From: a virus
Reading direction: 5' to 3' (one strand)
DNA length: 64,000 bases
IMG/VR virus record: IMGVR_UViG_3300032288_005579
Part shown: piece by piece, positions 1 through 64,000 of the stretch
Layout of the letters: each line of letters starts with the position of its first letter
Numbering within the stretch: the first letter of the stretch is position 1
The notes under the pieces: model-generated
Told to the model about the DNA's origin: nothing
The model's database searches: none
The model's input: only the letters and a program-made list of their open reading frames with translations
Position numbers and translations under genes: made by a program

Positions 1-2
1 AG

Positions 3-407
3 AATGCCGGTATGGTCCCAGGTTTTACCATGACTCATAAATCGAGACCGCTTGTCATAGAAAGGTTAAGAGATTTTGTGGAGAATAAAGTTTGTTCGAT
101 AAGATCGGTTAGACTACTTGAAGAGCTTAGAGTCTTTATTTGGAAAAACGGAAAGCAACAAGCCATGCAGGGTTACAACGACGATTTAGTAATATCGTTT
201 GCTACTGCTATGTATCTTAGAGAAACTTCTTTGAGATTTAAGAAAACCATGGACAATTTAACTGTGGCGACCTTGAACAGCTACAATAAATCGAGTACTC
301 AACAAACTACATATTTAAATACATACACCAACCAATCTAATCCATGGCAATTGAGTTACTACACGGCTAATGGAGAACAAAAAGAGGATCTAACGTGGCT
401 AATATAA
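3..407 (+). CDS. Terminase large subunit, C-terminal nuclease end (5' partial)
   Basis: Frame is open from position 3. GFTMT..SRPLVI..L and GYNDDLVISFA resemble the terminase RNase H-like nuclease end (xHDDLVMA-type motif). Lies directly upstream of the portal. Confidence 0.85.
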   Translation, partial: NAGMVPGFTMTHKSRPLVIERLRDFVENKVCSIRSVRLLEELRVFIWKNGKQQAMQGYNDDLVISFATAMYLRETSLRFKKTMDNLTVATLNSYNKSSTQQTTYLNTYTNQSNPWQLSYYTANGEQKEDLTWLI

Positions 408-413
408 TACAAA

Positions 414-2345
414 ATGGCAGAAAACAATAACATACAAACAAATTTATTTGGCGTTCTAAGGAGATTATTTTCTACTGACGTTATCATTCGTAACGAAGGC
501 GGAGGAATGGTAAAGGTCTTAGACTCAGAAAGAATACAAACAAGCGGTGTACTACAACACAATAGTTTAATAGACAGGTTCAATAAAGTATACACCACGT
601 CTACGGCGTACGGTGTTAACATGAACTTAGCGCAAAACTACCAATCTGCAAGGATACAGATATATGCAGATTACGACGCCATGGACACAGACGCCATAGT
701 TTCATCCGCGTTAGATATCATAGCAGACGAGTGTACACTTAAGAACGAACAGGGCGAGGTGCTCCAAATAAAGTCCTCAGACGAGAATATACAAAAGTTA
801 CTTTACAACCTATTTTACTCTGTATTGAACATAGAATTTACGCTGTGGTCGTGGATCAGAAACATGTGTAAGTACGGAGATTTTTATCTTAAACTAGAGA
901 TCGCAGAGAAATATGGTGTCTATAACGTAATCCCGTTCTCAGCGTATAACATAGTTAGACAAGAGGGATTCAATAAAAACAATCCCGCTGAAGTCAGATT
1001 CAAGTACGATCCCAATGCATCGTTAGCCATATCTTCAGGAGCTTATTCCACAGCGTTTAACAACCAAGACGTGGGAGTTTTCTTTGAGAACTATGAAATG
1101 GCGCACTTTCGTTTGACAGGTGACGTTAACTACTTACCTTACGGTCGTTCCTATTTGGAACCTGCTCGTAAGCTGTTCAAGCAGTACGTGTTGATCGAAG
1201 ACGCGATGTTGATTCACCGTATCGTTCGTGCACCGGAGCGTCGCATATTTTATGTGAACGTTGGGGCCATTCCCCCTGGAGAAGTCGAAAACTTCATGCA
1301 ACGCATGATTTCCAAGATGAAAAAGACCCCTCTCGTAGATCCTCAGACAGGTCAGTATAATCTTAAGTATAATGTGCAAAACATGTTAGAAGATTACTTC
1401 ATACCAGTTAGAGGTAACGATCAATCCACAAAGATAGATACAGCAAAGGGATTAGAATACAACGGTATCGAAGACGTAGCTTACTTTAGGGAAAAACTTT
1501 TCGCGGCTCTTAAGATACCTAAGGCTTTCATGGGCTACGAGAAAGACTTGACGGGTAAAGCAACGCTTGCGGCTGAAGACATTAGATTTGCTAGAACTGT
1601 AGAGAGAATACAGAGAATCATAGTATCAGAACTCACAAAGATAGGTTTGATACACTTATATGCCCACGGATATACCAACGAATCCGCTGCAAATTTCACA
1701 CTATCTCTGACTAATCCATCTATCATATACGATCAAGAGAGAATTGCGCTGTTCAAAGAGAAGATCGACTTGGCGAACCAAGCAATGGAATCCAGACTTT
1801 TGCCTAAGGACTTTATTTATGACAAGATATTCCACTTCTCGGAAGATCAATACGCTGAAATGGAACAGCAAATAGTAGAAGATCAAAAGCGAATGTTCAG
1901 ATACGAACAGATAAAGGCAGAAGGCAACGATCCTGCAGAAACAGGTCAAGCGTTCGGAACTCCTCACCAGTTGGCAGGTCTATACGGAGGTAAAGGTGAT
2001 ATGACATTGGACGTTCCAACTGGATACGATGAGAACAAACCTGAAGAAGAATACGAAAGCCCAGGTCGTCCTCAAAAATATAAATCTACGAAAGGCACAG
2101 ATAAAGCAGCATTTGGTAGAGATCCTATAGGAAGAGCTGGGGTAAAGAGCAACGCAGAGACTGGGGAAGATAAAATTACTCCCGAATATAGACCCGCAGC
2201 TCTTACTTTAGAAAATACCAATCAGGAGTATCTAAAAAACAAGACACTATTGGATGCCATGAATCTTAAAATACGAAGAAAAGTGAACCTTTTCGAACAA
2301 CCAGACGTATTGAACGAGAATAACATCATAGACGATCAGGATTAA
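414..2345 (+). CDS. gp20: Portal protein, T4 gp20-like
   Basis: YGRSYLEPARK, IHRIVRAPERRIFYVNVG and EDYFIPVRG..TKIDT..G match gp20-family motifs. Position follows the terminase. Confidence 0.93.
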   Translation: MAENNNIQTNLFGVLRRLFSTDVIIRNEGGGMVKVLDSERIQTSGVLQHNSLIDRFNKVYTTSTAYGVNMNLAQNYQSARIQIYADYDAMDTDAIVSSALDIIADECTLKNEQGEVLQIKSSDENIQKLLYNLFYSVLNIEFTLWSWIRNMCKYGDFYLKLEIAEKYGVYNVIPFSAYNIVRQEGFNKNNPAEVRFKYDPNASLAISSGAYSTAFNNQDVGVFFENYEMAHFRLTGDVNYLPYGRSYLEPARKLFKQYVLIEDAMLIHRIVRAPERRIFYVNVGAIPPGEVENFMQRMISKMKKTPLVDPQTGQYNLKYNVQNMLEDYFIPVRGNDQSTKIDTAKGLEYNGIEDVAYFREKLFAALKIPKAFMGYEKDLTGKATLAAEDIRFARTVERIQRIIVSELTKIGLIHLYAHGYTNESAANFTLSLTNPSIIYDQERIALFKEKIDLANQAMESRLLPKDFIYDKIFHFSEDQYAEMEQQIVEDQKRMFRYEQIKAEGNDPAETGQAFGTPHQLAGLYGGKGDMTLDVPTGYDENKPEEEYESPGRPQKYKSTKGTDKAAFGRDPIGRAGVKSNAETGEDKITPEYRPAALTLENTNQEYLKNKTLLDAMNLKIRRKVNLFEQPDVLNENNIIDDQD

Positions 2346-2354
2346 ATATCTGTA

Positions 2355-2362
2355 TATTTATA
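2355..2362 (+). promoter_or_regulatory. TATTTATA intergenic motif (putative late promoter)
   Basis: 16 nt upstream of ATG 2379. One of about 14 intergenic copies. Confidence 0.65.
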
Positions 2363-2378
2363 GTTAGATCATAACGAA

Positions 2379-3242
2379 ATGACGATAAAGCACAGCAAAT
2401 ATCGTAACACTGCTATTCTTTTTGAATTGCTAGTGAGACAAACAACAGCAGATCTGTTGCAAAACAGAGACTCCAGGGCGGTGAAGATACTGAGAAAACA
2501 CTTCACGAACACAGAATTGGGTAAAGAATACGCCCTTTACACTTCCTTTAATACTATAGGAAGATTATCAGAATCAAAAGCCGAGATGTTTATCAACACT
2601 GTGTTGGAGCAAAGGAAGAAACTTAACGAAGATAGGCTTAAAAAAGAGAAATTTAACCTCATAAAGGAAATAAAGAACGTTTATGATATAGACGACTTCT
2701 TTAAAGCTAAGATAGACAACTATAAGACTTACGCCTCTGTATATACGCTCTTTGAATCCCAGAATAACAAGGCTTTTGTTGATAGTAAACAACTACTATT
2801 AAACAAAATAAACATAGTTGAACACATCGTCGGAGAAAATGCGAGCCAAAAACCGGCTTCTGCTACACTAGTGGAAGAATTCATGAAGGAAGACAAAGAG
2901 GTTCGTTTGTTGGCTTATAAACTTTTGGTTGAGAAGTTCAACGAAAAGTACTCGGATCTTTCAAAGAAACAAAAAGCTGTTTTAAAGGAGTACATAAACA
3001 ACATATCTGAAACCGAGAATCTCAAAGAGTTCATGAATAGAACCATAAAAGAGATAAAGTCTGAGCTCAGTAACATAAGCACCAAGATAAAAGATCCGGT
3101 GGTCAAGATAAAGCTTAACGAAACTATTAAGTTGTTGCATCCTATAAACAACAATCAGTTCGTTAAAGACGAAATAATAACAAGCGTTTTGCAATACTTG
3201 GATCTAATAGACGAGTTAAAACGTGTCTCTAATGAAAAATAA
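2379..3242 (+). CDS. Hypothetical helical protein in the head module
   Basis: 287-aa ORF between the portal and protease, predicted helical, no recognised motif. Confidence 0.75.
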   Translation: MTIKHSKYRNTAILFELLVRQTTADLLQNRDSRAVKILRKHFTNTELGKEYALYTSFNTIGRLSESKAEMFINTVLEQRKKLNEDRLKKEKFNLIKEIKNVYDIDDFFKAKIDNYKTYASVYTLFESQNNKAFVDSKQLLLNKINIVEHIVGENASQKPASATLVEEFMKEDKEVRLLAYKLLVEKFNEKYSDLSKKQKAVLKEYINNISETENLKEFMNRTIKEIKSELSNISTKIKDPVVKIKLNETIKLLHPINNNQFVKDEIITSVLQYLDLIDELKRVSNEK

Positions 3243-4305
3243 AAATAGTGACTTTAACGTCCAATTTGCCACTCAGAGGCTTCGTGAAAATGTTACGACC
3301 ACTGGAGGAGCAACAGCTACCGCCGGAACTGGCGAACAGTATTTTGCTAGGGGCAAAAAGATCAGAGAGACAATAAAGAAAGTAGATGGAAAATACGCTG
3401 TTTATCCCGAAAAGGGAGGAAGTAGATTGGGCACTCACGATACAAAAGAGAAAGCGCAAAAGCAACTAGCCGCAATAGAGATCAGCAAACAAAAGCACGA
3501 GGCTAAAGAACGCGGTACTGGAAAAGGCTTCATATATAAGGATCTTTGGGAGATGTTCACCGAAGAGGATGCGGATTTTAAAGAGGGAGACTCAGTAAAG
3601 ATACAAAAGAAAGGAAGTCCTCAAGACGGGAAGATAGGTAAGATAGTTTCCATCACAGAACCCGGTGCTTACAACATAGATTTCAACGGAAAGGTATACA
3701 CATTTCAAGAAACGGATTTTATCATCGACAAAAGCGCAGAAGATCAACCTGAAGAAACAGGAGAAAAGGGCGGAGAAGAAACTGCTGAAGAACCCGTTAG
3801 CGAGGGTTTAGGCACGCCTGGAATGAACGTAGGTACTGTTGGTCTGGGAGGTGGAAGAAAAGGTATCTATTTCATAACTGATAAGGGAAAATTTGTATAC
3901 GAACCCAATCCGTTAGAATACGAGGCCTTCGAAATATCAGGCAATAAGGTTCGAATGTTGTTAGCAAAATCATGGTTTCCTAAAGCGCAACCTTGGGAGG
4001 AAAAACCGAATCCGATGGCATCGCTCGGTCAGGGTAAAGGTCACCACATTGACGAGGAGTTGAACGAAAACTATTCGCGCTTTAAGAAAGAGACTAAGAC
4101 ACGCACCAACGAGCAACAGTTGCACGCGGCAATGAGACTCGCTGAGAAAAAGATACACGAGGCCAACAGGATCCTAGAGTACACTTCGCAATTGCGCGGT
4201 GAACTCAACGAGACCAAAGTAAATAAGAACATTAAAAGGATAATGGAAAAAATCACCATCGGTATCGCAGAAGCTTACAGTAAAATGAAACAAATCAAAA
4301 GATAA
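3232..4305 (+). CDS. Putative internal head protein
   Basis: ATG 3232 overlaps the previous stop and is preferred over TTG 3223. Low-complexity charged segments, a small KKVDGKYAVYPEKGGSRLGTHDTKEKAQKQLAAIE module and several L/V-x-E sites. Confidence 0.6.
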   Translation: MKNKNSDFNVQFATQRLRENVTTTGGATATAGTGEQYFARGKKIRETIKKVDGKYAVYPEKGGSRLGTHDTKEKAQKQLAAIEISKQKHEAKERGTGKGFIYKDLWEMFTEEDADFKEGDSVKIQKKGSPQDGKIGKIVSITEPGAYNIDFNGKVYTFQETDFIIDKSAEDQPEETGEKGGEETAEEPVSEGLGTPGMNVGTVGLGGGRKGIYFITDKGKFVYEPNPLEYEAFEISGNKVRMLLAKSWFPKAQPWEEKPNPMASLGQGKGHHIDEELNENYSRFKKETKTRTNEQQLHAAMRLAEKKIHEANRILEYTSQLRGELNETKVNKNIKRIMEKITIGIAEAYSKMKQIKR

Positions 4306-4317
4306 AATTATAAAATT

Positions 4318-4731
4318 ATGAACAACGACATAAAAAGAATGCAGAAGCTCGCAGGAATTTTGAGCGAAGGATTTTTTGGATTCGGTGGATCTAAAAAAGA
4401 CGGAGATAAAAAAGATTCCGGAAAAGAATCCGATGCCCTTGGAGGAAAAGATGTTAATCCCGATCAATTAGCTGTAGATAAGAAATATCGTTTCTACGGC
4501 TATCCCCAAAAGGAAAGGTCATCAGCCGCCAGTAAAAGTCCAGAAAAAGCTAAGAGCGAAGCATACTACTTAGCCAATGTCATCTTCGTAGCCAAAGATC
4601 CTGATTACGATGAATATAAATTCAAAATAGATACGGTTTATGATAGAAGACAGGGTGTGGAACCTGATAGAGGAACAAATATTGTTCTCAAAAACAACGA
4701 AGTTAAAGCGCTAATCAAAACCGCAGGATAA
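4318..4731 (+). CDS. Hypothetical, putative head-associated protein
   Basis: N-terminal IKRMQKLAGILSE resembles the scaffold C-terminus RWQKIAGIK and ends in an L-S-E site. Confidence 0.6.
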   Translation: MNNDIKRMQKLAGILSEGFFGFGGSKKDGDKKDSGKESDALGGKDVNPDQLAVDKKYRFYGYPQKERSSAASKSPEKAKSEAYYLANVIFVAKDPDYDEYKFKIDTVYDRRQGVEPDRGTNIVLKNNEVKALIKTAG

Positions 4732-4734
4732 AAG

Positions 4735-4872
4735 ATGGCCACAAAGACCAACAAAAAAGCCGGTATGAACATCGGTAAAATCAGTTTCGGAAAACGTCGC
4801 GAAGGGGTTGCAAAGAAAAATTGGGGCCCCAAAGAGGAAAGACCGAAAAAATATAGGGGACAAGGAAGATAA
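4735..4872 (+). CDS. 45-aa basic protein ending KKYRGQGR (below the ORF-track cutoff)
   Basis: Translated by hand: MATKTNKKAGMNIGKISFGKRREGVAKKNWGPKEERPKKYRGQGR. It fills the gap between flanking genes exactly. Confidence 0.75.
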   Translation: MATKTNKKAGMNIGKISFGKRREGVAKKNWGPKEERPKKYRGQGR

Positions 4873-4876
4873 CTGA

Positions 4877-4884
4877 TATTTATT
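4877..4884 (+). promoter_or_regulatory. TATTTATT intergenic motif
   Basis: Only 3 nt upstream of ATG 4888. Confidence 0.55.
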
Positions 4885-4887
4885 AGT

Positions 4888-5907
4888 ATGAAAAACATAA
4901 CGCACTTATACCAACAGTTGAACGAGGGCAAGATCAGCAAGGACTTCTTCATGAAGAACGCTCGCATGCAATTCCCGCAGTTCATCAGTCCCACACTATC
5001 ATTCAGGGACACTGTTAATGTTTTAAAGGGTAAGAGACTTATCCAAGAATCTCACACCATGACGGTGGATCAAGTCATAGACAGGTTAAATCCTTATCAT
5101 TTTAGAAGGGGCGTACAAAAAGAACTCGCAAAGATACAGGATCCGACAAGAGATGATGTTAGAAAGGTGAATGAGAAAGTCGCAAAGAGACTTCAAAAAG
5201 ATCCTATGACCTACGAGGATCAAATCTTCGCAAACGCAAAAGATATAGAAAAAAAGGACGATAAACTACAAACTGGTGAAGTTAAAGTCGGCACTCAAAG
5301 CGTTGACAAGAACAACGCCATGAAAGTTAAGAAGAAGCTTGAGTCCGCTAACACGCGCGCCACTAAGAAAGAGAACAAAAAAGGCAAACCCCGCGGAGTT
5401 AAGGTCATGACTTACAAGGCTAAGACCGCAAAAGGCATTTCCGAGACAATGCCCGCAACAGGTAAAGAGAAAGTACTTAAGGTTCTTCACGAAAATATGT
5501 ACGCTTCTGGCATTGCAACTCCACACAATTGGCACAGTGGAAAAGAAGTTAACACACCAAAAGGATTTGGTGTAGTTAAAGGGATTCACGGCGGCACTCT
5601 TGAGATCGAACTCAAAGACGGTGCGTTGGTAGAATACCAGATGAACATAGTTGAAAAGTACATGGATAAGGCCAAACAAGCAGATAACGCTTCTAACCAC
5701 GGTCAAGAAAAAGAGAACAACATTAAGGAAGTAACCAATTCTTTAAAAAATTTCGTTAAAAAATTGAAGGAAGTCATTCTTACCCAAACTAGTGGAGGTA
5801 AGAAGCAGATTGCAGTTGCAAAAAACCAAAAAAGCATATCTACATTACAAGGTGCTGGTTGGAAAGTGGAACCTGGAACGCAAGACGCTGAAATTCAAGG
5901 AAATTAA
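4888..5907 (+). CDS. Putative internal head protein (basic)
   Basis: Lys-rich central region with LNE, IQE, LHE, IKE and LKE sites. Directly upstream of the protease. Confidence 0.6.
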   Translation: MKNITHLYQQLNEGKISKDFFMKNARMQFPQFISPTLSFRDTVNVLKGKRLIQESHTMTVDQVIDRLNPYHFRRGVQKELAKIQDPTRDDVRKVNEKVAKRLQKDPMTYEDQIFANAKDIEKKDDKLQTGEVKVGTQSVDKNNAMKVKKKLESANTRATKKENKKGKPRGVKVMTYKAKTAKGISETMPATGKEKVLKVLHENMYASGIATPHNWHSGKEVNTPKGFGVVKGIHGGTLEIELKDGALVEYQMNIVEKYMDKAKQADNASNHGQEKENNIKEVTNSLKNFVKKLKEVILTQTSGGKKQIAVAKNQKSISTLQGAGWKVEPGTQDAEIQGN

Positions 5908-5908
5908 A

Positions 5909-6538
5909 ATGGCCAAAGAACTTCTGATAGAGTATTCGATATTCAAACCCCAAATGGGATTAAAAGAGGGGTTTCGAGCTTCCAACGGAAACATGGTCGT
6001 TAGCGGACAGGTGCAAGCGTGCGACAAGCCCAACGCAAACAAAAGAATATACCCATACGATACTCTAAAGAAACAGGTCGACCTATATTTAGACGGTCCG
6101 ATAAAAGAAAACAGGGCATTGGGTGAACTCGATCACCCTGAATCCTCAGTGATAAACTTAAAAAACGTTTCTCACATCATAAAGAACCTTTGGTGGGAGG
6201 ATAAAGATCTATACGGTACAGTGGAAGTTTTACCCACTCCCTCTGGAAACATACTCAAAGAGTTGTTCAAAAACAACATAACTGTTGGAATATCTTCGAG
6301 GGCACAGGGAAGCACCAGTCCCATAGGCGAAGGACTCGTTAAAGTAGAAGACGATCTAGAGATCATTTGTTGGGACTTCGTATCCCAGCCCTCTACTTAC
6401 GGTGCTTATATGAAACCTGTTTCTGGAATAAACGAATCCATAGATTACAATCAACGAATAGTAAATAACTACAGCAGAGCGAACGATCTGATGCGCAACA
6501 TAATTTGCGAAATGTCGGGTGTTTGTTGCGTGAAGTAA
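5909..6538 (+). CDS. gp21: Prohead core protease, T4 gp21-like
   Basis: PNANKRIYP, ALGELDHP, VGISSRAQGS and WDFVSQPS match gp21 His/Ser motifs. ATG 5909 follows the previous stop and is preferred over the ORF-track start 5792. Confidence 0.93.
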   Translation: MAKELLIEYSIFKPQMGLKEGFRASNGNMVVSGQVQACDKPNANKRIYPYDTLKKQVDLYLDGPIKENRALGELDHPESSVINLKNVSHIIKNLWWEDKDLYGTVEVLPTPSGNILKELFKNNITVGISSRAQGSTSPIGEGLVKVEDDLEIICWDFVSQPSTYGAYMKPVSGINESIDYNQRIVNNYSRANDLMRNIICEMSGVCCVK

Positions 6539-6560
6539 TCGTTTTTTTTTCAAGTGCGCA

Positions 6561-6568
6561 TATTTATG
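6561..6568 (+). promoter_or_regulatory. TATTTATG motif variant inside a predicted hairpin
   Basis: 89 nt upstream of the scaffold ATG and flanked by GCGCA/TGCGC arms. Confidence 0.5.
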
Positions 6569-6657
6569 GGTAAATGCGCGAATTTCTATTGTCGCGCTAT
6601 ACTATTTTTAACCCTATATCGTCTCAATTCTGAATAGACGATTAACGCACAAACAAG

Positions 6658-7938
6658 ATGGAAAAGAACATCTATCAACAAGCGATTCTTGACGCGAAAG
6701 CTATTCGTGCCAGTGCCATTGCGAACGCTAAAGCTAGTTTGCAAGAGGCTATCGAGCCGAAGATTCAAGAAATGATGCGTCTTAGACTTTCCGAAGAACT
6801 TGAAGAGGAGCTCGAAGAGGGCAACTACGAAGAGGGAATGAAACACGGGGAGATGGAAGAAGACGCTGTGAACGAAGCTTCTCTTGACGAGATCCTCGCC
6901 GAACTTGACGCCATGGAAGAAGGCAAAAAAGACATGGAAGAAGGTAAGGAGGAAATGGAAGAGGGCAAAGACGAAGAAAAAGTTGTAAAAGAAGCCGAAG
7001 ACGACGAAGAGCCAGCTGACGATGCCGAAGGCGAAGGTGAAGGCGATGATGCCGAAGCCGATGAGGAAGGCGGAGAAGAAGGCGAAGAAGGCGGCGAAGG
7101 CGAAGAAGGTGGTGAAGAGGAAGTCGACGATGACACCAAAGTGATTGACATCACTCTAGGTGACCTCAAGCAGATCCTACAATCCGTAATGGACGGTGAG
7201 GCTCAGGGCGAAGAGGACTTAGAGGCCGATATCGACATGCCGGGTGGAGAAGAAGGAGGCGAAGGCGAAGAAGCCGGCGCTGAAGCTCCCGAAGGCGGTG
7301 AAGGCGAAGAGGTTTCTCTTGACGAGATCCTTGCAGAACTCGAGAACGAAGGCTACGCTGGCGGAGCACAAACTGACAAAGCCGGCTCAGCAAAATTCCA
7401 AGAGGCTAAGGGTCACTCTGGGGGTGTATACACCAAAGGAGTTAAAGGCGTAAAAGAGGCCAAGAAAGATGACGAAGCGAAAGTCGAAGAGGGCAAGGGT
7501 CATTCCGGCGGCGTCTACACAAAAGGCGTTAAAGGTATGAAAGAAGCCAAGAAAGAGGACGAGAAGGATAAGAAAGAACTCGATGAGCTGAAGAAAGAGC
7601 TTAAAGAGGCCAAAAATGCTATCAAAGTCCTCAGCGAAAACATCAAAGAAGTCAACCTTCTGAATGCTAAGCTGCTTTTCATGAACAAGATTTTCAAAGC
7701 TAAGTCTCTTAACGAGTCTCAAAAAGTAAAAGTGATCAAAGCTTTTGATCGCGCTGGTTCTGTAAAAGAGGTGAAAAACGTGTACGAAACTTTGAAAGAG
7801 TCTTTGAATACAAAGTCTACGATTAAAGAATCTATCGGTTTCGCTTCGAAGCCCGCGGGTGTCGCCCCGGCAAAAGGCCCGATCGTTGAATCGGAAGCTT
7901 TTGTATCGCGTTGGCAAAAAATCGCTGGCATAAAGTAA
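6658..7938 (+). CDS. Prohead core scaffold protein (gp22-like role)
   Basis: Highly acidic low-complexity centre, coiled-coil C-terminus and many x-x-E sites. Lies between the protease and capsid genes. Confidence 0.82.
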   Translation: MEKNIYQQAILDAKAIRASAIANAKASLQEAIEPKIQEMMRLRLSEELEEELEEGNYEEGMKHGEMEEDAVNEASLDEILAELDAMEEGKKDMEEGKEEMEEGKDEEKVVKEAEDDEEPADDAEGEGEGDDAEADEEGGEEGEEGGEGEEGGEEEVDDDTKVIDITLGDLKQILQSVMDGEAQGEEDLEADIDMPGGEEGGEGEEAGAEAPEGGEGEEVSLDEILAELENEGYAGGAQTDKAGSAKFQEAKGHSGGVYTKGVKGVKEAKKDDEAKVEEGKGHSGGVYTKGVKGMKEAKKEDEKDKKELDELKKELKEAKNAIKVLSENIKEVNLLNAKLLFMNKIFKAKSLNESQKVKVIKAFDRAGSVKEVKNVYETLKESLNTKSTIKESIGFASKPAGVAPAKGPIVESEAFVSRWQKIAGIK

Positions 7939-7963
7939 TAAAAACAAAACCAATCACAAAACA

Positions 7964-9685
7964 ATGGCAAACTTAGTTCAAAACCTATTGTCCGAATCTG
8001 CCCAAACCGCTTTTGCTGATCAGAATGGCGTAGCCTCAAGATTAGCTAAGAAGTGGCAGAAGTCCGGACTCCTCGAGGGTCTTCAGGACTACGATAAGAC
8101 TGGCATGGCTGTCCTTTTGGAAAACCAAGCTAAGCAACTCGTAGTTGAAAACTCTCAAACCAACGGCGGCTTAAACGCTGGTGGTGCAACATTTACAGCA
8201 GGCACTGGCGAACAGTGGGCTGGTGTAGCTCTTCCGCTCGTGCGCAAGATCCTTGGTCAAATCTCTGCAAAAGAGTTCGTTAGCGTTCAGCCTATGAACC
8301 TTCCTGCGGGTCTGGTATTCTACCTCGACTTCCAGTACGGAGACACCAAGCGTCCTTTCACTACTGGAGATTCTCTCTACGGTAATGCAACCGCAAACTT
8401 CGGTAACGACAAAGCCGGTGCCCTTTACGGCGCTGGAAGATTCGGATACTCGTTGAACCAGTTCTCTGCATCCCTGTCGTCATCCAACCTTACGGCTTTC
8501 GGATCGGCTTCAGCTACATGGGACGAAGTTCGTTTCGATACAGCTTATTCAGCTTCTATCGTAAACAAGAGCATCACCAAATTCACAGTTCCTACTGCTT
8601 CTCTGTCTGCTTCTTTTAATGCACTCGGTGTAAGAGCGTTCATATTTACCACGGCTTCTTCGCCTGTAGGTACAACTAACGCAACTATCGGTGTCGCAGA
8701 TAACCTACAGCAGTTCACTAACATCTCTGCTTCCGTTGGTGGGGAATACATCGAATTCTTCATTAACAAAGCCATCGGCGGTGGTGGTAGCCACGCAAGT
8801 TCCGGCGTAAACAACACTTACGCTGTGTTCTTCAACAAGTCTACCGACTTCAACACTCGTGGTGATTTCGAAGATCGCACTGGCAACCCTTCCGTACCGA
8901 ACCAAGCTTCCGCAACATCTATCGTTATCCCAGAGATCAACGTACAGATGAAGTCTCAGACTGTGTCTGCAAAGACCCGCAAACTGAAGGCTCAGTGGAC
9001 GCCTGAATTCGCTCAGGACCTGAACGCTTACCACTCTCTCGACGCAGAAGCCGAATTGACCGGTATCCTCTCCGAGCACATCTCTCTTGAGATCGACCTC
9101 GAAGTTCTGGATATGTTGATCTCTCAGGCCCCTACAGTTGAGACTTGGTCCGCTACCGTTGGTAAACAAATCGACGCGGCAGGTACAGCGTTTAACCTGA
9201 ACACAAGCGGTGTATACTACACCCAGATGACCTGGTTCCAGACTCTCGGCATCAAACTGCAGAAAGTTAGCAACATCATCCACCAGAGAACTCTGCGTGG
9301 CGGTGCTAACTTCATGGTTGTTTCTCCGACCGTTGCTACCATACTCGAGTCCATCCCTGGATTCGCTGCTGATACAGACGGCGCAGCTGACAACATGAAG
9401 TACGCTTTCGGTGTGCAGAAAATCGGCGCTCTGAACAGCCGCTACAAAGTGTACAAAAACCCTTACATGACTGAGAACGTAATCCTTCTTGGTCTGAAAG
9501 GCTCCGCATTCCTAGAGTGTGGTGCAGTGTACGCCCCGTACGTGCCGCTGATCATGACGCCTCTTGTGTACGATCCTAATACCTTCACCCCTCGTAAAGG
9601 TATCATGACTCGCTACGCAATGACGATGCTGCGTCCTGAATTCTACGGCTTAGTACTCGTATCAGATCTGACTACAGCTCTCTGA
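7964..9685 (+). CDS. gp23: Major capsid protein, T4 gp23-like
   Basis: VSVQPMNLPAGLVFYL, KTRKLKAQWTPEFAQDLNAYHSLDAEAELTGILSEHISLEID, YAPYVPL and FTPRKGIMTRY match gp23 motifs. Biased codon usage suggests high expression. Confidence 0.96.
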   Translation: MANLVQNLLSESAQTAFADQNGVASRLAKKWQKSGLLEGLQDYDKTGMAVLLENQAKQLVVENSQTNGGLNAGGATFTAGTGEQWAGVALPLVRKILGQISAKEFVSVQPMNLPAGLVFYLDFQYGDTKRPFTTGDSLYGNATANFGNDKAGALYGAGRFGYSLNQFSASLSSSNLTAFGSASATWDEVRFDTAYSASIVNKSITKFTVPTASLSASFNALGVRAFIFTTASSPVGTTNATIGVADNLQQFTNISASVGGEYIEFFINKAIGGGGSHASSGVNNTYAVFFNKSTDFNTRGDFEDRTGNPSVPNQASATSIVIPEINVQMKSQTVSAKTRKLKAQWTPEFAQDLNAYHSLDAEAELTGILSEHISLEIDLEVLDMLISQAPTVETWSATVGKQIDAAGTAFNLNTSGVYYTQMTWFQTLGIKLQKVSNIIHQRTLRGGANFMVVSPTVATILESIPGFAADTDGAADNMKYAFGVQKIGALNSRYKVYKNPYMTENVILLGLKGSAFLECGAVYAPYVPLIMTPLVYDPNTFTPRKGIMTRYAMTMLRPEFYGLVLVSDLTTAL

Positions 9686-9702
9686 TAAAGCGCTACAGCT
9701 AA

Positions 9703-9737
9703 AATAAAAAGCCCGCCCGTAAGCGGGCTTTTTTATT
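9703..9737 (+). terminator. Rho-independent terminator after the capsid gene
   Basis: AATAAAAAGCCCGC-CCGTAA-GCGGGCTTTTTTATT: GC stem plus U-tract, with an A-tract upstream (possibly bidirectional). Confidence 0.92.
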
Positions 9738-9751
9738 GTCTCTGGTGAGCA

Positions 9752-9759
9752 TATTTATA
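9752..9759 (+). promoter_or_regulatory. TATTTATA motif
   Basis: Just after the terminator and 16 nt upstream of GTG 9776. Confidence 0.7.
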
Positions 9760-9775
9760 CAAAAGAAAAATACAA

Positions 9776-10942
9776 GTGGCAAATCCAGCAATATACGACG
9801 GCACACCAATACAAATATCAGGATCTACCCCGTTTGGATTCTATGATAACGATGCGTCATTTCAAAATGACGGTCCAAAAGTAGCAAATTATGTAGCAAG
9901 AAAATTGGGTTACGGGGTCATGGACGTTGAATTGGACGACATGAACATCTATGCTTGTTTCGAAGAAGCTGTTTCCATCTATTCAGAGGAGTTGTACCAA
10001 TTAAAAATAAAGGACAACTACATAAACATAGAGGGATCTGCTACAGCTTCGTTGTTAAATAACACAGTCGTAACCCCGAATCTAAACAATGTCATAGCCA
10101 TATCAGACACTTACGGAACTATGGCCGGTGTTGGAGGAACTGTTGAATGGTATTCAGGATCCATCAATCTAATACCCGATCAACAAGTGTACGACATGCA
10201 ACAGTGGGCGATAGACAACGCTGGTTTACAGCCCAACGATAGGATCGTCATAAAGCGCATATTCTACGAATCTAATCCAGCGATCAACCAATACTACGAT
10301 CCGTACATCGGTGGTTCCATAAACTACCAAGGTGCAACGGAAAACTTCGGTTGGGCCTCGTACTCTCCCGGTCTAAACTTCGTTCTGTTCCCTATTTATT
10401 GGGACATCGCAAGGATACAGGAAATCGAGATGTCTAACCAAGTGAGACGCTCGGCCTTTACATTCGAACTAATAAACAACAAACTCAGAATTTTCCCGAA
10501 ACCCCAAGACGCTGGTTACGTTCTGTGGTTCCAATACTCCAAGCTCAGCGAGCAATCGAGCGCTGCGTCTTCTAGTTTTTACGGCACCAATCAAGGACTT
10601 GTAAGCAATCCTTCAAACGTACCTTACGGCACAATAACGTATTCGCAGATAAACCATCCTGGAAAACAGTGGATTTACGAATACACTCTCGCTCTTGCCA
10701 CTGAATTGTTAGGCATCATAAGAGGAAAGTATTCGACTGTTCCCATACCCGGAGCCGAAGTGACTCTAAACGGTGGAGATTTAGTGGGTCGCGGTAGAGA
10801 CGCTCAGACCGCATTGAGAGAAAAACTCAGAGGAGATTTTGAAGACATGAGTAGAAAAGCTCAATTAGAAAGAAAACAAACAGAAAATCAGGCTTTGAAT
10901 GATACGTTAGTGAACATACCTCTCGTAATTTACATAGGATAA
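9776..10942 (+). CDS. Neck/head-tail adaptor protein (gp13-like)
   Basis: RKLGYGVMDVELDD..I..CFEEAV at the N-terminus and WIYEYTLALATELLG.IRGKY...PG..VTLNG at the C-terminus resemble gp13-like necks. Follows the capsid gene. Confidence 0.75.
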   Translation: MANPAIYDGTPIQISGSTPFGFYDNDASFQNDGPKVANYVARKLGYGVMDVELDDMNIYACFEEAVSIYSEELYQLKIKDNYINIEGSATASLLNNTVVTPNLNNVIAISDTYGTMAGVGGTVEWYSGSINLIPDQQVYDMQQWAIDNAGLQPNDRIVIKRIFYESNPAINQYYDPYIGGSINYQGATENFGWASYSPGLNFVLFPIYWDIARIQEIEMSNQVRRSAFTFELINNKLRIFPKPQDAGYVLWFQYSKLSEQSSAASSSFYGTNQGLVSNPSNVPYGTITYSQINHPGKQWIYEYTLALATELLGIIRGKYSTVPIPGAEVTLNGGDLVGRGRDAQTALREKLRGDFEDMSRKAQLERKQTENQALNDTLVNIPLVIYIG

Positions 10943-11433
10943 TGGCGCTTTTTGGATCAACAAGAGACATATCGACTTTCAGAGGGATCTCAAGAGAACT
11001 CTTAGAAAACATAATATCGCAAAATTGTGGATACTATAAACTCAAATTGAGCGACAGCCCAGTGAACGTATACGGTGAAGCCCCCAAAAAATACTTCATC
11101 GGGCCTGTATTATTGACGTGTTTAATAGAGCGCGGAGATTTCACAACAGAGAGAGTTGATTACGGTCCTACTACAAAACGATCTAACGTATTTAGATTTT
11201 TAAAATACCATTTACAACAAGCTAACATACTCCCTGAAGTTGGAGACGTAATAATGTACAACGAAGAGTATTACGAAGTTGACAACGTTAACGAAAACCA
11301 ATTCATAGTGGGTAAAGATAACGATTTTGACTACGAACCTGGATTGGAGGAATTTGGTACGTCTTATTCTGTGATCTTAGAAACTCACCTCGCCAATGTA
11401 GATACTTTAGGAATAACTCAAGCTAGACTCTAA
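10942..11433 (+). CDS. Head completion/neck protein (gp14-like)
   Basis: Small beta-rich protein with NVYGE and PEVGDVI..N..YYEVDNV, in the head-closure position. Confidence 0.6.
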   Translation: MALFGSTRDISTFRGISRELLENIISQNCGYYKLKLSDSPVNVYGEAPKKYFIGPVLLTCLIERGDFTTERVDYGPTTKRSNVFRFLKYHLQQANILPEVGDVIMYNEEYYEVDNVNENQFIVGKDNDFDYEPGLEEFGTSYSVILETHLANVDTLGITQARL

Positions 11434-12710
11434 TGGCACAAAAAACAAGAGCAAGAAGTAGACAAGAATTCATGAGTAAGCTCAATGAGCCTTACGAGTT
11501 ATCCAATTATCCAAATCCCAATCAGGTATACACAGAACCCAAAAAAGCGGGAATGCCTGAAGTGAAGAGGTCTGAACAAATGTCGTCCAGAAAAGACGGC
11601 GATAAAGACTTTCACGTAGGAATCAAAGACATAGATGAGGCCGTAATGTACTATTTTAAAGAGGTTTTAAAATTGACTGTAGTGCAAAACGGAACCGCGA
11701 TTGTTGTGCCTGTCATATACGGAAACCAGGAAAACTGGAAGAGCGTTCAATTGGACGGCTTTTACAGGGACAAAGAGGGGAAACTTATGGCGCCTCTGTT
11801 GATGTTTAAGCGCGATTCTGTGGCGCAAAACAGAAACTTAGGAAACAAATTGGACGGCAACCATGTGACCAATCTCCAATACTTTCAAAAGAAATACTCC
11901 AAAACAAATTTTTACAGCAACTTTAACGTACTAACCAATAGATCACCTGAAACCGAATACAAAGTTTCAGTCACCCCCGATTACGTCACCGTGACATACA
12001 CATGTTCCATGTGGACGCAATACATGGAGCAAATGGATAATCTCATAGAAGCCGTGAACTTCGCATCCAGGAGTTACTGGGGTGATCCCAATCGATTCCA
12101 ATTCTATACGTCTATAGAGACATTCAATGACGCGACAGAGTACAATCAGGGAGATAACAGGTTCGTTAGAACAAACTTCAATATCACCATAAATGCGTAT
12201 TTGATACCTGATACCATAAACAAAAAGATAGCTAATTCCACTAAAGCGTTTGGTTTATCAAAACTGGTTTTTGGATTAGAGGCCTCAGATAGTCCTATAG
12301 ATAAAGTAACAGTTTCTAAGAGCTCTAAAGGAGGAAAACCTATGGGCTCTATAATAGCCGCAGATTCTACGAATACAAACATAACAAACAACGTAGCGAC
12401 CGCGTATTCTATATTGGCGTACGTGAATGCAAATGTCACCAAAAAGGCGACGTCTGTACCGGCTCCTCACATCGCAAGATTCGCAGGTTGCACAATACTC
12501 CAACCCCCGGATGGCTCTGGTTTACCGAGTACCACAGCTTACAGTTTCACGGTATTTATAAACGGACAATACGTTCCGTCATCCCAGATAACTATAATAG
12601 ATAACACAACGTACGTAGATTTTGTGTTCAATATAAGTCAAATAACTGGGGGTCTTGGTTATCGATTAGAGACAGACGATGAAGTCATAGCAGTAGGAAA
12701 ATGGGTTTAA
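11433..12710 (+). CDS. Tail terminator/sheath stabiliser (gp15-like) with a C-terminal beta domain
   Basis: VPVIYGNQENWKS, APLLMFKR and PDYVTVTYTCSMWTQYMEQMDNLIE resemble gp15-like proteins. Confidence 0.65.
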   Translation: MAQKTRARSRQEFMSKLNEPYELSNYPNPNQVYTEPKKAGMPEVKRSEQMSSRKDGDKDFHVGIKDIDEAVMYYFKEVLKLTVVQNGTAIVVPVIYGNQENWKSVQLDGFYRDKEGKLMAPLLMFKRDSVAQNRNLGNKLDGNHVTNLQYFQKKYSKTNFYSNFNVLTNRSPETEYKVSVTPDYVTVTYTCSMWTQYMEQMDNLIEAVNFASRSYWGDPNRFQFYTSIETFNDATEYNQGDNRFVRTNFNITINAYLIPDTINKKIANSTKAFGLSKLVFGLEASDSPIDKVTVSKSSKGGKPMGSIIAADSTNTNITNNVATAYSILAYVNANVTKKATSVPAPHIARFAGCTILQPPDGSGLPSTTAYSFTVFINGQYVPSSQITIIDNTTYVDFVFNISQITGGLGYRLETDDEVIAVGKWV

Positions 12711-12711
12711 C

Positions 12712-12939
12712 ATGGCAAGATTAAAACTAAAACAGGTACTATCAAATTTGCAGTACGACGCGACTGAAAATAAACTCATGCTCAGCGGCAGCAATAATTC
12801 TTCAGAGCCTGATTTTGTAATTACAGGATCTGTCTACATAAAAACTGACACGGTCACAAGCGGTTCTTTGACCATTCAGGGCGTAGATACTTTTGGAGAC
12901 TCCGGAAGCTTCTACACCATGGATCTGGGCGAATATTAA
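12712..12939 (+). CDS. Small virion protein with xGS motifs
   Basis: 75-aa ORF with LSGS, ITGS, TSGS and DSGS, the same motif style as the fibres. Confidence 0.6.
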   Translation: MARLKLKQVLSNLQYDATENKLMLSGSNNSSEPDFVITGSVYIKTDTVTSGSLTIQGVDTFGDSGSFYTMDLGEY

Positions 12940-12963
12940 AAATAGTTATTGGTAATTGTTTCA

Positions 12964-12971
12964 TATTTATA
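12964..12971 (+). promoter_or_regulatory. TATTTATA motif
   Basis: 53 nt upstream of ATG 13025. Confidence 0.6.
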
Positions 12972-13024
12972 GGTGGCTATATAGCCGCTATATTGTTGGT
13001 ACATACTAATTAGGAGCTAGACAC

Positions 13025-16000
13025 ATGTCAGATCAGTATTTAAAACTGCGTAGAAGTTCCGTGCCCGGAAAGGTGCCGGGGATAGAACAGCTAGAATTCG
13101 GTGAAATAGCTCTTAACACGTATGACGGACTAGCCTACATGAAAAAATCCGGTTCTGCCGGAGAAGAAATAATTCAAATAGGTGGTGTATCATCTAATAC
13201 TGGAAACTTTACAGGTTCATTTTCAGGATCCGTAGTAGGTCTTGGACAATTTACAGGATCCTTTTCAGGATCGCTTTCGGGATCTTTTTATGGATCAGCG
13301 TCTTATGCAGACACTGCGAGTTACGCTTTATCTGCATCTTATTTCTTAACATCATCGGTAACAAGCGCGTCTTACGCAAGAACTGCTTCTTACGTAAATC
13401 CGTTGTATCAAGACGTGCAGATAACCGGTTCGTTATACGTAACGCAATCCCATATATCTACCGTCGATTGGATAGATTTTACCATAGATCCCCAACCCGA
13501 TCCTCCCCACCTAGAAGGAAGAATACACTGGGATGTGGATAGAAAGACGTTAAAACTCGACACAGAGCAAGCAGATTTTAGCATCGATACCGGCCACGTC
13601 AACGTACTCAGGGGAAAGAACAACAACAGTTACGCTCTGACCCCCGGAATGGTCATATACATAGACGGAAACGCTGGACAGTTCGCAACCTTTACCACCG
13701 CCAGTTGGGAAAACGATCCAAATTCCGCTTATTCCATAGGTATCATACCGCAAACCATAAATCCGAACAACAGCGGCTACGCGATCATACAGGGCGAGAT
13801 AAGTGGAATAAACACGAACGCGTACCCTCCTGGCACCCTCCTTTACCTCTCAGCTTCTGGTCAATACACAGACCAAAAACCTCAGGCGCCCCTTCACACG
13901 GTTCGCTTGGGTCAAGTCGTGGTACAAGCCACAGACGGTAAACTGCAGGTAAAAATAGACAACGGATACGAGATAGACGAGCTTCACGACGTTCTTGTGA
14001 CAAACGCCACGCACGGAGACCTGTTGGTCAGAAGTGCAAGCATTTGGATAAACTCTAAACAACTCAGCGGATCCTACGGATTGACCGGAAGTTTCTCTAT
14101 ATCGGGATCTGGAATAATAGGAACTTCGAGTTTTGCTACGAGCGCGTCTTATGCTAGAACGGCTTCTTACGTTGACACTGCTCTCACCGCTTCTTACTTC
14201 ATAACGAGTTCGGTGACTTCTGCGTCTTATGCATCAACAGCGTCTTATGTAGTAAATGCATTAACTGCATCATATTTCATAACGTCTTCTGTCACAAGCG
14301 CTTCTTACGCTAGAACCGCGTCTTACGTTGACACTGCTCTAACTGCTTCATACTTCATAACATCATCAGTTACTAGCGCGTCTTACGCTAGAAGTTCATC
14401 TCTTGCGCAAACTGCGTCCTATTTCATTACGAGCTCTGTTACTAGTGCTTCATACGCAGCTACTGCATCTTATGTAGTAAACGCTCTTACCGCATCTTAT
14501 TTTATAACGAGCTCCGTAACAAGCGCTTCTTACGCTTCGACTGCATCGTATGTAGTAAATTCTCTCACCGCGTCATACTTCATTACGAGTTCAGTTACGT
14601 CTGCATCATACGCTAGAACCGCATCGTATGTAGATACGGCGTTAACAGCGTCTTACTTCATAACATCATCAGTCACCAGCGCTTCTTACGCAAGAAGTTC
14701 ATCTCTTGCTCAAACGGCTTCTTATTTCATAACAAGCTCTGTTACTAGCGCTTCATACGCAGCAACTGCGTCTTATGTAGTGAACGCTTTAACAGCTTCT
14801 TATTTTATAACATCGTCTGTAACTAGTGCATCGTACGCTGCGACCGCTTCTTTTGTAACAGGATCTTCATTTACATCTGCAAATCCTGTACTATCTTCGT
14901 CTTATGCATTGACATCGTCTTTTGCATGGACCGCATCAGTGGCTTTGAACGCAGTTGGATCAGTAGGCGGTAGTGGAACGGTAAACAGAATAAGCAAATT
15001 CGTAGGCGCCACTACACTGGGAAACAGTCAGATATTCGATGACGGCACGAATATACAAATAACTGGTTCTAGCATTATTTTTAGTGGTTCTAATTCTACA
15101 CTGAGGATCACAGGAAGTGTGATGTCCCTTGGAGGATTTACAGGAAGTCTTTTTGGAACGTCTAGTTGGGCGATAAACTCTCTAACAGCTTCGTATTTCC
15201 TAACTTCATCCGTCACCTCTGCATCATACGCACGAACCGCGTCTTACGTCGATACTGCTTTAACAGCATCGTACTTCATAACAAGTTCAGTAACTTCAGC
15301 GTCATATGCTAGAACAGCTTCCTATGTTGATACTGCTTTAACAGCATCTTACTTTATAACAAGTTCCGTAACTTCGGCTTCGTATGCTAGAACTGCATCT
15401 TACGTAGATACGGCATTAACGGCTTCTTACTTCATAACTAGTTCGGTAACTTCTGCGTCTTATGCAAGAAGTTCATCGCTTGCGCAAACAGCGTCTTATT
15501 TCATAACTTCTTCTGTTACAAGCGCGTCTTATGCAGCAACCGCTTCTTACGTAGTAAATGCTTTAACAGCTTCTTACTTCATAACGAGTTCAGTAACAAG
15601 CGCATCATACGCAGCAACTGCTTCTTACGTAACAAACGCTCTTACAGCGTCTTATTTCATAACGTCTTCCGTCACGAGCGCTTCATACGCTAGAACTGCG
15701 TCTTATGTAGATACCGCTTTAACAGCTTCATACTTTATAACAAGCTCTGTAACCAGCGCCTCATACGCTATAAGTTCTTCTTTAGCAGCAACCGCCTCTT
15801 ACATCACTGGATCCGCACTAAATTCCAGCAACTTAGCGCTATCTTCCTCTTATGCTATAACAGCGTCATACGCGCTCAATGCCGGAGGGGGTGGAGATAT
15901 TACTGTAGCCGATGAAGGTAACGCTCAAGGAGTAGCCACATTCTTAAATTTCCTAGGATCTGGTGTGACAGCAACAGTTGCATCAAGCACTGCAAGCATA

Positions 16001-16921
16001 ACAATAACTGGCGGTGGAGGCGATTCTTTCCCCTATACTGGTTCCGCGATAATAAGCGGAAGTTTAACAGTAACCGGGTCTCTATATGTTAGCGGTACGT
16101 TGTATGGAGATGGAAGCGGACTGACAAATCTTGGATTCGGAAACACAAGGAAACTGATTCAATCCACTCCAGCCACCACATGGTCGTTTGCTCACAACAT
16201 GGGCGAACAGTATCCTGCGGTAACGATATACGATTCTAACACGAATGTTATAGTCCCTGGTAGAATAGAGGCCGTGGATACTAATAACTTGAAAGTCTAT
16301 TTCGATATAGCGCAATCGGGTATAGCAGTAGCGGTAGTAGCGGGAAGAGTAGAGACAGGAAGTTTAGCGAAATTAGAACAAACCATAGCCGCAAATACCT
16401 GGTCGTTTGCTCACAACCTAGGATACAGATACGCCATCATAGACGTGTTTGATTCAGCTGGGGATGTATTAGTTCCTGGAAGGATAGAGACCATAGACGA
16501 AAACAATGCGAATATATATTTCACCATAGCTCAAACAGGAACAGCTGTGGCGATGGTCGGAGGTACGGCATTGACTTCGTCATACGCAAACACGATGACC
16601 ATAAACGGTACATCGTTGAGCACCCAAACCAATCCCGACGCAGACACTGGAACAGAAATTGTGGCCACAGTTTACACCGGATCCTATCAATCAGCCTTCT
16701 TTGATTACGTATTGAACGACGGAACCAATTTCAGAGCAGGCACGGTGATGTCAGTTTGGGATAATATAGGAACCGTTAAGTACAACGATAACTCAACAGA
16801 CGACATTGGAAACACTACCGGAGTCATATTTATTGTAGACATAAACGGAGACACCGCGCAATTAAAAGTGACCACAAACAGCAACAATTGGAACATAAAA
16901 ACATTCGTAAGAGCACTTTGA
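13025..16921 (+). CDS. Tail fibre protein 1 with Ser/Thr/Ala/Tyr tandem repeats
   Basis: N-terminus LKLRRSSVPGKVP...LEFGEIALNTYDGLAYMK resembles the T4 gp37-type N-terminus. It carries two repeat blocks and two TWSFAHNxG modules. AGGAG at 13012-13016 is a rare SD-like site in this window. Confidence 0.8.
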   Translation: MSDQYLKLRRSSVPGKVPGIEQLEFGEIALNTYDGLAYMKKSGSAGEEIIQIGGVSSNTGNFTGSFSGSVVGLGQFTGSFSGSLSGSFYGSASYADTASYALSASYFLTSSVTSASYARTASYVNPLYQDVQITGSLYVTQSHISTVDWIDFTIDPQPDPPHLEGRIHWDVDRKTLKLDTEQADFSIDTGHVNVLRGKNNNSYALTPGMVIYIDGNAGQFATFTTASWENDPNSAYSIGIIPQTINPNNSGYAIIQGEISGINTNAYPPGTLLYLSASGQYTDQKPQAPLHTVRLGQVVVQATDGKLQVKIDNGYEIDELHDVLVTNATHGDLLVRSASIWINSKQLSGSYGLTGSFSISGSGIIGTSSFATSASYARTASYVDTALTASYFITSSVTSASYASTASYVVNALTASYFITSSVTSASYARTASYVDTALTASYFITSSVTSASYARSSSLAQTASYFITSSVTSASYAATASYVVNALTASYFITSSVTSASYASTASYVVNSLTASYFITSSVTSASYARTASYVDTALTASYFITSSVTSASYARSSSLAQTASYFITSSVTSASYAATASYVVNALTASYFITSSVTSASYAATASFVTGSSFTSANPVLSSSYALTSSFAWTASVALNAVGSVGGSGTVNRISKFVGATTLGNSQIFDDGTNIQITGSSIIFSGSNSTLRITGSVMSLGGFTGSLFGTSSWAINSLTASYFLTSSVTSASYARTASYVDTALTASYFITSSVTSASYARTASYVDTALTASYFITSSVTSASYARTASYVDTALTASYFITSSVTSASYARSSSLAQTASYFITSSVTSASYAATASYVVNALTASYFITSSVTSASYAATASYVTNALTASYFITSSVTSASYARTASYVDTALTASYFITSSVTSASYAISSSLAATASYITGSALNSSNLALSSSYAITASYALNAGGGGDITVADEGNAQGVATFLNFLGSGVTATVASSTASITITGGGGDSFPYTGSAIISGSLTVTGSLYVSGTLYGDGSGLTNLGFGNTRKLIQSTPATTWSFAHNMGEQYPAVTIYDSNTNVIVPGRIEAVDTNNLKVYFDIAQSGIAVAVVAGRVETGSLAKLEQTIAANTWSFAHNLGYRYAIIDVFDSAGDVLVPGRIETIDENNANIYFTIAQTGTAVAMVGGTALTSSYANTMTINGTSLSTQTNPDADTGTEIVATVYTGSYQSAFFDYVLNDGTNFRAGTVMSVWDNIGTVKYNDNSTDDIGNTTGVIFIVDINGDTAQLKVTTNSNNWNIKTFVRAL
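14186..14857 (+). repeat. Coding tandem repeat block 1: nine 23-26-aa units TASYFITSSVTSASYA-(S/R/A)TASYV(VNAL/DTAL) or -RSSSLAQ
   Basis: Counted in the translation. Units follow an abcd-abcd-e higher-order pattern. Confidence 0.92.
15185..15802 (+). repeat. Coding tandem repeat block 2: eight units of the same repeat
   Basis: Counted in the translation. Confidence 0.92.
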
Positions 16922-16922
16922 T

Positions 16923-19900
16923 ATGAAGATATTCGACCCTAAATTAACAGGAAGCATAGAGTTTCAATCTCCGGTAAATTTTACTGGATCGATGCATGGT
17001 ACCGCGTCATGGGCGACTAATGTGGTAAACGGAGGGGGAGGATCACTAAGCGGAGGCGAACAAAACTACATAGCCCGTTGGGAATCTTCGAATACGCTAA
17101 CAACCAGTTCCATATACGAGGATCCTACAACACCGAGCGTCGCGATAGGCGGCGTACAAAACTTCGATCCCACAAACCCAGAAACTTTACTCGTCTCTGG
17201 ATCAGGCATCAACGTCATAAGTGGAAAAGTCGACATAGATAACTATACCCAATTAAATATCCAGAATACTTTCGCTGGAACTGCTGCTTCTTCGGACATA
17301 GTTGCCACAAACGACACTGGCGACGAGTTTGGAAATTACGTAGATCTTGGAATAAACAGTAGCCTTTATTCCGGATTTTTGGGTTCTCCCAACGAATCGT
17401 ACTTATACAATACGGGTTCTAACTTACTAATTGGAAACATAACTAGAGGAGAAAATGCGAATGTCAAACTATTTGCAGGAAACGATGCGACAGTGTTTCC
17501 GCTAATAGTAACGGGATCTCAAGTTTTGATAACAGGATCGATGTTCGGTACCTCCAGTTGGGCAGCTAGTTCGTCTGTGAACATATCTTCGTCTTACGCT
17601 TTAAGCGCATCATTCGCAGTAAGCGCATCTAATGCTCGCAGTGCGTCTTACGCAATCAGTTCCTCTAATGCGTTAAGTTCTTCTTACGCTATAAGTGCTT
17701 CAAACGCAAGTACAGCTTCTTACGTAGTCAATGCATTAACGGCGTCATTCGTAAATAACCTAAGTCAAAATCTTTCTATAACAGGATCTGTAACGATAAG
17801 TGGTTCTGCACAACAAGAACTCATAATATTGGGAGACCAACACTTAACAGGATCCTTATTCGTATCCAACTCAATAGTGCTAACTCCATCAGGAAGTTTA
17901 CTGGTGGCCTCAGGTTCTATAAGAGCGTTGTCTTTGACTGGAAGTTTGTTCGGAACTGCGTCTTTCGTATCCGGATCCGTATTCACTAGCGAAAATAGAG
18001 CGTTATCGTCTTCAAACGCAGTAAGTGCTTCTTACGCAATAAGCTCTTCTAATGCGTTAAGTTCTTCTTACGCTATAAGCGCTTCAAATTCAAGCACGGC
18101 TTCTTACGTAGTCAATGCGTTAACGTCCTCCTTCATAAACAATTTAAACCAGAACCTATCTATAACTGGATCAGTAAGAATAAGCGGTTCTGCTGCAGTA
18201 GAGCTATTCGTTTTAGGAGATCAACACGTGACGGGATCCCTATGGGTATCAAGTTCAGTAATCGTAACTCCCTCTGGAAGTATAGTGGTCGCCTCAGGCT
18301 CTATAAGGGCACTATCGATTACTGGAAGTTTATTTGGTACGGCGTCCTTCGTATCTGGTTCTGTATACACTTCTACAAACCCCGCGCTTTCCGCATCTTA
18401 CGCTTTTAGTTCTTCTTACGCGATAAGTTCCTCTTATTCTATAAGTTCGTCTTACGCAATAAGTGCTTCTTATTCCATAACATCGTCTTACGCCGTAACA
18501 TCGTCTAACTCTGTAAGTTCTTCTTACGCAATAACTTCTTCTTACGCTATAAATGCGTTTCCTTACAGCGGAAGTTCTGCGCAAATAACAGGATCTCTAT
18601 CAATAACTGGATCTCTTGCTTTATATTCTGCCTTAGATCCAGATTTATTGGGATCAAATACAGAAACAGCGTACTACTTTGTATCGAGGTCCCAATACAA
18701 TACCGCAGTTAACGACATATTCTATAGAAGCGCAGGAAATCTATGGAGCCAGGACTTTTTACAGCAAGCTGTAGATACAGGTATAATCTACGGTGGTATA
18801 GTGTCATTCACAGGTAGCGTAGAAGATACAGCGCCGTACACAACAGAAGTTAGAGTGACACCAGGCGTTGCTTTACTCATAGATCACAACGCCGAAACAG
18901 GATCGAAGGGGGAAACAGTACCCACTATAGTTAATTTTGGACCCATAACCCAATCTTTCAAAGATCAAGTTACTGGATCGCAAGTACATTATCTGTATAT
19001 AGATCAAGCGGGTACCCTTCAGTATCAAACTACCATTTTCAATACCTCGCAATATCACTCTGAATTTCCTCTGGGAGTCATATTCTCTTTGACGACTGAG
19101 AGCATATCCTCTTACGGAGATCTTAGAGTTACCGCTTACGGACAAACTCAACAATCGGGAGAATTTGTTAGAGCTTTTGGTCCTTTAAAAGTAAATGGAT
19201 TTGATATAAGTCCAATAAGCACGACTTTGAGTGCAAGCATAGCGTCAGGAAAATCTTACAGATTCGGGGGTTTTTACACACAAAACCCAGAAACCCCCTC
19301 TAGTTACAATTCTCCTGCGATTCCAACGGCGAGTTTCGTTAGGGTGTATAGAGATCCTGCAGTTTTAGGTGGATATAAAGCCCAAGTTTACGATAGCGGA
19401 CTTCCATTTAAAGGAATAGATCCCACGAAATACGACGATGGCAGTGGAACTTTACAAAGCGTAGGATCCGGCGAATTCACAATACAGCGTCTATTTCAAG
19501 GCGTTGTGAACGGCATAACATACGTTTACTACGGTCAAAACAAATATACAAGTTTAACCGCGGCTCTAAATAGCGTAACAACCGAAGATTTTTCAGAATC
19601 TCAAACTTCTATAATCACGCTTCCTTTTATAGGATACATTATAGTAGAAGGCACTGCGACGAGTTTAGCGGACACAAACACGAGTAGGATCATAAACGCT
19701 GGTCTGTTTAGAAACACCGCGGGTTCTTCAGGCGGCGGAGGTGCAGCTGTTACTAATTTGAACGATCTTGGAGACGTCGTAATAGGCGGAGCGGTTAACG
19801 GTCAAGCGCTTATATACAACACAGGAAACTGGATTAATGGAAATCCTACTTCAGCGTCTTACGCGAGTAGCGCTTCTTACGTAAATGGATCGATATTCGA

Positions 19901-21701
19901 TTCTAATAATCCTGTTCTCTCTTCTTCTTACGCTCTTACAGCGTCGTACGTAAACAGTTCTTCATACGCATACACCGCTTCTTACGTAACTGGATCGTCA
20001 TTCAATTCGACAAATTTAGCGCTATCTGCGTCTTACGCGATAACCGCGTCTTACGCTTTAAACGGAGGCGGAGGATCAGGCGTAAATGTGCAAGACGAAG
20101 GCGGCACGCCGTTCTCAGCAACGACTTTGAATTTTCAAGGCGCAGGAGTAACAGCGGCCGACGCAGGCGGAGGAACTGCAACGATAACGATATCAGGCGG
20201 ATCTGGGGAAACTTTCCCCTACACAGGTTCTGCTATCGTAAGCGGAAGCGTACGTGTAATAGAATCAGGATCTACGGGATTAGAGGTCACGGGATCTTCA
20301 AGGATTACTGGAAGTTTGATAGTGACAGGAAGCATAACAACTGACCATGGATTTACAGCGTTGTCTGTCACTGCGTCTTTCGTGTCGTCTTCTCAAATAA
20401 CAGGAAGTCTTTTTGGAAGTTCTTCTTTTGCTACAACTGCTTCTCACGCCTTAACGGCCTCTTACGTGCTTAACGCGCCCAGCTCAGATCCTTTCCCCTA
20501 TACAGGTTCTGCTGTGATAAGCGGTAGTTTGATACTCACAGGATCTTTTAGAACCCTCGCGTCTGGAACAGAGGGCGCAGCCGTATTCGGTGACGTTAAC
20601 ACATATTTAGAAGTGTTCGCGCAAAATAGAAACGCTGGAATAAGCGCTTCTACTGATATAGTCGCCTACAACGATCAAGGAAACAAGAGCCAATACTACG
20701 TCGATATGGGCATAAACGGATCTGGAATGGATCCTGCCTACACTTTTGGAAGACCCAACGACGCTTACGTGTACAATACAGGTGGAGATCTATTCATAGG
20801 AAACTCTACTGGATTTTATCAGCCTTCACTAACTTCGCAATCGCTACACCTGTTTGCCAATGCTGCAGGAATTCCAGATGTTACGCTGTCAGGCAGTAGA
20901 GTAGGCATAGAAAAATCTTCTTCGTTGAACGCCACTCTTGACGTGAACGGAAACACCATGATTAGTGGCACTCTGTTTGTGTCCGGAGCACACTACTTAG
21001 ATTTAGATGTCAAAGGAAACTCAGCGATATCAGGAACTCTTTTCCTAACCTCTTCAAATTCAACAGAGTATTTAGCACTGTGGATGAATGGGGATTCCGA
21101 AATATCTGGAACGATATACATCACTTCGTCTAGAAACAATACATCTATAGAATCCATAGGGGACATAGTGATTAGCGGAAGCATATACGCTTCAGCTTCA
21201 TTCGGTCCGGATGTTCTTAGAGCAGTAGGAAATACGAAATACACTGGATCTTTCATGATCACGAGCTCGGGAGTTTCTACAGAGAGAGAACTTGTCGTGA
21301 ATGGTGAAGCAGTTGTCACAGGATCATTAATAGTATCAGGTTCCGGTGGATTCGGAGTTTTCTCTAAGGGATTCACACTAGCTGACTTAACAAGTACGTT
21401 CACCGTTACCGGATCTTATCACGTCTGGAGAGCGCCGTTCTCTTGCTCGGTGGTCGGAATATGGGCTTTCAAATCAGGAAGCACAGATCCCCAAATAAAC
21501 GCAAGACGTAGCGGATCTGGTGCATCTTTACACTTAGCAACGAATCTAACGATCGCTAACGATAATCAATGGACTTCTGGAGGAAGCGTACAGAACACAA
21601 CTTACGCAGGCGGCGATTCTCTAGAAGTGATAATATCGGGAAGCACACAATACCAAGTGTCCGTACAGGTGGACTTCATAAAACTACAACGTAGAACATA
21701 A
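16923..21701 (+). CDS. Tail fibre protein 2 (Ser/Gly/Thr-rich, modular)
   Basis: 1592 aa with many xTGS/xSGS and SxSYA motifs, a roughly 128-aa internal duplication and modules shared with fibre 1. Confidence 0.75.
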   Translation: MKIFDPKLTGSIEFQSPVNFTGSMHGTASWATNVVNGGGGSLSGGEQNYIARWESSNTLTTSSIYEDPTTPSVAIGGVQNFDPTNPETLLVSGSGINVISGKVDIDNYTQLNIQNTFAGTAASSDIVATNDTGDEFGNYVDLGINSSLYSGFLGSPNESYLYNTGSNLLIGNITRGENANVKLFAGNDATVFPLIVTGSQVLITGSMFGTSSWAASSSVNISSSYALSASFAVSASNARSASYAISSSNALSSSYAISASNASTASYVVNALTASFVNNLSQNLSITGSVTISGSAQQELIILGDQHLTGSLFVSNSIVLTPSGSLLVASGSIRALSLTGSLFGTASFVSGSVFTSENRALSSSNAVSASYAISSSNALSSSYAISASNSSTASYVVNALTSSFINNLNQNLSITGSVRISGSAAVELFVLGDQHVTGSLWVSSSVIVTPSGSIVVASGSIRALSITGSLFGTASFVSGSVYTSTNPALSASYAFSSSYAISSSYSISSSYAISASYSITSSYAVTSSNSVSSSYAITSSYAINAFPYSGSSAQITGSLSITGSLALYSALDPDLLGSNTETAYYFVSRSQYNTAVNDIFYRSAGNLWSQDFLQQAVDTGIIYGGIVSFTGSVEDTAPYTTEVRVTPGVALLIDHNAETGSKGETVPTIVNFGPITQSFKDQVTGSQVHYLYIDQAGTLQYQTTIFNTSQYHSEFPLGVIFSLTTESISSYGDLRVTAYGQTQQSGEFVRAFGPLKVNGFDISPISTTLSASIASGKSYRFGGFYTQNPETPSSYNSPAIPTASFVRVYRDPAVLGGYKAQVYDSGLPFKGIDPTKYDDGSGTLQSVGSGEFTIQRLFQGVVNGITYVYYGQNKYTSLTAALNSVTTEDFSESQTSIITLPFIGYIIVEGTATSLADTNTSRIINAGLFRNTAGSSGGGGAAVTNLNDLGDVVIGGAVNGQALIYNTGNWINGNPTSASYASSASYVNGSIFDSNNPVLSSSYALTASYVNSSSYAYTASYVTGSSFNSTNLALSASYAITASYALNGGGGSGVNVQDEGGTPFSATTLNFQGAGVTAADAGGGTATITISGGSGETFPYTGSAIVSGSVRVIESGSTGLEVTGSSRITGSLIVTGSITTDHGFTALSVTASFVSSSQITGSLFGSSSFATTASHALTASYVLNAPSSDPFPYTGSAVISGSLILTGSFRTLASGTEGAAVFGDVNTYLEVFAQNRNAGISASTDIVAYNDQGNKSQYYVDMGINGSGMDPAYTFGRPNDAYVYNTGGDLFIGNSTGFYQPSLTSQSLHLFANAAGIPDVTLSGSRVGIEKSSSLNATLDVNGNTMISGTLFVSGAHYLDLDVKGNSAISGTLFLTSSNSTEYLALWMNGDSEISGTIYITSSRNNTSIESIGDIVISGSIYASASFGPDVLRAVGNTKYTGSFMITSSGVSTERELVVNGEAVVTGSLIVSGSGGFGVFSKGFTLADLTSTFTVTGSYHVWRAPFSCSVVGIWAFKSGSTDPQINARRSGSGASLHLATNLTIANDNQWTSGGSVQNTTYAGGDSLEVIISGSTQYQVSVQVDFIKLQRRT

Positions 21702-21713
21702 AAATAGTTTTTC

Positions 21714-22481
21714 ATGGCGTTAGTATCGCAATCATTTACTACAGTCGGCACATCCTCCTTCTACATTCCCTCAGGAGTAACTTACGTACAAGTCAGAGCT
21801 TGGGCTGGTGGAGGAGGCGGAGGTGGAAAAACTAACACCAACGGAACAGCAGGTGGAGGTGGAGGTGGAGCATTTGTTTCCGGTGCATTGAACGTTTTTC
21901 CCGGAGAAAGACTATCAATAGTTGTCGGAAGCGCAGGTACAGCAGGTCCCGCTTCGGATACTGCAGGCGGTAACGGCGGGTATTCTTACGTAACATCCTC
22001 GGCTAATTCTAGTATTTTCGTAAGAGCAGATTTTGGAGACGCTGGAGGCGGAGGTAATGCTGGAGTGGGAGGTCCCGGAGGGGCGGCATCGTTGTGCTCT
22101 ACAGGTAGTCCAAATATCAGTGGATTTGCTTTTAACGGAGGATCAGGTTCTGCTGGATCAGGCGCAACCACGGGATCAGGCGGAGGAGGCGGAGCTGGAA
22201 CTGTGAGAGCGGGCACTAGAGGCACGGGATCTTTTGGTGGAACAGGTAGCATTTTGTTCGGTGGAAACGGTGGAGTTGGAGCATCAAATGCAGCAGGTGG
22301 CGCTGCCGCTTCTACCTCGGGATCATTTAACGTATACGGTGGAGGTGGCGGAGGAGGATCTAGATCCGCCGGCGGCGGTAAAGGTGGGGGAGTAGGAAGG
22401 CAGGGTTACGTGGAAATATATTATGAAACACTTGACACTCAACCGGTATTTATACATTGGATAGACGACGAAGAGTATTGA
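21714..22481 (+). CDS. Glycine-rich fibre-tip/adhesin-like protein
   Basis: SFYIPSGVTYVQVRAWAGGGGGGG, multiple GGGGG runs and C-terminal GRQGYVEIYY. This is typical of phage Gly-rich (polyglycine II) domains. Confidence 0.7.
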   Translation: MALVSQSFTTVGTSSFYIPSGVTYVQVRAWAGGGGGGGKTNTNGTAGGGGGGAFVSGALNVFPGERLSIVVGSAGTAGPASDTAGGNGGYSYVTSSANSSIFVRADFGDAGGGGNAGVGGPGGAASLCSTGSPNISGFAFNGGSGSAGSGATTGSGGGGGAGTVRAGTRGTGSFGGTGSILFGGNGGVGASNAAGGAAASTSGSFNVYGGGGGGGSRSAGGGKGGGVGRQGYVEIYYETLDTQPVFIHWIDDEEY

Positions 22482-22524
22482 TAAAAGGTTGTTTACTTTT
22501 GGAAAGTGAAAAAAGTAAAAACGC

Positions 22525-22974
22525 ATGGCAAACGAATTCATAGCCAGGAATGGCATAATAGCAAGAAGTAATTCCGTAATAACGGGATCCCTATCGGTTA
22601 GTTCGTCTCTTTCTATAGGGGACATACAACCGTCTGCCACGATAGGCAGATTGGACGCATCAAACGACATAGTAGCTTTCAACAGCTCTGATAAAAGATT
22701 CAAAACGAACATAACTCCCATAGAGAATGCGCTTGAAAAAGTGCAGAAGATAAACGGCGTTGAATTCGATTGGATACCCGATCCGGTGAATCACGGGTAC
22801 CAGGGTCACGATGTCGGAGTGATAGCTCAAGAGATCGAGGAGGTCGTCCCAGAATTAGTAAGGACTAGGAACAGCGGTTACAAAGCCGTTAAATACGATA
22901 AGATAGTAGCACTACTAATAGAAGCGATAAAAGACCTTAAGAAAGAGATAGACGAACTGAAGAAAGGGAAGTAA
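22525..22974 (+). CDS. Peptidase S74 / intramolecular chaperone domain protein
   Basis: SSDKRFKTNI..IENALEKV..INGVEFDW, GVIAQEIEEVVPELV and VKYDKIVALLIEAIKDL, ending in a coiled coil. Confidence 0.92.
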   Translation: MANEFIARNGIIARSNSVITGSLSVSSSLSIGDIQPSATIGRLDASNDIVAFNSSDKRFKTNITPIENALEKVQKINGVEFDWIPDPVNHGYQGHDVGVIAQEIEEVVPELVRTRNSGYKAVKYDKIVALLIEAIKDLKKEIDELKKGK

Positions 22975-22976
22975 CC

Positions 22977-25900
22977 ATGCCTATACCCGCTTCAGGTCCG
23001 ATATCGATGAGTATGATGAATACGGAGCTGGGTAGGATACCCAATGCTCCTGTATCGATATTGGCCGGGGGACTGGTTCCCATAGAGGGATCTTTGTTTT
23101 GGTTGGGAGGACAGAGCGGTAGTTTAAACCAAACTGCGCCCCACTACTTCAGCGAATGGTACAATTATACTCCTAACAATTCCCCCACTCCTACACCTAC
23201 AGTATCTGTAACTGTAAGCGTTACTCCTACAGTTGGTATATCTTCTACGCCTAGTGTGAGCGTGACTCCGACAAAGAGTATCACTCCTACTATAAGCATA
23301 ACACCTACCATAAGTGTAACTTCTACGATCAGCGTTACTCCCACAATCAGCGTAACTCCAACTATAAGTGTAACTAAAACAATCACACCTACGATTAGCG
23401 TTACACAGACTACAAGCGTGACTGCTACTATAAGTTTAACTCCTACTATAAGCGTTACAAGAAGCGTTAGCATTACTCCCACGATAAGTATCACGACGAC
23501 CGTTACCCCTACAAATACTGCTACTCCTACGATAAGTGTCACTCCCACCATCAGCGTCACTCCTACTATTAGTTTGACTCCAACAATAAGCATTACTTCC
23601 ACCATCAGTGTCACTCCAACTAGAACAGCGACTGTAAGCGTAACTCCCACGATAAGTATAACTCCTACTATAAGCGTAACTAGCACAATTACTCCAACTA
23701 CTAGTGTAACTCCTACTATTAGTATAACACCTAGCATAAGTATTACGCCGACAATCAGCGTCACTCCTACTATTAGTATTACATCTACGATTAGCGCTAC
23801 AGCTGGAATAAGTCTTACTCCTACGGTAAGCATTACACCTACAATCAGTGTTACATCCACTATAACTCCTACAATAAGTACTACTCCCACTATAAGCATT
23901 ACACCTACTATTAGTATAACAAGCAGCATTACTCCCACTGTTAGTATTACACCCACCATTAGTGTTACTTCAACAATTAGCGTTACTCCTACCGTAAGTG
24001 TAACTAGAACAGTAACTCCTACGATAAGTGTTACTCCTACAATCAGTGTTACTCCTACCGTAAGTGTAACTAGTACAATAACTCCTACATTAAGCATTAC
24101 ACCTACTAATAGTATAACTCCTACTATAAGCGTAACTAGCACAATTACTCCCACTACTAGTGTAACTCCTACTATCAGCATTACTCCTACAATTAGCGTT
24201 ACATCGACGGTAACTCCCACTATTAGTGTAACACAGACTATTAGCGTAACTCCCACAATTAGTGTAACAACTACTGTTACGCCGACTATAAGTATTACTC
24301 CTACCATCAGTGTTACTTCTACAATAAGCTCAACCCCGGGAATAAGTCTCACTCCTACTGTGAGTATCACACCCACGATAAGTATAACTCCTACTATAAG
24401 CGTAACTAGCACAATTACTCCCACTACTAGTACTACGCCTACAATATCTATCACTCCAACTATAAGCATAACTTCCACTCCAACTCCTACTATTAGCGTC
24501 ACTCCCACAATTAGCATTACTCGAACCGCTAGTATAACTCCTACAATAAGCATAACCAATACGACTACTCCTACCATTAGCGTAAGTCCCACTATAAGTG
24601 TTACGCCAACTATTAGTATCACGCCTACAATAAGCATAACAAGTACCATTACGCCTACTATTAGCGTGACTAAAACAGCTACGATTACTCCAACAATCAG
24701 TATAACTCCTACTAGGACAATAACTCCAACGATAAGCGTAACTACAACGATTACTCCTACAATTAGTGTTACACAGACCGCAAGTATTACGCCTACAATA
24801 AGCGTAACTAGCACAATTACTCCTACAATTAGTGTAACGCCTAGCATGAGCATTACTTCCACAATTAGCGTTACGCCTACTATAAGTGTAACTAGAACAG
24901 TTACTCCCACGATCAGCATCACTCCAACTATAAGTGTTAGTCCAACGATAAGTGTAACAAGCACCGTTACGCCTACAATTAGTGTTACGCCGACTATAAG
25001 CGTTACTCCCACTATTAGTGTCACTTCCACAATAAGCGCAACTCCTGGAATAAGTACAACACCTACTGTCAGCATTACACCCACTATTAGTGTAACCGCG
25101 AGCATTACTCCAACTATCAGTATAACTCCAACTATTAGCATTACACCAACAATCAGCGTCACTCAAACGGTTAGTGTTACACCCACTATTAGTATTACTC
25201 AAACTGCTAGCATTACACCAACCACTAGTATAACTCCTACAATAAGTGTGACTAGTAGCGTTACTCCTACTATAAGCGTTAGTGCTACGGCGAGTGTTAC
25301 TCCTACTATAAGTGTAACTAATACAATAACACCAACAATCAGTATCACTCCGACTATATCAATCACTCCTACCATAAGTCTTACCCCCACAATCAGCGTT
25401 ACTAGATCTGTTACGCCTACTATAAGCGTCACTCCCACCATCAGCATTACACCGACTATAAGCATCACGCCTACTATAAGTGTAACTAGTACAATTACGC
25501 CTACCATAAGTGTAACTAGAACCGCAACTCCTACAATAAGTGTTACTCCTACCATAAGCGTAACACCTACCATAAGTGTAACTAGAACCGCAACTCCTAC
25601 AATAAGTGTTACTCCTACAATCAGCATCACTTCTACTATAACGGCTACTACCAGTGTTACACCCACAATTAGTATTACACCTACTATAAGTGTAACTAAA
25701 ACTGTAACTCCTACAATTAGTATTACTCCTACTATAAGTGTAACACCGACTATAAGTGTCACATCAACAGTTACCCCTACTATAAGCGCTACTCCTACGA
25801 TTAGTATCACTCCGACTATATCAATCACTCCTACCACAAGTATCACTCCGACCATTAGTATTACCCCCACAATCAGTGTTACCAGAACAGCAACTATTAC

Positions 25901-27857
25901 GCCTACGATCAGTGTTACTCCCACAATTAGCGTTACACCAACTATCAGTGTGACTCCTACGATTAGCATTACTCCTACTAGAACGGCCACTATCAGCGTT
26001 ACACCCACTATTAGCGTGACGCCAACCATAAGTGTCACTTCTACAATTACTCCCACAACGAGCGTTACTCCTACGATATCTATTACGCCTACGATTAGCG
26101 TAACCAAAACCATTACGCCAACAATAAGCATTACTCCAACGATCTCTATAACTCCCACTATTAGTATTACTTCTACTATAAGTGTTACGCCAACCATAAG
26201 TGTCACTTCAAGCGTTAGTGCAACTCCGACAATAAGCATTAGTCCTACTAGAACTGCTACAATAAGCGTTACACCGACTATAAGCATAACGCCCACAATA
26301 AGTGTAACTATAACTGTTACTCCCACTATTAGTATCACGCCTACGATTAGTATAACGCCCACAATAAGTGTAACTAGTAGCATAACTCCTACTATCAGCG
26401 TTACTCAAACCGCTAGCATAACTCCTACAATCAGTATTACTAGAACTGTAACTATAACTCCTACAATTAGTGTTACGCCTACAGTAACTCCTACAATCAG
26501 CATTACACAGACTTCATCAATTACTCCCACTATCAGTGTAACACCTACAATTAGTATTACGCGAACTGTTACTATAACTCCTACCATAAGCATAACGCAA
26601 ACGGCAACTATTACTTCAACGATCAGTGTAACTCCAACTATAAGTGTAACTCAAACAACTACAGTAACTCCGACAATTAGTGTTACGCCAACTATCAGTA
26701 TTACTAGAACCGCAACTATTACGCCTACTATAAGCATTACTCCTACAATAAGCATTACTCAAACTCCTACCATTACGCCTACTATTAGCATAACTCCTAC
26801 AACTACTATAACGCCAACCATCAGCATAACTCCTACAATCAGTATTACTAGAACCGTAACTATAACTCCTACTATAAGCATTACTCCTACAACAAGCGTT
26901 ACTCCAACTATATCTATAACTCCCACTATTAGCATAACTCCTACTATCAGCATTACACGTACTATAAGTGTGACTAGCACTGCTACACCAACGATCAGCG
27001 TAACTCCAACCATCAGCATTACTCCAAGTACCAGCGTAACTCCAACCATCAGCATAACTCCTACAATAAGTGTAACTCCTACAATTAGTATTACGCAAAC
27101 TGCAACCATTACTCCAACCATCAGCATAACTCCTACTATTAGTATTACAAGAACTCCTACCATTACGCCTACTATTAGCATAACTCCTACAACTACTATA
27201 ACGCCAACCATCAGCATAACTAGAACCGCAACTATTACTCCTACTATTAGCATAACTCCTACAATAAGTGTTACAAAAACTGCTACTATTAGCATAACTC
27301 CTACGAGGACAGCCACTATTAGCATTACACCAACAAGAACTCCTACCATTACACCTACTATTAGCATAACTCCTACGAGGACAGCCACTATTAGCATTAC
27401 ACCAACAAGAACTCCTACCATTACACCTACTATTAGCATAACTCCTACGAGGACGCCTAGTATTACGGCTACCCCAGTAACAGATCGCACGATAAATATA
27501 TATGTAAGTAATCAAGCGACTGTTACCATTAATGGACCTCTACAAACTTTTTATAAAATAGGAGTTGGAGGAAGCTGGACATTATTCAATAATACTTTTA
27601 ATAGTACAACGTGTACTAACCTTGGATCGGTATCGGTTCCTAACGGATCTTTGTTATATATCGGATTCCAAGACGCAAATAATGTAAACGTAGGTTTCGA
27701 TGCTGTGGCGCCCGGAACAAGTAGCACTACATGCCCTACTTTTACCGGTGTGGCTGACTACTGTAGAGATACATCTGATTGGTCTGATACTATAAATGCT
27801 AATGGTAGTAGAGCATTCACAATACAAGTAACAGGCGGAGAATATGTAGGTTGTTAA
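22977..27857 (+). CDS. Mucin-like Thr/Ser/Pro/Ile hexapeptide-repeat virion protein
   Basis: About 70-aa N-terminus (MPIPASGPISMSMMNTELG...PHYFSEWYNY), about 1430 aa of TPTIS(I/V) repeats and a roughly 125-aa C-terminal domain with four Cys. Confidence 0.85.
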   Translation: MPIPASGPISMSMMNTELGRIPNAPVSILAGGLVPIEGSLFWLGGQSGSLNQTAPHYFSEWYNYTPNNSPTPTPTVSVTVSVTPTVGISSTPSVSVTPTKSITPTISITPTISVTSTISVTPTISVTPTISVTKTITPTISVTQTTSVTATISLTPTISVTRSVSITPTISITTTVTPTNTATPTISVTPTISVTPTISLTPTISITSTISVTPTRTATVSVTPTISITPTISVTSTITPTTSVTPTISITPSISITPTISVTPTISITSTISATAGISLTPTVSITPTISVTSTITPTISTTPTISITPTISITSSITPTVSITPTISVTSTISVTPTVSVTRTVTPTISVTPTISVTPTVSVTSTITPTLSITPTNSITPTISVTSTITPTTSVTPTISITPTISVTSTVTPTISVTQTISVTPTISVTTTVTPTISITPTISVTSTISSTPGISLTPTVSITPTISITPTISVTSTITPTTSTTPTISITPTISITSTPTPTISVTPTISITRTASITPTISITNTTTPTISVSPTISVTPTISITPTISITSTITPTISVTKTATITPTISITPTRTITPTISVTTTITPTISVTQTASITPTISVTSTITPTISVTPSMSITSTISVTPTISVTRTVTPTISITPTISVSPTISVTSTVTPTISVTPTISVTPTISVTSTISATPGISTTPTVSITPTISVTASITPTISITPTISITPTISVTQTVSVTPTISITQTASITPTTSITPTISVTSSVTPTISVSATASVTPTISVTNTITPTISITPTISITPTISLTPTISVTRSVTPTISVTPTISITPTISITPTISVTSTITPTISVTRTATPTISVTPTISVTPTISVTRTATPTISVTPTISITSTITATTSVTPTISITPTISVTKTVTPTISITPTISVTPTISVTSTVTPTISATPTISITPTISITPTTSITPTISITPTISVTRTATITPTISVTPTISVTPTISVTPTISITPTRTATISVTPTISVTPTISVTSTITPTTSVTPTISITPTISVTKTITPTISITPTISITPTISITSTISVTPTISVTSSVSATPTISISPTRTATISVTPTISITPTISVTITVTPTISITPTISITPTISVTSSITPTISVTQTASITPTISITRTVTITPTISVTPTVTPTISITQTSSITPTISVTPTISITRTVTITPTISITQTATITSTISVTPTISVTQTTTVTPTISVTPTISITRTATITPTISITPTISITQTPTITPTISITPTTTITPTISITPTISITRTVTITPTISITPTTSVTPTISITPTISITPTISITRTISVTSTATPTISVTPTISITPSTSVTPTISITPTISVTPTISITQTATITPTISITPTISITRTPTITPTISITPTTTITPTISITRTATITPTISITPTISVTKTATISITPTRTATISITPTRTPTITPTISITPTRTATISITPTRTPTITPTISITPTRTPSITATPVTDRTINIYVSNQATVTINGPLQTFYKIGVGGSWTLFNNTFNSTTCTNLGSVSVPNGSLLYIGFQDANNVNVGFDAVAPGTSSTTCPTFTGVADYCRDTSDWSDTINANGSRAFTIQVTGGEYVGC
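23187..27476 (+). repeat. 18-bp-period coding repeat, roughly 235-240 hexapeptide units
   Basis: Consensus ACTCCTAC(A/T)AT(A/T)AG(C/T)(A/G)T(T/A), G-poor on the + strand. Unit number was estimated from length. Confidence 0.95.
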
Positions 27858-27905
27858 AAATTTGCACTTAAAAGTTGAATGGCAAATTCCATCCAGAAAA
27901 TGGTA

Positions 27906-27913
27906 TATTTATA
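27906..27913 (+). promoter_or_regulatory. TATTTATA motif heading the glycan-enzyme cluster
   Basis: 29 nt upstream of ATG 27943. Confidence 0.65.
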
Positions 27914-27942
27914 GTAAATGATCGTTTCGGCAAAACTAGTTT

Positions 27943-29199
27943 ATGGCAAAAATATTTGTTTCGATAGCTTCATACAGAGATCCAGAATTACTTCCTACTT
28001 TAAGAGATTGTATCGCTAACGCCGATCAACCAGATAATCTGGTATTCGGTATATGTTGGCAACACGCAAAAGAGGACGAGTGGGATAACTTAGATCAATT
28101 TAAAAAAGACAAAAGGTTCAGGATACTTGACATAGATCACAAGGAATCAAAGGGCGTTTGTTGGGCAAGGAATAAAATAGGGTCTTTATATAAAGACGAG
28201 GACTATTATATGCAATTGGATTCTCACCACCGTTTCATACAGGGTTGGGACTCCAAATTAAAGGACATGATAGGTTATCTACAGTCCCAGTGTTACGAAA
28301 AACCCATACTCTCTACCTATCTGCCTTCCTATTTTCCTGAAAAAGATCCAGCAGATAGAACTCAAGAGGTTTGGTTTTTAAACATAGATAGGTTTTTACC
28401 AGAGGGCGCAGTATTCCTACGTCCACAGGGTTTAGACGGATGGAGAGATATGAAAGAGCCAGTTAGATCCAGATTCTTATCAGCTCACTTTATATTTACT
28501 CTTGGTAAATTCGCTAAAGAGGTTCCTTACGATCCGTATCTGTATTTTCACGGAGAAGAAACTTCATTGGCGGCTAGAGCTTTTACTCATGGGTACGATA
28601 TATTTAATCCTCACAGGATATATGTTTGGCACGAATACACGAGAGAAGGAAAGAAAAAACACTGGGACGATCACACCTCATATCCGGACCTTGATAAGAC
28701 CTCTTACGCGCGTTTTAGAAAGCTTTTTGCGATGGAAGGAGAATGTACTCCGTGTACGATAAAGAGTTTTGGAGAATTTTATTTTGGAAACGAAAGAACT
28801 CTTGAAGAGTACGAACGTTACGCGGGATTAAAGTTTAAAACCAGACAAATACACGAAGAGACTCTACAACACAAACCTGCCCCTATTGTAGGAGATTACG
28901 AATCGGGATTGAAGAGCAAAGTGAAAGTTTGTATAGACGTGTATAGAGGGGCTTTAAAAGAAACCGATTACGATACTTTCGTTATCGCTCTACTAGACGA
29001 AAACGGAAAGGATTTGTATAGACAAGACGCTGATAAAAACGAGATCTCTATGATCATGAATTCTGACATTAAAGACCAATTTGTGCACATTTGGAGAGAA
29101 TACGAAAGCCAAAAATTGCCTCACAGTTGGAGAGTTTGGCCCCATAGCGAATCAAAAGGTTGGATGGAAAGAATAGAAAACGTTATAAAATATGAGTAA
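27943..29199 (+). CDS. GT60/Gnt1-like polypeptide alpha-GlcNAc transferase (GlcNAc family), paralog A
   Basis: IFVSIASYRDPEL, FGICWQ, KGVCWAR, YYMQLDSHHRF..GWD, VPYDP.LYFHGEETSLAARAFTHGYDIFNP and VWHEYTR match Dictyostelium Gnt1-type motifs. Confidence 0.88.
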   Translation: MAKIFVSIASYRDPELLPTLRDCIANADQPDNLVFGICWQHAKEDEWDNLDQFKKDKRFRILDIDHKESKGVCWARNKIGSLYKDEDYYMQLDSHHRFIQGWDSKLKDMIGYLQSQCYEKPILSTYLPSYFPEKDPADRTQEVWFLNIDRFLPEGAVFLRPQGLDGWRDMKEPVRSRFLSAHFIFTLGKFAKEVPYDPYLYFHGEETSLAARAFTHGYDIFNPHRIYVWHEYTREGKKKHWDDHTSYPDLDKTSYARFRKLFAMEGECTPCTIKSFGEFYFGNERTLEEYERYAGLKFKTRQIHEETLQHKPAPIVGDYESGLKSKVKVCIDVYRGALKETDYDTFVIALLDENGKDLYRQDADKNEISMIMNSDIKDQFVHIWREYESQKLPHSWRVWPHSESKGWMERIENVIKYE

Positions 29200-30460
29200 G
29201 AAACTAGAGACAATACTGCTGCATCTTCCCTCTTACAGGGATCCAGAACTTATACCCACAATCAAAGACGCTTTAGAAAAAGCGAAATATCCCAAAAGGA
29301 TTCATTTCGGAATATGCCGTCAATACCACCCTGAAGATAAGTTTGACGATCTGACAGAATACAAATCGGACAAACGATTCAAGATTTACGAGTGTTTGTA
29401 TACGGAGGCAAAAGGACTTCCCTGGGCGAGATCTATCATAAATGAGAAGCTGCTTGACGACGAAGACTACATATGTCAATTGGACTCACATCACAGATTC
29501 GCTCAAGATTGGGACGAGACTCTTATAACTATGCACAACGACCTTGAGAAGAGGGGCTACAAGAAACCTATCGTTGCTGGTTATTCTCCTCTGTACGATC
29601 CGTTCAACGACCCAGCAGGAAGATCGATGGAACCGTGGCAATCTCAGTTCGTATGCTTCTATCCCCACGGTACTATATTTATTCGACCAGGTTTGTTGCA
29701 CGGTTACCAAAACATGACAGAGCCACCGATGTCTAGGTTCCTCTGCGGGCATTTCGATTTCGCAAGAAGCGAATGGGCTAGAGAGATCAAGCACGATCCA
29801 GACATCTACTTTAGCGGTGAGGAAATAAATCTCACAGTAAGATCTTACACTCACGGTTACGATTTCTTTCATCCACATAAGATCGTAGTTTGGCATTCGA
29901 CAATGAGAGAAGAGCGCGCTGGAAAATTGAAATGGGACGATGATGCTAGATTGGGCGTTGATTGGTATAATAAACAAGAATATGCTCGCAGAAAAATACG
30001 CTGCTTACTTCGCACAGAAGAGGGTGTCGATTTAACGGGTTACGATTTGGGCACAGTTAGAACTTTGCGAGATTACGAAAGATACGCAGGATTCAACTTT
30101 AAAAAGAAAGCTGTTCAAAAATATACTCTAGAAAATAAATATCCTCCGAACCCTGTGATAGAGGATCCCGAACTATGGGAACAATCATTCATGAATTCGT
30201 ACTATCATCTCGTAGACGTACAAAGGTCTATGTTCAAAGAAGATAAATATAAATTTGTGTTGGTAGCTTTTGATGACGAGACTGGTAAATCTGTCAATAG
30301 TAAATTTATAGACGATTATAGATTGGAAATGTTTAATAAGGGCCAAAATATTCATTACGAAGAGTACTTCTTATCAGAAAAGAAGCCTACACGAGTAGTG
30401 TATTGGGGACACACTGAAGAAAAAGGCTGGTGCGAAAGGTACGAATTCAATATAGGATAA
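29192..30460 (+). CDS. GT60/Gnt1-like polypeptide alpha-GlcNAc transferase, paralog B
   Basis: ILLHLPSYRDPEL, FGICRQ, KGLPWAR, CQLDSHHRFAQDWD, DPDIYFSGEEINLTVRSYTHGYDFFHP and VWHSTMR. Confidence 0.86.
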   Translation: MSKKLETILLHLPSYRDPELIPTIKDALEKAKYPKRIHFGICRQYHPEDKFDDLTEYKSDKRFKIYECLYTEAKGLPWARSIINEKLLDDEDYICQLDSHHRFAQDWDETLITMHNDLEKRGYKKPIVAGYSPLYDPFNDPAGRSMEPWQSQFVCFYPHGTIFIRPGLLHGYQNMTEPPMSRFLCGHFDFARSEWAREIKHDPDIYFSGEEINLTVRSYTHGYDFFHPHKIVVWHSTMREERAGKLKWDDDARLGVDWYNKQEYARRKIRCLLRTEEGVDLTGYDLGTVRTLRDYERYAGFNFKKKAVQKYTLENKYPPNPVIEDPELWEQSFMNSYYHLVDVQRSMFKEDKYKFVLVAFDDETGKSVNSKFIDDYRLEMFNKGQNIHYEEYFLSEKKPTRVVYWGHTEEKGWCERYEFNIG

Positions 30461-30477
30461 CAAAAAGATAGAACATA

Positions 30478-32097
30478 ATGGCTAACATATCTTTTTACGG
30501 TTCGCACAACGCTGCGTATGTCGTAGAGAAAGACGGAGAGATTATACTAGTATTAGAGGTAGAGAGATTCTTAAACCACAAGAATAGTGGAATCGCCCAG
30601 TATAATTGTCCAAGAACTGACGATATTCTGTTTTTCGCAGAGTATATTCCTAAATGGATCATGAAAAAATTGGACATAGAAGAATTTGACAATTGCTTTT
30701 ATTCTAATAGCGATGTGATAATGGACGAAGTTCGTTATTGTTTACATAAAGCCATACCCGCCAAAAAATATACAGAGTGTTGGCATCACCAATCTCACGC
30801 AGCTGGAGCTTTTTATCAATCTAATCACAAGAAAGCATTGATATTCTCTTTCGACGGAGGAGGAAATGATGGAAAATTTTGTGTGTACACTTGCAATAGA
30901 GGAGAGTCTCCAAAATTATTGAAGAGCGTATTAAATCCTGTGCTGAATCATCCTCATATAGGTTATGATTTGGGATTTCCCTACATGGTATTAGCGCACT
31001 ATCTAAAAGATATAAAGTACGAAGATCTGGGAATGGGTAACTTAGTTTATCCTGGAAAACTTATGGGTCTTGCGTCATATGGAAAAGTTATTGAAGATTG
31101 GATACCCGCTTTCACAAAATTTTATAAGAGTAATCCAGATGGAGGAAATTATCACAGTAAAGTAAGCGAACTTTCTGAAGAAATTGGAGTAGTATTCGAT
31201 GTTAATAATCGTCTTGATGGACAAATCGCCTACGACATAGCGGCCACAACTCAGAGAGTGTTCGAAGATTGTTTCTTAGAAATCGCTAAACCCTATATTG
31301 ATGAGTACCCTGATTATCCCATTTGTGTAACAGGAGGATGCGGATTAAACATCATATTGAACACTAGATTAGTCACAGAATTAGAAAAAGAAGTTTTCGT
31401 AGGACCAGATCCAAATGATTGTGGAATTGCATTAGGAATGATGCTCAATTACTTGAAGCCAGCAAAACCTTACGATTCCACCTACTCAGGAACAGAACTA
31501 CTAGATATAGATACGCTTTCGGCTAAAATACAGGGCGTAGGATTCCCTATGAAGAGTCGAAGACTAAATCTTACAAATCTAGCAAAAGATATTGAAGCAG
31601 GCAAAATAGTGGGAGTAGCTAGAGGGAGATCAGAACACGGTCCTCGAGCACTAGGAAATAGAAGCATAATTTGCAATCCCGCAATCGCTAACATGAAAGA
31701 CGTGCTTAATGAAAAGGTAAAACACAGAGAGTGGTATAGGCCTTTTGCGCCCGTGGTTAGATTAGAAGATGTCAATAAGTACTTTGAATGGAATAAAGAA
31801 TCCAGATGGATGAGTTTTTGTCCCAAAGTAAAAGAAGAGTGGAAAAGCAGACTTGGAGCTATAACCCACGTAGATGGAACCGCGAGAGTTCAAACTGTTA
31901 CTAGAAAACAAAACGAATTCTTATACGATCTATTGACTGAATTTGAAAAGGTGACTGGCGTGGGAGTTTTACTCAATACCTCATTTAATGTGGACGGTAA
32001 ACCTATACTATCTACCGTTCAAGACGCTTTTACAATTCTAGAGAAGACACAGTTGGACGCATTAGTAATAGAAAATACCTACATCAAAAAATTATGA
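30478..32097 (+). CDS. Carbamoyltransferase, NodU/CmcH/TobZ family
   Basis: HHQSHAAGAF, DGGG, GKLMGLASYG, GGCGLN, NDCGIALG, GRSEHGPRALGNRSI, KHREWYRPFAP, HVDGTARVQTV and LLNTSFNVDGKPI. Confidence 0.95.
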   Translation: MANISFYGSHNAAYVVEKDGEIILVLEVERFLNHKNSGIAQYNCPRTDDILFFAEYIPKWIMKKLDIEEFDNCFYSNSDVIMDEVRYCLHKAIPAKKYTECWHHQSHAAGAFYQSNHKKALIFSFDGGGNDGKFCVYTCNRGESPKLLKSVLNPVLNHPHIGYDLGFPYMVLAHYLKDIKYEDLGMGNLVYPGKLMGLASYGKVIEDWIPAFTKFYKSNPDGGNYHSKVSELSEEIGVVFDVNNRLDGQIAYDIAATTQRVFEDCFLEIAKPYIDEYPDYPICVTGGCGLNIILNTRLVTELEKEVFVGPDPNDCGIALGMMLNYLKPAKPYDSTYSGTELLDIDTLSAKIQGVGFPMKSRRLNLTNLAKDIEAGKIVGVARGRSEHGPRALGNRSIICNPAIANMKDVLNEKVKHREWYRPFAPVVRLEDVNKYFEWNKESRWMSFCPKVKEEWKSRLGAITHVDGTARVQTVTRKQNEFLYDLLTEFEKVTGVGVLLNTSFNVDGKPILSTVQDAFTILEKTQLDALVIENTYIKKL

Positions 32098-33902
32098 ACC
32101 TACCAGAAAATTTAAAAGATATATTCAATAAAGTCAGAAGCTTATCAAATGAAGAGTTTAGTACGCTTGTTTCCGCTTTACAAGAAGCTCCTAAAAAAAT
32201 GGAAATATTGAATAAAGAACTCACAGTTGTCACTGGTTTATGGAACATAAATAGACCCGGTAGAGATTTCTCCCACTACATAGAGCACTTTGAGAAGTTT
32301 CTACAAATCCCAGTCAACATGTTTATATACATACCTCAAGAATACGAATACTTGGTATGGAAACACAGAGATCGAGAGAATACATACGTAAAGATATATG
32401 AATTAGACGATGTAAAACGTCTGTATGAACCTTTTTGGGAAAATACCCAAAACATTCGAAATAATCCCGAGTGGTTGAATCAAACCGGCGAAAACGGTTG
32501 GTTGAAAGGTTCGCCGCAAGCGTCTATAGAGTTTTACAATCCTATAGTACAATCAAAGATGTTCATGTTGAGCGATGCGACTATATGGGATCCTTTCCAA
32601 TCCGAGTATTTTATGTGGCTAGACGCGGGCATAACAAATACTGTATGGGAAAATTATATGATAAACGATCGAGTTCTCGATAAAATCAATAAACATCTTG
32701 ACGCGTTTTTATTTCTTTCATATCCATACGAAACGCAAGAAGAAATTCACGGATTTAGAAAGAACGAGATGGATAAAATGGCAGGAAAATCTGTCAAATA
32801 TGTTTGCCGAGGGGGATTATTCGGAGGAAGAAAAGAATTAATAAGATCAGCGAATGCAGAATACTATACGTTGCTTGATTCCTCATTATCTCGAGGTTTT
32901 ATGGGAACCGAAGAGAGTATTTTTACAATAATGTCCTATCTAAATCCATATAATTATAGACGATACGAACTTGACTCAAATGGGTTGATAGTAAAGTACA
33001 TACAGAATTTGGCGCAGGATACAGCCGAACTAGCTTCCACCCCCGAAAGGAATGTCAGTATAAAGAACAACAATCCAGCGATAAATCATTTAAAAACTTC
33101 GCTGTACATGTTGACTTTCAATTTCCCTGAACAGGTCGAACACACTCTTAAAACATTTGAAGACAATTCGCCTGATTGGTTAAAGAAAACTAGAAAAATT
33201 CTTATAGATAATTCTACTAACGATGAGGCTAGAATAAAAAATAGAGAGATCTCAGATAAATGGGGATTTGAACACATAATTAGGAATGAAAATACGGGCA
33301 TCAACGGAGGTCGTCAATTTGCCGCTGAACATTTTGATGCTTCTGATAGCGACTACTACTTCTTTTTTGAAGACGATATGGGACTTCACCCTTCCACAGA
33401 AACAGGATACTGTAGAAACGGATTCAGAAAATATGTTCCTAATCTGTATAACAGTCTTCACAAGATCATGGTGAGAGAGAACTTCGATTTTTTGAAATTC
33501 TCATTCACAGAGGTTTATATGGACAATCACATACAGGTTTCTTGGTATAATGTACCACAAATAGTGAGAACACGGGATTTCCCAGACTACGATCAACTGC
33601 CTATAACGGGTTTCGATCCCAATGCACCAAGAACTAAATTTGAAAACATAGACGTTTTTGATGGATTAGCGTACATATCAGGAAACATTTATTACGCCAA
33701 TTGGCCTATGATAATGAGTAGAGAGGGCAATAAGAAAGTGTTTTTGACCACAACTTGGGGTAGACCTTACGAACAAACTTGGATGTCTTATGTATATCAA
33801 GAGTGTCTAGAGGGCCGAATAAAACCCGGAATCTTGTTAGCTTCACCAGTAAATCACAATAGAATATCGCATTATAAGCCTGAAGATCGGCGAGAAAACT
33901 AA
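32094..33902 (+). CDS. Two-domain glycan enzyme: HtrL/YibB-like N-terminal domain plus GT-A (GT2-like) C-terminal domain
   Basis: TVVTGLWNI, KMFML.DA...DPF.SEYFMWLDAG, GGLFGG and GTEESI (HtrL-like). LTFNFP, ILIDNS, NTGINGGRQ and YFFFEDD (GT-A DxD-like). Confidence 0.78.
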   Translation: MNLPENLKDIFNKVRSLSNEEFSTLVSALQEAPKKMEILNKELTVVTGLWNINRPGRDFSHYIEHFEKFLQIPVNMFIYIPQEYEYLVWKHRDRENTYVKIYELDDVKRLYEPFWENTQNIRNNPEWLNQTGENGWLKGSPQASIEFYNPIVQSKMFMLSDATIWDPFQSEYFMWLDAGITNTVWENYMINDRVLDKINKHLDAFLFLSYPYETQEEIHGFRKNEMDKMAGKSVKYVCRGGLFGGRKELIRSANAEYYTLLDSSLSRGFMGTEESIFTIMSYLNPYNYRRYELDSNGLIVKYIQNLAQDTAELASTPERNVSIKNNNPAINHLKTSLYMLTFNFPEQVEHTLKTFEDNSPDWLKKTRKILIDNSTNDEARIKNREISDKWGFEHIIRNENTGINGGRQFAAEHFDASDSDYYFFFEDDMGLHPSTETGYCRNGFRKYVPNLYNSLHKIMVRENFDFLKFSFTEVYMDNHIQVSWYNVPQIVRTRDFPDYDQLPITGFDPNAPRTKFENIDVFDGLAYISGNIYYANWPMIMSREGNKKVFLTTTWGRPYEQTWMSYVYQECLEGRIKPGILLASPVNHNRISHYKPEDRREN

Positions 33903-33920
33903 TTTTTCAACAATAGTCTA

Positions 33921-33928
33921 TATTTATA
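33921..33928 (+). promoter_or_regulatory. TATTTATA motif overlapping TATAAATA (33925-33932)
   Basis: 17 nt upstream of GTG 33946. Confidence 0.65.
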
Positions 33929-33945
33929 AATAAAATCTACAAACC

Positions 33946-34275
33946 GTGGGAATCCTATTTTTTACTGTATTGGCGATCATCATTGGAATAGTAGTAATAT
34001 CTTACTTTGCCTATTTTATACAGAAGAAGGACGAGATGCAAGAAGCGGCGATAATAAATGCTGTGGACGAATCCAAAGAAGAAGAGAAGCTGGTAGAACA
34101 ACCTCTTCCCGTAGTAATTGAAAATCCTGCAGTAGATCCTATAGTAGAAGTCAAAACGCCTCTTGAGGGTTTATTAAATCAAGCTCAAGTCAACGAATTA
34201 AAAAAGAAGCGTAAACCCGCAGTTAAAAAAACCGTAAAAAAGACCTCCAAAACTAGGTCTAAAAAGATAAAATAA
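33946..34275 (+). CDS. Small membrane protein with a Lys-rich C-terminal tail
   Basis: N-terminal hydrophobic helix and C-terminal KKKRKPAVKKTVKKTSKTRSKKIK. Confidence 0.7.
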   Translation: MGILFFTVLAIIIGIVVISYFAYFIQKKDEMQEAAIINAVDESKEEEKLVEQPLPVVIENPAVDPIVEVKTPLEGLLNQAQVNELKKKRKPAVKKTVKKTSKTRSKKIK

Positions 34276-34530
34276 ATGTTTCAAAATCAAGAGAAAACCA
34301 AGTTATCCGACAACGAACTGCAACTAATAAAACTTATTAGGCAGGATAGTTTTGAAGCTGCATCAGCTCTTGGAGAGCTTATGTACCAAAGCACGTTACT
34401 CGAACACCAGATAAAGGGCGTAAAAACCCGGGTTATTGAGATAAAGGATAGGGAAAATTCCTTGCTTGAAGAACTTAAAGAAAAGTATGGAAACGTTACG
34501 ATAAATATAGAGACTGGTGAAATTGAGTAG
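34276..34530 (+). CDS. Small coiled-coil hypothetical protein
   Basis: Heptad pattern, ending EKYGNVTINIETGEIE. Confidence 0.7.
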   Translation: MFQNQEKTKLSDNELQLIKLIRQDSFEAASALGELMYQSTLLEHQIKGVKTRVIEIKDRENSLLEELKEKYGNVTINIETGEIE

Positions 34531-34552
34531 TTTGTTTTGACCGAGAACAACA

Positions 34553-34560
34553 TATTTATT
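34553..34560 (+). promoter_or_regulatory. TATTTATT motif
   Basis: 23 nt upstream of the sheath ATG. Confidence 0.65.
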
Positions 34561-34583
34561 GCTAGAACAAACTAAAAAAACAA

Positions 34584-36359
34584 ATGGCATCAGAAACCTT
34601 GATTTCACCGGGTGTTTTCCTACAAGAAAACGACTTATCGCAGATAACCCAGGGTCCCGTACAAGTGGGTGCGGCCTTAATAGGTCCCACAGTCTCAGGA
34701 GAAGTTAATATCCCCACAGTAGTAACTACCTATTCACAGTACAAATCTAAATTTGGATCTACCTTCGTTTCAGGAGGAAGCGTATTGGAATACTTAACAA
34801 GCATCGCTGCTCTAAACTATTTTGAACAGGGCGGTGATTCACTTCTTGTTACTAGAGTGGCATCAGGATCTTACACCCCTGCCACCGCTTCAATTTACAC
34901 TCAGGATCCTTCAGTAGTTGCCTTTGTGTTAGAAACACTTACGCCTGGGGTTGTAATGAACAACCAATCTCCGGCTTCCTCAGTTGTCAGCGGATCCCTA
35001 CCTAGTGGATCTAACGTCAACGTACGTTGGGAAGTAGTAAGCTCTAATTCAGGATCTGGATTATTCTCTTTGGTAATTCGCAGAGGAGACGATAGCGAAA
35101 CCAACAAAACCATATTGGAAACTTGGACTAACTTGTCCTTGGATCCTAACGAACCTAACTACGTTGCTTTCGTGATCGGCGATCAAACAAAGAACGTACA
35201 ACTCGACGAGAACGGTAACTACTACGTACAGACTTCCGGATCCTACTCCAACAAGAGTAGCTACGTCAGAGTCAAATCTGTAGCTTCTAGTACGCCTAAC
35301 TACTTCAACAACAACGGCATAGCAAGAACTGAATTCACCGGTTCAATGCCTAAAATAGGTTCAGGCTCCACTCACGGATCCTTTGGAACCGCTGAAGGCG
35401 CGCTTTACGGAGGTCAAATAGTAAACAATACCCCGAACAATCCACTGAACATGTACGAGTCCATACCGAACACTACTTCGGACACAGTGGCCGAGAACAT
35501 TCAGGGCATACAAGCAGCTCAATACAATACTGCTATCAACATGTTAGCAAACAAGGACGCTTATAGATTTAACGTCATATACGCTCCTGGTATAAATTCT
35601 CAAAACGCGCCTTCTCAAATCTCTAACATACTTGCTCTCGCTTCCGATAGAGGCGATGCAATCGCAGTCGTTGACATGGTGTCTTACGCTCAAAGCAAGA
35701 CACAAGTCATCACGCAAGCCGCTAACTACGACAACTCATACGGAGCGACCTACTGGCCTTGGGTACAAATCAGAAGCCGCGAAACAGGTAAACTGAACTT
35801 CGTACCTGCTTCCACACTGATCCCTGCCATCTACGAGTACAATGATAAGGTTGCAGCAGAATGGTTCGCGCCTGCCGGTTTGAATCGTGGTGGTATGGCA
35901 ACGGTAATCCAGCCTGAGCGCAGAGTGAGCGTAGAAGACAGGAACTTCCTGTATCAAGGCAAAGTGAACCCGATCGCGGTGTTCCCTGGAGTTGGTACGG
36001 TTGTTTACGGTCAAAAGACTCTCCAGTCCAAGGCATCCGCCCTCGACAGAGTTAACGTACGCAGATTGCTCATCTCTTTGAAGAGCTACATCGGTCAAGT
36101 CGGTGAGAGCCTAGTATTCGAACCCAATACCCAGGTAACTCGTAATAGATTCTTGAACCAGGTTAACCCTTATCTAGAGTACGTACAACAGCGTCAGGGT
36201 CTCTATGCGTTCCAAGTGACTATGGACGAGAGCAACAACACGCCTGATGTAATCGATCGCAACCAACTCGTTGGTACAATCTACCTGCAGCCTACAAGAG
36301 CGGCCGAATTCATCTACCTGAACTTCAACGTGCTGCCGACTGGAACAAGCTTTTCTTAA
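34584..36359 (+). CDS. gp18: Tail sheath protein, gp18-like
   Basis: SPGVFLQENDLS, YFEQGG...VTRV, EWFAPAGLNRG and NPIAVFPG.G.VVYGQKTL....ALDRVNVRRLLI. Confidence 0.95.
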   Translation: MASETLISPGVFLQENDLSQITQGPVQVGAALIGPTVSGEVNIPTVVTTYSQYKSKFGSTFVSGGSVLEYLTSIAALNYFEQGGDSLLVTRVASGSYTPATASIYTQDPSVVAFVLETLTPGVVMNNQSPASSVVSGSLPSGSNVNVRWEVVSSNSGSGLFSLVIRRGDDSETNKTILETWTNLSLDPNEPNYVAFVIGDQTKNVQLDENGNYYVQTSGSYSNKSSYVRVKSVASSTPNYFNNNGIARTEFTGSMPKIGSGSTHGSFGTAEGALYGGQIVNNTPNNPLNMYESIPNTTSDTVAENIQGIQAAQYNTAINMLANKDAYRFNVIYAPGINSQNAPSQISNILALASDRGDAIAVVDMVSYAQSKTQVITQAANYDNSYGATYWPWVQIRSRETGKLNFVPASTLIPAIYEYNDKVAAEWFAPAGLNRGGMATVIQPERRVSVEDRNFLYQGKVNPIAVFPGVGTVVYGQKTLQSKASALDRVNVRRLLISLKSYIGQVGESLVFEPNTQVTRNRFLNQVNPYLEYVQQRQGLYAFQVTMDESNNTPDVIDRNQLVGTIYLQPTRAAEFIYLNFNVLPTGTSFS

Positions 36360-36376
36360 TTGATTAAATATAACAA

Positions 36377-36535
36377 ATGATGAAAAATTTAAGTGGCCTT
36401 TCCGACGACACCCGATTGAGAGTTAGAGTTCCCAAAGCCCTCTACGAGAGCATCAAGAAGCAACTCGATAAGAAGAGACTGTTCGAAGCAAAGGAAAAAA
36501 AGAAGGTTTCTGAAAACAAGAAAAAGAAAAAGTAG
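36377..36535 (+). CDS. 52-aa Lys-rich small protein, ribbon-helix-helix-like N-terminal half (below the ORF-track cutoff)
   Basis: Translated by hand: MMKNLSGLSDDTRLRVRVPKALYESIKKQLDKKRLFEAKEKKKVSENKKKKK. It fills the sheath-tube gap. Confidence 0.65.
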   Translation: MMKNLSGLSDDTRLRVRVPKALYESIKKQLDKKRLFEAKEKKKVSENKKKKK

Positions 36536-36542
36536 TTTTCGA

Positions 36543-36550
36543 TATTTATA
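36543..36550 (+). promoter_or_regulatory. TATTTATA motif
   Basis: 26 nt upstream of the tube ATG. Confidence 0.7.
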
Positions 36551-36576
36551 GACAGAAAACGTAAACACACAATAAG

Positions 36577-37062
36577 ATGCCTGTATTAGATCCTTCAGAA
36601 ATAATGTTTACCGCGTTCGAACCCATAGTTCAGAACAGGTTCGTATTTTACATCGACGGTATTCCGTCCTTCATCATAAAGAAGGCCGATGCCCCGGGCG
36701 TAGACCAGGGCGAAATCAAGATCGACCACATCAACGTATACCGTAAGATCAAAGGTAAGGCGATGTGGAGGGATCTCGTACTGCAACTCTACAACCCCGT
36801 AACCCCTTCCGGCCAACAGGCTGTGATGGAATGGGTTCGCCTGCATCACGAATCCGTAACCGGTCGCGATGGCTACTCCGACTTCTACAAAAAGGACTGC
36901 AGCATGAATATTCTGGGTCCCGTCGGTGACATCGTTTCCGAGTGGATCGTTAAAGGCGCTTTCATTAAAGCTACGAACTTCGGATCCTACGACTGGTCAA
37001 ACACCGAGACATCCATCTTGGAATTAACTCTCGGCATGGATTACTGCATACTCAACTTCTAA
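36577..37062 (+). CDS. gp19: Tail tube protein, gp19-like
   Basis: 161 aa with QNRF, WRDLVLQLYNP, QAVMEW, Y.DFYKKD and W..KGAF...NFG.YDW. Follows the sheath. Confidence 0.9.
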   Translation: MPVLDPSEIMFTAFEPIVQNRFVFYIDGIPSFIIKKADAPGVDQGEIKIDHINVYRKIKGKAMWRDLVLQLYNPVTPSGQQAVMEWVRLHHESVTGRDGYSDFYKKDCSMNILGPVGDIVSEWIVKGAFIKATNFGSYDWSNTETSILELTLGMDYCILNF

Positions 37063-37085
37063 AAGGGCGAGTTCGATTTTGCAAG

Positions 37086-37112
37086 AAACCCCTCTTTTGA
37101 GGGGTTTTTTAT
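37086..37112 (+). terminator. Rho-independent terminator after the tube gene
   Basis: AAACCCCTC-TTTT-GAGGGGTTT followed by a T-tract. Confidence 0.9.
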
Positions 37113-37135
37113 TGCGTAAAAGTGAAGTACGCATA

Positions 37136-37143
37136 TATTTATA
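37136..37143 (+). promoter_or_regulatory. TATTTATA motif
   Basis: After the terminator and 12 nt upstream of ATG 37156. Confidence 0.65.
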
Positions 37144-37155
37144 ATTAAATAAGTC

Positions 37156-38112
37156 ATGACAGTCTATCATCTGGAAAACGTAAGTTATCTCAAAAAGACT
37201 TGGGATGTCGTATTTGCAGAGCTTGTTAAACACCTAAAAAACAAACACAGCGCAAAAGTAGTATACGATGGAAACACTCCAGATATAGAGCGTACTTTGT
37301 ACATTCCTGAATTGAATTACCAAATGAAGGACTGTGAATTGGTTATATACGACGAACACAAGGACTCCTTCAAAGCCATAAGTTTCAGCGAACACAAGAC
37401 AAACATTTGGAACGCTTTCGAAAAACGCAACAACAAGAACGATCTACTGCTAATAACCCAGTTCTACGATTGGTTTAATAAAGAGTGCGAAACTGGTGAA
37501 TTCAAACACGATTTGTCTCACTGTAAATTCTCGGTAGGTTCTACAGTATTTTATCCTCTCTGGACAAATATAGACTACGAAGAAATATACAGTAGAAGAA
37601 AGGCCAAGAAACCAGAGGAGTTTGTGGATAAAATGTTCATGTTATTTGGTACCCACAGATCTGATCCTTTTGAATTGTCAAAGCGGGGATATCTAAACGA
37701 AATGGTGGGGTTTTTAGAACAACCGGAATACTTCGATGCTCTAATAAATCACAAAGTTGGTCTATCCATAGCCACAGTAGCAGATTTTTGTTATCGTGAC
37801 ATAGAATACATGGCAATAGGAATGCCTTACATACGAGTGGAATACATAAATGAGTTCGATCCCCCGTTGATTCCGAATTTTCACTACGTTTCTATAGACA
37901 GAGAGAAGAACGGATTACCCCATAATTCGGGTTTAGATAGGGAAGGCAGCGAAAAGCACGTAGAAGCCTATATAAAAAGATTTTTAGAGGTGAAAGAAGA
38001 CACCGCGTTTTTAGAATTTGTGGCTAATAACGCTAGGGAATACTACGTTAAGTACTGCAGTCCAAAAAATAGGATACCGCACTTGCTAAATCTTCTTAGA
38101 ATCAGAGATTGA
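37156..38112 (+). CDS. Putative glycosyltransferase (GT-B-like C-terminal half)
   Basis: HKVGLSI...DFCYRDIEYMAIGMPYI and LEFVANNAREYY resemble CgeB/Glyco_trans_1_2-type C-terminal domains. Confidence 0.55.
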   Translation: MTVYHLENVSYLKKTWDVVFAELVKHLKNKHSAKVVYDGNTPDIERTLYIPELNYQMKDCELVIYDEHKDSFKAISFSEHKTNIWNAFEKRNNKNDLLLITQFYDWFNKECETGEFKHDLSHCKFSVGSTVFYPLWTNIDYEEIYSRRKAKKPEEFVDKMFMLFGTHRSDPFELSKRGYLNEMVGFLEQPEYFDALINHKVGLSIATVADFCYRDIEYMAIGMPYIRVEYINEFDPPLIPNFHYVSIDREKNGLPHNSGLDREGSEKHVEAYIKRFLEVKEDTAFLEFVANNAREYYVKYCSPKNRIPHLLNLLRIRD

Positions 38113-38128
38113 AAATTTCACATACATA

Positions 38129-38136
38129 TATTTATA
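38129..38136 (+). promoter_or_regulatory. TATTTATA motif
   Basis: 16 nt upstream of ATG 38153. Confidence 0.7.
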
Positions 38137-38152
38137 ATAAACAAAACCATTT

Positions 38153-38917
38153 ATGTCAGACAAAAAATACGCAGTTCCAACAGAAATTATTGACCTACCT
38201 TCAAAGGGTGTGTTGTATTCGCCTTTAAATCCGTTGTGTTCGGGTTCGGTCGAAATGAAATACATGACCGCCAAAGAGGAAGACATCCTAACGAACGTTA
38301 ACCTACTTAGACAGGGGTTAGCCATAGAAACGGTGTTGAAATCGCTCATAGTCACAAAGATAAACTACGACGAATTGATCATTGGCGACAGAAACGCGCT
38401 GTTAGTCGCGGCACGCATCCTCGCTTACGGTAAGGACTACGCTTTCGAATACGTAAATCCCAATACTAACGAAAAAGAGTTGGTTACGGTGGATCTGTCA
38501 GAACTAAAATACAAAGAGATCGACTTTGACAAACTCAACGACAAGAACGAGTTCACATTCAAGTTGCCAAAAACGGACAATGTGGTTACCTATAAGATTT
38601 TGACCGTGGCCGACGATAAGGCGATAGAACGTGAAGCAAAGAGCATGAAGAAAGCCCTCAACACAGACGTGGGTATGATGAGTTTAAGGCTCAAGAAGCA
38701 GATAACTTCCGTAAACGGTGACAGCTCAGAGAAAGCCATTCGTGAATTCGTTGACGGTGGGCACCTTCTAGCTATGGATTCCAGAGCCTTAAGAACTGAC
38801 ATGACAAGAAACACACCGGACATCGATATGACATCGCTGGTGACTCTCAGGGACGGTTCTGACCTAAACGTCGATATTCCTATTACTGCAGAATTCTTCT
38901 TCCCAGGTACTGAATAA
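38153..38917 (+). CDS. Baseplate hub assembly / tail assembly chaperone (gp26-like)
   Basis: IDLPSKG..Y, YMTAKEEDIL, L.IGDRNALL.AARILAYG and PITAEFFFP resemble gp26-like proteins. Upstream of the tape measure. Confidence 0.75.
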   Translation: MSDKKYAVPTEIIDLPSKGVLYSPLNPLCSGSVEMKYMTAKEEDILTNVNLLRQGLAIETVLKSLIVTKINYDELIIGDRNALLVAARILAYGKDYAFEYVNPNTNEKELVTVDLSELKYKEIDFDKLNDKNEFTFKLPKTDNVVTYKILTVADDKAIEREAKSMKKALNTDVGMMSLRLKKQITSVNGDSSEKAIREFVDGGHLLAMDSRALRTDMTRNTPDIDMTSLVTLRDGSDLNVDIPITAEFFFPGTE

Positions 38918-38926
38918 ACAGCACCC

Positions 38927-39271
38927 ATGAAGGGCTTTTCCTATTATACCAGTCCACTGTTTCCTGGACCGGAATACAGAGCCGTGTTCATGAACGAGTG
39001 TTTTGAACTTGTTTACCACGGTCAGGGAGGTTTCACTTGGTACGATGTATGGAATATGCCGGTGAAGCACAGGAAGTTCAATCTAAAGAAGATACAGGAA
39101 TTCTTAGACAAGGTACAAGAGGAACGAGACGGAAAGAACCAGAAGCTCACTGAAAGGAGCGATTTTTCAAAATTGATTCCCCAAGAGGTTGCTAAAGCTG
39201 CGCAAAAGAGGCAACAAGACCGGGAATATATAGCTAAAGCGGGATCAAAAACCTCAACCAAAAAGCCTTAA
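38927..39271 (+). CDS. Tail chaperone second part / gp51-like small protein
   Basis: FELVYHGQGGFTWYDVWNMPVKHRKF resembles the short chaperone segment found before tape measure genes. Same frame as the upstream gene. Confidence 0.65.
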   Translation: MKGFSYYTSPLFPGPEYRAVFMNECFELVYHGQGGFTWYDVWNMPVKHRKFNLKKIQEFLDKVQEERDGKNQKLTERSDFSKLIPQEVAKAAQKRQQDREYIAKAGSKTSTKKP

Positions 39272-39278
39272 AGCGTCA

Positions 39279-39286
39279 TATTTATT
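39279..39286 (+). promoter_or_regulatory. TATTTATT motif
   Basis: 19 nt upstream of GTG 39306. Confidence 0.6.
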
Positions 39287-39305
39287 TGTATAACGCAAAT
39301 TTTCC

Positions 39306-42300
39306 GTGGCAGTAGACAACGAAAAACCCGAACAACCGAAATCAGCGGCGGCACCTTCCCAAAAGGAGGATGCTCAAGATTTTTTAAAAGTTTTCAAGGA
39401 ACGATTAGGAATCGAACGCTCAATTCGTGACGAGGCCAAGTACAGTATACAAAACCTAGAAAAACAACTCCAAACAATACAGAAACAAAATGCCAAGTTA
39501 GAAAGTCAGAATCGTGATACGATAAACATAAAGACTATAAATTCCGAGATTCTAAGGAATAAACAGGATTTATACGTTACTACTGCAAAGATAGCTGATA
39601 AAGAGAAAGAGGTACTTAAAGGCGATCCTAAAAAGATTGAGGCATTTAAACAGCAAATGCAGGAACATGAAAAGCTAAAAAAAGCGGAAAAAAAGGCAGA
39701 AGACGAACTTAGAGAATCCGCAATAAAAGTAGAATCAGAAAAAAAGAAGTTAGGTGCAGCAGGCGCTGCTCAAGCAGAAAAAACGTTCTCTAAACAAAAA
39801 CAATTAACACAGGATCTAGCTTTTGCTGAGAGCGAAGCCAAAAGAAAGATAGAACTCGCAGATCAAAATCGAACGAAGGATATAGAGGCCACTGAAAAAG
39901 AGATGGCCTCGAAAAAAACAGATCTGCAAAAGAAAGTGCACCAAGATGGAGTAAAATTAGCGTCACTAGATAGATTACTAGATAATAAGAACCTGTCAGA
40001 GCAAAAAAGAGAAAAATTAGAAAGACAGAAATACGAGATAGAGAGTAACAAAAAACAAAGCGAAAACGAACTATCCCTAATAGACGAAACAAAGAAAAAG
40101 CGTCTAGACGCGTTTGAAGCAATACGAGCAAGAGAAGTAGAAGACGCACAATCCACCCTACAAACAACACAGAAGAACATAGCCGAAGAACAAAAGTTAC
40201 TTCAAGAAAATTTAACTGACGGAGAAAAAGCATACCAACAATCGTTAGAAACGATGGATGCGAAGCAGCAACAGCTTGATATCGCGAAGGACCAGTCACA
40301 GTTGAATTTAGATTCCATGGATGAAGAGGCTTTGACTCTTGCTGCGCTACAAAAACAAAAAGACGTAGAAGAAGCTCAGTTAGCAATTAACGAGAAGAGA
40401 AAACAACAAGAAGTTGAAGTCAGTGATACACTGGGTCTTACGGGAACATTAGCTCAAAAATTCACTGAAAAACTTGGAGTCGGAGAAGGCGTTTACAACG
40501 CAATGACCGAAAAGGCCCGTCAACTTGTAGAAGAGCAAGAAAAGAGCGGTAAAAAAATGGGACTCCTATCCAGCAGGTGGGAGGTTCTTAAAGCTGGTAT
40601 CAAGGCCGCGGGTCAAAATCTTAGAGACATGTGGAACGATCCCGTAGCAAGAGCTGCTATATTGGCAGGGATATTGAAGACCGCGTGGAACGGACTGCGC
40701 GCAGGATTCGATAAAGTCGGAGCTGCGGCTGCCGGCGCAGGAAACATGTTGAAGAAGATGTCTTCGGACTCAGCTTCAGTGTTCTCAGACCTAGCGAAAC
40801 CCGCTTTGGACATAGTAAGTAAGATACCGATGGTGGGTGGATTGATATCGGGAGTTTTAAGCGGTATCATAGCGGTAGTCGACATGGTCACGGGCATGAA
40901 CGATGCCCTGATAAAGACGGGAAGGACTCTCGGAATGACCTACGAACAGACTAAAGCGTTAAACCATCAATTCCAAAACTTTTCGGCTTCCTCTGGGGAC
41001 ATATTCAATAACTCCAAAAAACTTTTAGAGAGCTACGGAGAAATTTCTAAAGAGTTGGGAGTTATAACAACTCTGTCTAACCAAGATCTCACTACAAACA
41101 TAAAACTAAGAGATCTAGCGGGATTGGACGTCCAGACCCGTACGAAGTTGATGACCATCGCAAAGACGTCTGGAAAGGATGTACAAACGCTGACTTCCAA
41201 CATACTTGCTCAAACAACGGCTCTTCAAAAACAGACGGGAATACAACTGAACAATCAAAAAGTTCTAGCTGAAGTGACAAAACTGTCAGGCGTTCTAGGG
41301 TTACAGTTCTCAAAGTTCCCAGAGAAGATAACCGCTGCATACGTACAGATGAAGGCTTTGGGAATGGAACTCACTTCTCTTGATCAAAAAGCCGACGGAT
41401 TCTTAAATTTCCAAGACAGTATACAAAAAGAATTCGAAGCACAGTTGTTGACAGGAAAGGATCTCAATCTCATGAAGGTTCGTGAGTTGATGTTGAACAA
41501 CAAGATAGCGGATGCAGGACTTTTAATTGCCAAACAAGTGGGAAGCTCGAAAGACTTCCTAAAGATGAATAGGTTGGAAGCGCAGTCGTACGCCGCAGCC
41601 ATGGAAATGACTAGAGACGAAGTCGCTAACATGCTTAGAGATCAAGAGGCCATGGCGGCTTTTGGAGCTAATAGTACTAAGGAAGTGCAAAAACAGGTCG
41701 AATTGTTAAGACAACAGGGTAAAGAACACGAAGCTATTGCCAAATTAGGAAGTAGAGAGGCTTACGATGCTATGACTAAGGCCACTTTACAAGAAAAGAT
41801 CGCTGCATTCATAGAGAAGATAAAACAGTCTCTTGCCGATTTCGTAGAGAGAACGGGATTGATCGAAAAAATCGAAAAGATGTTCAAGTGGTTGGAAGAT
41901 CCTTCGAAGATAAGAGGTGTGATATTCGCTGTTAGAGACGCGTTCGCTGGCATAGTAGATATCATGATGTCCGTAGTAGGCGGAATAATGACTGCTCTTA
42001 GTAAGTGGCCATTTAACGCAGTTAGTTCTGACGAACTTTTTAAGTTCAGAGATATGCAAAAATCCATATCTAAAAACATTCGTAGCGTTGGAACTGAAGC
42101 TTTACAAGACGCAGGACAAGAACAAAAAGGAAAAGACCCAAATAAAAAAGAATTTGCTTTAGGCGGATACACTGGAGACGGACCTAAAAATAAGATAGCT
42201 GGTTTGGTTCACGCTCAAGAGTACGTTGTAAACGCTGATCAGTTAGAAAAATTGGGAGGAGTGGTGAACTTCCAAAAAACTCTTAGTGAATTGTTAATGT

Positions 42301-42713
42301 TAAAAGGAAAACAAGAGTTTGAAAAATCTGAAAAATTAACTCAAACAAGCATCATACCGCAAGGAGATAAAGCGGCAGATAGATCAGTTCAACCAACAAC
42401 CCAAAGCATTCAAAGGGTGCCACAACAGACGCCCGTTCAAATGCCGGCTGATGCTACACTGAAAATAGGCGAAATACTGGCCAAAGCAACCAACCAAAAC
42501 AATCAACCCAAAGTAGATGTAAGTTCAATAGGGGAGATTGTAAAAACTGCGCTTGAAGGAGTTAAGACCGCAATAGCGAACAACAACGGCAGAATGCCAG
42601 AGGTTGTCATCAACTTGGATGGAGCGCCTTTGGCCAAAGCCACCGGTGATAATTTCCAAAAAAGAGGTTTCTCATCTACTAGTACAAGCCCCTTATTTTT
42701 ACAGGGCGTATAA
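39306..42713 (+). CDS. Tape measure protein
   Basis: Long charged coiled coil, an Ala/Gly amphipathic segment and C-terminal FALGGYTGDG...AGLVHAQEYV. Position follows the chaperones. Confidence 0.85.
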   Translation: MAVDNEKPEQPKSAAAPSQKEDAQDFLKVFKERLGIERSIRDEAKYSIQNLEKQLQTIQKQNAKLESQNRDTINIKTINSEILRNKQDLYVTTAKIADKEKEVLKGDPKKIEAFKQQMQEHEKLKKAEKKAEDELRESAIKVESEKKKLGAAGAAQAEKTFSKQKQLTQDLAFAESEAKRKIELADQNRTKDIEATEKEMASKKTDLQKKVHQDGVKLASLDRLLDNKNLSEQKREKLERQKYEIESNKKQSENELSLIDETKKKRLDAFEAIRAREVEDAQSTLQTTQKNIAEEQKLLQENLTDGEKAYQQSLETMDAKQQQLDIAKDQSQLNLDSMDEEALTLAALQKQKDVEEAQLAINEKRKQQEVEVSDTLGLTGTLAQKFTEKLGVGEGVYNAMTEKARQLVEEQEKSGKKMGLLSSRWEVLKAGIKAAGQNLRDMWNDPVARAAILAGILKTAWNGLRAGFDKVGAAAAGAGNMLKKMSSDSASVFSDLAKPALDIVSKIPMVGGLISGVLSGIIAVVDMVTGMNDALIKTGRTLGMTYEQTKALNHQFQNFSASSGDIFNNSKKLLESYGEISKELGVITTLSNQDLTTNIKLRDLAGLDVQTRTKLMTIAKTSGKDVQTLTSNILAQTTALQKQTGIQLNNQKVLAEVTKLSGVLGLQFSKFPEKITAAYVQMKALGMELTSLDQKADGFLNFQDSIQKEFEAQLLTGKDLNLMKVRELMLNNKIADAGLLIAKQVGSSKDFLKMNRLEAQSYAAAMEMTRDEVANMLRDQEAMAAFGANSTKEVQKQVELLRQQGKEHEAIAKLGSREAYDAMTKATLQEKIAAFIEKIKQSLADFVERTGLIEKIEKMFKWLEDPSKIRGVIFAVRDAFAGIVDIMMSVVGGIMTALSKWPFNAVSSDELFKFRDMQKSISKNIRSVGTEALQDAGQEQKGKDPNKKEFALGGYTGDGPKNKIAGLVHAQEYVVNADQLEKLGGVVNFQKTLSELLMLKGKQEFEKSEKLTQTSIIPQGDKAADRSVQPTTQSIQRVPQQTPVQMPADATLKIGEILAKATNQNNQPKVDVSSIGEIVKTALEGVKTAIANNNGRMPEVVINLDGAPLAKATGDNFQKRGFSSTSTSPLFLQGV

Positions 42714-42723
42714 AAATTAAAGC

Positions 42724-45102
42724 ATGGGAATATTTCAAAAATACATACAGGGAGATAAAACAAAATTAGGTGTACCGCCGAGTACGACTTCCCCGTCGTA
42801 CGAACCCAAAGAGCTCAAAGATTGGAAAACCGATCTTAGGTATTTAAGGTTCGAACTAGACAGAAAAGACGGGGCGTCTTCCAACCAACCGTACGCCCAG
42901 TTCCCTGTACCTGGACCCTATCCGACTAAACTCAATAAAATTCCCACGATCAGTTTGACTGGGGCTACCACATATCTTGATCAAGTCAATCAAAACACTT
43001 TTTTAAGCGGATACAGGTCCAATTTTAACTTAAGAAAAACTTTCATAGACCTATACAACGCCAACGCTGGTCCTGACTTTCCGATTAGGGGAGGGGGAAG
43101 TTACGACGTAGGCGCTCAATTTACGACGCTGTCGGGTCAAATAGACAGACAAAGAATATCTAGCTTCCTCTATGATTTGAATTCTCCAAAGGGAAAGTTA
43201 TTCATAGACAAGCAGAAGAAACTACAGTTCTCAAACCCGAACATAGAGACAGGCGAGGGCATAGTCATACCCCCGTCAAGTCAGGACAAGACTAGTTTAA
43301 AAAGCCGTTTAGGCGCTCTATTGAACAACGGAGATTTTCCAGCTTTCCAAAAAAACACTAGAGTTTACAACGAAAATAACACGCTGCTTCAAGTCGCGGG
43401 AATGGGAACCGGGCAACACGCTCTTAGAGCGGGATTTTCTCCATTCGATTTGGGACAGGACTTCTACGAGAAGACCGTGGGAATGCAACTTTTCATGGAT
43501 CTTAAAACGGCTGTGTCATCGAATAGACTGACAGTGTTGTACCAATACAAACTCGCTAACGGTAATCCGATAGTAAGCACATCGAGTCAAGACGGATTAA
43601 AATCCTCCTCAAAATCGTTATCTACAGTAAATAAACTGGGAATATCGATGAACAATCTGATACTCTTCGATTATCCAGGAGGTCCCAATTCCGCTTACGG
43701 CATAGGTTTTACTACCATTAGACGTTTTACGAATACGAGTCCCGTGTTTGATAAACCTAACGGAGAAACCACATTCGTAGGAACACCAGTTACTAGAGTT
43801 AGAACGGGTTTGGCCATGAGTTACGAAGCGATATCAAAACAAACTATAAACTCTACAAATTCTCCGGGTCTTCCTAGAGTCACTGATATACAAGATTTTA
43901 AGGAAGCTCAAGATCCTATTTATAAAATCAGGGATAGGGAAACTCTGTATTACGGGCCTGGTCAAACGGACAATATCGGAGAAAACGAAGCCGTAGAATT
44001 AAAGTCAGGAGATAATCCATGGGTAAATACGGAAGATGCAGCCAGCGGCACAGTTACTCGTAAGAAAGCTGCAAACGATCAAATAAAGTTCGGATTTGAA
44101 TGCATAAATTACGATGGAAAGAATAATATATTTTTACAATTCAGAGCATTTTTAACAAACGGATTACAAGACAACCATCAAGCTTCATGGAGCAATTTCA
44201 AATACTCGGGTAGGGGCGAAGATTTTTATACGTACAACGGTTTTAGTAGGAACGTAACTTTCGGTTTTAAAGTTTTAGTAGAAAACCCAGAATACCTATT
44301 GACTACCTACAGAAAATTAAACTACCTTGTTTCGCAGGTGTATCCAGACTACTCGCCTACTACGAACATTATGAGAGCTCCAATAGTTAGATTGACCGTA
44401 GGAGATTACCTATACAGAGTACCTGGAATAATGACTAACGTGAACATAACGGTGGATCAAGCCGCAAGTTGGACAAACCCAGGAATAGATCCAGGCATAA
44501 TTGATAGGTGGGAAAATGAAGAGGGCAATAAAACATACCAATACGAATCAGCTGCTCAGATGCCCCAATACGTGAGCGTTCAGATCACATTCAATCCTAT
44601 ACTCGATGTAATTCCTCAAAGATCTAAACCTGGTCAATTGACGCCTTTATTTATGAATATAGGTGAAGGTTACGATAAAAAGGAATTGACTCCTAAAAGT
44701 TCTAATAGTTCTGAGGAGACTGTAAATTGGCAAGATCGCAAGGGAGATTTGACAGGTCAAGAGCAATTGGATATATTGCAGGGCGTTAAAAGGGATAGAA
44801 GACGAGCTAAACGCGTAGAAAATCGCGCTGATGCCCAAGCAAATAGACAACAAAGAAGATCTGAGAGAGCTGGTAGAAGAGACAATAGAGAAGATGATCG
44901 TCTAATGGGAAATAGCGTACTTAGTCAAGAGGATGCTGACAAGCGAATAAAGCTAGGAGAAAGACTACTAAATGCTCAGATTAGAAAAACAAAGAAATTC
45001 CAAGATCGACAAGATAAAAAATTGTTCAAAAGTCTAAAATCAGACGACAAAATAATTACTCCCGATCAAGGATACAAACCTTGGATGTATCAAAATTATT
45101 AA
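42724..45102 (+). CDS. Baseplate/tail-tube initiator-like protein
   Basis: C-terminal half LQFRAFL, W.NFKYSGRGE.FYTYNGFSRNV.FGF and APIVRLTVGD resembles tube-initiator folds. Follows the tape measure. Confidence 0.6.
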   Translation: MGIFQKYIQGDKTKLGVPPSTTSPSYEPKELKDWKTDLRYLRFELDRKDGASSNQPYAQFPVPGPYPTKLNKIPTISLTGATTYLDQVNQNTFLSGYRSNFNLRKTFIDLYNANAGPDFPIRGGGSYDVGAQFTTLSGQIDRQRISSFLYDLNSPKGKLFIDKQKKLQFSNPNIETGEGIVIPPSSQDKTSLKSRLGALLNNGDFPAFQKNTRVYNENNTLLQVAGMGTGQHALRAGFSPFDLGQDFYEKTVGMQLFMDLKTAVSSNRLTVLYQYKLANGNPIVSTSSQDGLKSSSKSLSTVNKLGISMNNLILFDYPGGPNSAYGIGFTTIRRFTNTSPVFDKPNGETTFVGTPVTRVRTGLAMSYEAISKQTINSTNSPGLPRVTDIQDFKEAQDPIYKIRDRETLYYGPGQTDNIGENEAVELKSGDNPWVNTEDAASGTVTRKKAANDQIKFGFECINYDGKNNIFLQFRAFLTNGLQDNHQASWSNFKYSGRGEDFYTYNGFSRNVTFGFKVLVENPEYLLTTYRKLNYLVSQVYPDYSPTTNIMRAPIVRLTVGDYLYRVPGIMTNVNITVDQAASWTNPGIDPGIIDRWENEEGNKTYQYESAAQMPQYVSVQITFNPILDVIPQRSKPGQLTPLFMNIGEGYDKKELTPKSSNSSEETVNWQDRKGDLTGQEQLDILQGVKRDRRRAKRVENRADAQANRQQRRSERAGRRDNREDDRLMGNSVLSQEDADKRIKLGERLLNAQIRKTKKFQDRQDKKLFKSLKSDDKIITPDQGYKPWMYQNY

Positions 45103-45114
45103 CAAATCATACAG

Positions 45115-45438
45115 ATGCCGTATAGATACGATATATCACCTATAAAAAAGATAACCGATTCCACGTCTAAGAATTTTGGGGAGAGGTACTACGCGAACAA
45201 CGTGTACCCCGACATACCGCTTAGCGACGGAGATGTGTACGTCGTGACGACTTACGGAGATCGTTTGGATCTCCTTGCTCACGACTACTACGGAGATTCT
45301 TCGATGTGGTGGATAATAGCTTCGGCGAATTCCCTCCCCGGGGATTCTATGTATCCCCCGATGGGAGAACAGATAAGGATACCTGCGAGTCCTATGCAAG
45401 ATTACATGTCGTACAAAGAGTTCAACATAAGAAGGTAA
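45115..45438 (+). CDS. LysM-like baseplate protein (gp53/gpX-like)
   Basis: YVVTTYGDRLDLLAHDYYGDSSMWWIIASAN...GEQIRIP. Confidence 0.8.
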   Translation: MPYRYDISPIKKITDSTSKNFGERYYANNVYPDIPLSDGDVYVVTTYGDRLDLLAHDYYGDSSMWWIIASANSLPGDSMYPPMGEQIRIPASPMQDYMSYKEFNIRR

Positions 45439-45442
45439 AACT

Positions 45443-48400
45443 GTGGCGTACATACAATTAGAAAACATACTTGGGGTACCTATAGAAATTTTCGTAAGGA
45501 ACCAAATTAGGAATAGGAGCAGCAGGATCTCATCAACTAATTCTAATTGGAACGAAGACGATACCATAAAATATAAGGCCAACCGAACCGGATGGGTGAG
45601 GCTAGTTTCTGGGGTCGACGTCAACGAAGAGAATCTCATGAAAACGTATGGTCTCTCAGATCCAAGCGATTTAGCCAAGAGTTTCGTTCTCATGGGAGGA
45701 ACTTCTAAATATAAGACAAGGACAGTTAAACCATATAAATACGATCCCGATAGTTCAGAAGAATACAATCTTAAGTGGCAAGCAGAAGCTCCTGAGATAA
45801 CTGAGTTTGACGGGTATTCCCTAAGATCGGGTTTTCAAGACACATACAACCTTTTCGGAGCAGACGAACTCAACAGTTTCGGTTACAGACCCATGCCCGG
45901 TATAAAGTCTGTGAAGATAACTACAGCTGGTAAATTGGGATCCATAAAAACTGCGAACATCTCATTCACTGTCAACAGTAAGTCCCAGCTCGACGTCATA
46001 GACATATTGTATTTCAAATTGGGATACATGATGTTCTTGGAGTGGGGAAACACAATGTACGTGGACACTAAAGGTGTTGTAAAATCCTCTGAAGAGTACA
46101 GCATAGATCCGTTCGAAGTCGGAATGGACAAAGACAGGTTGAGAGCGAAGATACTAAAATCCATTAAAGAGTCTGACGGAAATTACGACGCCATGATAGG
46201 CATAGTCACGAACTTCAACTTCTCTTTCAAGGACGGATCCTACAGCTGCGAATTGTCCCTCATGGGACTCGGTGTTTTGGCGGAGTCCATGAGGATGAAC
46301 AACACCGCTACGCAGTACCCCGAATTGCTTCGAAACACGATAAAAGATTTAGTGAATCTCAGAAACGCAGAAATAGAAGAGACAAAAAGGAAAGCTAGAG
46401 AGAAAGCCTTAAAACAATTGAACGCGCAATTCGCGGTTGAAGGAACTCCTATAAAAGCGAGTCAATTAGCCCAACCTGAAAATGCTTCGAAGTTCGGATT
46501 CACGGTCTTGTACACTTTCAATAATTCGAATGAAAATCGGCTCCTAGCTAAGGATTACTATTTTAAAGATGCAGGTGGAAATGATTTTTTGATAATAAAT
46601 CAATTTCAAACAGGAGACGATTCAAAAGCCATATCAGGAAAAGCTCAAATGAGACTTAACACGATAACAAACACGTACGAATACTCTGATGCGGCTGAAA
46701 ACTATAAAGTACAAATATCTTCTGATAAAATAGATAAAGTATTTAAAATATATGACTCTTCGTACAACGCAGCAGATATAAAAGCTGTCGCAGCCGAATC
46801 TTTAGATTACACAAATATAGAAATTAGCGTCAAAGAGGGAGGTTTACAATTTCCAATTTGGTATGGAAAAGACAATCCAAACTATTCAGCAATTCCAAAA
46901 AAATACGATGGAAGTTCTGCGCGCATAAAAAACGATTACACGGAAAAGTTTGAATTTTTTGCAGCTGGAAATGGTGATAAGTGGTGGTACTATCATTATT
47001 TAACCAAGGCGAATATACGATTTACTTTGGGAAGTATAGACATCAAAGTATCAAATTTTCCTATAAGACTCACAGAAACCTCAGAAGGCATAGTTGAAGC
47101 AGGAATTAATCGAAGAGTTAGATTCGAGGAAGGAAAATTGTATGACTTCACGTCAGATTTTAATAAATTACGAGACTTGATGCTCATAATATTTAGTAGA
47201 GTAAAATATACAGAATCGACAAAATTTGGATTTGAAATAAGCCGAGGAAGTGCAAGCGATATCATACAATATTCCTGTCAATTCTCCGTAAACATATCTG
47301 ATTTCCAAGACATTCTTAATACTGGGATAGAAGGTCCTATATACACAAATTCTAGTTTAAACAGTCCTGAAGATAATTCTCCTCTTTATAGAAGAGATAA
47401 AGCACCGGAAGCTTATGGACAAATAAAATTAGAAATACAAAATTTACTATTAAATGAAACTTTCAATTTTTCAATAACAGCATCTACTACTGACAGCGCT
47501 TTCTTGCAAAATCTAAATATTGTAAACGGTATTACTTTATCTCCATCAAAAAAAATAAGGATATTCTCTGATGCAGGTACATTTACAACTGATTCTGATG
47601 CGGCAAGACAGGCAGAAGAAGAAGCCATAGACGAATTGGGAGACAAAGGTAAAAAATTGGATGCTAATGAAGTCCAGAGTTACGAAGCTTCCCGTTATTC
47701 TTCTTATCTACAATTGATGTTAAGGGGAGTACAACTCTACAGTTACGCTAAAGTAAGTAAAAAAGGACAAAGGTCGACGCTTAAACAAACTGCAAATCTA
47801 GCAGAGTACATAACCAACTTTATAAATCCTTCACCTACTCAAGGCAACAAATCCTCATCTGAGGATAAAAACTTCATAGACAATTTATTTGAGAACGGCG
47901 CTTTGAAAGTGTTAAAAAATGAAAATTACAATATAGGAAAATTCGTAAACGATACGTTACCTGAGAAAATCGATTTCGAAAACAACAGATATTACACAGA
48001 ATTGTCCTACGGTTTTGCAAGAATGATCATGAGATCCGAGGATCCATTGCTTTTGATTACTAAAGGCAAGCCAAAAGAAGAGGACGCAACAAACACGAAT
48101 AACGAGAATAAAAAAACAGAGCAATCTGAAGAAAACAAAGAGACCAAATTTATTCAGGGTCCCGTAAAGTTTGAAGATCTTATGGTCTCTTATGTCGTCC
48201 CTTACAACCAAGTTTCTCAAGACGCTTCAGCTACAGCAGAATTAAATTATCCCTGTTACATACCGCTCGGGTTTCTATTCATGATGTTCAACCACGTTAG
48301 TTTGCTGTACGAAAACGATAGTAAGAAAGGAGAAAAAGATAAAAATAGGCCTTTAGTTTACATAGATTTCAATCCCGACAGCAATCTTTGTTTAAGAAGC

Positions 48401-50323
48401 GGACAAACGCTAACGATAGATCCCTACAAATTTCTAGTGCCGTATCATGGAACATCTGAGCAATTTCAACAACTTTTTGACGACAACGTAAAGAAAGACG
48501 CAAAGACTTTAAAATCTCCTAAAGATACAAGCGCAAGAATTAAAGGAGCGGAAAACATTTGGGATCCCTCAAAACAAGACGGAATTTCTAAGTATTTACC
48601 GTCTTTTATAACTGACGATGCCGGTTACGGAGTGTACAAAGGGAAGTTAATGAACGTGCTTGTAAACGTATCGTACGTGCTTAGCATGATAGAAAACAAA
48701 ATACAAGCCGACGAATCCAATAGCTTGCTTCTGAAACCGACTTTGGAAGATTTGGTCATAGATCTCAATAGGTGTTTGGGAAGTTTTAACTATTTACGGG
48801 TAGGATACGATCAAGAAGCCAACGTATTTTACATAACAGACGATCAAAGCGTTCCTAGCGTGAATATGGTAGATAGACAAAAGTCAAACGGAGGGAAATA
48901 CGATTTGCCGCTTTACGGAAAAAATAGCATAGCGGAATCTTTCGATTTTAAAACAGAGTACGGTACTAAGTTAGCTAACCTACTCGCTATAGCGGCGAAT
49001 TCTGATACGGGAGGAGAAGAAGGATCTTCGACAGCGGGAAAAGAAGTCAGCACAATAGCCAAAGCAAACAAGGGACTTGTAAATAGGTACGCGCCTGTCA
49101 TAGGAGCCGTTAACGAACCAAAACCCAAAGAAAATAAAGATCAAAAAGACGCTGCTGAATCCACGTCTAAATCTCAAGAACCAAACGATACAACGAAATT
49201 GGCGGCTCTGCAATTCAACAACGCGATAAAAAGTTTTTACTCTGAGTTAAATAACAGTTCCCAAGACAAAGTCAATCTTTGTACGAACTACTATTTAGAC
49301 AGATTGACTAAAACAAAAACAAAAGATCCGTCTACGAACTCTTCGGCGATGATTCCGTTGACTCTAAACTTTACCACAGACGGAATTTCAGGATTATACA
49401 TGGGCAACGCTTTCACCGTTAGCGAAGATATTTTGCCTTACAGTTTCAATAGAACAATAAAATCAACCGATGCAAACGGAGACGGAGAAGTCACTACTAG
49501 AACTCTCGGATTCATTATCACCGGATTGGATCACAGCATAGAGAACAATCGATGGAAGACGAGCGTCAAAGCGAACATGTACTATTTAAAATCTTTGACA
49601 GATTACAGCGCTGAAACTAGGAATTTATCACAGGATACGGGTGGTATAACTGTAGATCAAAAAGCTCTGGCTGAGGCTAAAAAAGCGCAAATACCCGAGG
49701 GTGAAACTCCAATGAGTACAGATAATTTTGGAATAGGTAAAAAGTATCACTCAAATTATGAGTTTAAACGTGGTACTTCAAACATCGATTTGTCTAAGAT
49801 GGGTCTTAGTGCTTTATCAGATAGCGAAATAAACGATGTTACAAACGAAAATAGATTTAATTTCGGGACAATACCCAGTCCAGTACAATACTTTGTTGTT
49901 CACCACACAGCCGGATGTCAAGCTTGCGGATATCAAGGAACAGTAAAAACGTTCTACGATAGAGGGTTACCAGTTCAATACATAATAGATAGAGACGGAT
50001 CGATATACAGATTCTTGCCGGATGGAGCTAAGGGACAGCACACGTACCCAGGTAAAGTTAACGGAAAAACCATAAGTAATTCAAATTCTATAGGAGCTGA
50101 ATTGGTGTCTGCACTTGATAATGCAGATGCTAGCATAACAGACGCTCAAGTAAACTCTGCTATTAAGCTTATACACTGGTTGGGTATATCAAAAGAAAAC
50201 GTGTTTGGTCACGGAGAGGTGCAAACTACAGAGAATCTAAGAGCCGGCGGTTTCGACACTTCGTTCACTAAAGAGCCAAATGAAGGCGGTAAAGTGTGTA
50301 CAAAAATAAGAACGCAGGGATAA
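45443..50323 (+). CDS. Large baseplate hub protein with a C-terminal Amidase_2-type peptidoglycan hydrolase
   Basis: N-terminal GWVRLVSGV and RPMPGIKSV hub-like region. C-terminal YFVVHHTAG, VQYIIDRDG.I, NSNSIGAEL and VFGHGEV. Confidence 0.75.
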   Translation: MAYIQLENILGVPIEIFVRNQIRNRSSRISSTNSNWNEDDTIKYKANRTGWVRLVSGVDVNEENLMKTYGLSDPSDLAKSFVLMGGTSKYKTRTVKPYKYDPDSSEEYNLKWQAEAPEITEFDGYSLRSGFQDTYNLFGADELNSFGYRPMPGIKSVKITTAGKLGSIKTANISFTVNSKSQLDVIDILYFKLGYMMFLEWGNTMYVDTKGVVKSSEEYSIDPFEVGMDKDRLRAKILKSIKESDGNYDAMIGIVTNFNFSFKDGSYSCELSLMGLGVLAESMRMNNTATQYPELLRNTIKDLVNLRNAEIEETKRKAREKALKQLNAQFAVEGTPIKASQLAQPENASKFGFTVLYTFNNSNENRLLAKDYYFKDAGGNDFLIINQFQTGDDSKAISGKAQMRLNTITNTYEYSDAAENYKVQISSDKIDKVFKIYDSSYNAADIKAVAAESLDYTNIEISVKEGGLQFPIWYGKDNPNYSAIPKKYDGSSARIKNDYTEKFEFFAAGNGDKWWYYHYLTKANIRFTLGSIDIKVSNFPIRLTETSEGIVEAGINRRVRFEEGKLYDFTSDFNKLRDLMLIIFSRVKYTESTKFGFEISRGSASDIIQYSCQFSVNISDFQDILNTGIEGPIYTNSSLNSPEDNSPLYRRDKAPEAYGQIKLEIQNLLLNETFNFSITASTTDSAFLQNLNIVNGITLSPSKKIRIFSDAGTFTTDSDAARQAEEEAIDELGDKGKKLDANEVQSYEASRYSSYLQLMLRGVQLYSYAKVSKKGQRSTLKQTANLAEYITNFINPSPTQGNKSSSEDKNFIDNLFENGALKVLKNENYNIGKFVNDTLPEKIDFENNRYYTELSYGFARMIMRSEDPLLLITKGKPKEEDATNTNNENKKTEQSEENKETKFIQGPVKFEDLMVSYVVPYNQVSQDASATAELNYPCYIPLGFLFMMFNHVSLLYENDSKKGEKDKNRPLVYIDFNPDSNLCLRSGQTLTIDPYKFLVPYHGTSEQFQQLFDDNVKKDAKTLKSPKDTSARIKGAENIWDPSKQDGISKYLPSFITDDAGYGVYKGKLMNVLVNVSYVLSMIENKIQADESNSLLLKPTLEDLVIDLNRCLGSFNYLRVGYDQEANVFYITDDQSVPSVNMVDRQKSNGGKYDLPLYGKNSIAESFDFKTEYGTKLANLLAIAANSDTGGEEGSSTAGKEVSTIAKANKGLVNRYAPVIGAVNEPKPKENKDQKDAAESTSKSQEPNDTTKLAALQFNNAIKSFYSELNNSSQDKVNLCTNYYLDRLTKTKTKDPSTNSSAMIPLTLNFTTDGISGLYMGNAFTVSEDILPYSFNRTIKSTDANGDGEVTTRTLGFIITGLDHSIENNRWKTSVKANMYYLKSLTDYSAETRNLSQDTGGITVDQKALAEAKKAQIPEGETPMSTDNFGIGKKYHSNYEFKRGTSNIDLSKMGLSALSDSEINDVTNENRFNFGTIPSPVQYFVVHHTAGCQACGYQGTVKTFYDRGLPVQYIIDRDGSIYRFLPDGAKGQHTYPGKVNGKTISNSNSIGAELVSALDNADASITDAQVNSAIKLIHWLGISKENVFGHGEVQTTENLRAGGFDTSFTKEPNEGGKVCTKIRTQG

Positions 50324-51154
50324 ATGAGATACTATCCATCATTCGCGGTAAAAATCAATTTAGTAGCAAACGGAGATTTGCAACTAGACGGAAAACCTTA
50401 TTCTGGATACTACTACGAAACATTCGACGGGGAAGTATTCTCAGGTCCAAATCCAGTCATAGGACCGGGAGAAAAATTGTCAAGATCTCAAATCGTAGAA
50501 GGACCAGACCACAGCTCCACACTATCTTATTTTAATCCGTTTACATATAGCACTACCGGAAAAGATTTTACCCTTGACGGAAAACCTTACAGTGGTCCGT
50601 ATTTCATAGATTCCGCTGGAGATTACAGAACTCCTCCAGACGCACAACCTCCTCAAAATGCGAATAGACGCCTTGAATCCACGGGAGAGGGTATAAAAGT
50701 AAATAAAAGCGCAGCGCCAGGAATAAGGAGCACTAACCAAAATTTATTCGAACCCACGCCCTACTATCCTTTTCCACTGGAATCTGATTACAGTGTGGGA
50801 TACATAACGAGGTATTTTGTGAAGCGAGTGAACGATCGAGGATACGTGGTAGAGATATCCCCCGATGAATACGCTGCCATACAAAACGGATCAGTGAGAT
50901 ACGACGTTTCATTCTACACATCAGCAAAAATACTGTGGAGAATAAGAGGCGCAGAGAAGAGCGAGAGATTGTCGCAATACGACTTCAGAGAAAGCGTAGA
51001 GGACACGAACAAAAGATTGGTCGAGAAATTAGACACGACTTTCCTCGGTATAAAAGCGTTCATAGGAGGAGATTACAAGAAGTTCTACAGACCTGACACA
51101 GTTGTAAATTTCCCGACTGGAAGTTCCGCTTCTACGAAATTTATTTATACATAA
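50324..51154 (+). CDS. Hypothetical protein, probably virion-associated
   Basis: Starts immediately after the hub stop. LDGKPYSG occurs twice. Confidence 0.65.
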   Translation: MRYYPSFAVKINLVANGDLQLDGKPYSGYYYETFDGEVFSGPNPVIGPGEKLSRSQIVEGPDHSSTLSYFNPFTYSTTGKDFTLDGKPYSGPYFIDSAGDYRTPPDAQPPQNANRRLESTGEGIKVNKSAAPGIRSTNQNLFEPTPYYPFPLESDYSVGYITRYFVKRVNDRGYVVEISPDEYAAIQNGSVRYDVSFYTSAKILWRIRGAEKSERLSQYDFRESVEDTNKRLVEKLDTTFLGIKAFIGGDYKKFYRPDTVVNFPTGSSASTKFIYT

Positions 51155-51167
51155 CCCAACAGATAGA

Positions 51168-51197
51168 TTTACATTTAGAGAACGAATTGGTTATGTT
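51168..51197 (+). promoter_or_regulatory. Putative early/middle promoter TTTACA-N18-TATGTT
   Basis: Upstream of the mini-PolA gene. The same -35 hexamer occurs at two other replication-module sites. Confidence 0.55.
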
Positions 51198-51215
51198 GCA
51201 ACAAAGGTTTTGACA

Positions 51216-52502
51216 ATGCACTTCTTAGTAGAAAACAAACAACAGTTCGACAGGCTCTCTCCGCAGAGCGAATGCTTTGTACAAGTAGTTCCAAGCAGTT
51301 ACTCTTACCACCCAAAATTGGTGGATGTGTGTTTAGTGTACTATCGCAACATAGAAAAGGGTTACATATTCGCTATAAAGCACAGCGAAACAGCCGGCGT
51401 AGACACTGATCTCGTAGTTCAGTTTTTGAAGAAACACGACCGGGTTTTTGTGCTCGATAGAAAATTTCACTCTTACTTCTTGGATCCAAAAAATTTGGTG
51501 GACATTAAGTTCGAAACTCCTGAATCTGACTCTAAATCCCAGCTTAGAACATCCATACAGTTAGACTACGAGAAAAGATTTTCTGATAAAGAGAATTGCA
51601 ACGAACTCATACCTGTCACCAAGCATTACGAGCACTTAGAAAACGTTTACGATTATTACAAGAATTATTTCTTTAATTGCGGAGATCATTCGTCAATAAA
51701 TAAAGTAGTCGATGCTTACTTTTACGTGGAGAACAGTAGGGTTGGTGTTAAGGACTGTTTCTTTGATGAATTTACTGTGCACAATAAAAAACACTCGTAC
51801 GAAGACGGTGGAGTGTACACGCACTACAACATGTATAACCAAACAGGTCGACCGACGAATACGTTCAACGGAGTAAATTTTTTGGCTATACCCAAAGAAG
51901 ACCATTATAGGACATGTATAATTCCTAAAGCTGATTATTTAGTAGAATACGATTTTGACGGTTATCACATAAGACTCATAGCTAATGAACTTGGCGTTGA
52001 GCTACCAAAGACCTCCATTCACGAGCATCTAGGAAAGCAATACTTCCAAAAGCAAGAGCTCACAGAGGAGGAATACAAACAATCCAAAACCATAACCTTC
52101 AGACAACTTTACGGTGGAGTCATGGAGGAATATAGGCACATAGAGTTGTTTTCTAAGATGGAAAGCATGATAGATTCGCTCTGGAAACAATACAATTCGA
52201 ACAAAGTATTACGTCTTCCTACAGGAATTTATCTGTTCTACGACGTTACCATGACTCCTTACAAGGTCTTCAACTATTACGTACAGAACCTAGAAACTAA
52301 AAACAATTCTGAGAAGATCCTTGCCGTTAAAGAGCTTTTAAAGGGAAAAGGCACAGAATTGGTACTAATAACGTACGATGCATTCCTGTTTGACTTCTCA
52401 GTGTCAGACGGTAAGGAGCTTCTGTGTTCCATAAAGGAAACCCTAGAGTCCGGGGGCTTCCCAGTTAAACACAAATACGGTAAGGACTATATTTTACAGT
52501 GA
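51216..52502 (+). CDS. Miniature, divergent family A DNA polymerase-like protein
   Basis: YNMYNQTGRPTN (TxTGRL-like), motif A EYDFDGYHIRL, motif B KTITFRQLYG and motif C ITYDAFLFD. ATG 51216 or TTG 51210. Confidence 0.75.
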   Translation: MHFLVENKQQFDRLSPQSECFVQVVPSSYSYHPKLVDVCLVYYRNIEKGYIFAIKHSETAGVDTDLVVQFLKKHDRVFVLDRKFHSYFLDPKNLVDIKFETPESDSKSQLRTSIQLDYEKRFSDKENCNELIPVTKHYEHLENVYDYYKNYFFNCGDHSSINKVVDAYFYVENSRVGVKDCFFDEFTVHNKKHSYEDGGVYTHYNMYNQTGRPTNTFNGVNFLAIPKEDHYRTCIIPKADYLVEYDFDGYHIRLIANELGVELPKTSIHEHLGKQYFQKQELTEEEYKQSKTITFRQLYGGVMEEYRHIELFSKMESMIDSLWKQYNSNKVLRLPTGIYLFYDVTMTPYKVFNYYVQNLETKNNSEKILAVKELLKGKGTELVLITYDAFLFDFSVSDGKELLCSIKETLESGGFPVKHKYGKDYILQ

Positions 52503-52511
52503 AAACAAACA

Positions 52512-52519
52512 TATTTATA
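52512..52519 (+). promoter_or_regulatory. TATTTATA motif
   Basis: 4 nt upstream of ATG 52524. Confidence 0.6.
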
Positions 52520-52523
52520 GCTA

Positions 52524-52955
52524 ATGGTTGCAGAATTTGAAAACATAGAACTTACAAAAGAAATGCTAAAAAATAAGCTACTCTGTACTTTTACTACAGA
52601 AGACAATCTAGAGGAGCTACTAGAGAACATAAGTAGAGAGTACAAAATACTCTACAACAAGATATTTGTGCTCTCCTCCCCGGATTCAAAGGAATTGATC
52701 TGTACCTACAACATAGATACAGAAGAGACACTTCCTAGAATAATGAAAAACACCATACTGGTTCACAGAAAAAAGGACACTAATACGCTGTACACCATAA
52801 ATTCTTTAAACGCGCTTATACTCGAGCTGAACAACGGCGTATTGGACACTAAATTCCCCATCACGTGGGAAAACTACAGAAACTCCATCTTATTGGTACA
52901 AGACACAAAATTCAGGAAGCTAAATACAGAAGTAAAGAAAATCGTGAACTTGTAA
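52524..52955 (+). CDS. Hypothetical protein
   Basis: 143-aa globular ORF (NKLLCTF, CTYNID, VHRKKDTNTLYTINSLN) with no function recognised. Confidence 0.75.
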   Translation: MVAEFENIELTKEMLKNKLLCTFTTEDNLEELLENISREYKILYNKIFVLSSPDSKELICTYNIDTEETLPRIMKNTILVHRKKDTNTLYTINSLNALILELNNGVLDTKFPITWENYRNSILLVQDTKFRKLNTEVKKIVNL

Positions 52956-52962
52956 AATAAAC

Positions 52963-52991
52963 TTTACAAATCTCGCTTAATCAGTTATATT
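52963..52991 (+). promoter_or_regulatory. Putative early/middle promoter TTTACA-N17-TATATT
   Basis: Canonical 17-nt spacer, upstream of the SSB gene. Confidence 0.7.
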
Positions 52992-53016
52992 CACTAAAAT
53001 AAAACACGTTACAACT

Positions 53017-53799
53017 ATGGACATTTCGCAATTGAGAAATCGACTCGCGTCCCTGCAAAACCCGAAAGCTTCGGGCAGAGGTGAGTTGAAAAAGACGCTT
53101 TGGTCCCCTACAGTAGGTAAACATTCCGTTAGGATCGTTCCTTCGCTGTTCGACAAAGCAAATCCCTTCAAAGAACTTTACTTTCACTACGAATTCGGTA
53201 AGACGATGATTTCGCTTACCAACTTCGGAGAAAAGGATCCCATCGTGGAGTTTGCACAGGGATTGAGAAAATCATCTAACAAAGAGGATTGGCAACTTGC
53301 CAAAAAGCTGGAGCCGAAACTCCGCATCTTCGCTCCCGTAATCGTACGTGGAGAAGAGGATAAAGGCGTTCTGCTTTGGGGATTCGGCAAGCAGATCTAC
53401 ATGGATTTGCTTTCCATCGCTGAAGACGAGGACGTTGGCGATTACACCGATCCTGTACAGGGACGAGACATCACCATCGAAACTCTGGACAAGGCAAGCA
53501 CAGGTTTGACTTACGACAAATCCACAGTTCGCATTCGCACAAAGGTAACGCCTCTGTCTGCGAAAGCAGAAGAAGCGAAGAAGTGGTTATCAGAACAACC
53601 TGATCCGATGACGCAATTCAAACGCTACTCTTACGACGAGATGAAAGCGGCTTTGTTGGGATATTTGAATCCTGAAAGCGAAGCTGAACAATCAGTCGCT
53701 TCTCCTAATCCTCCTGAAGAACCAAAAGCACAAGCTTACACCTTGAGCACAACTAAGGCGGACACCAAATCAAAAATCGACGATCTGTTTGAATTCTAA
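53017..53799 (+). CDS. gp32: Single-stranded DNA-binding protein, gp32-like
   Basis: LWSPTVGKHSVRIVP, ELYFHY, DPIVEF, LLWGFGKQIY, DYTDPVQGRDI and acidic tail IDDLFEF. Confidence 0.85.
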   Translation: MDISQLRNRLASLQNPKASGRGELKKTLWSPTVGKHSVRIVPSLFDKANPFKELYFHYEFGKTMISLTNFGEKDPIVEFAQGLRKSSNKEDWQLAKKLEPKLRIFAPVIVRGEEDKGVLLWGFGKQIYMDLLSIAEDEDVGDYTDPVQGRDITIETLDKASTGLTYDKSTVRIRTKVTPLSAKAEEAKKWLSEQPDPMTQFKRYSYDEMKAALLGYLNPESEAEQSVASPNPPEEPKAQAYTLSTTKADTKSKIDDLFEF

Positions 53800-53800
53800 T

Positions 53801-53825
53801 TAAAGCCCCGAAAGGGGCTTTTTTA
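53801..53825 (+). terminator. Rho-independent terminator after the SSB gene
   Basis: AAAGCCCC-GAAA-GGGGCTTT followed by Ts, with a GNRA tetraloop. Confidence 0.9.
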
Positions 53826-53831
53826 ACCACT

Positions 53832-54917
53832 ATGGCGAAAAAAGCAAGCTTAAACGACGCGGTCGCTGCGGTCGTAAAGGACAAGTCTCAGTTCAATCTT
53901 GAAAGTTTCAAGAAAGGAAAGAACCTGAGCACAACATCAGTAAAGTTCAAGGACCAGAAATGGATTCCACTGTCTAAGGCGTTTCAAGACACGCTTCAGA
54001 TCCCTGGAATTCCTATGGGCCACATCACACTTTTAAGGGGTCACTCAGACACCGGCAAAACAACAGCGATGTTGGAAGCCGCTATCCAGTGTCAAAAGAT
54101 GGGCATATTGCCTGTCCTTCTTATAACCGAAATGAAGTGGTCGTGGGAGCACGCCAGAGAGATGGGGTTGCAGTTCGATGAAGTACCAGATACCGATACG
54201 GGCGAGATATTGGACTACAAGGGGTTCTTCCTGTACATCGACAGGGAAAAGCTGAATTGTATAGAGGACGTTAGTGCTTTCATCATGGATATCCTTGACG
54301 AACAGAAGCGAGGAAACCTTCCTTACGATCTGTGTTTCTTCTGGGATTCCGTGGGTTCCATTCCTTGCAGATTATCCATTGAATCGAACAAGAACAACAA
54401 CGAATGGAACGCTGGTGCCATGTCTCAACAGTTCGGTAATTTTGTAAACCAGAAGATCGTTATGTCAAGGAAAGAAAGCTCTCCTTACACAAACACCTTC
54501 GTAGCAGTCAACAAAGTTTGGGTCGCAAAGCCCGAAACGATCATGAGCCAACCTAAGATGAAAAACAAGGGTGGAGATACTATGTTCTTCGACTCATCGA
54601 TGGTCATTACTTTCGGTAACGTCACAAGTTCGGGCACAAGCAAACTCAAAGCCACCAAAGGCGGCAAAGAGATTGAGTTCGCTAAGCGTACTAAAATATC
54701 TTGCGATAAGAACCACGTTACTGGCGTAACCGGGGTTGGACGCGTCATTGTCACAGTTCACGGTTTCATCTCAGAAGAAAAGCGAGAGCTCGACGATTAC
54801 AAGAAGCAGTATTCCCACCAGTGGTTAAAGGTTCTTGGTTCCAAGGATTTTGATGTCATCGAAGAGGAAGACAATTCACAGGCGGCCGATATATTCGACC
54901 AATCAGAAAACGATTAA
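53832..54917 (+). CDS. uvsX: RecA/UvsX-like recombinase
   Basis: IPMGHITLLRGHSDTGKTT (Walker A), FWDSVG (Walker B), VAVNKVW and KNKGG. Confidence 0.88.
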   Translation: MAKKASLNDAVAAVVKDKSQFNLESFKKGKNLSTTSVKFKDQKWIPLSKAFQDTLQIPGIPMGHITLLRGHSDTGKTTAMLEAAIQCQKMGILPVLLITEMKWSWEHAREMGLQFDEVPDTDTGEILDYKGFFLYIDREKLNCIEDVSAFIMDILDEQKRGNLPYDLCFFWDSVGSIPCRLSIESNKNNNEWNAGAMSQQFGNFVNQKIVMSRKESSPYTNTFVAVNKVWVAKPETIMSQPKMKNKGGDTMFFDSSMVITFGNVTSSGTSKLKATKGGKEIEFAKRTKISCDKNHVTGVTGVGRVIVTVHGFISEEKRELDDYKKQYSHQWLKVLGSKDFDVIEEEDNSQAADIFDQSEND

Positions 54918-55943
54918 ATGACTCCTGAACAAAAGAAGATCTTCGACTCTCTTTCACAGAAGCAAGAGCCGGAAGAACAGCTAACGCTCGATAGTCGTGT
55001 GTTGGTTGTAGACGCACTTAACACATTCATGAGGGCGTTTGCTGTCATACGGCACGTCAATCACAATCTGACACCGATAGGTGGTCTCACCGGTTTTTTG
55101 CGGTCCGTAGGATACGCAATCAATGTGGTGAGACCCACACGGGTCATAGTGGTTTTCGACGGTCAAGGATCTTCGACTAACAAGCGTTACATCTACCCAG
55201 AGTATAAAGCGAACAGACATCTCAGACGCATAACAAATTGGGACCACTTCGAAACTCAAGAAGCGGAATCAGAAGCGATCATCAATCAAGTCGTAAGGCT
55301 CGTTCATTACCTGAAGTGTTTACCGGTCGACGTATTGACGATCGATAAGATAGAAGCGGACGATGTGATAGGATACTTAGCACAGAGGGTAGGAAAACAG
55401 ACAACGATAATGTCTAGCGATAGAGACTATCTACAATTGGTCAGCGATCGCATAACCGTGTTTTCCCCAACCAAGAAAAAGTTCTACACACCAGATCTTG
55501 TGTTGAAAGAATACGGAGTAACTCCCGAAAATTTCCTAATACAAAAGATGTTGTTAGGTGATTCTGGTGACAACGTACCTGGTGTAGTGGGCTTGGGACC
55601 AAAGACTCTGATAAAAGAGTTTCCTGAACTAGGAAAAATCGATAAAGTTACGCTTAACGAAATACTGGAGAAGTGTGAATCTGGAAAAAAGAAGGTTCAC
55701 GGATCGATAAGAAATTTTAAGAGTCAATTGGAGATCAACAAACTATTGATGGACTTGGAAAATCCTAACATACCAGAGGAATCGATAAAAGATATAGAAA
55801 ATTGCATACTCGAGCCCTATAAGCAGTTTAATTCCCAGGAATTTGTTAAGTTGTATAATGAAGACGATTTAGGAAACAGCATACCCAACTTACAGGCATG
55901 GTTGTTCAATCACTTCCACATACTATCTAAATATAAAGCATGA
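54918..55943 (+). CDS. 5'-3' exonuclease / flap endonuclease (T4 RNase H, PolI N-terminal type)
   Basis: VVDALN, VVFDG, YPEYKANR, IEADDVIG, SSDRD and GDSGDNVPGV.GLGPKT. Confidence 0.92.
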   Translation: MTPEQKKIFDSLSQKQEPEEQLTLDSRVLVVDALNTFMRAFAVIRHVNHNLTPIGGLTGFLRSVGYAINVVRPTRVIVVFDGQGSSTNKRYIYPEYKANRHLRRITNWDHFETQEAESEAIINQVVRLVHYLKCLPVDVLTIDKIEADDVIGYLAQRVGKQTTIMSSDRDYLQLVSDRITVFSPTKKKFYTPDLVLKEYGVTPENFLIQKMLLGDSGDNVPGVVGLGPKTLIKEFPELGKIDKVTLNEILEKCESGKKKVHGSIRNFKSQLEINKLLMDLENPNIPEESIKDIENCILEPYKQFNSQEFVKLYNEDDLGNSIPNLQAWLFNHFHILSKYKA

Positions 55944-57316
55944 GCACACTAAATACGTTACAACAGTACGGAGTTTCATTTCAAATCAAGGTTCTGTCGT
56001 CCTTGTTAAAACACAAAGAGTTCTTACACAACATTTACGACATCCTAAATCCAGACGAGTTCGATAATCCCTCTCACAAGTGGATCATCAAAGAGACTCT
56101 GAAATACTATTCGAAGTATCATACGAATCCCACTCCTGAGTATCTCTCTGTCGAAGTTAAGAAGATCGATAACGACGTTCTTAAGATCAGCGTAGCGGAA
56201 CAAATCAAAGAAGCTCTTAAAGCCATCAACGAAGATCGCGAATACGTAGAGACAGAGTTCAGTAACTTCTGCAGAAATCAACAACTAAAGAAGGCTTTGA
56301 TGTCTTCAGTAGAACTGCTCACTAAGGGACAGTACGATGACATCAGATCGATGATCGATACTGCGTTAAAAGCTGGTCAAAGCCGGGACATCGGACACGA
56401 GTACGAAAAAGATGTAGAAACAAGATACAGATCTGAAGAGAGAAAAGCAGTTCCCACAGTTTGGCCTCACGTAAATAATTTATTGATGGGAGGTCTAGGA
56501 GCAGGAGATCTTGGCATAGTACTAGGATCACCAGGTGGTGGAAAATCTTGGTTTCTAATAAACTTAGGCGCTGCTGCAGTCAAAGCTGGTTACAACGTGT
56601 GTCACTACACTTTGGAACTTTCACAAGACTACGTTGGTAAAAGATACGATTCTACCTTTACGGGTATTGAATTCCAAAGGATACACCTTCATAGAGAAGA
56701 AATCGAAAAGGTGGTCAATGCTCTACCAGGAAAGTTGATCATCAAAGAGTATCCGATGGGAAAAACTACACCATCTACCATAGAAACTCACATACAAAAG
56801 TGTGAGACCATAGGATTCAAACCCGATCTTGTCATTATAGACTACGTGGATCTCTTAAGATCTAAGATGAAATCCACTGAGAGGAAGGACGAGATAGACG
56901 ATGTTTACACTTCCATAAAAGGCTTGGCCAGGCAGATAAAAACGCCGATCTGGACAGTCTCTCAAGTGAATAGGATGGGATCTAAAGATGACATCATCGA
57001 AGCCGATAAAATCGCTGGATCTTACGATAAGATCATGATCGCAGACTTCGCAATGTCGCTTTCCAGAAAGCGCTCTGATAAACTGAATGGAACTGGTAGG
57101 ATACACATAATCAAAAACAGATTCGGTGCCGACGGTATGACATTTTCTGCAGTTATAAACACTTCAAATGGACATATTGACATAAGTAACACAGAAATTG
57201 ACGATTCAGAGCTCCAGGTAGAAGACAATCCGGTCAGAACAATGCAGAATAGAATACAGTTAGCTGGGGAAGAGAAAAAATACTTAGCAAACAAATTTTA
57301 TGAGTTAGGCTTATAA
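55940..57316 (+). CDS. Replicative helicase, DnaB/gp41 family
   Basis: GSPGGGKS, YTLEL, IIDYVDLL, WTVSQVNR and IIKNRFG. Confidence 0.92.
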   Translation: MSTLNTLQQYGVSFQIKVLSSLLKHKEFLHNIYDILNPDEFDNPSHKWIIKETLKYYSKYHTNPTPEYLSVEVKKIDNDVLKISVAEQIKEALKAINEDREYVETEFSNFCRNQQLKKALMSSVELLTKGQYDDIRSMIDTALKAGQSRDIGHEYEKDVETRYRSEERKAVPTVWPHVNNLLMGGLGAGDLGIVLGSPGGGKSWFLINLGAAAVKAGYNVCHYTLELSQDYVGKRYDSTFTGIEFQRIHLHREEIEKVVNALPGKLIIKEYPMGKTTPSTIETHIQKCETIGFKPDLVIIDYVDLLRSKMKSTERKDEIDDVYTSIKGLARQIKTPIWTVSQVNRMGSKDDIIEADKIAGSYDKIMIADFAMSLSRKRSDKLNGTGRIHIIKNRFGADGMTFSAVINTSNGHIDISNTEIDDSELQVEDNPVRTMQNRIQLAGEEKKYLANKFYELGL

Positions 57317-57332
57317 GAAAGAAAATATCAGA

Positions 57333-57340
57333 TATTTATA
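57333..57340 (+). promoter_or_regulatory. TATTTATA motif
   Basis: 19 nt upstream of ATG 57360. Confidence 0.65.
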
Positions 57341-57359
57341 ACTACAAAAACAACTGATT

Positions 57360-57581
57360 ATGCCGAGCATCTGGAATCTATATCAAAGAGCCCCCAAAGG
57401 TGACAACTTCAGGAGACCTGAAGGATACACGGAGTCTTACATCGATCGTTCGTTCCAAGAAGCCGCTGAGGCAGCTTCTTCCAATTTGATCGTGGATCTG
57501 AAGAATTTCTTCCAATCTACGAATAAGAAGACTTGGTACGAAAGTAAGAACGAGAACGCGGGAAGCGTCCCCCAAGGTTAA
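57360..57581 (+). CDS. Small hypothetical protein preceded by the late-type motif
   Basis: 73-aa ORF with an A-rich leader and its own TATTTATA motif. Confidence 0.65.
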   Translation: MPSIWNLYQRAPKGDNFRRPEGYTESYIDRSFQEAAEAASSNLIVDLKNFFQSTNKKTWYESKNENAGSVPQG

Positions 57582-57697
57582 TCAGTCCAATCTAAACTTT
57601 TGGATGTTTTAAATTAGACGAATAGTCTAAAGGTCAAAAGATCTGTTTAAAAATTAAAAAACGTAAGAAATTACGAAGGCTATTATAGGCTATATAT

Positions 57698-58675
57698 ATG
57701 AGCAAATTATTTACGAAACGGGTTAACATTCTACCATACGACTATCCGTCGTTACTTAAATACAAAGACGCAATACGACACTCCTACTGGATAGATACGG
57801 AGTACAATTTCACTACAGACATAAACGACTTCATGGTCAATATCACCGAAAACGAAAGGGAGGTGATCAAACGTACCATGCTTGCCATAGCTCAAATAGA
57901 AGTCAACGTTAAAACCTTTTGGGCAGACATGTACAAGCGTATGCCGATCACAGAGATCGGTGACGTAGGCATGACATTCGCAGAGTCAGAGGTTAGGCAC
58001 AAGGACGCATACGCTCGCCTCCTAAGGATCCTTGGTTTGGAGGATGAGTTCAAGACTGTTGTGGAAATCCCAGCCATTAAAGATAGGATCAAGTATCTAA
58101 GCAAATACTTAGACGGTACTCGCAGCACAGACAACAAGATGTACACTAAGTCCGTACTGCTGTTCTCTCTGTTCATCGAGCATGTGTCACTATTCTCCCA
58201 GTTTCTCATCATGATGTCCTTTAATAAAGACCGTAACGTCTTTAAAGGGATATCTAACGTGGTTGAAGCCACATCGAAGGAAGAAGACATACACGGTAAC
58301 TTCGGTGCAGAGATCATTAACATCATCAAGCAAGAGAATCCCGAGTGGTTCGATTCTGAGTTCGAAGCTCTAATAGACACCGCATGTAATAAAGCATATA
58401 AAGCCGAGTGTAAGATCCTTGACTGGATCTTTGAACACGGCGAATTAGACTTCCTACCAAAGACAACTATCCAGCATTTCATTAAGAATCGCTTCAATAA
58501 CTCTTTGAAAAAGATCGGTATGGAACCCATATTCGAAGTAGATTCCGATGAGATAAAGAAAACCAAGTGGTTTGAGATAGAGACCACATCCACAAAAGAA
58601 GGAGACTTCTTCTACAAGAAACAGATCGACTACTCGAAGAAACAAAAAGCCATAACAGAAGACGATTTGTTCTAA
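57698..58675 (+). CDS. nrdB: Ribonucleotide reductase class I small subunit
   Basis: AQIEVNVK.FW, ESEVRHKDAY, IEHVSLFSQF and EEDIHG (di-metal ExxH ligands), with C-terminal DFF...Y. Confidence 0.95.
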   Translation: MSKLFTKRVNILPYDYPSLLKYKDAIRHSYWIDTEYNFTTDINDFMVNITENEREVIKRTMLAIAQIEVNVKTFWADMYKRMPITEIGDVGMTFAESEVRHKDAYARLLRILGLEDEFKTVVEIPAIKDRIKYLSKYLDGTRSTDNKMYTKSVLLFSLFIEHVSLFSQFLIMMSFNKDRNVFKGISNVVEATSKEEDIHGNFGAEIINIIKQENPEWFDSEFEALIDTACNKAYKAECKILDWIFEHGELDFLPKTTIQHFIKNRFNNSLKKIGMEPIFEVDSDEIKKTKWFEIETTSTKEGDFFYKKQIDYSKKQKAITEDDLF

Positions 58676-58726
58676 TAATGAATTAAATACTATACATTAA
58701 TTGATAACCACTACTTAGTGAATTAT

Positions 58727-60355
58727 ATGCTATACAAAGATTACTACTGGTTGAATGATGAGGCGAGAACATTTCTCTCTCGTGGATACATAACTGAGAC
58801 TGCAGAAGATAGGATCAAAGAGATAGCTACCGTTGCAGAGAAATACCTTGAGATAAAGGGATTCGCTGAGAAGTTCGAGCGTTATATGGCTAAGGGCTAC
58901 TATAGTCTAGCCACCCCAGTATGGATAAACTTCGGTAAAGACAAAGGCCTTCCCATCTCATGTTACGGTTCTTGGATAGACGACTCTCTTGAGAGCATGC
59001 TAACAACAGCAAGAGAAATAGGCATGATGTCGAAATACGGTGGTGGAACATCAGCGTACCTCGGCAACATCCGCCCTAGAGGATCAGATATCAGTACTGG
59101 AGGCAAAGCAGACGGACCTATACACTACGCTCGATTGTACGATACTGTAGTAGATGTTTGTAAACAATCAGAGGCTCGTCGCGGAGCTTGCGCAGTGTAT
59201 CTGCCTATAGAGCACAGCGACATAATGGAATTTCTTGACATTGGCAGCGAAGGCAACCCCATACAGAACCTACAGTACGGAGTTACAATCGGTGATCAAT
59301 GGCTTTCTGAAATGAAAGCTGGTGACCCTGTTAAAAGAAAAGTTTGGGCTAAGGTTATCCAACGCCGCTCGGAGTTCGGGTATCCTTACCTACTTTTCAG
59401 GGACAATGCAAATAAAAACACGCCGTACAAGGAACTAGGTTATAAAATCACCGCAAGCAACCTGTGTTCGGAGATCATGTTACCCACAGACTCTGATAAC
59501 TCTTTCGTTTGTTGCATAGGTTCAATAAACCTATTGCACTGGGAAGAGATAGAGAAAACGGATGCTATTGAGGTGTATACACAATTCCTCAATGCTGTGA
59601 TGGACGAATTTATAATGAAGTCTCACAAACCCGGATTACAGCGCGCTTGGAATTTTGCGCTGAGTCACAGAGCCATCGGAGTGGGAGTATTAGGATACCA
59701 TTCATTCCTACAGTCTAAACTAATTCCTTTCGAATCTATACAAGCAAAACAGTGGAATGATAGGATATTCAAAGTGCTGAAGCAGAGAACAGAGGCCGCT
59801 TCCAAAGATCTCTATTTAAACGATCAAGAGAGATACGAGTGCATGAGACCGGGATTTGCTAACACCACACTGATAGCTATTGCACCAACAAAGTCCTCTT
59901 CTTTTATCTTGGGTCAAGTAAGCATGGGTATCGAACCCATCAAATCTAATTACTTCGTGAAAGATCTTTCTAAGATCAAGACGGTGTACAAAAACCCGCA
60001 CTTGCTAGAAGAACTGAAGAAGTATAATATGGATACTGAGGAAGTGTGGGATAGTATCATGAAGAAGGACGGATCCGTACAGCACTTGGATTTCCCCACC
60101 AAAGAGGTTTTCAAAACCTTCCTTGAGATATCACCAAAAGAGATAATTATTCAAACTGCTCAGCGTCAAAAATACATAGACCAATCCCAGTCTGTGAACC
60201 TGATGATTCACCCTACGATACCTGCAAAGGACATCAATCAACTTTATTTGTATGCTCATGAAGAGGGTGTAAAAACCCTTTATTATCAGTATTCACAGAA
60301 TTCTGCCCAAGCATTTGCTAGAAACATATTAGAATGCGTAAACTGCGAGGCTTAA
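58727..60355 (+). CDS. nrdA: Ribonucleotide reductase class I large subunit, compact, no ATP cone
   Basis: ATPVW.NFG, PISC, SKYGGG, SNLCSEI, IAPT.SSS, QKYIDQSQSVNL, KTLYY and C-terminal CVNC. ATG 58727 or GTG 58718. Confidence 0.95.
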   Translation: MLYKDYYWLNDEARTFLSRGYITETAEDRIKEIATVAEKYLEIKGFAEKFERYMAKGYYSLATPVWINFGKDKGLPISCYGSWIDDSLESMLTTAREIGMMSKYGGGTSAYLGNIRPRGSDISTGGKADGPIHYARLYDTVVDVCKQSEARRGACAVYLPIEHSDIMEFLDIGSEGNPIQNLQYGVTIGDQWLSEMKAGDPVKRKVWAKVIQRRSEFGYPYLLFRDNANKNTPYKELGYKITASNLCSEIMLPTDSDNSFVCCIGSINLLHWEEIEKTDAIEVYTQFLNAVMDEFIMKSHKPGLQRAWNFALSHRAIGVGVLGYHSFLQSKLIPFESIQAKQWNDRIFKVLKQRTEAASKDLYLNDQERYECMRPGFANTTLIAIAPTKSSSFILGQVSMGIEPIKSNYFVKDLSKIKTVYKNPHLLEELKKYNMDTEEVWDSIMKKDGSVQHLDFPTKEVFKTFLEISPKEIIIQTAQRQKYIDQSQSVNLMIHPTIPAKDINQLYLYAHEEGVKTLYYQYSQNSAQAFARNILECVNCEA

Positions 60356-60371
60356 CACAAAAAACTAAATC

Positions 60372-60400
60372 TTTACAATTATAAGGGCAACGATTACATT
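60372..60400 (+). promoter_or_regulatory. Putative early/middle promoter TTTACA-N17-TACATT
   Basis: Same architecture as 52963-52991, upstream of ATG 60417. Confidence 0.65.
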
Positions 60401-60416
60401 CATCTAAACAAGCGTT

Positions 60417-61439
60417 ATGAAATTAGAAAAATACGAAAAACTAAAACAGCGGTTAGAGGTTCTCAAACTAGAGAAAAACTTTTTCCCGCTTAACACAACC
60501 CTGTATTGGTTTTCCTTTCTTGGAAACATCTTCTTGATTTACTTTGGTTACTTCTTCATAAGAACGATTACAGACACACTGCCTGACTTATTCCCATACC
60601 AGGATGAATTTTTTATGGTGTTTATTGCTCTATTCCTTTCTGGATACGAGCTCACTAAAAGATTTGTAATAGATCAGACCGCGAATTCTTTAGTGGGTCC
60701 TAAAAAATCTTTGAGTTTTGGAGTTGTATTCGGCGTATTAGCCTCATTGTTTCTAATAGGAGGATCTTTTTACATGTCCATAAAGGGCGCTCATAGACTT
60801 GTGGACAACAAGGATGTCATAACAGCGCAAATAGATTCAGTATCCACTAAAAAAATAGAAGACATCTCGGCTTATTACGATAAAGAAATAGCTTTCTATA
60901 GATCTCAACCTGCGCGCACACGCACTGATCGAATGTATAGAGATTCTATAGTCTCAAGTCTTCAGGTTCAAAAGGACACAAAAATAACCGAAGAAGAAAA
61001 TAAACAGGAGTTTAAAGCTGGTGATTCTTTGGCAGAGAACGAAGAGAACGATTTTGCTTTCATGATCATAACGGTGTTTTTAGAGGCGATAGTCATACTC
61101 GGTGTTGGATTTAATTCCTTCTATACGGTATCGACATACGAAGAGACGGGTAAGCTACTACAAACACCAAAGTACCGTCAATACATGAACAACCTCCAAC
61201 TCTTGAAGATGTATTACGCCAATGGTAAAAAAGAACCTGGGGAATTGACGCTATCATTCACAAAACTTGCATCTCTCGTTAAGAATCAAAAGCTGGGAAT
61301 ATCAAATTCAGAGGTAAAAGATTTTATATCGATGTGCACAGAACTTGGAATATGCAAAGAAATGCAGAACAAGCGTAAGCAACTTGTGATGACCTACGAA
61401 GACGCGAAAAAAGCTCTTCAAAAGGACGACATATTTTAG
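60417..61439 (+). CDS. Multi-pass membrane protein with a coiled-coil loop
   Basis: Three or four hydrophobic segments, a charged helical loop and a soluble C-terminal domain. Confidence 0.7.
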   Translation: MKLEKYEKLKQRLEVLKLEKNFFPLNTTLYWFSFLGNIFLIYFGYFFIRTITDTLPDLFPYQDEFFMVFIALFLSGYELTKRFVIDQTANSLVGPKKSLSFGVVFGVLASLFLIGGSFYMSIKGAHRLVDNKDVITAQIDSVSTKKIEDISAYYDKEIAFYRSQPARTRTDRMYRDSIVSSLQVQKDTKITEEENKQEFKAGDSLAENEENDFAFMIITVFLEAIVILGVGFNSFYTVSTYEETGKLLQTPKYRQYMNNLQLLKMYYANGKKEPGELTLSFTKLASLVKNQKLGISNSEVKDFISMCTELGICKEMQNKRKQLVMTYEDAKKALQKDDIF

Positions 61440-61451
61440 TAGATTACTCCC

Positions 61452-63761
61452 ATGATACAAAAAAGTTACGTAATGGTGGACACCATGGACAAGTTCCGTG
61501 CCATGGCAGACCACGTTAAAAATAACGACATAGTCGCTTTCGATACGGAAACAACGTCTCTCAATCCACGAAAAGGTAAGATCATCGGTTTCTCAGTCAC
61601 TCCGGAAATAGGTTACGGTTATTACGTACCTACGATGGTTTTTAAGGATGGAAACTTACAGGATACTTACATCGACGGCAAATTGACTCATGATCTCGCT
61701 AAGAAGTTCATGACTGCATTGACAACCAAGAAACTTGTGATGCACAACGGTTCATTCGACTGCCGCTTTGTCAAGTGCTTCTACGATGTTGATCTAATTC
61801 CCAGCTTATACGCGGATACTATACTGTTAGTTCATACTCTGATGGAAGAGGGCGCTGGATTCGGTTCAAAGTCTCCATTCGCTCTGAAGGAAATCGCTAA
61901 GACGATTCAGAACGAGATAGGACTTGACGTTGAGAAAGAAGCTAACGAGGAGCAAGTCGAACTTAAGAATTCTATTAAGAACAACGGAGGTTCAATAACT
62001 AAAGAGAATTACGAGATCTTTAAAGCAGACATTGAGATTCTCTCTAAGTATGCTGCGGCCGATACAGACTTAACACTTAGAGTGTTCAATTACTTCGAAC
62101 CGCAACTAGAGTCTCAAGGTCTAAGAAAGTTTTATTACGAAGACGAAGTCATGCCTCTTTACAGGGAAGTTACGATTCCCATGGAAAGTCGAGGCGTCAG
62201 ACTGAATATGCCGCTGATAACAGAGGCAAAGAACAGAATTAGTGAAGATCTAAAGAAGTACCAAGAACTGGTAATAAAAGAGCTTCTTGCTCACATAGAA
62301 GTCAGAACGTGGGTCATATATAAAGCTACTGAAGCTTATCCTCCTAACCACAAGGGAGCTTACGCTCAAGAACTGGTTTCCATGTACAACATAGATATAC
62401 CTAAGTCTGAAAAGACTGGAAAGTATAGCATAACTAACGCCAATGTATCTCAACTGCCAGATAACGAGATAAAAGAATTCTTGGTTACAGGCAACGCAGA
62501 GTCTCTACCTGAGGATGTAAGATTGAAGGTGAGCATGAAACTCTGGAAAGAGGATAACGCGGGTCAATACTTCAACATACAGTCTAAGGATCACTTAGGA
62601 GAAATAGCATTTGGTGCCTTAGGCATCCAACCCATTTCAGAGACAAAAACAGGTAAACCTCAATTCGATGAAGACATGATACAAATCATCGCTGAGGATC
62701 ACGATTGGGCCAAGAATTTGCGCATCTACAATAAGTTGATGAAGATCAGTTCTACTTACATGGATCGGTTCTTGGAAAGTCACGAAGATGGTAAGTACTA
62801 TTTTTCCTATAAGCAACACGGTACAGTTTCAGGTAGATACGGCTCAGACGCTCAACAGTTGCCAAGGCCAAAAGAGGAGGGTGAAGACGAACAAGTCATC
62901 GTTGAATACAACAACCTTGTTAGGGCGTTCTTCATACCTTACGATGGGAACATATTCATAGATAATGACTACGAATCTCTTGAACCCAAGACGTTCTCTC
63001 ACGTGTCAGGAGATGAGGGACTTATGGACATCTTCAGAAACAATTGGGATTTCTATTCTACGATCGCTATAAAAACCGAGAAACTTAATCAGTATTCTCC
63101 TGACAAAAAAGCCCCTAACTACTTAAGAAAGCTTGCTCCACAATTGCGCAACAAGGCCAAAGCGTATTCGTTGGGTATACCTTACGGTATGGGTGCATAT
63201 GCATTGGGTAAAAATATTGGAGTAAAGACTAAAGAAGCTGAAGAACTTGTAAATGGATATCTGAATGGATTTCCTAATCTTAAGAAGTGGATGGAGGAAT
63301 CTAAAGCGTTCGCCAAAGAAAACGGTTTCATAAAAACGCAAGTAGGTCGAATAAGACACTTACCAAAAGTTCAAATACTGTATAGCAAGTACGGAGACAG
63401 GCTATTCGATTACAAGTTCAAACTGCAGTTGGAGAAACAAAAGGGAAAAGAATACGTAACGAACATGTTCAGAGACTATAAGAACGGTCTGAACAACAGT
63501 CTAAACGTCCAGATACAGGGCTTAGCTGCATCAATCGTGAATAGGGCGGCGATCGCAATCAATCGTGAGTTCAAGAAACTTGGCATATCAGGTCAGGTCG
63601 TCGCCCAAATTCACGACCAGCTGATCATGGAGGTCGAAGAATCAAGATCTAAAGAAGCAGCAGAAGTCGTTCAGGATATGATGGAAAATACGACCAAGCT
63701 TAAGATACCTTTAGTAGCAATTCCTTCGATTGCCCATAATTGGAGAGATGGACATGGCTAA
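61452..63761 (+). CDS. polA: DNA polymerase family A with 3'-5' exonuclease
   Basis: Exo I FDTET, Exo II HNGSFD and Exo III YAAAD. TVSGRY, motif A DYESLE, motif B RNKAKAYSLGIPYG and motif C QIHDQL. Confidence 0.94.
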   Translation: MIQKSYVMVDTMDKFRAMADHVKNNDIVAFDTETTSLNPRKGKIIGFSVTPEIGYGYYVPTMVFKDGNLQDTYIDGKLTHDLAKKFMTALTTKKLVMHNGSFDCRFVKCFYDVDLIPSLYADTILLVHTLMEEGAGFGSKSPFALKEIAKTIQNEIGLDVEKEANEEQVELKNSIKNNGGSITKENYEIFKADIEILSKYAAADTDLTLRVFNYFEPQLESQGLRKFYYEDEVMPLYREVTIPMESRGVRLNMPLITEAKNRISEDLKKYQELVIKELLAHIEVRTWVIYKATEAYPPNHKGAYAQELVSMYNIDIPKSEKTGKYSITNANVSQLPDNEIKEFLVTGNAESLPEDVRLKVSMKLWKEDNAGQYFNIQSKDHLGEIAFGALGIQPISETKTGKPQFDEDMIQIIAEDHDWAKNLRIYNKLMKISSTYMDRFLESHEDGKYYFSYKQHGTVSGRYGSDAQQLPRPKEEGEDEQVIVEYNNLVRAFFIPYDGNIFIDNDYESLEPKTFSHVSGDEGLMDIFRNNWDFYSTIAIKTEKLNQYSPDKKAPNYLRKLAPQLRNKAKAYSLGIPYGMGAYALGKNIGVKTKEAEELVNGYLNGFPNLKKWMEESKAFAKENGFIKTQVGRIRHLPKVQILYSKYGDRLFDYKFKLQLEKQKGKEYVTNMFRDYKNGLNNSLNVQIQGLAASIVNRAAIAINREFKKLGISGQVVAQIHDQLIMEVEESRSKEAAEVVQDMMENTTKLKIPLVAIPSIAHNWRDGHG

Positions 63762-63846
63762 ATGCTACATAAAATATCAGTAATTCTTGTAGGGGCTTAT
63801 ATAAACAAACTGGTGGATACACGTGGAAATACTCTAAGTAATTGCA

Positions 63847-63854
63847 TATTTATA
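63847..63854 (+). promoter_or_regulatory. TATTTATA motif
   Basis: 26 nt upstream of ATG 63881. Confidence 0.65.
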
Positions 63855-63880
63855 GAAAAACAAACACAAACACAATAACT

Positions 63881-64000
63881 ATGATAGCGAACATCTTATT
63901 TTGGGTATTAGCAGCCGGAGTAATCGGATTCATCGGCTACAAATTCGTTCAAATGCAAAAAGACTCTAAAGGAGGAAACACTGGAAATACTTCTGGTGGT
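63881..64000 (+). CDS. Membrane-anchored protein, 3' partial
   Basis: MIANILFWVLAAGVIGFIGYKFVQMQKDSKGGNTGNTSGG, running off the window end. Confidence 0.6.
   Translation, partial: MIANILFWVLAAGVIGFIGYKFVQMQKDSKGGNTGNTSGG

Follow-up and report, generated by a model that had tools for sequence, protein, structure and literature searches.

A putative mucin-like virion fibre and its probable O-glycosylation by phage-encoded enzymes in a large uncultured phage

Why would a phage carry, among the genes for its fibres and tail sheath, a run of sugar-modifying enzymes directly behind a giant protein dominated by threonine and serine? The locus lies in a 64,000-nucleotide stretch of viral DNA (the window), and all the features discussed below are on the + strand. 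An earlier note interpreted positions 22977-33902 as a mucin-type O-glycosylation system with its own acceptor protein. That interpretation is partly supported by the computational analysis described here, and comparison of sequences and predicted structures makes phage-encoded O-glycosylation of a mucin-like virion fibre the probable function of the locus in this large uncultured phage.

The ORFs lie where the earlier note placed them. The one at 22977-27857 encodes a protein of 1626 residues with 33.6% Thr, 15.9% Ser and 11.9% Pro, in agreement with its description as about half Thr/Ser and Pro-rich, together with 17.8% Ile and 8.4% Val; TPTISI and TPTISV are its most frequent hexamers. The non-repeat N-terminal domain of ~70 residues (22977-23186) is near-identical in the orthologues of loci L003 and L004; in L007 and L011, short tract proteins begin with a sequence in which it can still be recognised. 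It has no Pfam or PHROG match and is possibly a virion-attachment module. The central tract of 1420 residues (23187-27446), the proposed O-glycan acceptor, is built of TPTIS[IV] hexads with 4-residue inserts in a strict (S/T)-X pattern. The 710 alternate positions of residues 71-1490 are filled by 500 Thr, 206 Ser and 4 Gly; Ser or Thr thus occupies 706 of the 710, Gly the rest, and the (S/T)-X register runs without a slip. The tract DNA consists of degenerate repeats of 18, 36 and 66 nt with 60-80% DNA identity. The coding frame of 23187-27476 contains no stops, the five other frames contain 5 to 476, and third codon positions vary most in this region. The C-terminal globular domain of ~135 residues (27447-27857, stop codon included) matches PHROG 15511, of unknown function, with E 4e-10 and has a single homologue in a collection of 5.8 billion proteins; the L003 and L004 orthologues end in other sequences. 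The protein has no N-terminal hydrophobic signal, and its gene context suggests that it is located in the virion.

Ser, Thr and Pro make up 61% of this protein and 66% of the tract, and this agrees with the long, S/T/P-dominated tandem repeats by which a mucin PTS domain is recognised. Such domains also have few hydrophobic residues and no regular pattern, whereas Ile and Val account for 28% of the tract, stand strictly at alternate positions and fill ~56% of the alternate X positions. The mucin-like reading of the earlier note is upheld by the repeats and contradicted by the hydrophobic content: the tract is no classical mucin, since each second position is taken by Ile, Val or Pro. This alternation makes a beta-type structure possible, and the fact that the two-residue register is never broken in 1420 residues suggests a constraint of structural (beta-type) origin, for which no sugar is required. 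The tract could then be an unglycosylated beta-rich rod, in the form of a solenoid or amphipathic sheet that is possibly trimeric through the neighbouring S74 chaperone-like protein, and the enzymes would glycosylate other virion proteins (capsid, sheath or other fibres), as in mycobacteriophages. We consider this quite unlikely. It would explain why the hydroxyl/hydrophobic alternation is kept over the whole tract, and it fits both the S74 chaperone-like gene that abuts the tract gene and the neighbouring fibre-like proteins, which are themselves 26-31% S/T/P. Published phage virion glycosylation is on capsid and tail-tube proteins, according to the account of Freeman et al. 2023 cited in PMC11256854. 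The feature common to the neighbours of such enzymes in phages and bacteria is, however, the tract and not capsid or sheath genes, and the linkage persists in relatives whose tracts vary in hydrophobic content.

The organisation of the locus is that of a structural gene region. A Gly_rich_2 protein of 255 aa (21714-22481; PF21722, E 1.7e-12) is followed by a stand-alone Peptidase_S74 ORF (22525-22974; PF13884, E 7.5e-19), which is fibre trimerisation chaperone-like, resembles the C-termini of many tail-fibre PHROGs and ends 2 nt ahead of the tract gene; the same order of S74 and tract gene is found in L003, L004, L007 and L011. Behind the tract gene lie four enzyme genes that abut or overlap (gaps of -8, +17 and -4 nt), as the earlier note reported, and the neighbours of this cassette (fibre-like proteins, the S74 ORF, sheath, tube and hub) confirm its position between fibre and sheath genes. 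The motif ATATTTAT was found 21 times against 4.3 expected, a count reached in none of 100 shuffles. Many structural genes have a copy 20-40 nt 5' of their start, and so do the first GT60 gene and the gene at 37156; this bears out the claim of an upstream motif shared with the structural genes. The late-promoter-like copy at 27905-27912 lies 31 nt 5' of the first GT60 gene, and we propose that the GT60-led cassette, with a late-type motif of its own, belongs to a large myovirus and is expressed late, as a module. No signal-peptide- or membrane-type hydrophobic segment was found in any cassette enzyme, consistent with the earlier statement that the enzymes lack signal peptides.

The first two enzymes, GT60a (27943-29199) and GT60b (29192-30460), are paralogues of ~40% identity. 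Both match the CAZy GT60 profile PF11397 far above its cut-off of 21 bits, with 245.6 and 164 bits, respectively. The AlphaFold2 (AF2) model of GT60a (pLDDT 91.5) assumes a GT-A glycosyltransferase fold with an extra C-terminal beta domain at residues ~320-418. In a Foldseek search with this model, the best ~45 among the matches listed are ppGalNAc-Ts (E 1e-10). The independent exhaustive aligner VIA gives Z 21.6 to GalNAc-T1 (276 residues, rmsd 3.5) and 20.0 to TgGalNAc-T3, compared with at most 16.8 to other GT-A enzymes. Both methods thus place the predicted fold nearest to the GT27 polypeptide GalNAc-transferases, a kinship on which the earlier note had relied. D93, H95 (in D93-S-H95) and H230 are kept by all 31 homologues in alignment A1, GT60b included, and the GT60a-GT60b pair is seen again in many relatives. 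GT60a and GT60b are proposed to be initiating polypeptide HexNAc-transferases.

The metazoan and apicomplexan GT27 enzymes are the nearest solved structures in both searches, and the invariant D-x-H and later His of the phage family may correspond to the metal-binding residues of GT27. GT60a differs from them in its identity of just 12-15% and in not being membrane-anchored; a ricin-type lectin domain was not detected in GT60a, unlike GT27, and the searches assigned its C-terminal domain to no known fold. Protist GT60 enzymes start O-glycans on Ser/Thr-rich mucin domains (PMC8724618). The Golgi enzymes of Dictyostelium and T. cruzi share PF11397 and the GT27-related GT-A fold with the phage enzymes, and cytoplasmic Gnt1, which acts on Skp1, is soluble as the phage enzymes are. 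The latter differ in being phage-encoded, from a family also present in many bacteria, and in the extra C-terminal beta domain of ~100 aa; the candidate acceptor differs from protist mucin acceptors in its Ile/Val at alternate positions.

Glycosyltransferases of phages may also act on phage DNA (hydroxymethylated bases) against restriction, which we regard as very improbable for this cassette. In the phages Xoo-sp13 and XacN1 the related cassette adjoins replication genes (DNA polymerase, RNase H) on one side, as DNA modification might suggest; the other side in Xoo-sp13 is formed by baseplate genes and a giant tract-bearing protein, and the cassette here lies within a late structural operon behind a late-type motif. 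The known DNA glucosyltransferases of T-even phages are GT-B enzymes. This is in contrast to the GT60s of the cassette, which are GT-A enzymes nearest to polypeptide transferases. An action on DNA would further leave the tract association unexplained.

The third enzyme (30478-32097) is an O-carbamoyltransferase of NodU/CmcH/TobZ type. Both of its domains score above cut-off (Carbam_trans_C 222.8 bits, Carbam_trans_N 83.6 bits), and it is similar to NovN, TobZ and GdmN in the PDB with E 1e-44 to 1e-48; the profile searches therefore return the two GT60-like and the NodU-type enzyme that the earlier note had named. The carbamoyltransferase is accessory: it is present in only some cassettes and is missing from those of L007, L008, L011 and L013. 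The fourth enzyme (32094-33902) had been described as a fusion of HtrL and a GT-A domain. Its HtrL_YibB part (PF09612) is supported by 38.9 bits against a cut-off of 24.1; Glycos_transf_2 in the C-terminal half reaches 20.3 bits, under its cut-off of 23.3. The AF2 model (pLDDT 90.7) consists of two domains, an HtrL_YibB-type N-domain and a GT-A C-domain, and the sequence has no similarity to solved structures. The best Foldseek matches are LH3, Mimivirus R699, LARGE1, K4CP, COLGALT1 and PmHS2 (E 1e-10 to 1e-7), with low TM-scores (~0.25) because the domain arrangement differs. The model accordingly resembles giant-virus and collagen glycosylation enzymes (R699, human LH3, COLGALT1) and bifunctional polymerases (LARGE1, K4CP) in its predicted tandem GT-A fold, and E426-D427-D428 are nearly invariant in the C-domain (alignment A2).

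A fifth, GT-B-like glycosyltransferase (37156-38112) has its own ATATTTAT at 37135 and is displaced here to a position between the tube and hub genes. ESM Atlas structure searches gave TM 0.62-0.67 to Glyco_trans_1_2, GT4 and RXYLT1_C clusters. Its homologues are located inside the cassette in L003, L004, L006, L008 and ~20 other loci, and were missing from two complete, cassette-less relatives, G006 and G007. It belongs to the cassette set, and the extent of 22977-33902 proposed earlier is too small: this gene has to be included, and the genes at 21714-22974 are missing together with the cassette in G006.

Several of these matches bear on the view that the cassette acts in making or modifying a glycan that is not on protein, such as lipopolysaccharide, capsule or some further polymer of the host envelope. 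A block on superinfection or an altered receptor might be the purpose, and the tract would be a plain linker. Its place near the fibre genes would then follow from the gathering of accessory genes there. The name HtrL_YibB comes from a gene in the LPS core cluster of E. coli, the polysaccharide polymerases K4CP, PmHS2 and LARGE1 are among the structures that the two-domain enzyme resembles in fold, the carbamoyltransferase has relatives that modify small-molecule sugars, and in PHROGs both GT60 and carbamoyltransferase are listed under auxiliary metabolic genes. We nevertheless hold this view to be rather unlikely: transferases that modify polypeptides match the GT60 fold best, by a clear margin over other GT-A enzymes, membrane segments are missing from all the cassette enzymes, and the distribution of tract genes points the other way.

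Among 90 viral loci, an S/T/P tract was found in 57 of the 169 ORFs that flank the cassette (34%) and in 21 of the 640 ORFs more than two genes away (3%), an odds ratio of 15 and a roughly tenfold enrichment directly beside the cassette. When bacterial loci were added and the set was dereplicated at 70% identity, an odds ratio of 7.5 (p 5e-9) remained; the loci are related and the p-values consequently overstate independence. The enrichment was not seen with coarse single-linkage clusters (55% and 45% identity) represented by one arbitrary member each. Grouped by the sequence outside the tract, the 77 flanking tract proteins belong to 26 unrelated families, and on these sequence comparisons the cassette is linked to the tract, not to one protein family. 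Bacteria of several phyla encode a tract gene 0-113 nt 5' of the cassette on the same strand, and the linkage is kept across tracts of different hydrophobic content (TPSV repeats, TP-rich runs). The co-occurrence of GT60 and S/T-rich genes that the earlier note anticipated holds for this enrichment and not for every locus: no tract gene was found within 10 kb in ~30 of the 90 viral and 50 of 80 bacterial loci, and such loci speak for a non-protein target. In cassette genomes without a local tract, tract ORFs lie elsewhere: nine in G002, six in G003 and two in G001, for the two places sampled. Taken together, there is strong comparative support, at the level of sequence, for a tie between the GT60-led cassette and S/T-rich tract proteins. 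Against it stands that Pro/Thr linkers occur widely in fibres and in secreted proteins.

At least two glycoproteins of the XacN1 virion stain with Schiff reagent, and the authors credit them to the two glycosyltransferases of the phage (PMC5852040); one of these two, ORF334, is a homologue of a cassette enzyme described here. This finding also argues against a non-protein glycan; the glycoproteins are stained bands not assigned to individual proteins. The Xanthomonas jumbo phage XacN1 and its sister phage Xoo-sp13, like the Stenotrophomonas phages CM1 and RAS14, share with the present phage the combination of GT60 (38-42% identity to homologues in the XacN1/Xoo-sp13 group), carbamoyltransferase (48%) and two-domain glycosyltransferase (38%) in one cassette. 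They differ in having one GT60 copy and a larger carbamoyltransferase (765 aa), and the T/P/S tract near the Xoo-sp13 cassette is just ~45 aa within a 3245-aa protein, which lies 2.5 kb from the cassette and adjoins baseplate genes. In the mycobacteriophage Che8 and its relatives, the phage encodes glycosyltransferases that put glycans on structural proteins of the same phage (Freeman et al. 2023, cited in PMC11256854); the targets named in that citing account are major capsid proteins, in contrast to a dedicated giant repeat protein as here. These publications temper the suggestion of the earlier note that the system is without precedent. In the serine-rich repeat protein (SRRP) systems of Gram-positive bacteria (Fap1, GspB, SraP), O-GlcNAc addition is the conserved first step, followed by stepwise extension (PMC5207161). 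They resemble this locus in their gene arrangement, in which a cluster of glycosyltransferase genes adjoins the gene for a very long fibre of Ser-rich repeats. Their initiator is a two-protein GtfA/GtfB complex from another enzyme family, and their substrate is exported by accessory Sec and anchored to the cell wall, whereas the setting here is a phage and export genes are absent; Pfam and PHROG scans of the tested genes named no protein of GtfA/GtfB or SecA2/SecY2 type. The locus is not an SRRP system, and the resemblance is functional only.

For O-glycosylation of the tract, we propose the following course. The appendage protein, with its short N-terminal domain, 1420-residue (S/T)-X tract and small variable C-terminal domain, would be made late and decorated with O-glycans in the host cytoplasm. 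Glycosylation would begin with the GT60 pair, which would probably take a HexNAc, perhaps GlcNAc, from a UDP-sugar and place it as the first residue on Ser/Thr hydroxyls of the tract. Two further enzymes, the tandem GT-A/GT-A transferase and the GT-B-like one encoded at 37156-38112, would then lengthen the glycan, and a sugar hydroxyl, presumably on that same glycan, would be capped by the O-carbamoyltransferase. The C-terminal domain would be borne on a long stalk with a dense cover of glycans, which could serve in shielding, adhesion or mimicry.

Complete relatives of the phage show what else can occupy the region between fibre and sheath genes. G006, with capsid and sheath identities of 72% and 70%, lacks the GT60 genes, the carbamoyltransferase, the two-domain enzyme and the ends of the tract protein; it has no tract ORF anywhere, and the S74 and Gly-rich genes are also missing. 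The Gly_rich_2 gene has no tblastn match in G006 or G007. In G007 the slot holds collagen-like fibres together with a 2OG-Fe(II) oxygenase, a GT4+GT9 fusion and three methyltransferases, two of FkbM type (one weakly) and one Methyltransf_24/CmcI-like. The joint loss of cassette and tract gene in G006 and the matching collagen-type set in G007 again speak against a non-protein glycan. The likeness of the two-domain enzyme to collagen glycosylation enzymes has a counterpart in G007, where collagen-like fibres are paired with a hydroxylase and glycosyltransferases. We tentatively suggest, at somewhat less than even confidence, that this lineage has a swappable fibre-sheath slot which holds a fibre protein and its modifying enzymes and may be mucin-like, collagen-like or empty. 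The mucin-like version would comprise the (S/T)-X tract with GT60-type initiators, extenders and carbamoyltransferase. In the collagen-like version, giant Gly-X-Y proteins would be combined with GT4/GT9, methyltransferases for sugars and an oxygenase of prolyl/lysyl-hydroxylase type. Exchangeable cassettes of phages would then cover the two major glycoprotein chemistries of the eukaryote-style extracellular matrix, and the GT60 family, with thousands of clusters in phages and bacteria, would represent a widespread prokaryotic protein O-glycosylation system. Against the link of cassette and tract, a tract gene lies beside the sheath gene on L319, a 17.8-kb fragment from a sheath relative that includes no cassette.

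The four genes that follow the reading frame at 22977-27857 probably encode enzymes that attach O-glycans to its product inside the host cytoplasm, and the glycosylated protein would form a long appendage of the virion. The product has 1626 residues (T 33.6%, S 15.9%, P 11.9%, I 17.8%, V 8.4%), in agreement with the earlier description of it as about half Thr/Ser and Pro-rich, and is mostly built of TPTIS[IV] hexads plus 4-residue inserts. At alternate positions of residues 71-1490, Thr occurs 500 times, Ser 206 times and Gly 4 times; the 710 (S/T)-X pairs run without a single register slip, and the X positions hold Ile, Pro, Val and few others. This unbroken alternation is the most striking property of the protein and adds to what had been observed before. 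We refer to this repeat, and to S/T/P-rich runs in other proteins, as the tract. The tracts of relatives likewise alternate as (S/T)-X, e.g., TPSVTPSV or TSSISVTPSV. The gene is truly coding in its annotated frame, since this frame alone is free of stop codons (5 to 476 in each of the others), third codon positions are the most variable, the peptide repeat persists although its DNA copies share only 60-80% identity, and orthologues conserve the non-repeat ends. The C-terminal domain has one homologue, and the N-terminal domain has no family match in Pfam or PHROG. A glycosylated stalk of 1420 residues, if fully extended, could span several hundred nanometres, and a stalk of such length would alter views on how such phages find hosts or adhere to particles.

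PHROG matches to portal (414), major head protein (7964), adaptor, two fibre-like giants (13025 and 16923), sheath (34584), tube (36577), hub (38153) and tape measure (39306) identify the window as the structural module of a large myovirus, and the open reading frames flagged in the earlier note lie exactly at the positions assigned there. A Gly_rich_2 gene and a stand-alone, chaperone-like Peptidase_S74 frame precede and abut the tract gene. The latter (22525-22974) encodes a separate protein of 149 aa and ends 2 nt short of the tract gene; this gene order is seen again in relatives. The usual place of this intramolecular-chaperone domain is the C-terminus of a fibre.

The assignment of the first two enzymes as GT60-like transferases is borne out by PF11397 scores of 245.6 bits for 27943-29199 (GT60a) and 164 bits for 29192-30460 (GT60b) against a cut-off of 21. 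An AlphaFold model of GT60a, computed from 31 homologues, has a pLDDT of 91.5, and the whole top of the list of solved Foldseek matches consists of polypeptide GalNAc-transferases. An exhaustive aligner independent of Foldseek gave Z-scores of 21.6 and 20.0 to these enzymes and 16.8 to the next GT-A family. Both paralogue lineages share the invariant residues D93, H95 and H230. A C-terminal beta domain outside the Pfam model (residues ~320-418 of GT60a), modelled confidently and present in both paralogues and most homologues, could take the role of the lectin domain of GalNAc-transferases. A Nictaba lectin identity for this domain was not significant (E 0.73), comparison with Atlas structures gave no usable match, and in the exhaustive fold search the catalytic domain filled the list and left the beta domain without an assignment. 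In the literature, GT60 figures as the protist equivalent of GT27; these GT60 enzymes start mucin-type glycans with GlcNAc and have no ricin domain (PMC8724618).

The product of 30478-32097, earlier described as a NodU-type carbamoyltransferase, indeed contains both O-carbamoyltransferase Pfam domains and matches the solved enzymes NovN, TobZ and GdmN at E 1e-44 to 1e-48. The proposed HtrL+GT-A fusion at 32094-33902 stands in part: the HtrL_YibB half exceeds the Pfam cut-off, but the GT2 half falls under it. The model of the protein (pLDDT 90.7) comprises two domains, with structure matches to tandem GT-A enzymes such as LH3, Mimivirus R699, LARGE1, K4CP and COLGALT1. Every enzyme of the cassette is free of signal peptides, as had been noted, and of membrane segments. 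The system extends beyond the coordinates first proposed, to the Gly_rich_2 and S74 genes upstream and to 37156-38112. The product of the latter has no match in Pfam or PHROG; the Atlas model of the exact protein resembles clusters of GT-B-type glycosyltransferases (TM 0.62-0.67), and about two dozen relatives carry a homologue within the cassette. Next to other pairings of GT60 and tract, the window stands out by the most extreme tract, a duplicated putative initiator and this dispersed, putative fifth glycosyltransferase.

Polypeptide GalNAc-transferases prefer acceptors with Pro at -1, +1 or +3, and we take every hydroxyl residue of the TPTISV hexad to have Pro at one such position. The Dictyostelium acceptor PsA carries PTVT repeats. 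Action of the cassette on a non-protein acceptor appears unlikely, and service in DNA modification is highly improbable. A main doubt on the glycosylation reading is the alternation of the tract itself, which resembles that of a beta-strand; the tract might then be an unglycosylated beta rod, with the cassette targeting other virion proteins, although we consider this quite improbable. The closest working analogue of glycosylation of the tract by the cassette is found in the serine-rich repeat adhesins, in which GtfA/GtfB carry out the conserved first step, addition of O-GlcNAc, and stepwise extension follows (PMC5207161).

The co-occurrence of GT60 with T/S/P-repeat genes, put forward earlier as a check, has comparative support. 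Of the 169 frames directly beside the cassette in 90 viral loci, 57 contain a tract, against 21 of 640 frames that lie more than two genes away in these loci (odds ratio 15 for flanking frames). Dereplication at 70% identity and addition of bacterial loci left an odds ratio of 7.5 (p 5e-9, uncorrected for phylogeny); single linkage at 55% or 45% identity, with one arbitrary representative for each of 27 or 7 clusters, gave no enrichment. Grouped by the sequence outside the tract, the 77 flanking proteins that bear one form 26 families, and thus the tract itself is the common factor. In Sphingomonadales, Vicinamibacterales, Opitutaceae, Saprospiraceae and others, a tract gene of the same orientation ends 0-113 nt upstream of GT60, and its product bears fn3, BNR, PPC or glycoside-hydrolase-like domains. 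Enzyme-tract fusions were absent from the 59 long GT60 representatives. Many representatives (P0150, P0152, P0153, P0158, P0159 and others; 900-2461 aa) have 2-4 tandem GT60-domain matches and are predicted multi-GT60 fusion proteins. The family (4,696 clusters at 50% identity, >7,000 at 90%) occurs in many phages and bacterial phyla, with more than 597 stretches in IMG/VR and 191 in species-representative bacterial genomes. Should enzymes of the GT60 type indeed coat (S/T)-X fibres, mucin-type O-glycosylation would be no eukaryotic speciality. Large environmental phages would then have a reason for the very long Thr/Ser/Pro tracts of their proteins, and bacteria could be made to produce mucin-like glycoproteins with these soluble, cytoplasmic enzymes.

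Around some cassettes, the nearest 10 kb are free of tract genes. Two such genomes were read whole and one was sampled: G002 (233 kb, complete) carries nine tract genes elsewhere and G003 six, and the sampled G001 (191 kb, complete) carries at least two. The cassette was sought in the records of three relatives with an alignment of 31 GT60 homologues, the paralogue included, as query, together with positive controls. G006, a complete 180-kb relative with syntenic tail genes and 72% and 70% identity in capsid and sheath, has no GT60 genes, carbamoyltransferase, two-domain GT or homologue of 37156; it also lacks both ends of the tract protein, the S74 gene and the Gly-rich gene, and its whole genome contains no tract frame. 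The complete G007 (176 kb) has neither cassette nor GT60. Its corresponding slot (L298:17392-19668 and L299:626-18489, at 95-118 kb) holds a 3464-aa (Gly-Thr/Ser-Ser)n giant and a fibre of collagen repeats that bears an S74 domain, adjoined by a 2OG-Fe(II) oxygenase, a GT4+GT9 fusion, three sugar-type methyltransferases and a lectin-fold (Laminin_G_3) protein; this set looks like a modification cassette for collagen-type fibres. Among 21 further sheath relatives with at least 6 kb of upstream sequence, cassette and tract are both absent there in 17, three have collagen-like fibres, and one short fragment (L319) has a tract gene and no cassette. The earlier note regarded a GT cluster independent of any S/T-rich gene as contrary to its reading; with tracts elsewhere in G001-G003 and both components lost from G006, such independence was not found, and substrate type and enzyme set thus switch together among relatives. 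L319 could be counted as the sole case against obligatory co-occurrence. Its 598-aa PSVSITPSITRTPS-type tract protein (L319:6845-8638) is encoded directly upstream of the sheath region, and the 17.8-kb fragment has no GT60.

Megablast of the cassette DNA against cultured phages gave no match. At the protein level, GT60 homologues occur in only four cultured phages, all jumbo phages of Xanthomonadaceae, whose cassette (GT60, carbamoyltransferase, two small genes and two-domain GT) is flanked by replication genes on one side and the baseplate region on the other. In Xoo-sp13, a 3245-aa protein 2.5 kb from the cassette contains a T/P/S tract of ~45 aa. XacN1 virions contain at least two Schiff-stained glycoproteins, which the authors suggest are made by its glycosyltransferases, including ORF334 (PMC5852040), the homologue of the window GT60. 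These bands, not matched to any protein, are the only experimental hint. Glycosylation of phage particles by phage enzymes is experimentally supported in very few systems; that of mycobacteriophage capsids has been published (Freeman et al. 2023, as cited in PMC11256854). The literature searched yielded no report tying PF11397 or GT60 to phage fibres.

Inside the cassette, no terminator or sigma-70-type signal of note was found. The upstream motif that the GT cluster was said to have in common with the structural genes is confirmed as ATATTTAT, with 21 occurrences in the window against 4.3 expected; it stands before many structural genes as well as before the first GT60 gene and 37156. The form ATATTTAT(A), 20-40 nt ahead of many structural genes, may be the late promoter in this lineage of phages. 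Its 17 plus-strand sites include those at 2354, 9751, 12963, 27905, 33920, 34552, 36542, 37135, 38128, 39278 and 52511. A second frame of exactly 1626 aa (45443-50323) encodes a giant of the baseplate region, to which a homologue in G006 is 33% identical; that it has the same length as the tract protein appears to be a coincidence.

Follow-up and report, generated by a model that had tools for sequence, protein, structure and literature searches.

The protein encoded by a single ORF at positions 22977..27857 (+) of the window, a 64,000-nucleotide stretch of viral DNA (IMG/VR virus record IMGVR_UViG_3300032288_005579), is probably a phage-made, O-glycosylated tether of a mucin-like or SRRP-like type. 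A sugar-coated flexible stalk is most likely, rather than an ice-binding beta-helix, because genes for enzymes of the family that initiates mucin-type glycosylation directly follow the array gene. The 1,626-aa protein consists of three parts: a conserved N-terminal module, a spacer array of (T/S)-X dipeptides and a swappable C-terminal beta-sandwich tip. Orthologs were found in two other viral loci (L024 and L025).

The array is a strict dipeptide repeat

The array, a putative O-glycan acceptor stalk, was analyzed for composition, phase, register and DNA divergence. Its coordinates in an earlier note on this DNA, 23187..27476 (+), are exactly in frame and correspond to residues 71-1500. These residues are 715 (T/S)-X dipeptides, and the period-2 phase is unbroken throughout. 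The alternate, hydroxyl positions are T or S in 711 of the 715 dipeptides and Gly in the other four. The 1,430 residues comprise T 524, I 278, S 238, P 181, V 122, A 31, R 24, Q 11, K 6, L 6, G 4, N 4 and M 1. Thus D, E and aromatic residues are absent, as the earlier note had observed, and so are C and H. All 181 Pro residues are in the X phase, opposite the hydroxyl phase. The array had been described as a regular hexapeptide with few register breaks, which is true of period 2 but not of period 6; the hexapeptide register changes 53 times, the three even registers are equally used, and no strictly hexameric stretch exceeds 36 residues. Exact TPTIS[I/V] units number only 130, and Pro-to-Pro spacings are 6 (98 times), 10 (36), 12 (26), 4 (8) and others. 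The repeat is therefore real and stricter than was described, but as a dipeptide.

At the DNA level, the 130 exact units exist in 109 versions with a mean pairwise identity of 0.78-0.80, and exact 40-mer repeats cover only about 3% of array positions. This indicates that the array is neither a product of chance nor a recent slippage artefact, and that the peptide pattern is under purifying selection. Long minus-strand ORFs overlying the array are shadows of the repeat.

Relatives of the protein suggest that the array is a spacer. One relative (P0003) has the N-terminal module and C-terminal domain in common with the window protein, with poly-Thr linkers between them, and another (P0005, 177 aa) has these two ends without any spacer. 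Close orthologs have arrays of at least 820 and at least 1,154 residues, an extra internal domain and unrelated tips. Since relatives keep both ends with poly-Thr linkers or nothing between them, and array length differs among orthologs, the middle part appears to be a spacer. Across the phage arrays compared, only the hydroxyl phase and a Pro content of 16-66% are conserved; the share of I/V at the X position ranges from 0.56, in the window array, down to 0.02.

Folded rod or flexible chain

An earlier proposal was that the array forms a rod, a beta-helix of hexapeptides on which T-x-T triplets line up as an ice-binding ladder. We consider a regular solenoid of this kind, with an aligned ladder ordering water or ice, to be extremely improbable. 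T-x-T ice-binding solenoids are exemplified by insect antifreeze proteins and bacterial ice-nucleation proteins. The array shares with them and with left-handed beta-helix hexapeptide proteins a six-residue local motif (T-P-T-I-S-V, which includes T-x-T) and aliphatic residues, and the sole left-handed-helix Pfam match of the protein is GMPPB_C, which is sub-threshold at 18.1 bits against a cut-off of 39. However, the hexapeptide register shifts 53 times and persists for no more than 36 residues, so that the coils lack the fixed length needed to align a ladder, and Pro is frequent. A Pfam search with E values up to 0.01 gave no hexapeptide, ice-nucleation, insect antifreeze or DUF3494 match. 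AlphaFold2 left the first 120 array residues unfolded, without secondary structure (pLDDT 32-45), which is weak evidence because the run was of a monomer and only three sequences covered the array. In other phage arrays N, Q, E or P may occupy the X position instead of I/V, and where the array would be, relatives have linkers of poly-Thr or TP or no spacer at all. Furthermore, a hydroxyl face would be masked by sugars from the adjoining glycosylation genes.

Alternatively, the array could be the beta-rich and largely unglycosylated shaft of a fibre, folded for instance as a cross-beta or trimeric assembly with the I/V/P face buried and the Thr/Ser face exposed, in which case the glycosyltransferase (GT) cluster would act on other targets or merely decorate the surface. 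Strict alternation of polar and non-polar, beta-branched residues is the classic pattern of an amphipathic beta-strand, phage fibres are usually trimeric, and the gene sits among fibre genes. The I/V share of the array (0.56) is the highest, and its Pro share (0.25) is low, among the arrays compared, so a beta-rich assembly may be peculiar to this lineage. Nevertheless, we consider a shaft fairly unlikely; Pro occurs every 4-18 residues with irregular spacing and always in the "hydrophobic" phase, AlphaFold2 predicted no structure for the array, and related arrays replace I/V with N, Q or E. The linkers or missing spacers of homologs and the very different array lengths of close orthologs also argue against it.

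The array gene adjoins GT60 glycosyltransferase genes

The window contains a myovirus structural module on one strand, with portal, protease, capsid, adaptor and fibre genes and then the array gene, which is followed on the same strand by the GT cluster, sheath, tube and tape measure. Judged by the capsid, the closest relatives in culture are phages of Flavobacterium and Microcystis. Downstream of the array gene are two GT60-type glycosyltransferases (PF11397) at 27943..29199 (+; Pfam E 1.3e-72, 245.6 bits against a cut-off of 21) and 29192..30460 (+; E 9e-48, 164 bits against the same cut-off). The paralogs are 41% identical, and a search for transmembrane segments found none in either. D93-S94-H95 of the first is invariant, the second has the same motifs, and D-S-H is common to 11 phage homologs. 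They are followed by a NodU/Nol-type carbamoyltransferase at 30478..32097 (+; Pfam Carbam_trans_N and Carbam_trans_C, PHROG 1601) and a two-domain HtrL/YibB-like protein at 32094..33902 (+; HtrL_YibB 9.8e-10), which also has a weak GT2 match (Glycos_transf_2, 5.5e-4, short of its cut-off) and is a putative glycan-extending enzyme. GT60 enzymes are UDP-GlcNAc:polypeptide alpha-GlcNAc-transferases; in Dictyostelium and T. cruzi they carry out the first step of mucin-type O-glycosylation on arrays of Thr, and one member, Skp1 Gnt1, is soluble and cytosolic (PMC8724618, PMC3769586).

Arrays and GT60 genes co-occur in both directions. In nine of 11 distinct GT60-bearing viral contigs, in most of which the GT is only 43-50% identical, an array of 30 or more dipeptides lies no further than 10 kb from the GT60 gene, whereas arrays of even 20 dipeptides are absent from all 70 phage loci (918 kb) that lack the GT (Fisher p 2e-10). 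Conversely, PF11397 was detected in 16 of 44 records found by the array motif alone and in one of 50 array-less records of similar total size (p 1.5e-5); these statistics ignore kinship, and common ancestry of large aquatic phages could account for part of the association. In the window and five other loci (L120, L107, L116, L012 and L013), the array gene is immediately followed by the GT60 gene in the same orientation; in L145 the GT60 gene is about 1.1 kb downstream. We found no published description of this pairing. The adjacent GT60 pair, the carbamoyltransferase, the further GT and the two-way co-occurrence support the suggestion of the earlier note that the array is a glycan acceptor.

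An alternative is that the array is a long disordered Thr/Pro linker that the phage does not glycosylate, and that the GT60/carbamoyltransferase cluster modifies something else, such as the host envelope, another virion protein (e.g., the upstream S/T-rich fibres) or DNA. GT60 was undetected in 28 of the 44 array records, most of which are fragments, but two of which are about 90% complete. Two GT60 contigs (L014 and L015) have only S/T/A-rich fibre repeats nearby, and the GT60-carbamoyltransferase pair of Xanthomonas phage XacN1 and of Xoo-sp13 is near replication genes, not beside an array gene. We still regard this alternative as unlikely, given the strong two-way enrichment and the repeated adjacency on one strand. 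Moreover, every characterized GT60 enzyme acts on polypeptide Thr/Ser/Hyp (PMC8724618), and a bare 1,430-residue T/I/V chain would be expected to be very aggregation-prone.

Conserved putative anchor and exchangeable tip

The N-terminal module of about 65 aa (22977..23186, +), a putative docking domain, heads proteins in 71 viral loci, with P4, S6, G7, I9 and E17 nearly invariant. It matches no Pfam or PHROG family, and AlphaFold2 predicts three short helices (pLDDT 63-77). The array gene starts 3 nt past the stop codon of a 149-aa ORF (22525..22974, +) that ends the upstream fibre, carries a Peptidase_S74 intramolecular-chaperone domain (Pfam E 7.5e-19; S55-D56 invariant in the S74 alignment) and matches PHROG tail-fibre families. 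Further upstream (16923..22481, +) are fibre-like ORFs, a 1,592-aa S/G/T-rich protein and a 255-aa Gly_rich_2 protein, whose conserved counterparts precede the ortholog in L024 and L025. The N-module gene directly follows an S74 fibre gene (median 1,319 aa) in 52 of 65 loci, with gaps mostly of -16 to +11 nt. This gene order suggests that the protein is incorporated into the virion and docks on a fibre.

The protein might instead be a non-virion product of late infection that is set free by lysis or displayed on the cell, serving as a glycoprotein matrix, decoy or superinfection barrier. It matches no recognized structural-protein family in Pfam or PHROG. A non-virion role is very unlikely, however, as the gene is part of the structural operon, with its translation coupled to that of a fibre gene, N-module genes recur after long fibre genes, neither a signal peptide nor a transmembrane segment was found in the protein, and the swappable tips resemble receptor-binding modules.

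As had been proposed, the array is capped by a four-Cys beta domain. The C-terminal 126 residues (27477..27857, +, including the stop codon) contain four Cys and are predicted to form an all-beta sandwich (AlphaFold2 pLDDT 92.9). Nine relatives of this domain were found among 1.84 billion representatives (best 68% identity), fold comparison gave only generic Ig/CBM/pilin-like matches (best Z 7.0), and orthologs have unrelated tips in its place.

Comparison with known systems

The phage enzymes belong to the same family (PF11397) as Dictyostelium Gnt1/Gnt2 and T. cruzi TcOGNT-2, with a conserved D-x-H motif, and appear to be soluble like the cytoplasmic Skp1 Gnt1. TcOGNT-2 acts on Thr-rich mucins (PMC8724618, PMC3769586), and the acceptors of GT60 mucin systems, like the phage array, are Thr-rich repeats with Pro. 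In contrast, the phage system would act in the bacterial cytoplasm, its cluster includes a carbamoyltransferase, and in its putative acceptor the hydroxyls alternate with I/V in strict dipeptides instead of forming T8KP2-type runs.

The earlier note held that true mucin PTS domains lack regular alternation. This premise is weak, as serine-rich repeat adhesins (SRRPs) alternate Ser with L/N/V/M/E (PMC6973325). SRRPs of Gram-positive bacteria (Fap1, GspB, L. reuteri SRRP) have hundreds of strictly alternating hydroxyl-X dipeptides, with X including V, L and M (e.g., 91 repeats of SLSNSVSMSE); enzymes encoded beside the gene attach GlcNAc to them in the cytoplasm, and the long stalk presents a binding domain (PMC6973325). 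SRRPs use GtfA/GtfB (GT4), aSec export and an LPXTG anchor, whereas the phage protein is associated with GT60 and has neither an export signal nor LPXTG. The SRRP binding region is N-terminal to the long array, where the phage protein has its putative anchor, and the phage array has more Thr than Ser and frequent Pro.

Among phages, XacN1 resembles the window in having a 40%-identical GT60 homolog adjoining a carbamoyltransferase and many T-X arrays. PAS staining of its virions shows glycoproteins at the level of bands (PMC5852040). Mycobacteriophage-encoded glycosyltransferases modify the phages' own structural proteins (Freeman et al. 2023, cited in PMC12619734); the targets are short C-terminal tails of capsid and tail-tube subunits, not a tether of about 700 sites.

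In T2 and S16, gp38-type tip adhesins are encoded by a small gene immediately downstream of the long fibre gene. Like the window protein, they combine a conserved N-terminal part for attachment with a C-terminal part for binding that varies. They have no sequence or fold relation to it, however; the upstream fibre of the window ends in an S74 chaperone, and a 1,430-residue array separates the two parts.

Proposed role of the tether

We propose that this is a virion-associated anchor-stalk-tip protein of a large myovirus. The N-terminal module would dock it on the virion, most likely at the end of the long tail fibre whose S74-chaperone gene is just upstream, and the C-terminal beta-sandwich would be an exchangeable distal binding domain. 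Between them, the array would be an extended spacer with Thr/Ser at every second residue, not a folded beta-helix. Late in infection, the two soluble GT60 enzymes would add GlcNAc to array hydroxyls in the host cytoplasm; extension and capping of these sugars by the HtrL/GT2 protein and the carbamoyltransferase would follow. The sugar coat would keep the beta-prone, I/V-rich chain soluble, stiff and protease-resistant. The product would be a mucin-like or SRRP-like bottle-brush tether. With a length per residue between the roughly 0.25 nm of mucins and the roughly 0.35 nm of a fully extended chain, its stalk would measure about 0.36-0.5 micrometre.

A dipeptide array of mucin composition

The array (23187-27476, plus strand) lies in frame with an ORF encoding 1,626 aa (22977-27857, plus strand) and occupies residues 71-1500, between a ~65-aa N-terminal module (N-module, 22977-23186) and a C-terminal four-Cys domain (tip, 27477-27857). 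Residue counts over its 1,430 residues (T 524, I 278, S 238, P 181, V 122; the rest A, R, Q, K, L, G, N and M) confirmed the composition and motif described in the earlier note, including the absence of acidic and aromatic residues; Cys and His are absent as well. T and S make up 53% and P 12.7% of the array, which therefore consists of Thr/Ser/Pro-dominated tandem repeats and has the composition of a mucin-like (PTS) domain. Its basic unit is a dipeptide. T or S is found at 711 of 715 alternate positions and Gly at the other 4, and all 181 prolines are in the non-hydroxyl phase, the period-2 phase being unbroken throughout. The commonest arrangement of the dipeptides is T-P-T-I-S-(I/V), with 130 exact units. 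Spacings from Pro to Pro are 6 (98 times), 10 (36 times), 12 (26 times) and 4 (8 times), and also 8, 14, 16 and 18 residues, while TRF detected periods of 18, 30, 36, 48, 66, 84 and 90 nt. The three even registers modulo 6 are used 62, 61 and 58 times. The description of the array as having few register breaks thus holds for period 2, whose phase is never lost, but not for the hexapeptide, whose register changes 53 times.

The array is an old one, and selection acts on its peptide sequence. For the 130 hexapeptide units there are 109 distinct DNA versions (pairwise identity 0.78-0.80 on average); exact 40-mer repeats, among them a 72-nt duplication of recent origin close to the 3' end, cover only ~3% of array positions. 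Ser codons are 87% AGY in the array, compared with 28% in the other genes of the window; AGY is a single base change away from both ACY (Thr) and ATY (Ile). Array codons are almost all A-N-Y/A-N-N plus CCN and GTN, which results in a GC skew near -0.4. Long ORFs on the minus strand over the array were dismissed as shadows of the repeat.

Solenoid, ice-binding surface or extended stalk

A left-handed beta-helix or an ice-binding solenoid can stack its ladder only if all its coils are equally long. Unit lengths in the array are irregular and there is no constant coil, so neither a solenoid nor an ice ladder is supported. The hexapeptide beta-solenoid proposed in the earlier note did not survive, as the register is not kept over successive 18-residue coils: with the 53 changes, the longest strictly hexameric stretch is 36 residues. 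The protein had no Pfam match to the hexapeptide (Hexapep, PF00132 type) family, and the sole left-handed-helix match, GMPPB_C, was rejected with 18.1 bits under a cut-off of 39. An ice-binding surface, also proposed, is likewise opposed by the irregular units, and no ice-nucleation, insect antifreeze or DUF3494 family was matched in Pfam at E up to 0.01. The N-module and the first 120 array residues were modeled as a monomer by AlphaFold2 with a 45-sequence alignment. The N-module reached a pLDDT of 63-77, and the 120 array residues gave 32-45 with no secondary structure, a result that points the same way but weakly, since the alignment has just three sequences over the array. In a comparison of 50-odd independent arrays, the hydroxyl phase and a Pro content of 16-66% were the only conserved features. 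The fraction of I/V at X falls from 0.56 in the window, which is the maximum, to 0.02, N/Q reach 0.36, and some arrays have D/E. Because I/V at X is so variable, a hydrophobic core does not define the class. This lineage is at the beta-branched extreme, and for this reason some beta-type self-association of its array is conceivable.

Strict hydroxyl-X alternation with hydrophobic X is known from the array SLSNSVSMSE x91 of serine-rich repeat adhesins (SRRPs), a glycosylated extended stalk (PMC6973325), which indicates that such alternation is compatible with a stalk of this kind. The array protein also has long alternating hydroxyl-X dipeptides (711/715), and it may work like an SRRP. However, SRRPs use GtfA/GtfB (GT4), whereas the neighboring enzymes here belong to PF11397, and SRRPs have an aSec signal and LPXTG, whereas the array protein starts with a phage N-module and ends in ...YVGC with no LPXTG. 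These differences rule out that the protein is itself an SRRP.

An exchangeable tip on a conserved N-module

The C-terminal 126 residues are a genuine domain. When 1.84 billion representatives were scanned exhaustively with HMMER, nine relatives came up (best 68% identity), and with these AlphaFold2 predicted an all-beta sandwich with a pLDDT of 92.9. A Foldseek search, as the earlier note had suggested for the C-terminus, agreed with a beta fold but returned generic matches only (TM <=0.53), and no function was read from the fold. The matches were Ig-like, pilin-adhesin or CBM20/25/41-like, all generic and at a level rated as common by the search tool (TM <=0.53; Z <=7.0; Foldseek against PDB and BFVD, and VIA-align wide). 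Neither tip nor N-module was matched by tblastn in 50,697 cultured phage records, and a pattern scan of IMG/VR with tip peptides gave no relative. In three of the relatives (P0002, P0007 and P0008), the tip domain follows TP or poly-Thr linkers on different N-terminal domains. P0010, a metagenome protein of 314 aa, has two four-Cys tip copies that are joined and flanked by poly-Thr runs, showing that the tip domain is used elsewhere as a bead on Thr strings. Three others (P0003, P0005 and P0009) share both the tip and the N-module (53%, 37% and 31% identity), and P0005, of 177 aa, consists of N-module and C-domain with no spacer between.

The N-module was found at the protein start in 71 IMG/VR loci. 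Proteins with this module are normally 76-774 aa long and their C-terminal domains are highly diverse. The module matched no Pfam or PHROG family. The whole protein matched phrog_15511 (E 4e-65), but neither end domain matches any PHROG; the match comes from the repeat alone and was not used as evidence of homology. Among N-module proteins, giant arrays otherwise occur only in L024 and L025, two loci from phages closely related to this one (99% and 93% N-module identity). Their layout differs from that of the window: a first array (>=820 or >=1,154 residues) leads into an internal globular domain of ~240 aa, which is followed by another array and a tip that contains Cys and is unrelated to the tip in the window. 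Given these relatives, the array sits where a linker would, with a conserved 'anchor' on one side and an exchangeable 'tip' on the other, and its length is free to vary.

Position of the gene behind a tail fiber

All genes of the window are on one strand, and the window is the late module of a myovirus. Upstream of the array gene it encodes the portal (414-2345), the protease (5792-6538), a probable scaffold of 426 aa (6658-7938; 21% Glu, 12% Lys, 12% Gly) between the protease and capsid genes, the major capsid protein (7964-9685) and the adaptor (9776-10942). Between the adaptor and array genes are those of two giant proteins rich in S/T/A (13025-16921; 16923-21701), one for a Gly_rich_2 protein (21714-22481) and an ORF of 149 aa (22525-22974) with little in it besides the intramolecular chaperone domain Peptidase_S74. 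The array gene is followed directly by two PF11397 glycosyltransferase genes (27943-29199 and 29192-30460), and then by genes for a carbamoyltransferase of NodU type (30478-32097) and for an HtrL/GT2-like protein (32094-33902). Further downstream the window encodes the sheath, the tube, the tape measure and a giant protein that bears a lysin, and it also has replication genes there. A probable tail-associated lysin (45443-50323), with a C-terminal amidase/endolysin-like domain (PHROG 1794 and 1493), is by coincidence also exactly 1,626 aa long and has an ordinary composition. Megablast of 9 kb of the window against the 50,697 cultured phage records found no match at the DNA level; in capsid protein identity, Flavobacterium myoviruses come closest (53%), ahead of a Microcystis phage (47%). 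Flavobacterium-type bacteria are the best guess for the host.

The array gene starts 3 nt past the stop of the S74 ORF. Among the 65 N-module loci with enough upstream sequence, 52 have an S74 domain ending <=400 nt upstream of the N-module start codon. Where the gap is <=100 nt, the stop/start distance is mostly -16 to +11 nt and the S74-bearing ORFs are long fibers (median 1,319 aa, maximum 2,518 aa). The contigs of P0003 have the same order of S74 and then N-module. Alignment of the fiber ends revealed an invariant Ser-Asp pair, S55-D56 in the 149-aa ORF, which we take to be the self-cleavage site of an endosialidase-type chaperone. On the basis of this S74 synteny, the N-module family is a small gene right after a long tail-fiber gene, a position that recalls that of tip adhesins.

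The long fiber upstream (16923-22974) is apparently split into a 1,592-aa ORF, the 255-aa Gly_rich_2 protein and the S74 ORF. The first two share a frame, with a single stop codon and 12 nt between them; the S74 piece uses a different frame, which is open only from 22519. The same three-ORF split is found in L024 and L025, whereas in most other loci S74 ends a single long ORF. The giant proteins at 13025-21701 (1,298 and 1,592 aa) are S/T/A/G-rich, with 17-18% Ser and SxSYxTTSS-like repeats. In two other viral loci, L014 and L015, ORFs with such repeats are the only S/T-rich ones near GT60. The giant proteins may be further GT60 substrates.

GT60 enzymes and their association with arrays

The two GT60 paralogs matched PF11397 with 245.6 and 164 bits (cut-off 21). 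D93-S94-H95 is invariant in 13 phage sequences, namely both paralogs and 11 other phage homologs, and by analogy would be the GT-A metal-binding D-x-H/D-x-D motif. Transmembrane segments are absent from both paralogs, and a sequence search of PDB chains with paralog 1 gave no match at E up to 0.01. The CAZy counterpart of PF11397 is GT60, the UDP-GlcNAc:polypeptide alpha-GlcNAc-transferases, by which mucin-type O-glycosylation of Thr-rich arrays is initiated in Dictyostelium and Trypanosoma cruzi; the family has KPPTTTTTTTTKPP as a known peptide acceptor and also holds a soluble cytoplasmic Skp1-hydroxyproline enzyme (PMC8724618, PMC3769586). Peptides of the TPTISVTPTISV type would be candidate acceptors for GlcNAc transfer from UDP-GlcNAc by the phage paralogs. 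A mucin-like domain has a dedicated initiator, and here two putative polypeptide HexNAc-transferase genes, the GT60 pair, are directly downstream.

Arrays and GT60 genes were found together in both directions of search. An array of >=30 dipeptides lies inside the 10-kb flanks in 9 of 11 distinct GT60-bearing viral contigs, compared with 0 of 70 GT-less phage loci (918 kb), where even arrays of >=20 dipeptides are absent (Fisher p 2e-10, with kinship ignored). In most of these 11 contigs the GT is only 43-50% identical to that of the window, and the array motifs differ (TPSVTQ, TSSISV, TPSITR and others). We also searched for arrays first, using a degenerate DNA pattern for TP(S/T)(V/I) x3, which matched >120 viral stretches. 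Whole-record searches, in which most records are fragments, found PF11397 in 16 of 44 array records and in 1 of 50 array-less records selected by N-module, the two sets being of equal total size (3.08 vs 2.98 Mb; p 1.5e-5, again ignoring kinship). Several of the positives may share ancestry, and two nearly complete array records have no GT60. Tandem GT60 pairs in four array-bearing records (G004, G006, G007 and G011) echo the paralog pair of the window, and the record of locus L134 has a fused double GT60 in one open frame of 897 aa (G044:C1:38136-40457). Four short fetched array stretches also contain a GT60 gene. In L120, L107 and L116 it immediately follows the array gene in the same orientation, an arrangement shared with the window and its orthologs, and in L145 it is ~1.1 kb downstream. 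The longest runs of consecutive (T/S)-X dipeptides, both of the TPTNTPTNTVTPTN type, are >=1,720 in L147 (508-13224; ORF >=4,239 aa) and >=1,446 in L170 (1-10995; ORF >=3,665 aa), the ORF lengths being lower bounds because both are cut by the locus ends. GT60 was not found in the incomplete records of these two loci (23% and 50% complete).

Among cultured phages, GT60 homologs (38-42% identity) occur in 4 of the 50,697 records: Xanthomonas phages XacN1 and Xoo-sp13, and Stenotrophomonas phages CM1 and RAS14. The homologs of XacN1 (ORF334) and Xoo-sp13 each adjoin a carbamoyltransferase. A pattern of nine alternate Thr codons had 97 matches in XacN1 and 38 in Xoo-sp13, and its reversed control had 0. 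T-X arrays are found at ~83.5, 89.7, 127.6, 131, 236.8, 250-260.5 and 273-275 kb in XacN1 (AP018399.1) and at many sites in Xoo-sp13 (MN047793.1). The XacN1 matches fall, among others, in the large hypothetical proteins ORF369, ORF370, ORF372 and ORF384, the last being 2,823 aa long and annotated as a glycerophosphoryl diester phosphodiesterase. ORF325 of XacN1 and Xoosp13_296, giant proteins near GT60, were rejected as array proteins, having short TP linkers only. XacN1 virions contain >=2 periodic-acid-Schiff-positive proteins, seen as stained bands not assigned to particular ORFs (PMC5852040, Supplementary Fig. S4); for dense O-glycans on such repeats, these bands are the sole evidence and are indirect.

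Proposed mechanism and its meaning

We consider the following mechanism fairly probable. The array protein would be made late in infection and modified in the cytoplasm, where the two soluble GT60 paralogs would attach GlcNAc to as many as ~700 of its Thr/Ser residues. The glycans would then be extended and capped by the HtrL/GT2 protein and the carbamoyltransferase, and the glycan coat would keep the chain soluble, stiff and protease-resistant. The N-module, as synteny suggests, would dock on the matured fiber end, and the beta-sandwich tip would bind a host or environmental ligand. Mucins and extended chains measure 0.25-0.35 nm per residue. At this rise the stalk would span ~0.36-0.5 micrometer, while a solenoid of equal residue count would span ~38 nm.

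A joint reading of these results is more tentative: large aquatic phages and Xanthomonas jumbo phages might run a cytoplasmic mucin-type O-glycosylation pathway, with GT60 initiators, extending GTs and a carbamoyltransferase, for which (T/S)-X arrays would be the dedicated acceptors. The array in this phage would then be a sugar-coated tether of ~0.4 micrometer, which would turn a small fiber-tip adhesin into a 'fishing line' holding the receptor-binding domain far beyond the tail fiber. If true, the tether would represent a virion appendage of a new class, and eukaryotic mucins would have their first counterpart in a bacterial virus. The question is directly testable, since the cultured phage XacN1 combines the enzyme and the arrays with glycoproteins stained in its virions. 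In the open-access literature on phage GT60, virion O-glycosylation and Thr-rich/mucin-like phage proteins, the pairing of GT60 with Thr-X arrays in phages was not found. New here are the analysis of period 2 versus period 6, the dissection into anchor, spacer and tip, helped by a homolog that has no spacer, the synteny with S74, the controlled two-way enrichment of arrays and GT60, and the link to XacN1.

If the array is glycosylated, phages would carry a self-contained mucin-type O-glycosylation system of a family so far characterized only in protists, with substrates of up to hundreds or thousands of sites, given the >=1,720 dipeptides on other contigs. The annotation of long Thr/Pro 'low-complexity' phage ORFs would change, and such phages would be a source of soluble enzymes for making dense O-GlcNAc arrays in bacteria. 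A glycosylated array would also be a new flexible virion appendage, which bears on host capture, protease resistance and immune recognition.

Follow-up and report, generated by a model that had tools for sequence, protein, structure and literature searches.

A second, miniaturised family A polymerase of the divPolA1 type in a large uncultured aquatic phage

The window (the whole 64-kb stretch of viral DNA analysed here) encodes a second, miniaturised family A polymerase of 428 aa besides its main PolA of 769 aa. This observation, made earlier from the letters alone, is confirmed by the ORF and by the match of both a structure model and a family profile to Klenow. The product is another copy of divPolA1 and belongs to a published type, not a new kind: the family was defined in 2024 by computer analysis, with 14 genomes in the paper and Flavobacterium phage immuto as its prototype (Yutin et al., Virol J 2024;21:200, PMC11348598; bioRxiv 10.1101/2024.04.26.591309). 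We consider it moderately probable that divPolA1 is active as a DNA polymerase of low processivity and without proofreading, and that it extends 3' ends over short stretches as part of a replication-recombination module. The two polymerase genes are as follows.

51216-52502, plus strand: divPolA1 gene, 428-aa miniaturised family A polymerase (ORF and translation)
61452-63761, plus strand: full-length family A DNA polymerase, 769 aa, with an intact proofreading domain (Pfam)

A divPolA1 gene is expected to show homology to known members, an extra regular polymerase, downstream replication genes, the palm residues, a truncated thumb and an inactivated exonuclease, in tailed phages of 155-190 kb. 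These features were found for the gene at 51216-52502, and it sits with the regular PolA on a contig of 186,914 bases. The reading frame runs from ATG 51216 to TGA 52502 (428 aa). Starting from the TTG in frame at 51210 would give two more codons, but homologues begin at ATG 51216. By tblastn the protein is 35% identical to immuto gene 1 over residues 1-427 (E 2e-73), the match lying at MW353176 positions 1-1323, which is annotated as 'DNA polymerase family A', and the gene order of the locus is identical to that of immuto. The kinship is faint in single-sequence searches: PHROGs and the PDB gave no match to the 428-aa protein, and Pfam PF00476 scores it at 15.8 bits, below the threshold of 34.3. 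The immuto copy reaches 43.9 bits with its pieces summed, and a PDB search with the family profile finds Klenow at E 3e-11. A recent duplication of the phage's own PolA was considered and rejected, as hhalign gives the family profile a probability of 1.6% against the 769-aa PolA and aligns palm and fingers alone. The sequence-only reading knew of no characterised member; this stands for biochemical characterisation, which no member has received, but the family itself was already in print.

The family is far larger than as published. At 50% identity, 1037 divPolA1 clusters are found with E <= 1e-3 and 446 with E <= 1e-30, a number far beyond chance, and members beyond the paper include Microcystis phage Mel-JY01 and a 484-kb phage. 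The divPolA1 family is large and old, common to phages of Flavobacteria, phages of cyanobacteria and a 484-kb phage. No fused or longer forms were seen among proteins of 750-2140 aa, an absence that says little about function. Two ORFs of 1626 aa, equal in length, are unrelated to each other.

The AlphaFold2 model of the 428-aa protein (pLDDT 95.7, pTM 0.93) aligns with Klenow at Z 21.5 and rmsd 3.4 over 417 aligned residues. The best 49 Foldseek matches are all family A DNA polymerases, and Z is 19.5-22.2 against DNA polymerases of this family and 7.9-9.3 against single-subunit RNA polymerases; these values, together with the exonuclease-fold N-terminus, led us to reject a T7-type RNA polymerase identity. 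Pol nu and Pol theta are matched by the model with Z 20.2 and 17.7, respectively, the family profile reaching Pol theta marginally (E 0.02-0.16). We know of no natural enzyme of the Klenow type smaller than divPolA1 with a fold that is complete and modelled with confidence. The thumb is shortened, as had been suspected: the profile alignment leaves about 90 residues of Klenow (roughly 558-646) unmatched, in a gap between chain positions 234 and 323. Residues 176-199 of the model form short elements only, and helix 229-232 (4 residues) aligns to the last thumb helix of Pol I, 684-692 (nine residues). In the account given in PMC10061031 of Minnick et al. 1996, truncation of the Pol I thumb lowers processivity and fidelity and leaves catalysis unaffected.

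Ahead of the thumb lies a domain in which the earlier reading had seen no clear Exo motifs.

51216-51743, plus strand: N-terminal domain (aa 1-176), 3'-5' exonuclease (DnaQ/RNase D) fold without catalytic carboxylates

The carboxylates are indeed gone, but that description was incomplete, as a DnaQ-type exonuclease fold is retained over residues 1-176 (VIA-align: ExnV1 Z 10.9, RNase D Z 9.6-10.8). Mapping of residues from the spacing of motifs and from secondary structure shows strand 1 (aa 19-26) without a conserved Asp or Glu after it, and Leu or Phe at aa 85, the Exo II Asp position. A published structure-guided alignment likewise shows an exonuclease fold without its catalytic carboxylates (PMC11348598).

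Active-site conservation was assessed across 136 representatives whose pairwise identity has a median of 32%, and motifs were numbered by aligning the family profile to Klenow in the PDB.

51837-51860, plus strand: motif 2 (NQTGRPTN), aligned to TGRLSS, with R212 on Klenow R668
51939-51983, plus strand: motif A (LVEYDFDGYHIRLIA), aligned to Klenow DYSQIELR
52074-52115, plus strand: motif B / O helix (YKQSKTITFRQLYG), with K758, F762, Y766 and G767 retained and Tyr at R754
52263-52298, plus strand: motif 6 (KVFNYYVQNLET), aligned to AINAPMQGTAA, with N353 on N845 and Q357 on Q849
52365-52394, plus strand: motif C (LITYDAFLFD), with the catalytic D388

Within motif A (DFDGYH), D246 (51951-51953) falls on D705 and H251 (51966-51968) on E710. 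Motif B places Y287, K291, F295, R296 and Y299-G300 on R754, K758, F762, G763 and Y766-G767, and in motif C (YDA) Y387, D388 and A389 fall on H881, D882 and E883. The first readings of motifs A, B and C, including Tyr at R754 and Arg at G763, are therefore all correct in the Klenow alignment. R212 (equivalent to R668, which reads the minor groove at the primer terminus), D246, K291, Q357, E360 and D388 are invariant in 136/136 representatives, and conservation is about 96% or more at H251 (134/136), F295 (130/136), Y299 (133/136) and Y387 (134/136); G300 is kept in 122/136 and N353 in 113/136. E360, three residues past the Q849 equivalent, is a family-specific invariant Glu.

The catalytic Asp would be expected to vary among homologues if selection on them had been relaxed. 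Both D246 and D388 are invariant among the 136 representatives despite the median identity of 32%, which argues for a specialised second family A nucleotidyltransferase, as the sequence-only reading had put it, and not a decayed copy. Its other branch, a catalytically weak accessory factor, is now unlikely because of the same invariance. Terminal addition is also unlikely, as the equivalents of R668, N845 and Q849, readers of the primer-template minor groove, are kept. Around these constant residues the nucleotide pocket has changed: the canonical steric-gate Glu of Pol I, the O-helix Arg754 and the HDE of motif C are all replaced. Position 251 is His in 134/136 and Gln in 2/136; position 287 is Tyr in 102/136 and Arg in 9/136; position 389 is Ser in 102/136 and Ala in 32/136, so that motif C reads YDS or YDA in 134/136. 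The three replaced features mark canonical Pol I chemistry, not membership of family A. Since R754, E710 and E883 are replaced family-wide, ordinary dNTP use is an assumption. We know of no characterised polymerase with such a pocket (His as steric gate, no Arg754 and no second motif C carboxylate).

Directly downstream of divPolA1 lies a module whose order is the same in the window, 80 IMG/VR loci, immuto and Mel-JY01.

52524-52955, plus strand: partner gene directly 3' of divPolA1, 143-aa acidic protein with an invariant HRKK..NTLYTIN..LN
53017-53799, plus strand: gp32-like ssDNA-binding protein (SSB; Pfam gp32 E 8e-11; PHROG 1192), syntenic in all loci
53832-54917, plus strand: UvsX/RecA-like recombinase (Pfam RecA E 7.6e-6; PHROG 97, UvsX-like), syntenic
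54918-55943, plus strand: stand-alone 5'-3' exonuclease (flap endonuclease, FEN, of the Pol I N-terminal type; Pfam 5_3_exonuc_N E 1e-30, 5_3_exonuc E 3e-10), syntenic
55940-57316, plus strand: DnaB-type replicative helicase (Pfam DnaB_C E 8.5e-22; PHROG 19 E 2e-79)
57698-60355, plus strand: ribonucleotide reductase (RNR), small subunit 57698-58675 (Pfam Ribonuc_red_sm E 2e-55) and large subunit 58718-60355 (Pfam Ribonuc_red_lgC E 6e-97)

The module is conserved in 80/80 IMG/VR loci and one cyanophage. A partner of about 140 aa directly follows divPolA1 in every IMG/VR locus with enough sequence, in immuto and in Mel-JY01, and a reverse search from the partner finds divPolA1 directly upstream in 78/79 loci, the remaining one being at a contig end. 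The partner is the better conserved of the two (45-73% identity across loci, with divPolA1 at 35-52%). Its model (pLDDT 87.6; pI 5.5) matches PDB structures of the ferredoxin-like/ACT/RRM type with Z of 5.7 at most and over residues 11-87 only, among them the SV40 T-antigen origin-binding domain (Z 5.4), a match not usable for function. Pfam gave a sub-threshold FecR_C match only and PHROGs none; the sole BFVD match is one uncharacterised phage protein and ESM Atlas scores reach 0.79 at most, neither of them usable. No OB fold was matched in the structural searches of BFVD and the PDB, where the PDB matches cover residues 11-87 only.

Upstream of divPolA1, an early-type promoter of its own had been claimed.

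51155-51215, plus strand: intergenic gap of 61 nt with one weak sigma-70-like candidate site

The gap does hold one candidate, TTTACA-18-TATGTT at 51168-51197, with 9/12 positions matched, but shuffled sequence yields about as many sites of this kind (15.5 +/- 3.8) as the region itself (17), so a promoter of its own is no more than a possibility.

The regular polymerase of the window carries Pfam DNA_pol_A (E 1.4e-68) and DNA_pol_A_exo1 (E 1.3e-12) domains and is 54% identical to the PolA of immuto. The corresponding enzyme differs among relatives: PolA in immuto and G001, PolB in Mel-JY01, and both PolB and PolIII alpha in LR756508. A full-length proofreading polymerase is kept by every complete or near-complete relative examined. 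The divPolA1 enzyme is strictly conserved while the neighbouring main replicase swaps among families A, B and C. It is divPolA1, not the regular polymerase, that sits in a replication context, and the role of the regular polymerases has been called 'less obvious' (PMC11348598).

In the reading that we prefer, divPolA1 is a Klenow-type polymerase trimmed in every subdomain, with the palm, the fingers and both metal-binding Asp retained. It probably works within the module made up of divPolA1, the 140-aa partner, the gp32-like SSB, UvsX, the flap endonuclease and DnaB. Its job would likely be the extension of 3' ends over short stretches, on invading strands in UvsX D-loops, on primers or in Okazaki gaps (the latter processed jointly with the stand-alone flap endonuclease), the specific substrate among D-loop, primer and gap being suggested by the neighbouring genes only. 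Bulk, proofread synthesis would fall to the full-length polymerase, which is interchangeable: of family A in this phage and of B or C in relatives. The family-wide changes in the nucleotide pocket (His, Tyr, Ser/Ala and the extra Glu) imply a tuned, non-standard pocket. The enzyme bears on the limit to which Pol I can be trimmed, on His at the sugar gate and on the split of labour between two polymerases in large phages.

The main rival explanation, which we regard as unlikely, is a PolA-derived primase or initiator. Like the CcPol-MP pair of staphylococcal SCCmec elements, divPolA1 and the 143-aa partner would then serve the DnaB helicase by de novo initiation of DNA (or RNA) chains on ssDNA covered with SSB. 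In that precedent, a trimmed polymerase of family A turns into a primase once bound to a small partner (PMC7581432, PMC10061031, PMC10201439); the partner is encoded between polymerase and helicase, and the thumb and its last helix are shortened (PMC7581432). The pairing of divPolA1 with the 143-aa protein is likewise strict in both directions, with SSB and DnaB downstream, the helix aligned to Pol I 684-692 has just 4 residues, and the triphosphate-binding Arg754 and the steric gate are changed family-wide. However, the partner is acidic (pI 5.5) and without an OB-fold match, unlike MP, an SSB that has the OB fold and a basic cleft (PMC10061031), and the residues of divPolA1 that read the minor groove at an existing primer terminus do not vary. 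CcPol by itself is an ordinary primer-dependent polymerase, so the resemblance of divPolA1 rests on the partner. The earlier remark that no primase is visible holds for the 64-kb window, where no homologue of the immuto primase was found, but it reflects the limits of the window: a DnaG-type primase is conserved in complete relatives, lying far from the divPolA1 module in immuto (annotated; DNAG_N 26.2 bits), in Mel-JY01 and in one IMG/VR relative (Toprim_2 29.3 bits). This weakens the idea that the 428-aa enzyme replaces a missing primase, and divPolA1 need not be one. The related view that divPolA1 and its partner of about 140 aa form a two-subunit initiator, which starts or seeds DNA chains for the DnaB replisome, strikes us as rather unlikely; such an initiator might act de novo or from D-loops or R-loops, and its His gate might let ribonucleotides in. 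If true, a primase/initiator would have arisen from family A once more, independently of CcPol-MP, and its carriers would be large aquatic phages of a very abundant group.

Because the 2024 paper places divPolA1 in the replication context, the division of labour could also be the reverse of the one proposed here. In that case divPolA1 would be the true replisome polymerase, made processive by the partner and helicase and proofread in trans, leaving repair or some other task to the swappable regular polymerase. It is divPolA1 that heads the SSB/UvsX/FEN/DnaB module in every relative and stays constant as the family of the regular enzyme varies, the role of the latter being 'less obvious' by context (PMC11348598), and in immuto an 'exonuclease' gene adjoins the primase. 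Yet an enzyme without proofreading and with nearly no thumb is a poor fit for genomes of 160-190 kb, neither a clamp nor any other factor for processivity has come to light, and a full-length proofreading polymerase is present in every complete or near-complete relative examined, so we hold this reversal to be improbable. The altered pocket could instead suit non-standard nucleotides, either ribonucleotides or the phage's own modified bases, which seems to us very improbable. His replaces the steric-gate Glu in 134/136, motif C is YDS or YDA, akin to the HDS of T7-type RNA polymerases and not to HDE, and DNA modification occurs in relatives, immuto having a 7-deazaguanine gene set; but the changed residues contact sugar and phosphate, not base, His matches Glu in bulk and may still keep out a 2'-OH, and the structure is much nearer to DNA polymerases than to RNA polymerases. 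That divPolA1 is without catalysis and serves as a structural or regulatory subunit is hardly conceivable. Such a role would fit the absence of R754 and E883 and the sub-threshold Pfam score (15.8 against 34.3 bits), but pseudo-enzymes lose catalytic residues, and here, at a median identity of 32%, both catalytic Asp and the equivalents of K758, Y766, R668 and Q849 show little or no variation.

Compared with published divPolA1, as in immuto, the present copy shows no essential difference: size, downstream genes, the adjoining regular polymerase, palm residues, thumb truncation and the inactivated exonuclease fold are the same, and it comes from an uncultured phage. With Pol I/Klenow, divPolA1 shares the two-domain architecture and fold, and motifs 2, A, B, 6 and C align. 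It differs in length (428 against about 600 residues), in the loss of about 90 thumb residues and the exonuclease carboxylates, in the changes of E710 to His, R754 to Tyr, H881 to Tyr and E883 to Ser/Ala, and in an invariant Glu added after Q849. The repair polymerases Pol nu and Pol theta have a family A fold and an inactive exonuclease-like domain in common with divPolA1, but they are larger, with a thumb and insertion loops, and retain the steric-gate Glu. A PolA-derived palm and fingers are also found in divPolA2 of barbaviruses and in the RNA polymerases of T7, mitochondria and N4. Motif C without the second carboxylate, YDS in divPolA1 relatives, recurs in divPolA2 and single-subunit RNA polymerases, that of T7 RNA polymerase being HDS. 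The single-subunit RNA polymerases have no exonuclease fold and possess promoter-binding parts that divPolA1 is without. In divPolA2 the N-terminal domain is unrelated and the gene context varies (PMC11348598).

Like divPolA1, CcPol of the CcPol-MP pair of SCCmec is a trimmed family A enzyme with a shortened thumb (Bebel et al. 2020, PMC7581432; Rice 2023, PMC10061031), and in both systems a small partner gene comes next, followed by ssDNA-binding and helicase functions. The exonuclease fold of CcPol is partly lost, whereas divPolA1 keeps the entire fold in a dead form. MP, an SSB with an OB fold, is basic; the partner of divPolA1 is acidic and has no OB match. The CcPol-MP helicase is Cch/MCM-like, while that of divPolA1 is of the DnaB type and co-exists with a DnaG primase in relatives. 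CcPol-MP is found on islands of Bacillota and divPolA1 in phages of aquatic bacteria.

The phage genes of the window form one long, co-directional block. Structural genes extend up to a tail protein, behind which the 428-aa ORF (divPolA1) heads the replication genes:

45443-50323, + strand, 1626-aa tail protein with a C-terminal amidase
51216-52502, + strand, divPolA1, 428-aa ORF translated from ATG (51216) to TGA (52502)
52524-52955, + strand, acidic 143-aa partner protein (pI 5.5)
61452-63761, + strand, regular 769-aa family A polymerase (PolA) with an intact proofreading domain

Between the partner and PolA lie, in order, a gp32-like SSB, a UvsX-like recombinase, a stand-alone 5'-3' exonuclease, a DnaB-type helicase and a ribonucleotide reductase. 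The closest cultured relative, Flavobacterium phage vB_FspM_immuto (immuto; Immutovirus, 160 kb), has the same gene order, with 54% identity in PolA and 35% in the small ORF. The 61-nt gap 5' of divPolA1 contains one sigma-70-like site (9 of 12 matches), a type of site that is not enriched in the region over shuffled sequence. As the probable host group relies on other promoter signals, the early-type promoter first proposed for this gene is a possible one.

The tail protein adjoining the replication block upstream ends in an N-acetylmuramoyl-L-alanine amidase domain (Pfam Amidase_2, E 1e-13) and is probably a tail-associated cell-wall hydrolase; in most of the related loci, its gene and the next ORF (276 aa) keep synteny with divPolA1. 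Another 1626-aa ORF (22977-27857, + strand) consists almost wholly of degenerate 18-nt repeats (6 aa, TPTISV-like) over ~4 kb, with strongly negative GC skew (-0.34 to -0.40), and resembles a structural or decoration protein of mucin-like type, rich in Thr, Pro, Ser and Ile. The two ORFs are unrelated, their equal length being a coincidence.

As a single sequence, the 428-aa ORF scores 15.8 bits against Pfam DNA_pol_A (threshold 34.3). A family profile of 136 representatives matches Klenow in the PDB (E 3e-11), and the AlphaFold2 model (pLDDT 95.7, pTM 0.93) aligns with Klenow over 417 of 428 residues (Z 21.5, rmsd 3.4 A). Z-scores are 19.5-22.2 with other family A DNA polymerases and 7.9-9.3 with single-subunit RNA polymerases, and the Foldseek result is consistent with the former fold. 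Profile and model thus bear out the sequence-only reading of 51216-52502 as a second family A polymerase. Descent as a recent duplicate of the window's own PolA was ruled out by comparing the divPolA1 profile with the 769-aa protein.

The profile alignment reproduces the motif assignments first proposed (divPolA1 = Klenow): D246=D705 and H251=E710 in motif A; Y287=R754, K291=K758, F295=F762, R296=G763 and Y299=Y766 in motif B; and Y387=H881, D388=D882 and A389=E883 in motif C. It adds R212=R668, N353=N845 and Q357=Q849. The thumb is shortened as described, with ~90 Klenow residues of the protruding thumb helices lacking a counterpart, and a four-residue helix (229-232) stands where Pol I has its nine-residue last thumb helix. 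The N-terminus had been said to lack clear Exo motifs. The acidic residues are indeed gone, with no conserved acidic residue in the family at the Exo I position after strand 1 and Leu/Phe at the Exo II Asp, but structural alignment shows that the DnaQ/RNase D exonuclease fold itself persists over residues 1-176 (Z 9.6-10.9). Computationally, divPolA1 has its two-metal palm intact, retains Lys, Phe and Tyr in the O helix, keeps the Pol I residues that hydrogen-bond the minor groove at the primer terminus and the templating base pair, and has neither a proofreading site nor a thumb hairpin.

Searched exhaustively, 1.84 billion cluster representatives yielded 1037 relatives with E <= 1e-3, of which 446 reach E <= 1e-30; almost all of the 1037 are 415-465 aa long. 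A word-indexed search returned 878, and at least 595 IMG/VR contigs carry one. Conservation was assessed in 136 full-length representatives (pairwise identity median 32%, minimum 23%). R212, D246, K291, Q357, E360 and D388 are unchanged in all 136, and F295, Y299 and Y387 are each at least 96% conserved. At position 251, 134 sequences have His and two have Gln; at 287, 102 have Tyr and nine have Arg; at 389, 102 have Ser and 32 have Ala. Relaxed selection on the catalytic Asp residues, named beforehand as refuting, is absent; both are strongly constrained, and the nucleotide-pocket changes are a family signature rather than decay.

The family was described as divPolA1 by Yutin, Tolstoy, Mutz, Wolf, Krupovic and Koonin (bioRxiv 10.1101/2024.04.26.591309; Virol J 2024;21:200, PMC11348598) from 14 phages (155-190 kb), immuto_3-5A being the named example. 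They reported a conserved palm, a truncated thumb, an inactivated exonuclease domain, conserved downstream replication genes and, in each phage, an additional regular polymerase belonging to family A, B or C. The 428-aa protein shows every defining feature and is a further copy, so the finding is not new for this window. The earlier remark that no characterised member was known holds insofar as that paper reports no experiment, although the family itself was already published; a full-text search found no later literature using the name. As a family, divPolA1 merits an enzymologist's attention. It is about two orders of magnitude larger than the 14 published genomes.

Its range includes Microcystis phage Mel-JY01 (190 kb) and an uncultured 484-kb phage. 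The regular polymerase is PolA in immuto and a 136-kb IMG/VR contig, PolB with no regular PolA in Mel-JY01, and PolB plus PolIII alpha in the 484-kb phage, confirming the published pattern. No primase had been seen in the window, and these 64 kb contain no homologue of the immuto primase. The suggested search elsewhere located a DnaG primase outside the replication module in relatives: annotated in immuto 55 kb upstream of divPolA1 (DNAG_N 26.2 bits), with homologues in Mel-JY01 and one IMG/VR relative (Toprim_2 29.3 bits). This DnaG-type enzyme of ~306 aa is encoded far from the module; in immuto (MW353176.1 104402-106106) it adjoins a gene annotated 'exonuclease' that could supply proofreading in trans. 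Between reductase and PolA, immuto has a full set of genes for 7-deazaguanine DNA modification (FolE, QueD, QueE, QueC, QueF, DpdA; MW353176.1 18607-36971), whereas the window has a single gene (60417-61439, + strand) for a basic 340-aa protein (pI 8.2) with no match in a Pfam search, which two related IMG/VR contigs conserve in this position. DNA modification thus seems to differ among relatives that have divPolA1 in common.

In every IMG/VR locus that extends far enough, as well as in immuto and Mel-JY01, the partner gene comes directly after divPolA1. Searching from the partner side, divPolA1 was directly upstream in 78 of 79 further loci, the remaining one lying at a contig end. The partner is the better conserved of the two, with 45-73% identity where divPolA1 has 35-52% in the same loci. 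The partner has an invariant motif, HRKK..NTLYTIN..LN, and a model pLDDT of 87.6; no relatives were recognisable by Pfam, PHROGs or structure searches (BFVD, PDB, ESM Atlas). The protein may serve the polymerase as a subunit or an adaptor.

We suggest that divPolA1 is a distributive DNA polymerase that needs both a template and a primer. According to Minnick et al. 1996, as cited in PMC10061031, thumb deletion in Pol I leaves catalysis intact and lowers DNA affinity, processivity and frameshift fidelity. Its fixed position in front of the SSB, UvsX, flap endonuclease and DnaB genes suggests short-stretch synthesis at recombination and replication intermediates, and bulk copying would be left to the swappable proofreading polymerase. 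The enzyme might extend D-loops or primers, or it might fill gaps together with the separate flap endonuclease; in that last case the two would be a Pol I divided over two genes. That the protein is an active polymerase of this type is very probable, and the particular role, given activity, is about an even call; combining the two, we lean modestly towards the whole reading. The sequence-only reading is thus confirmed in observation and supported in part in interpretation.

Its accessory-factor option fares worst: with the catalytic Asp under such strong constraint, a dead subunit is very unlikely. A specialisation for ribonucleotides or modified nucleotides, suggested by the resemblance of the His gate and YDS motif C to RNA polymerases, is improbable, since the enzyme stays constant while DNA modification systems vary between relatives. 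Slightly less improbable is that divPolA1 is the true replisome polymerase, the context of the regular enzyme being less replication-like according to PMC11348598.

The strongest rival to short-stretch synthesis, though still unlikely, is a primase or initiator role by analogy with CcPol-MP of SCCmec elements. The loss of Arg754, the SSB and helicase genes that come next, and the short helix 229-232 would fit, a shortened last thumb helix being said to give space for a 5' triphosphate (PMC7581432). Against it, a DnaG primase co-exists in relatives, the primer-terminus readers are invariant, and the partner is acidic with no OB-fold match. The strict pairing with that partner is nonetheless in its favour: CcPol, a trimmed family A enzyme with a shortened thumb, is alone an ordinary polymerase and makes DNA de novo with a small partner encoded between polymerase and helicase (PMC7581432; PMC10061031; PMC10201439), and here too a small protein, of 143 aa, follows a trimmed polymerase.
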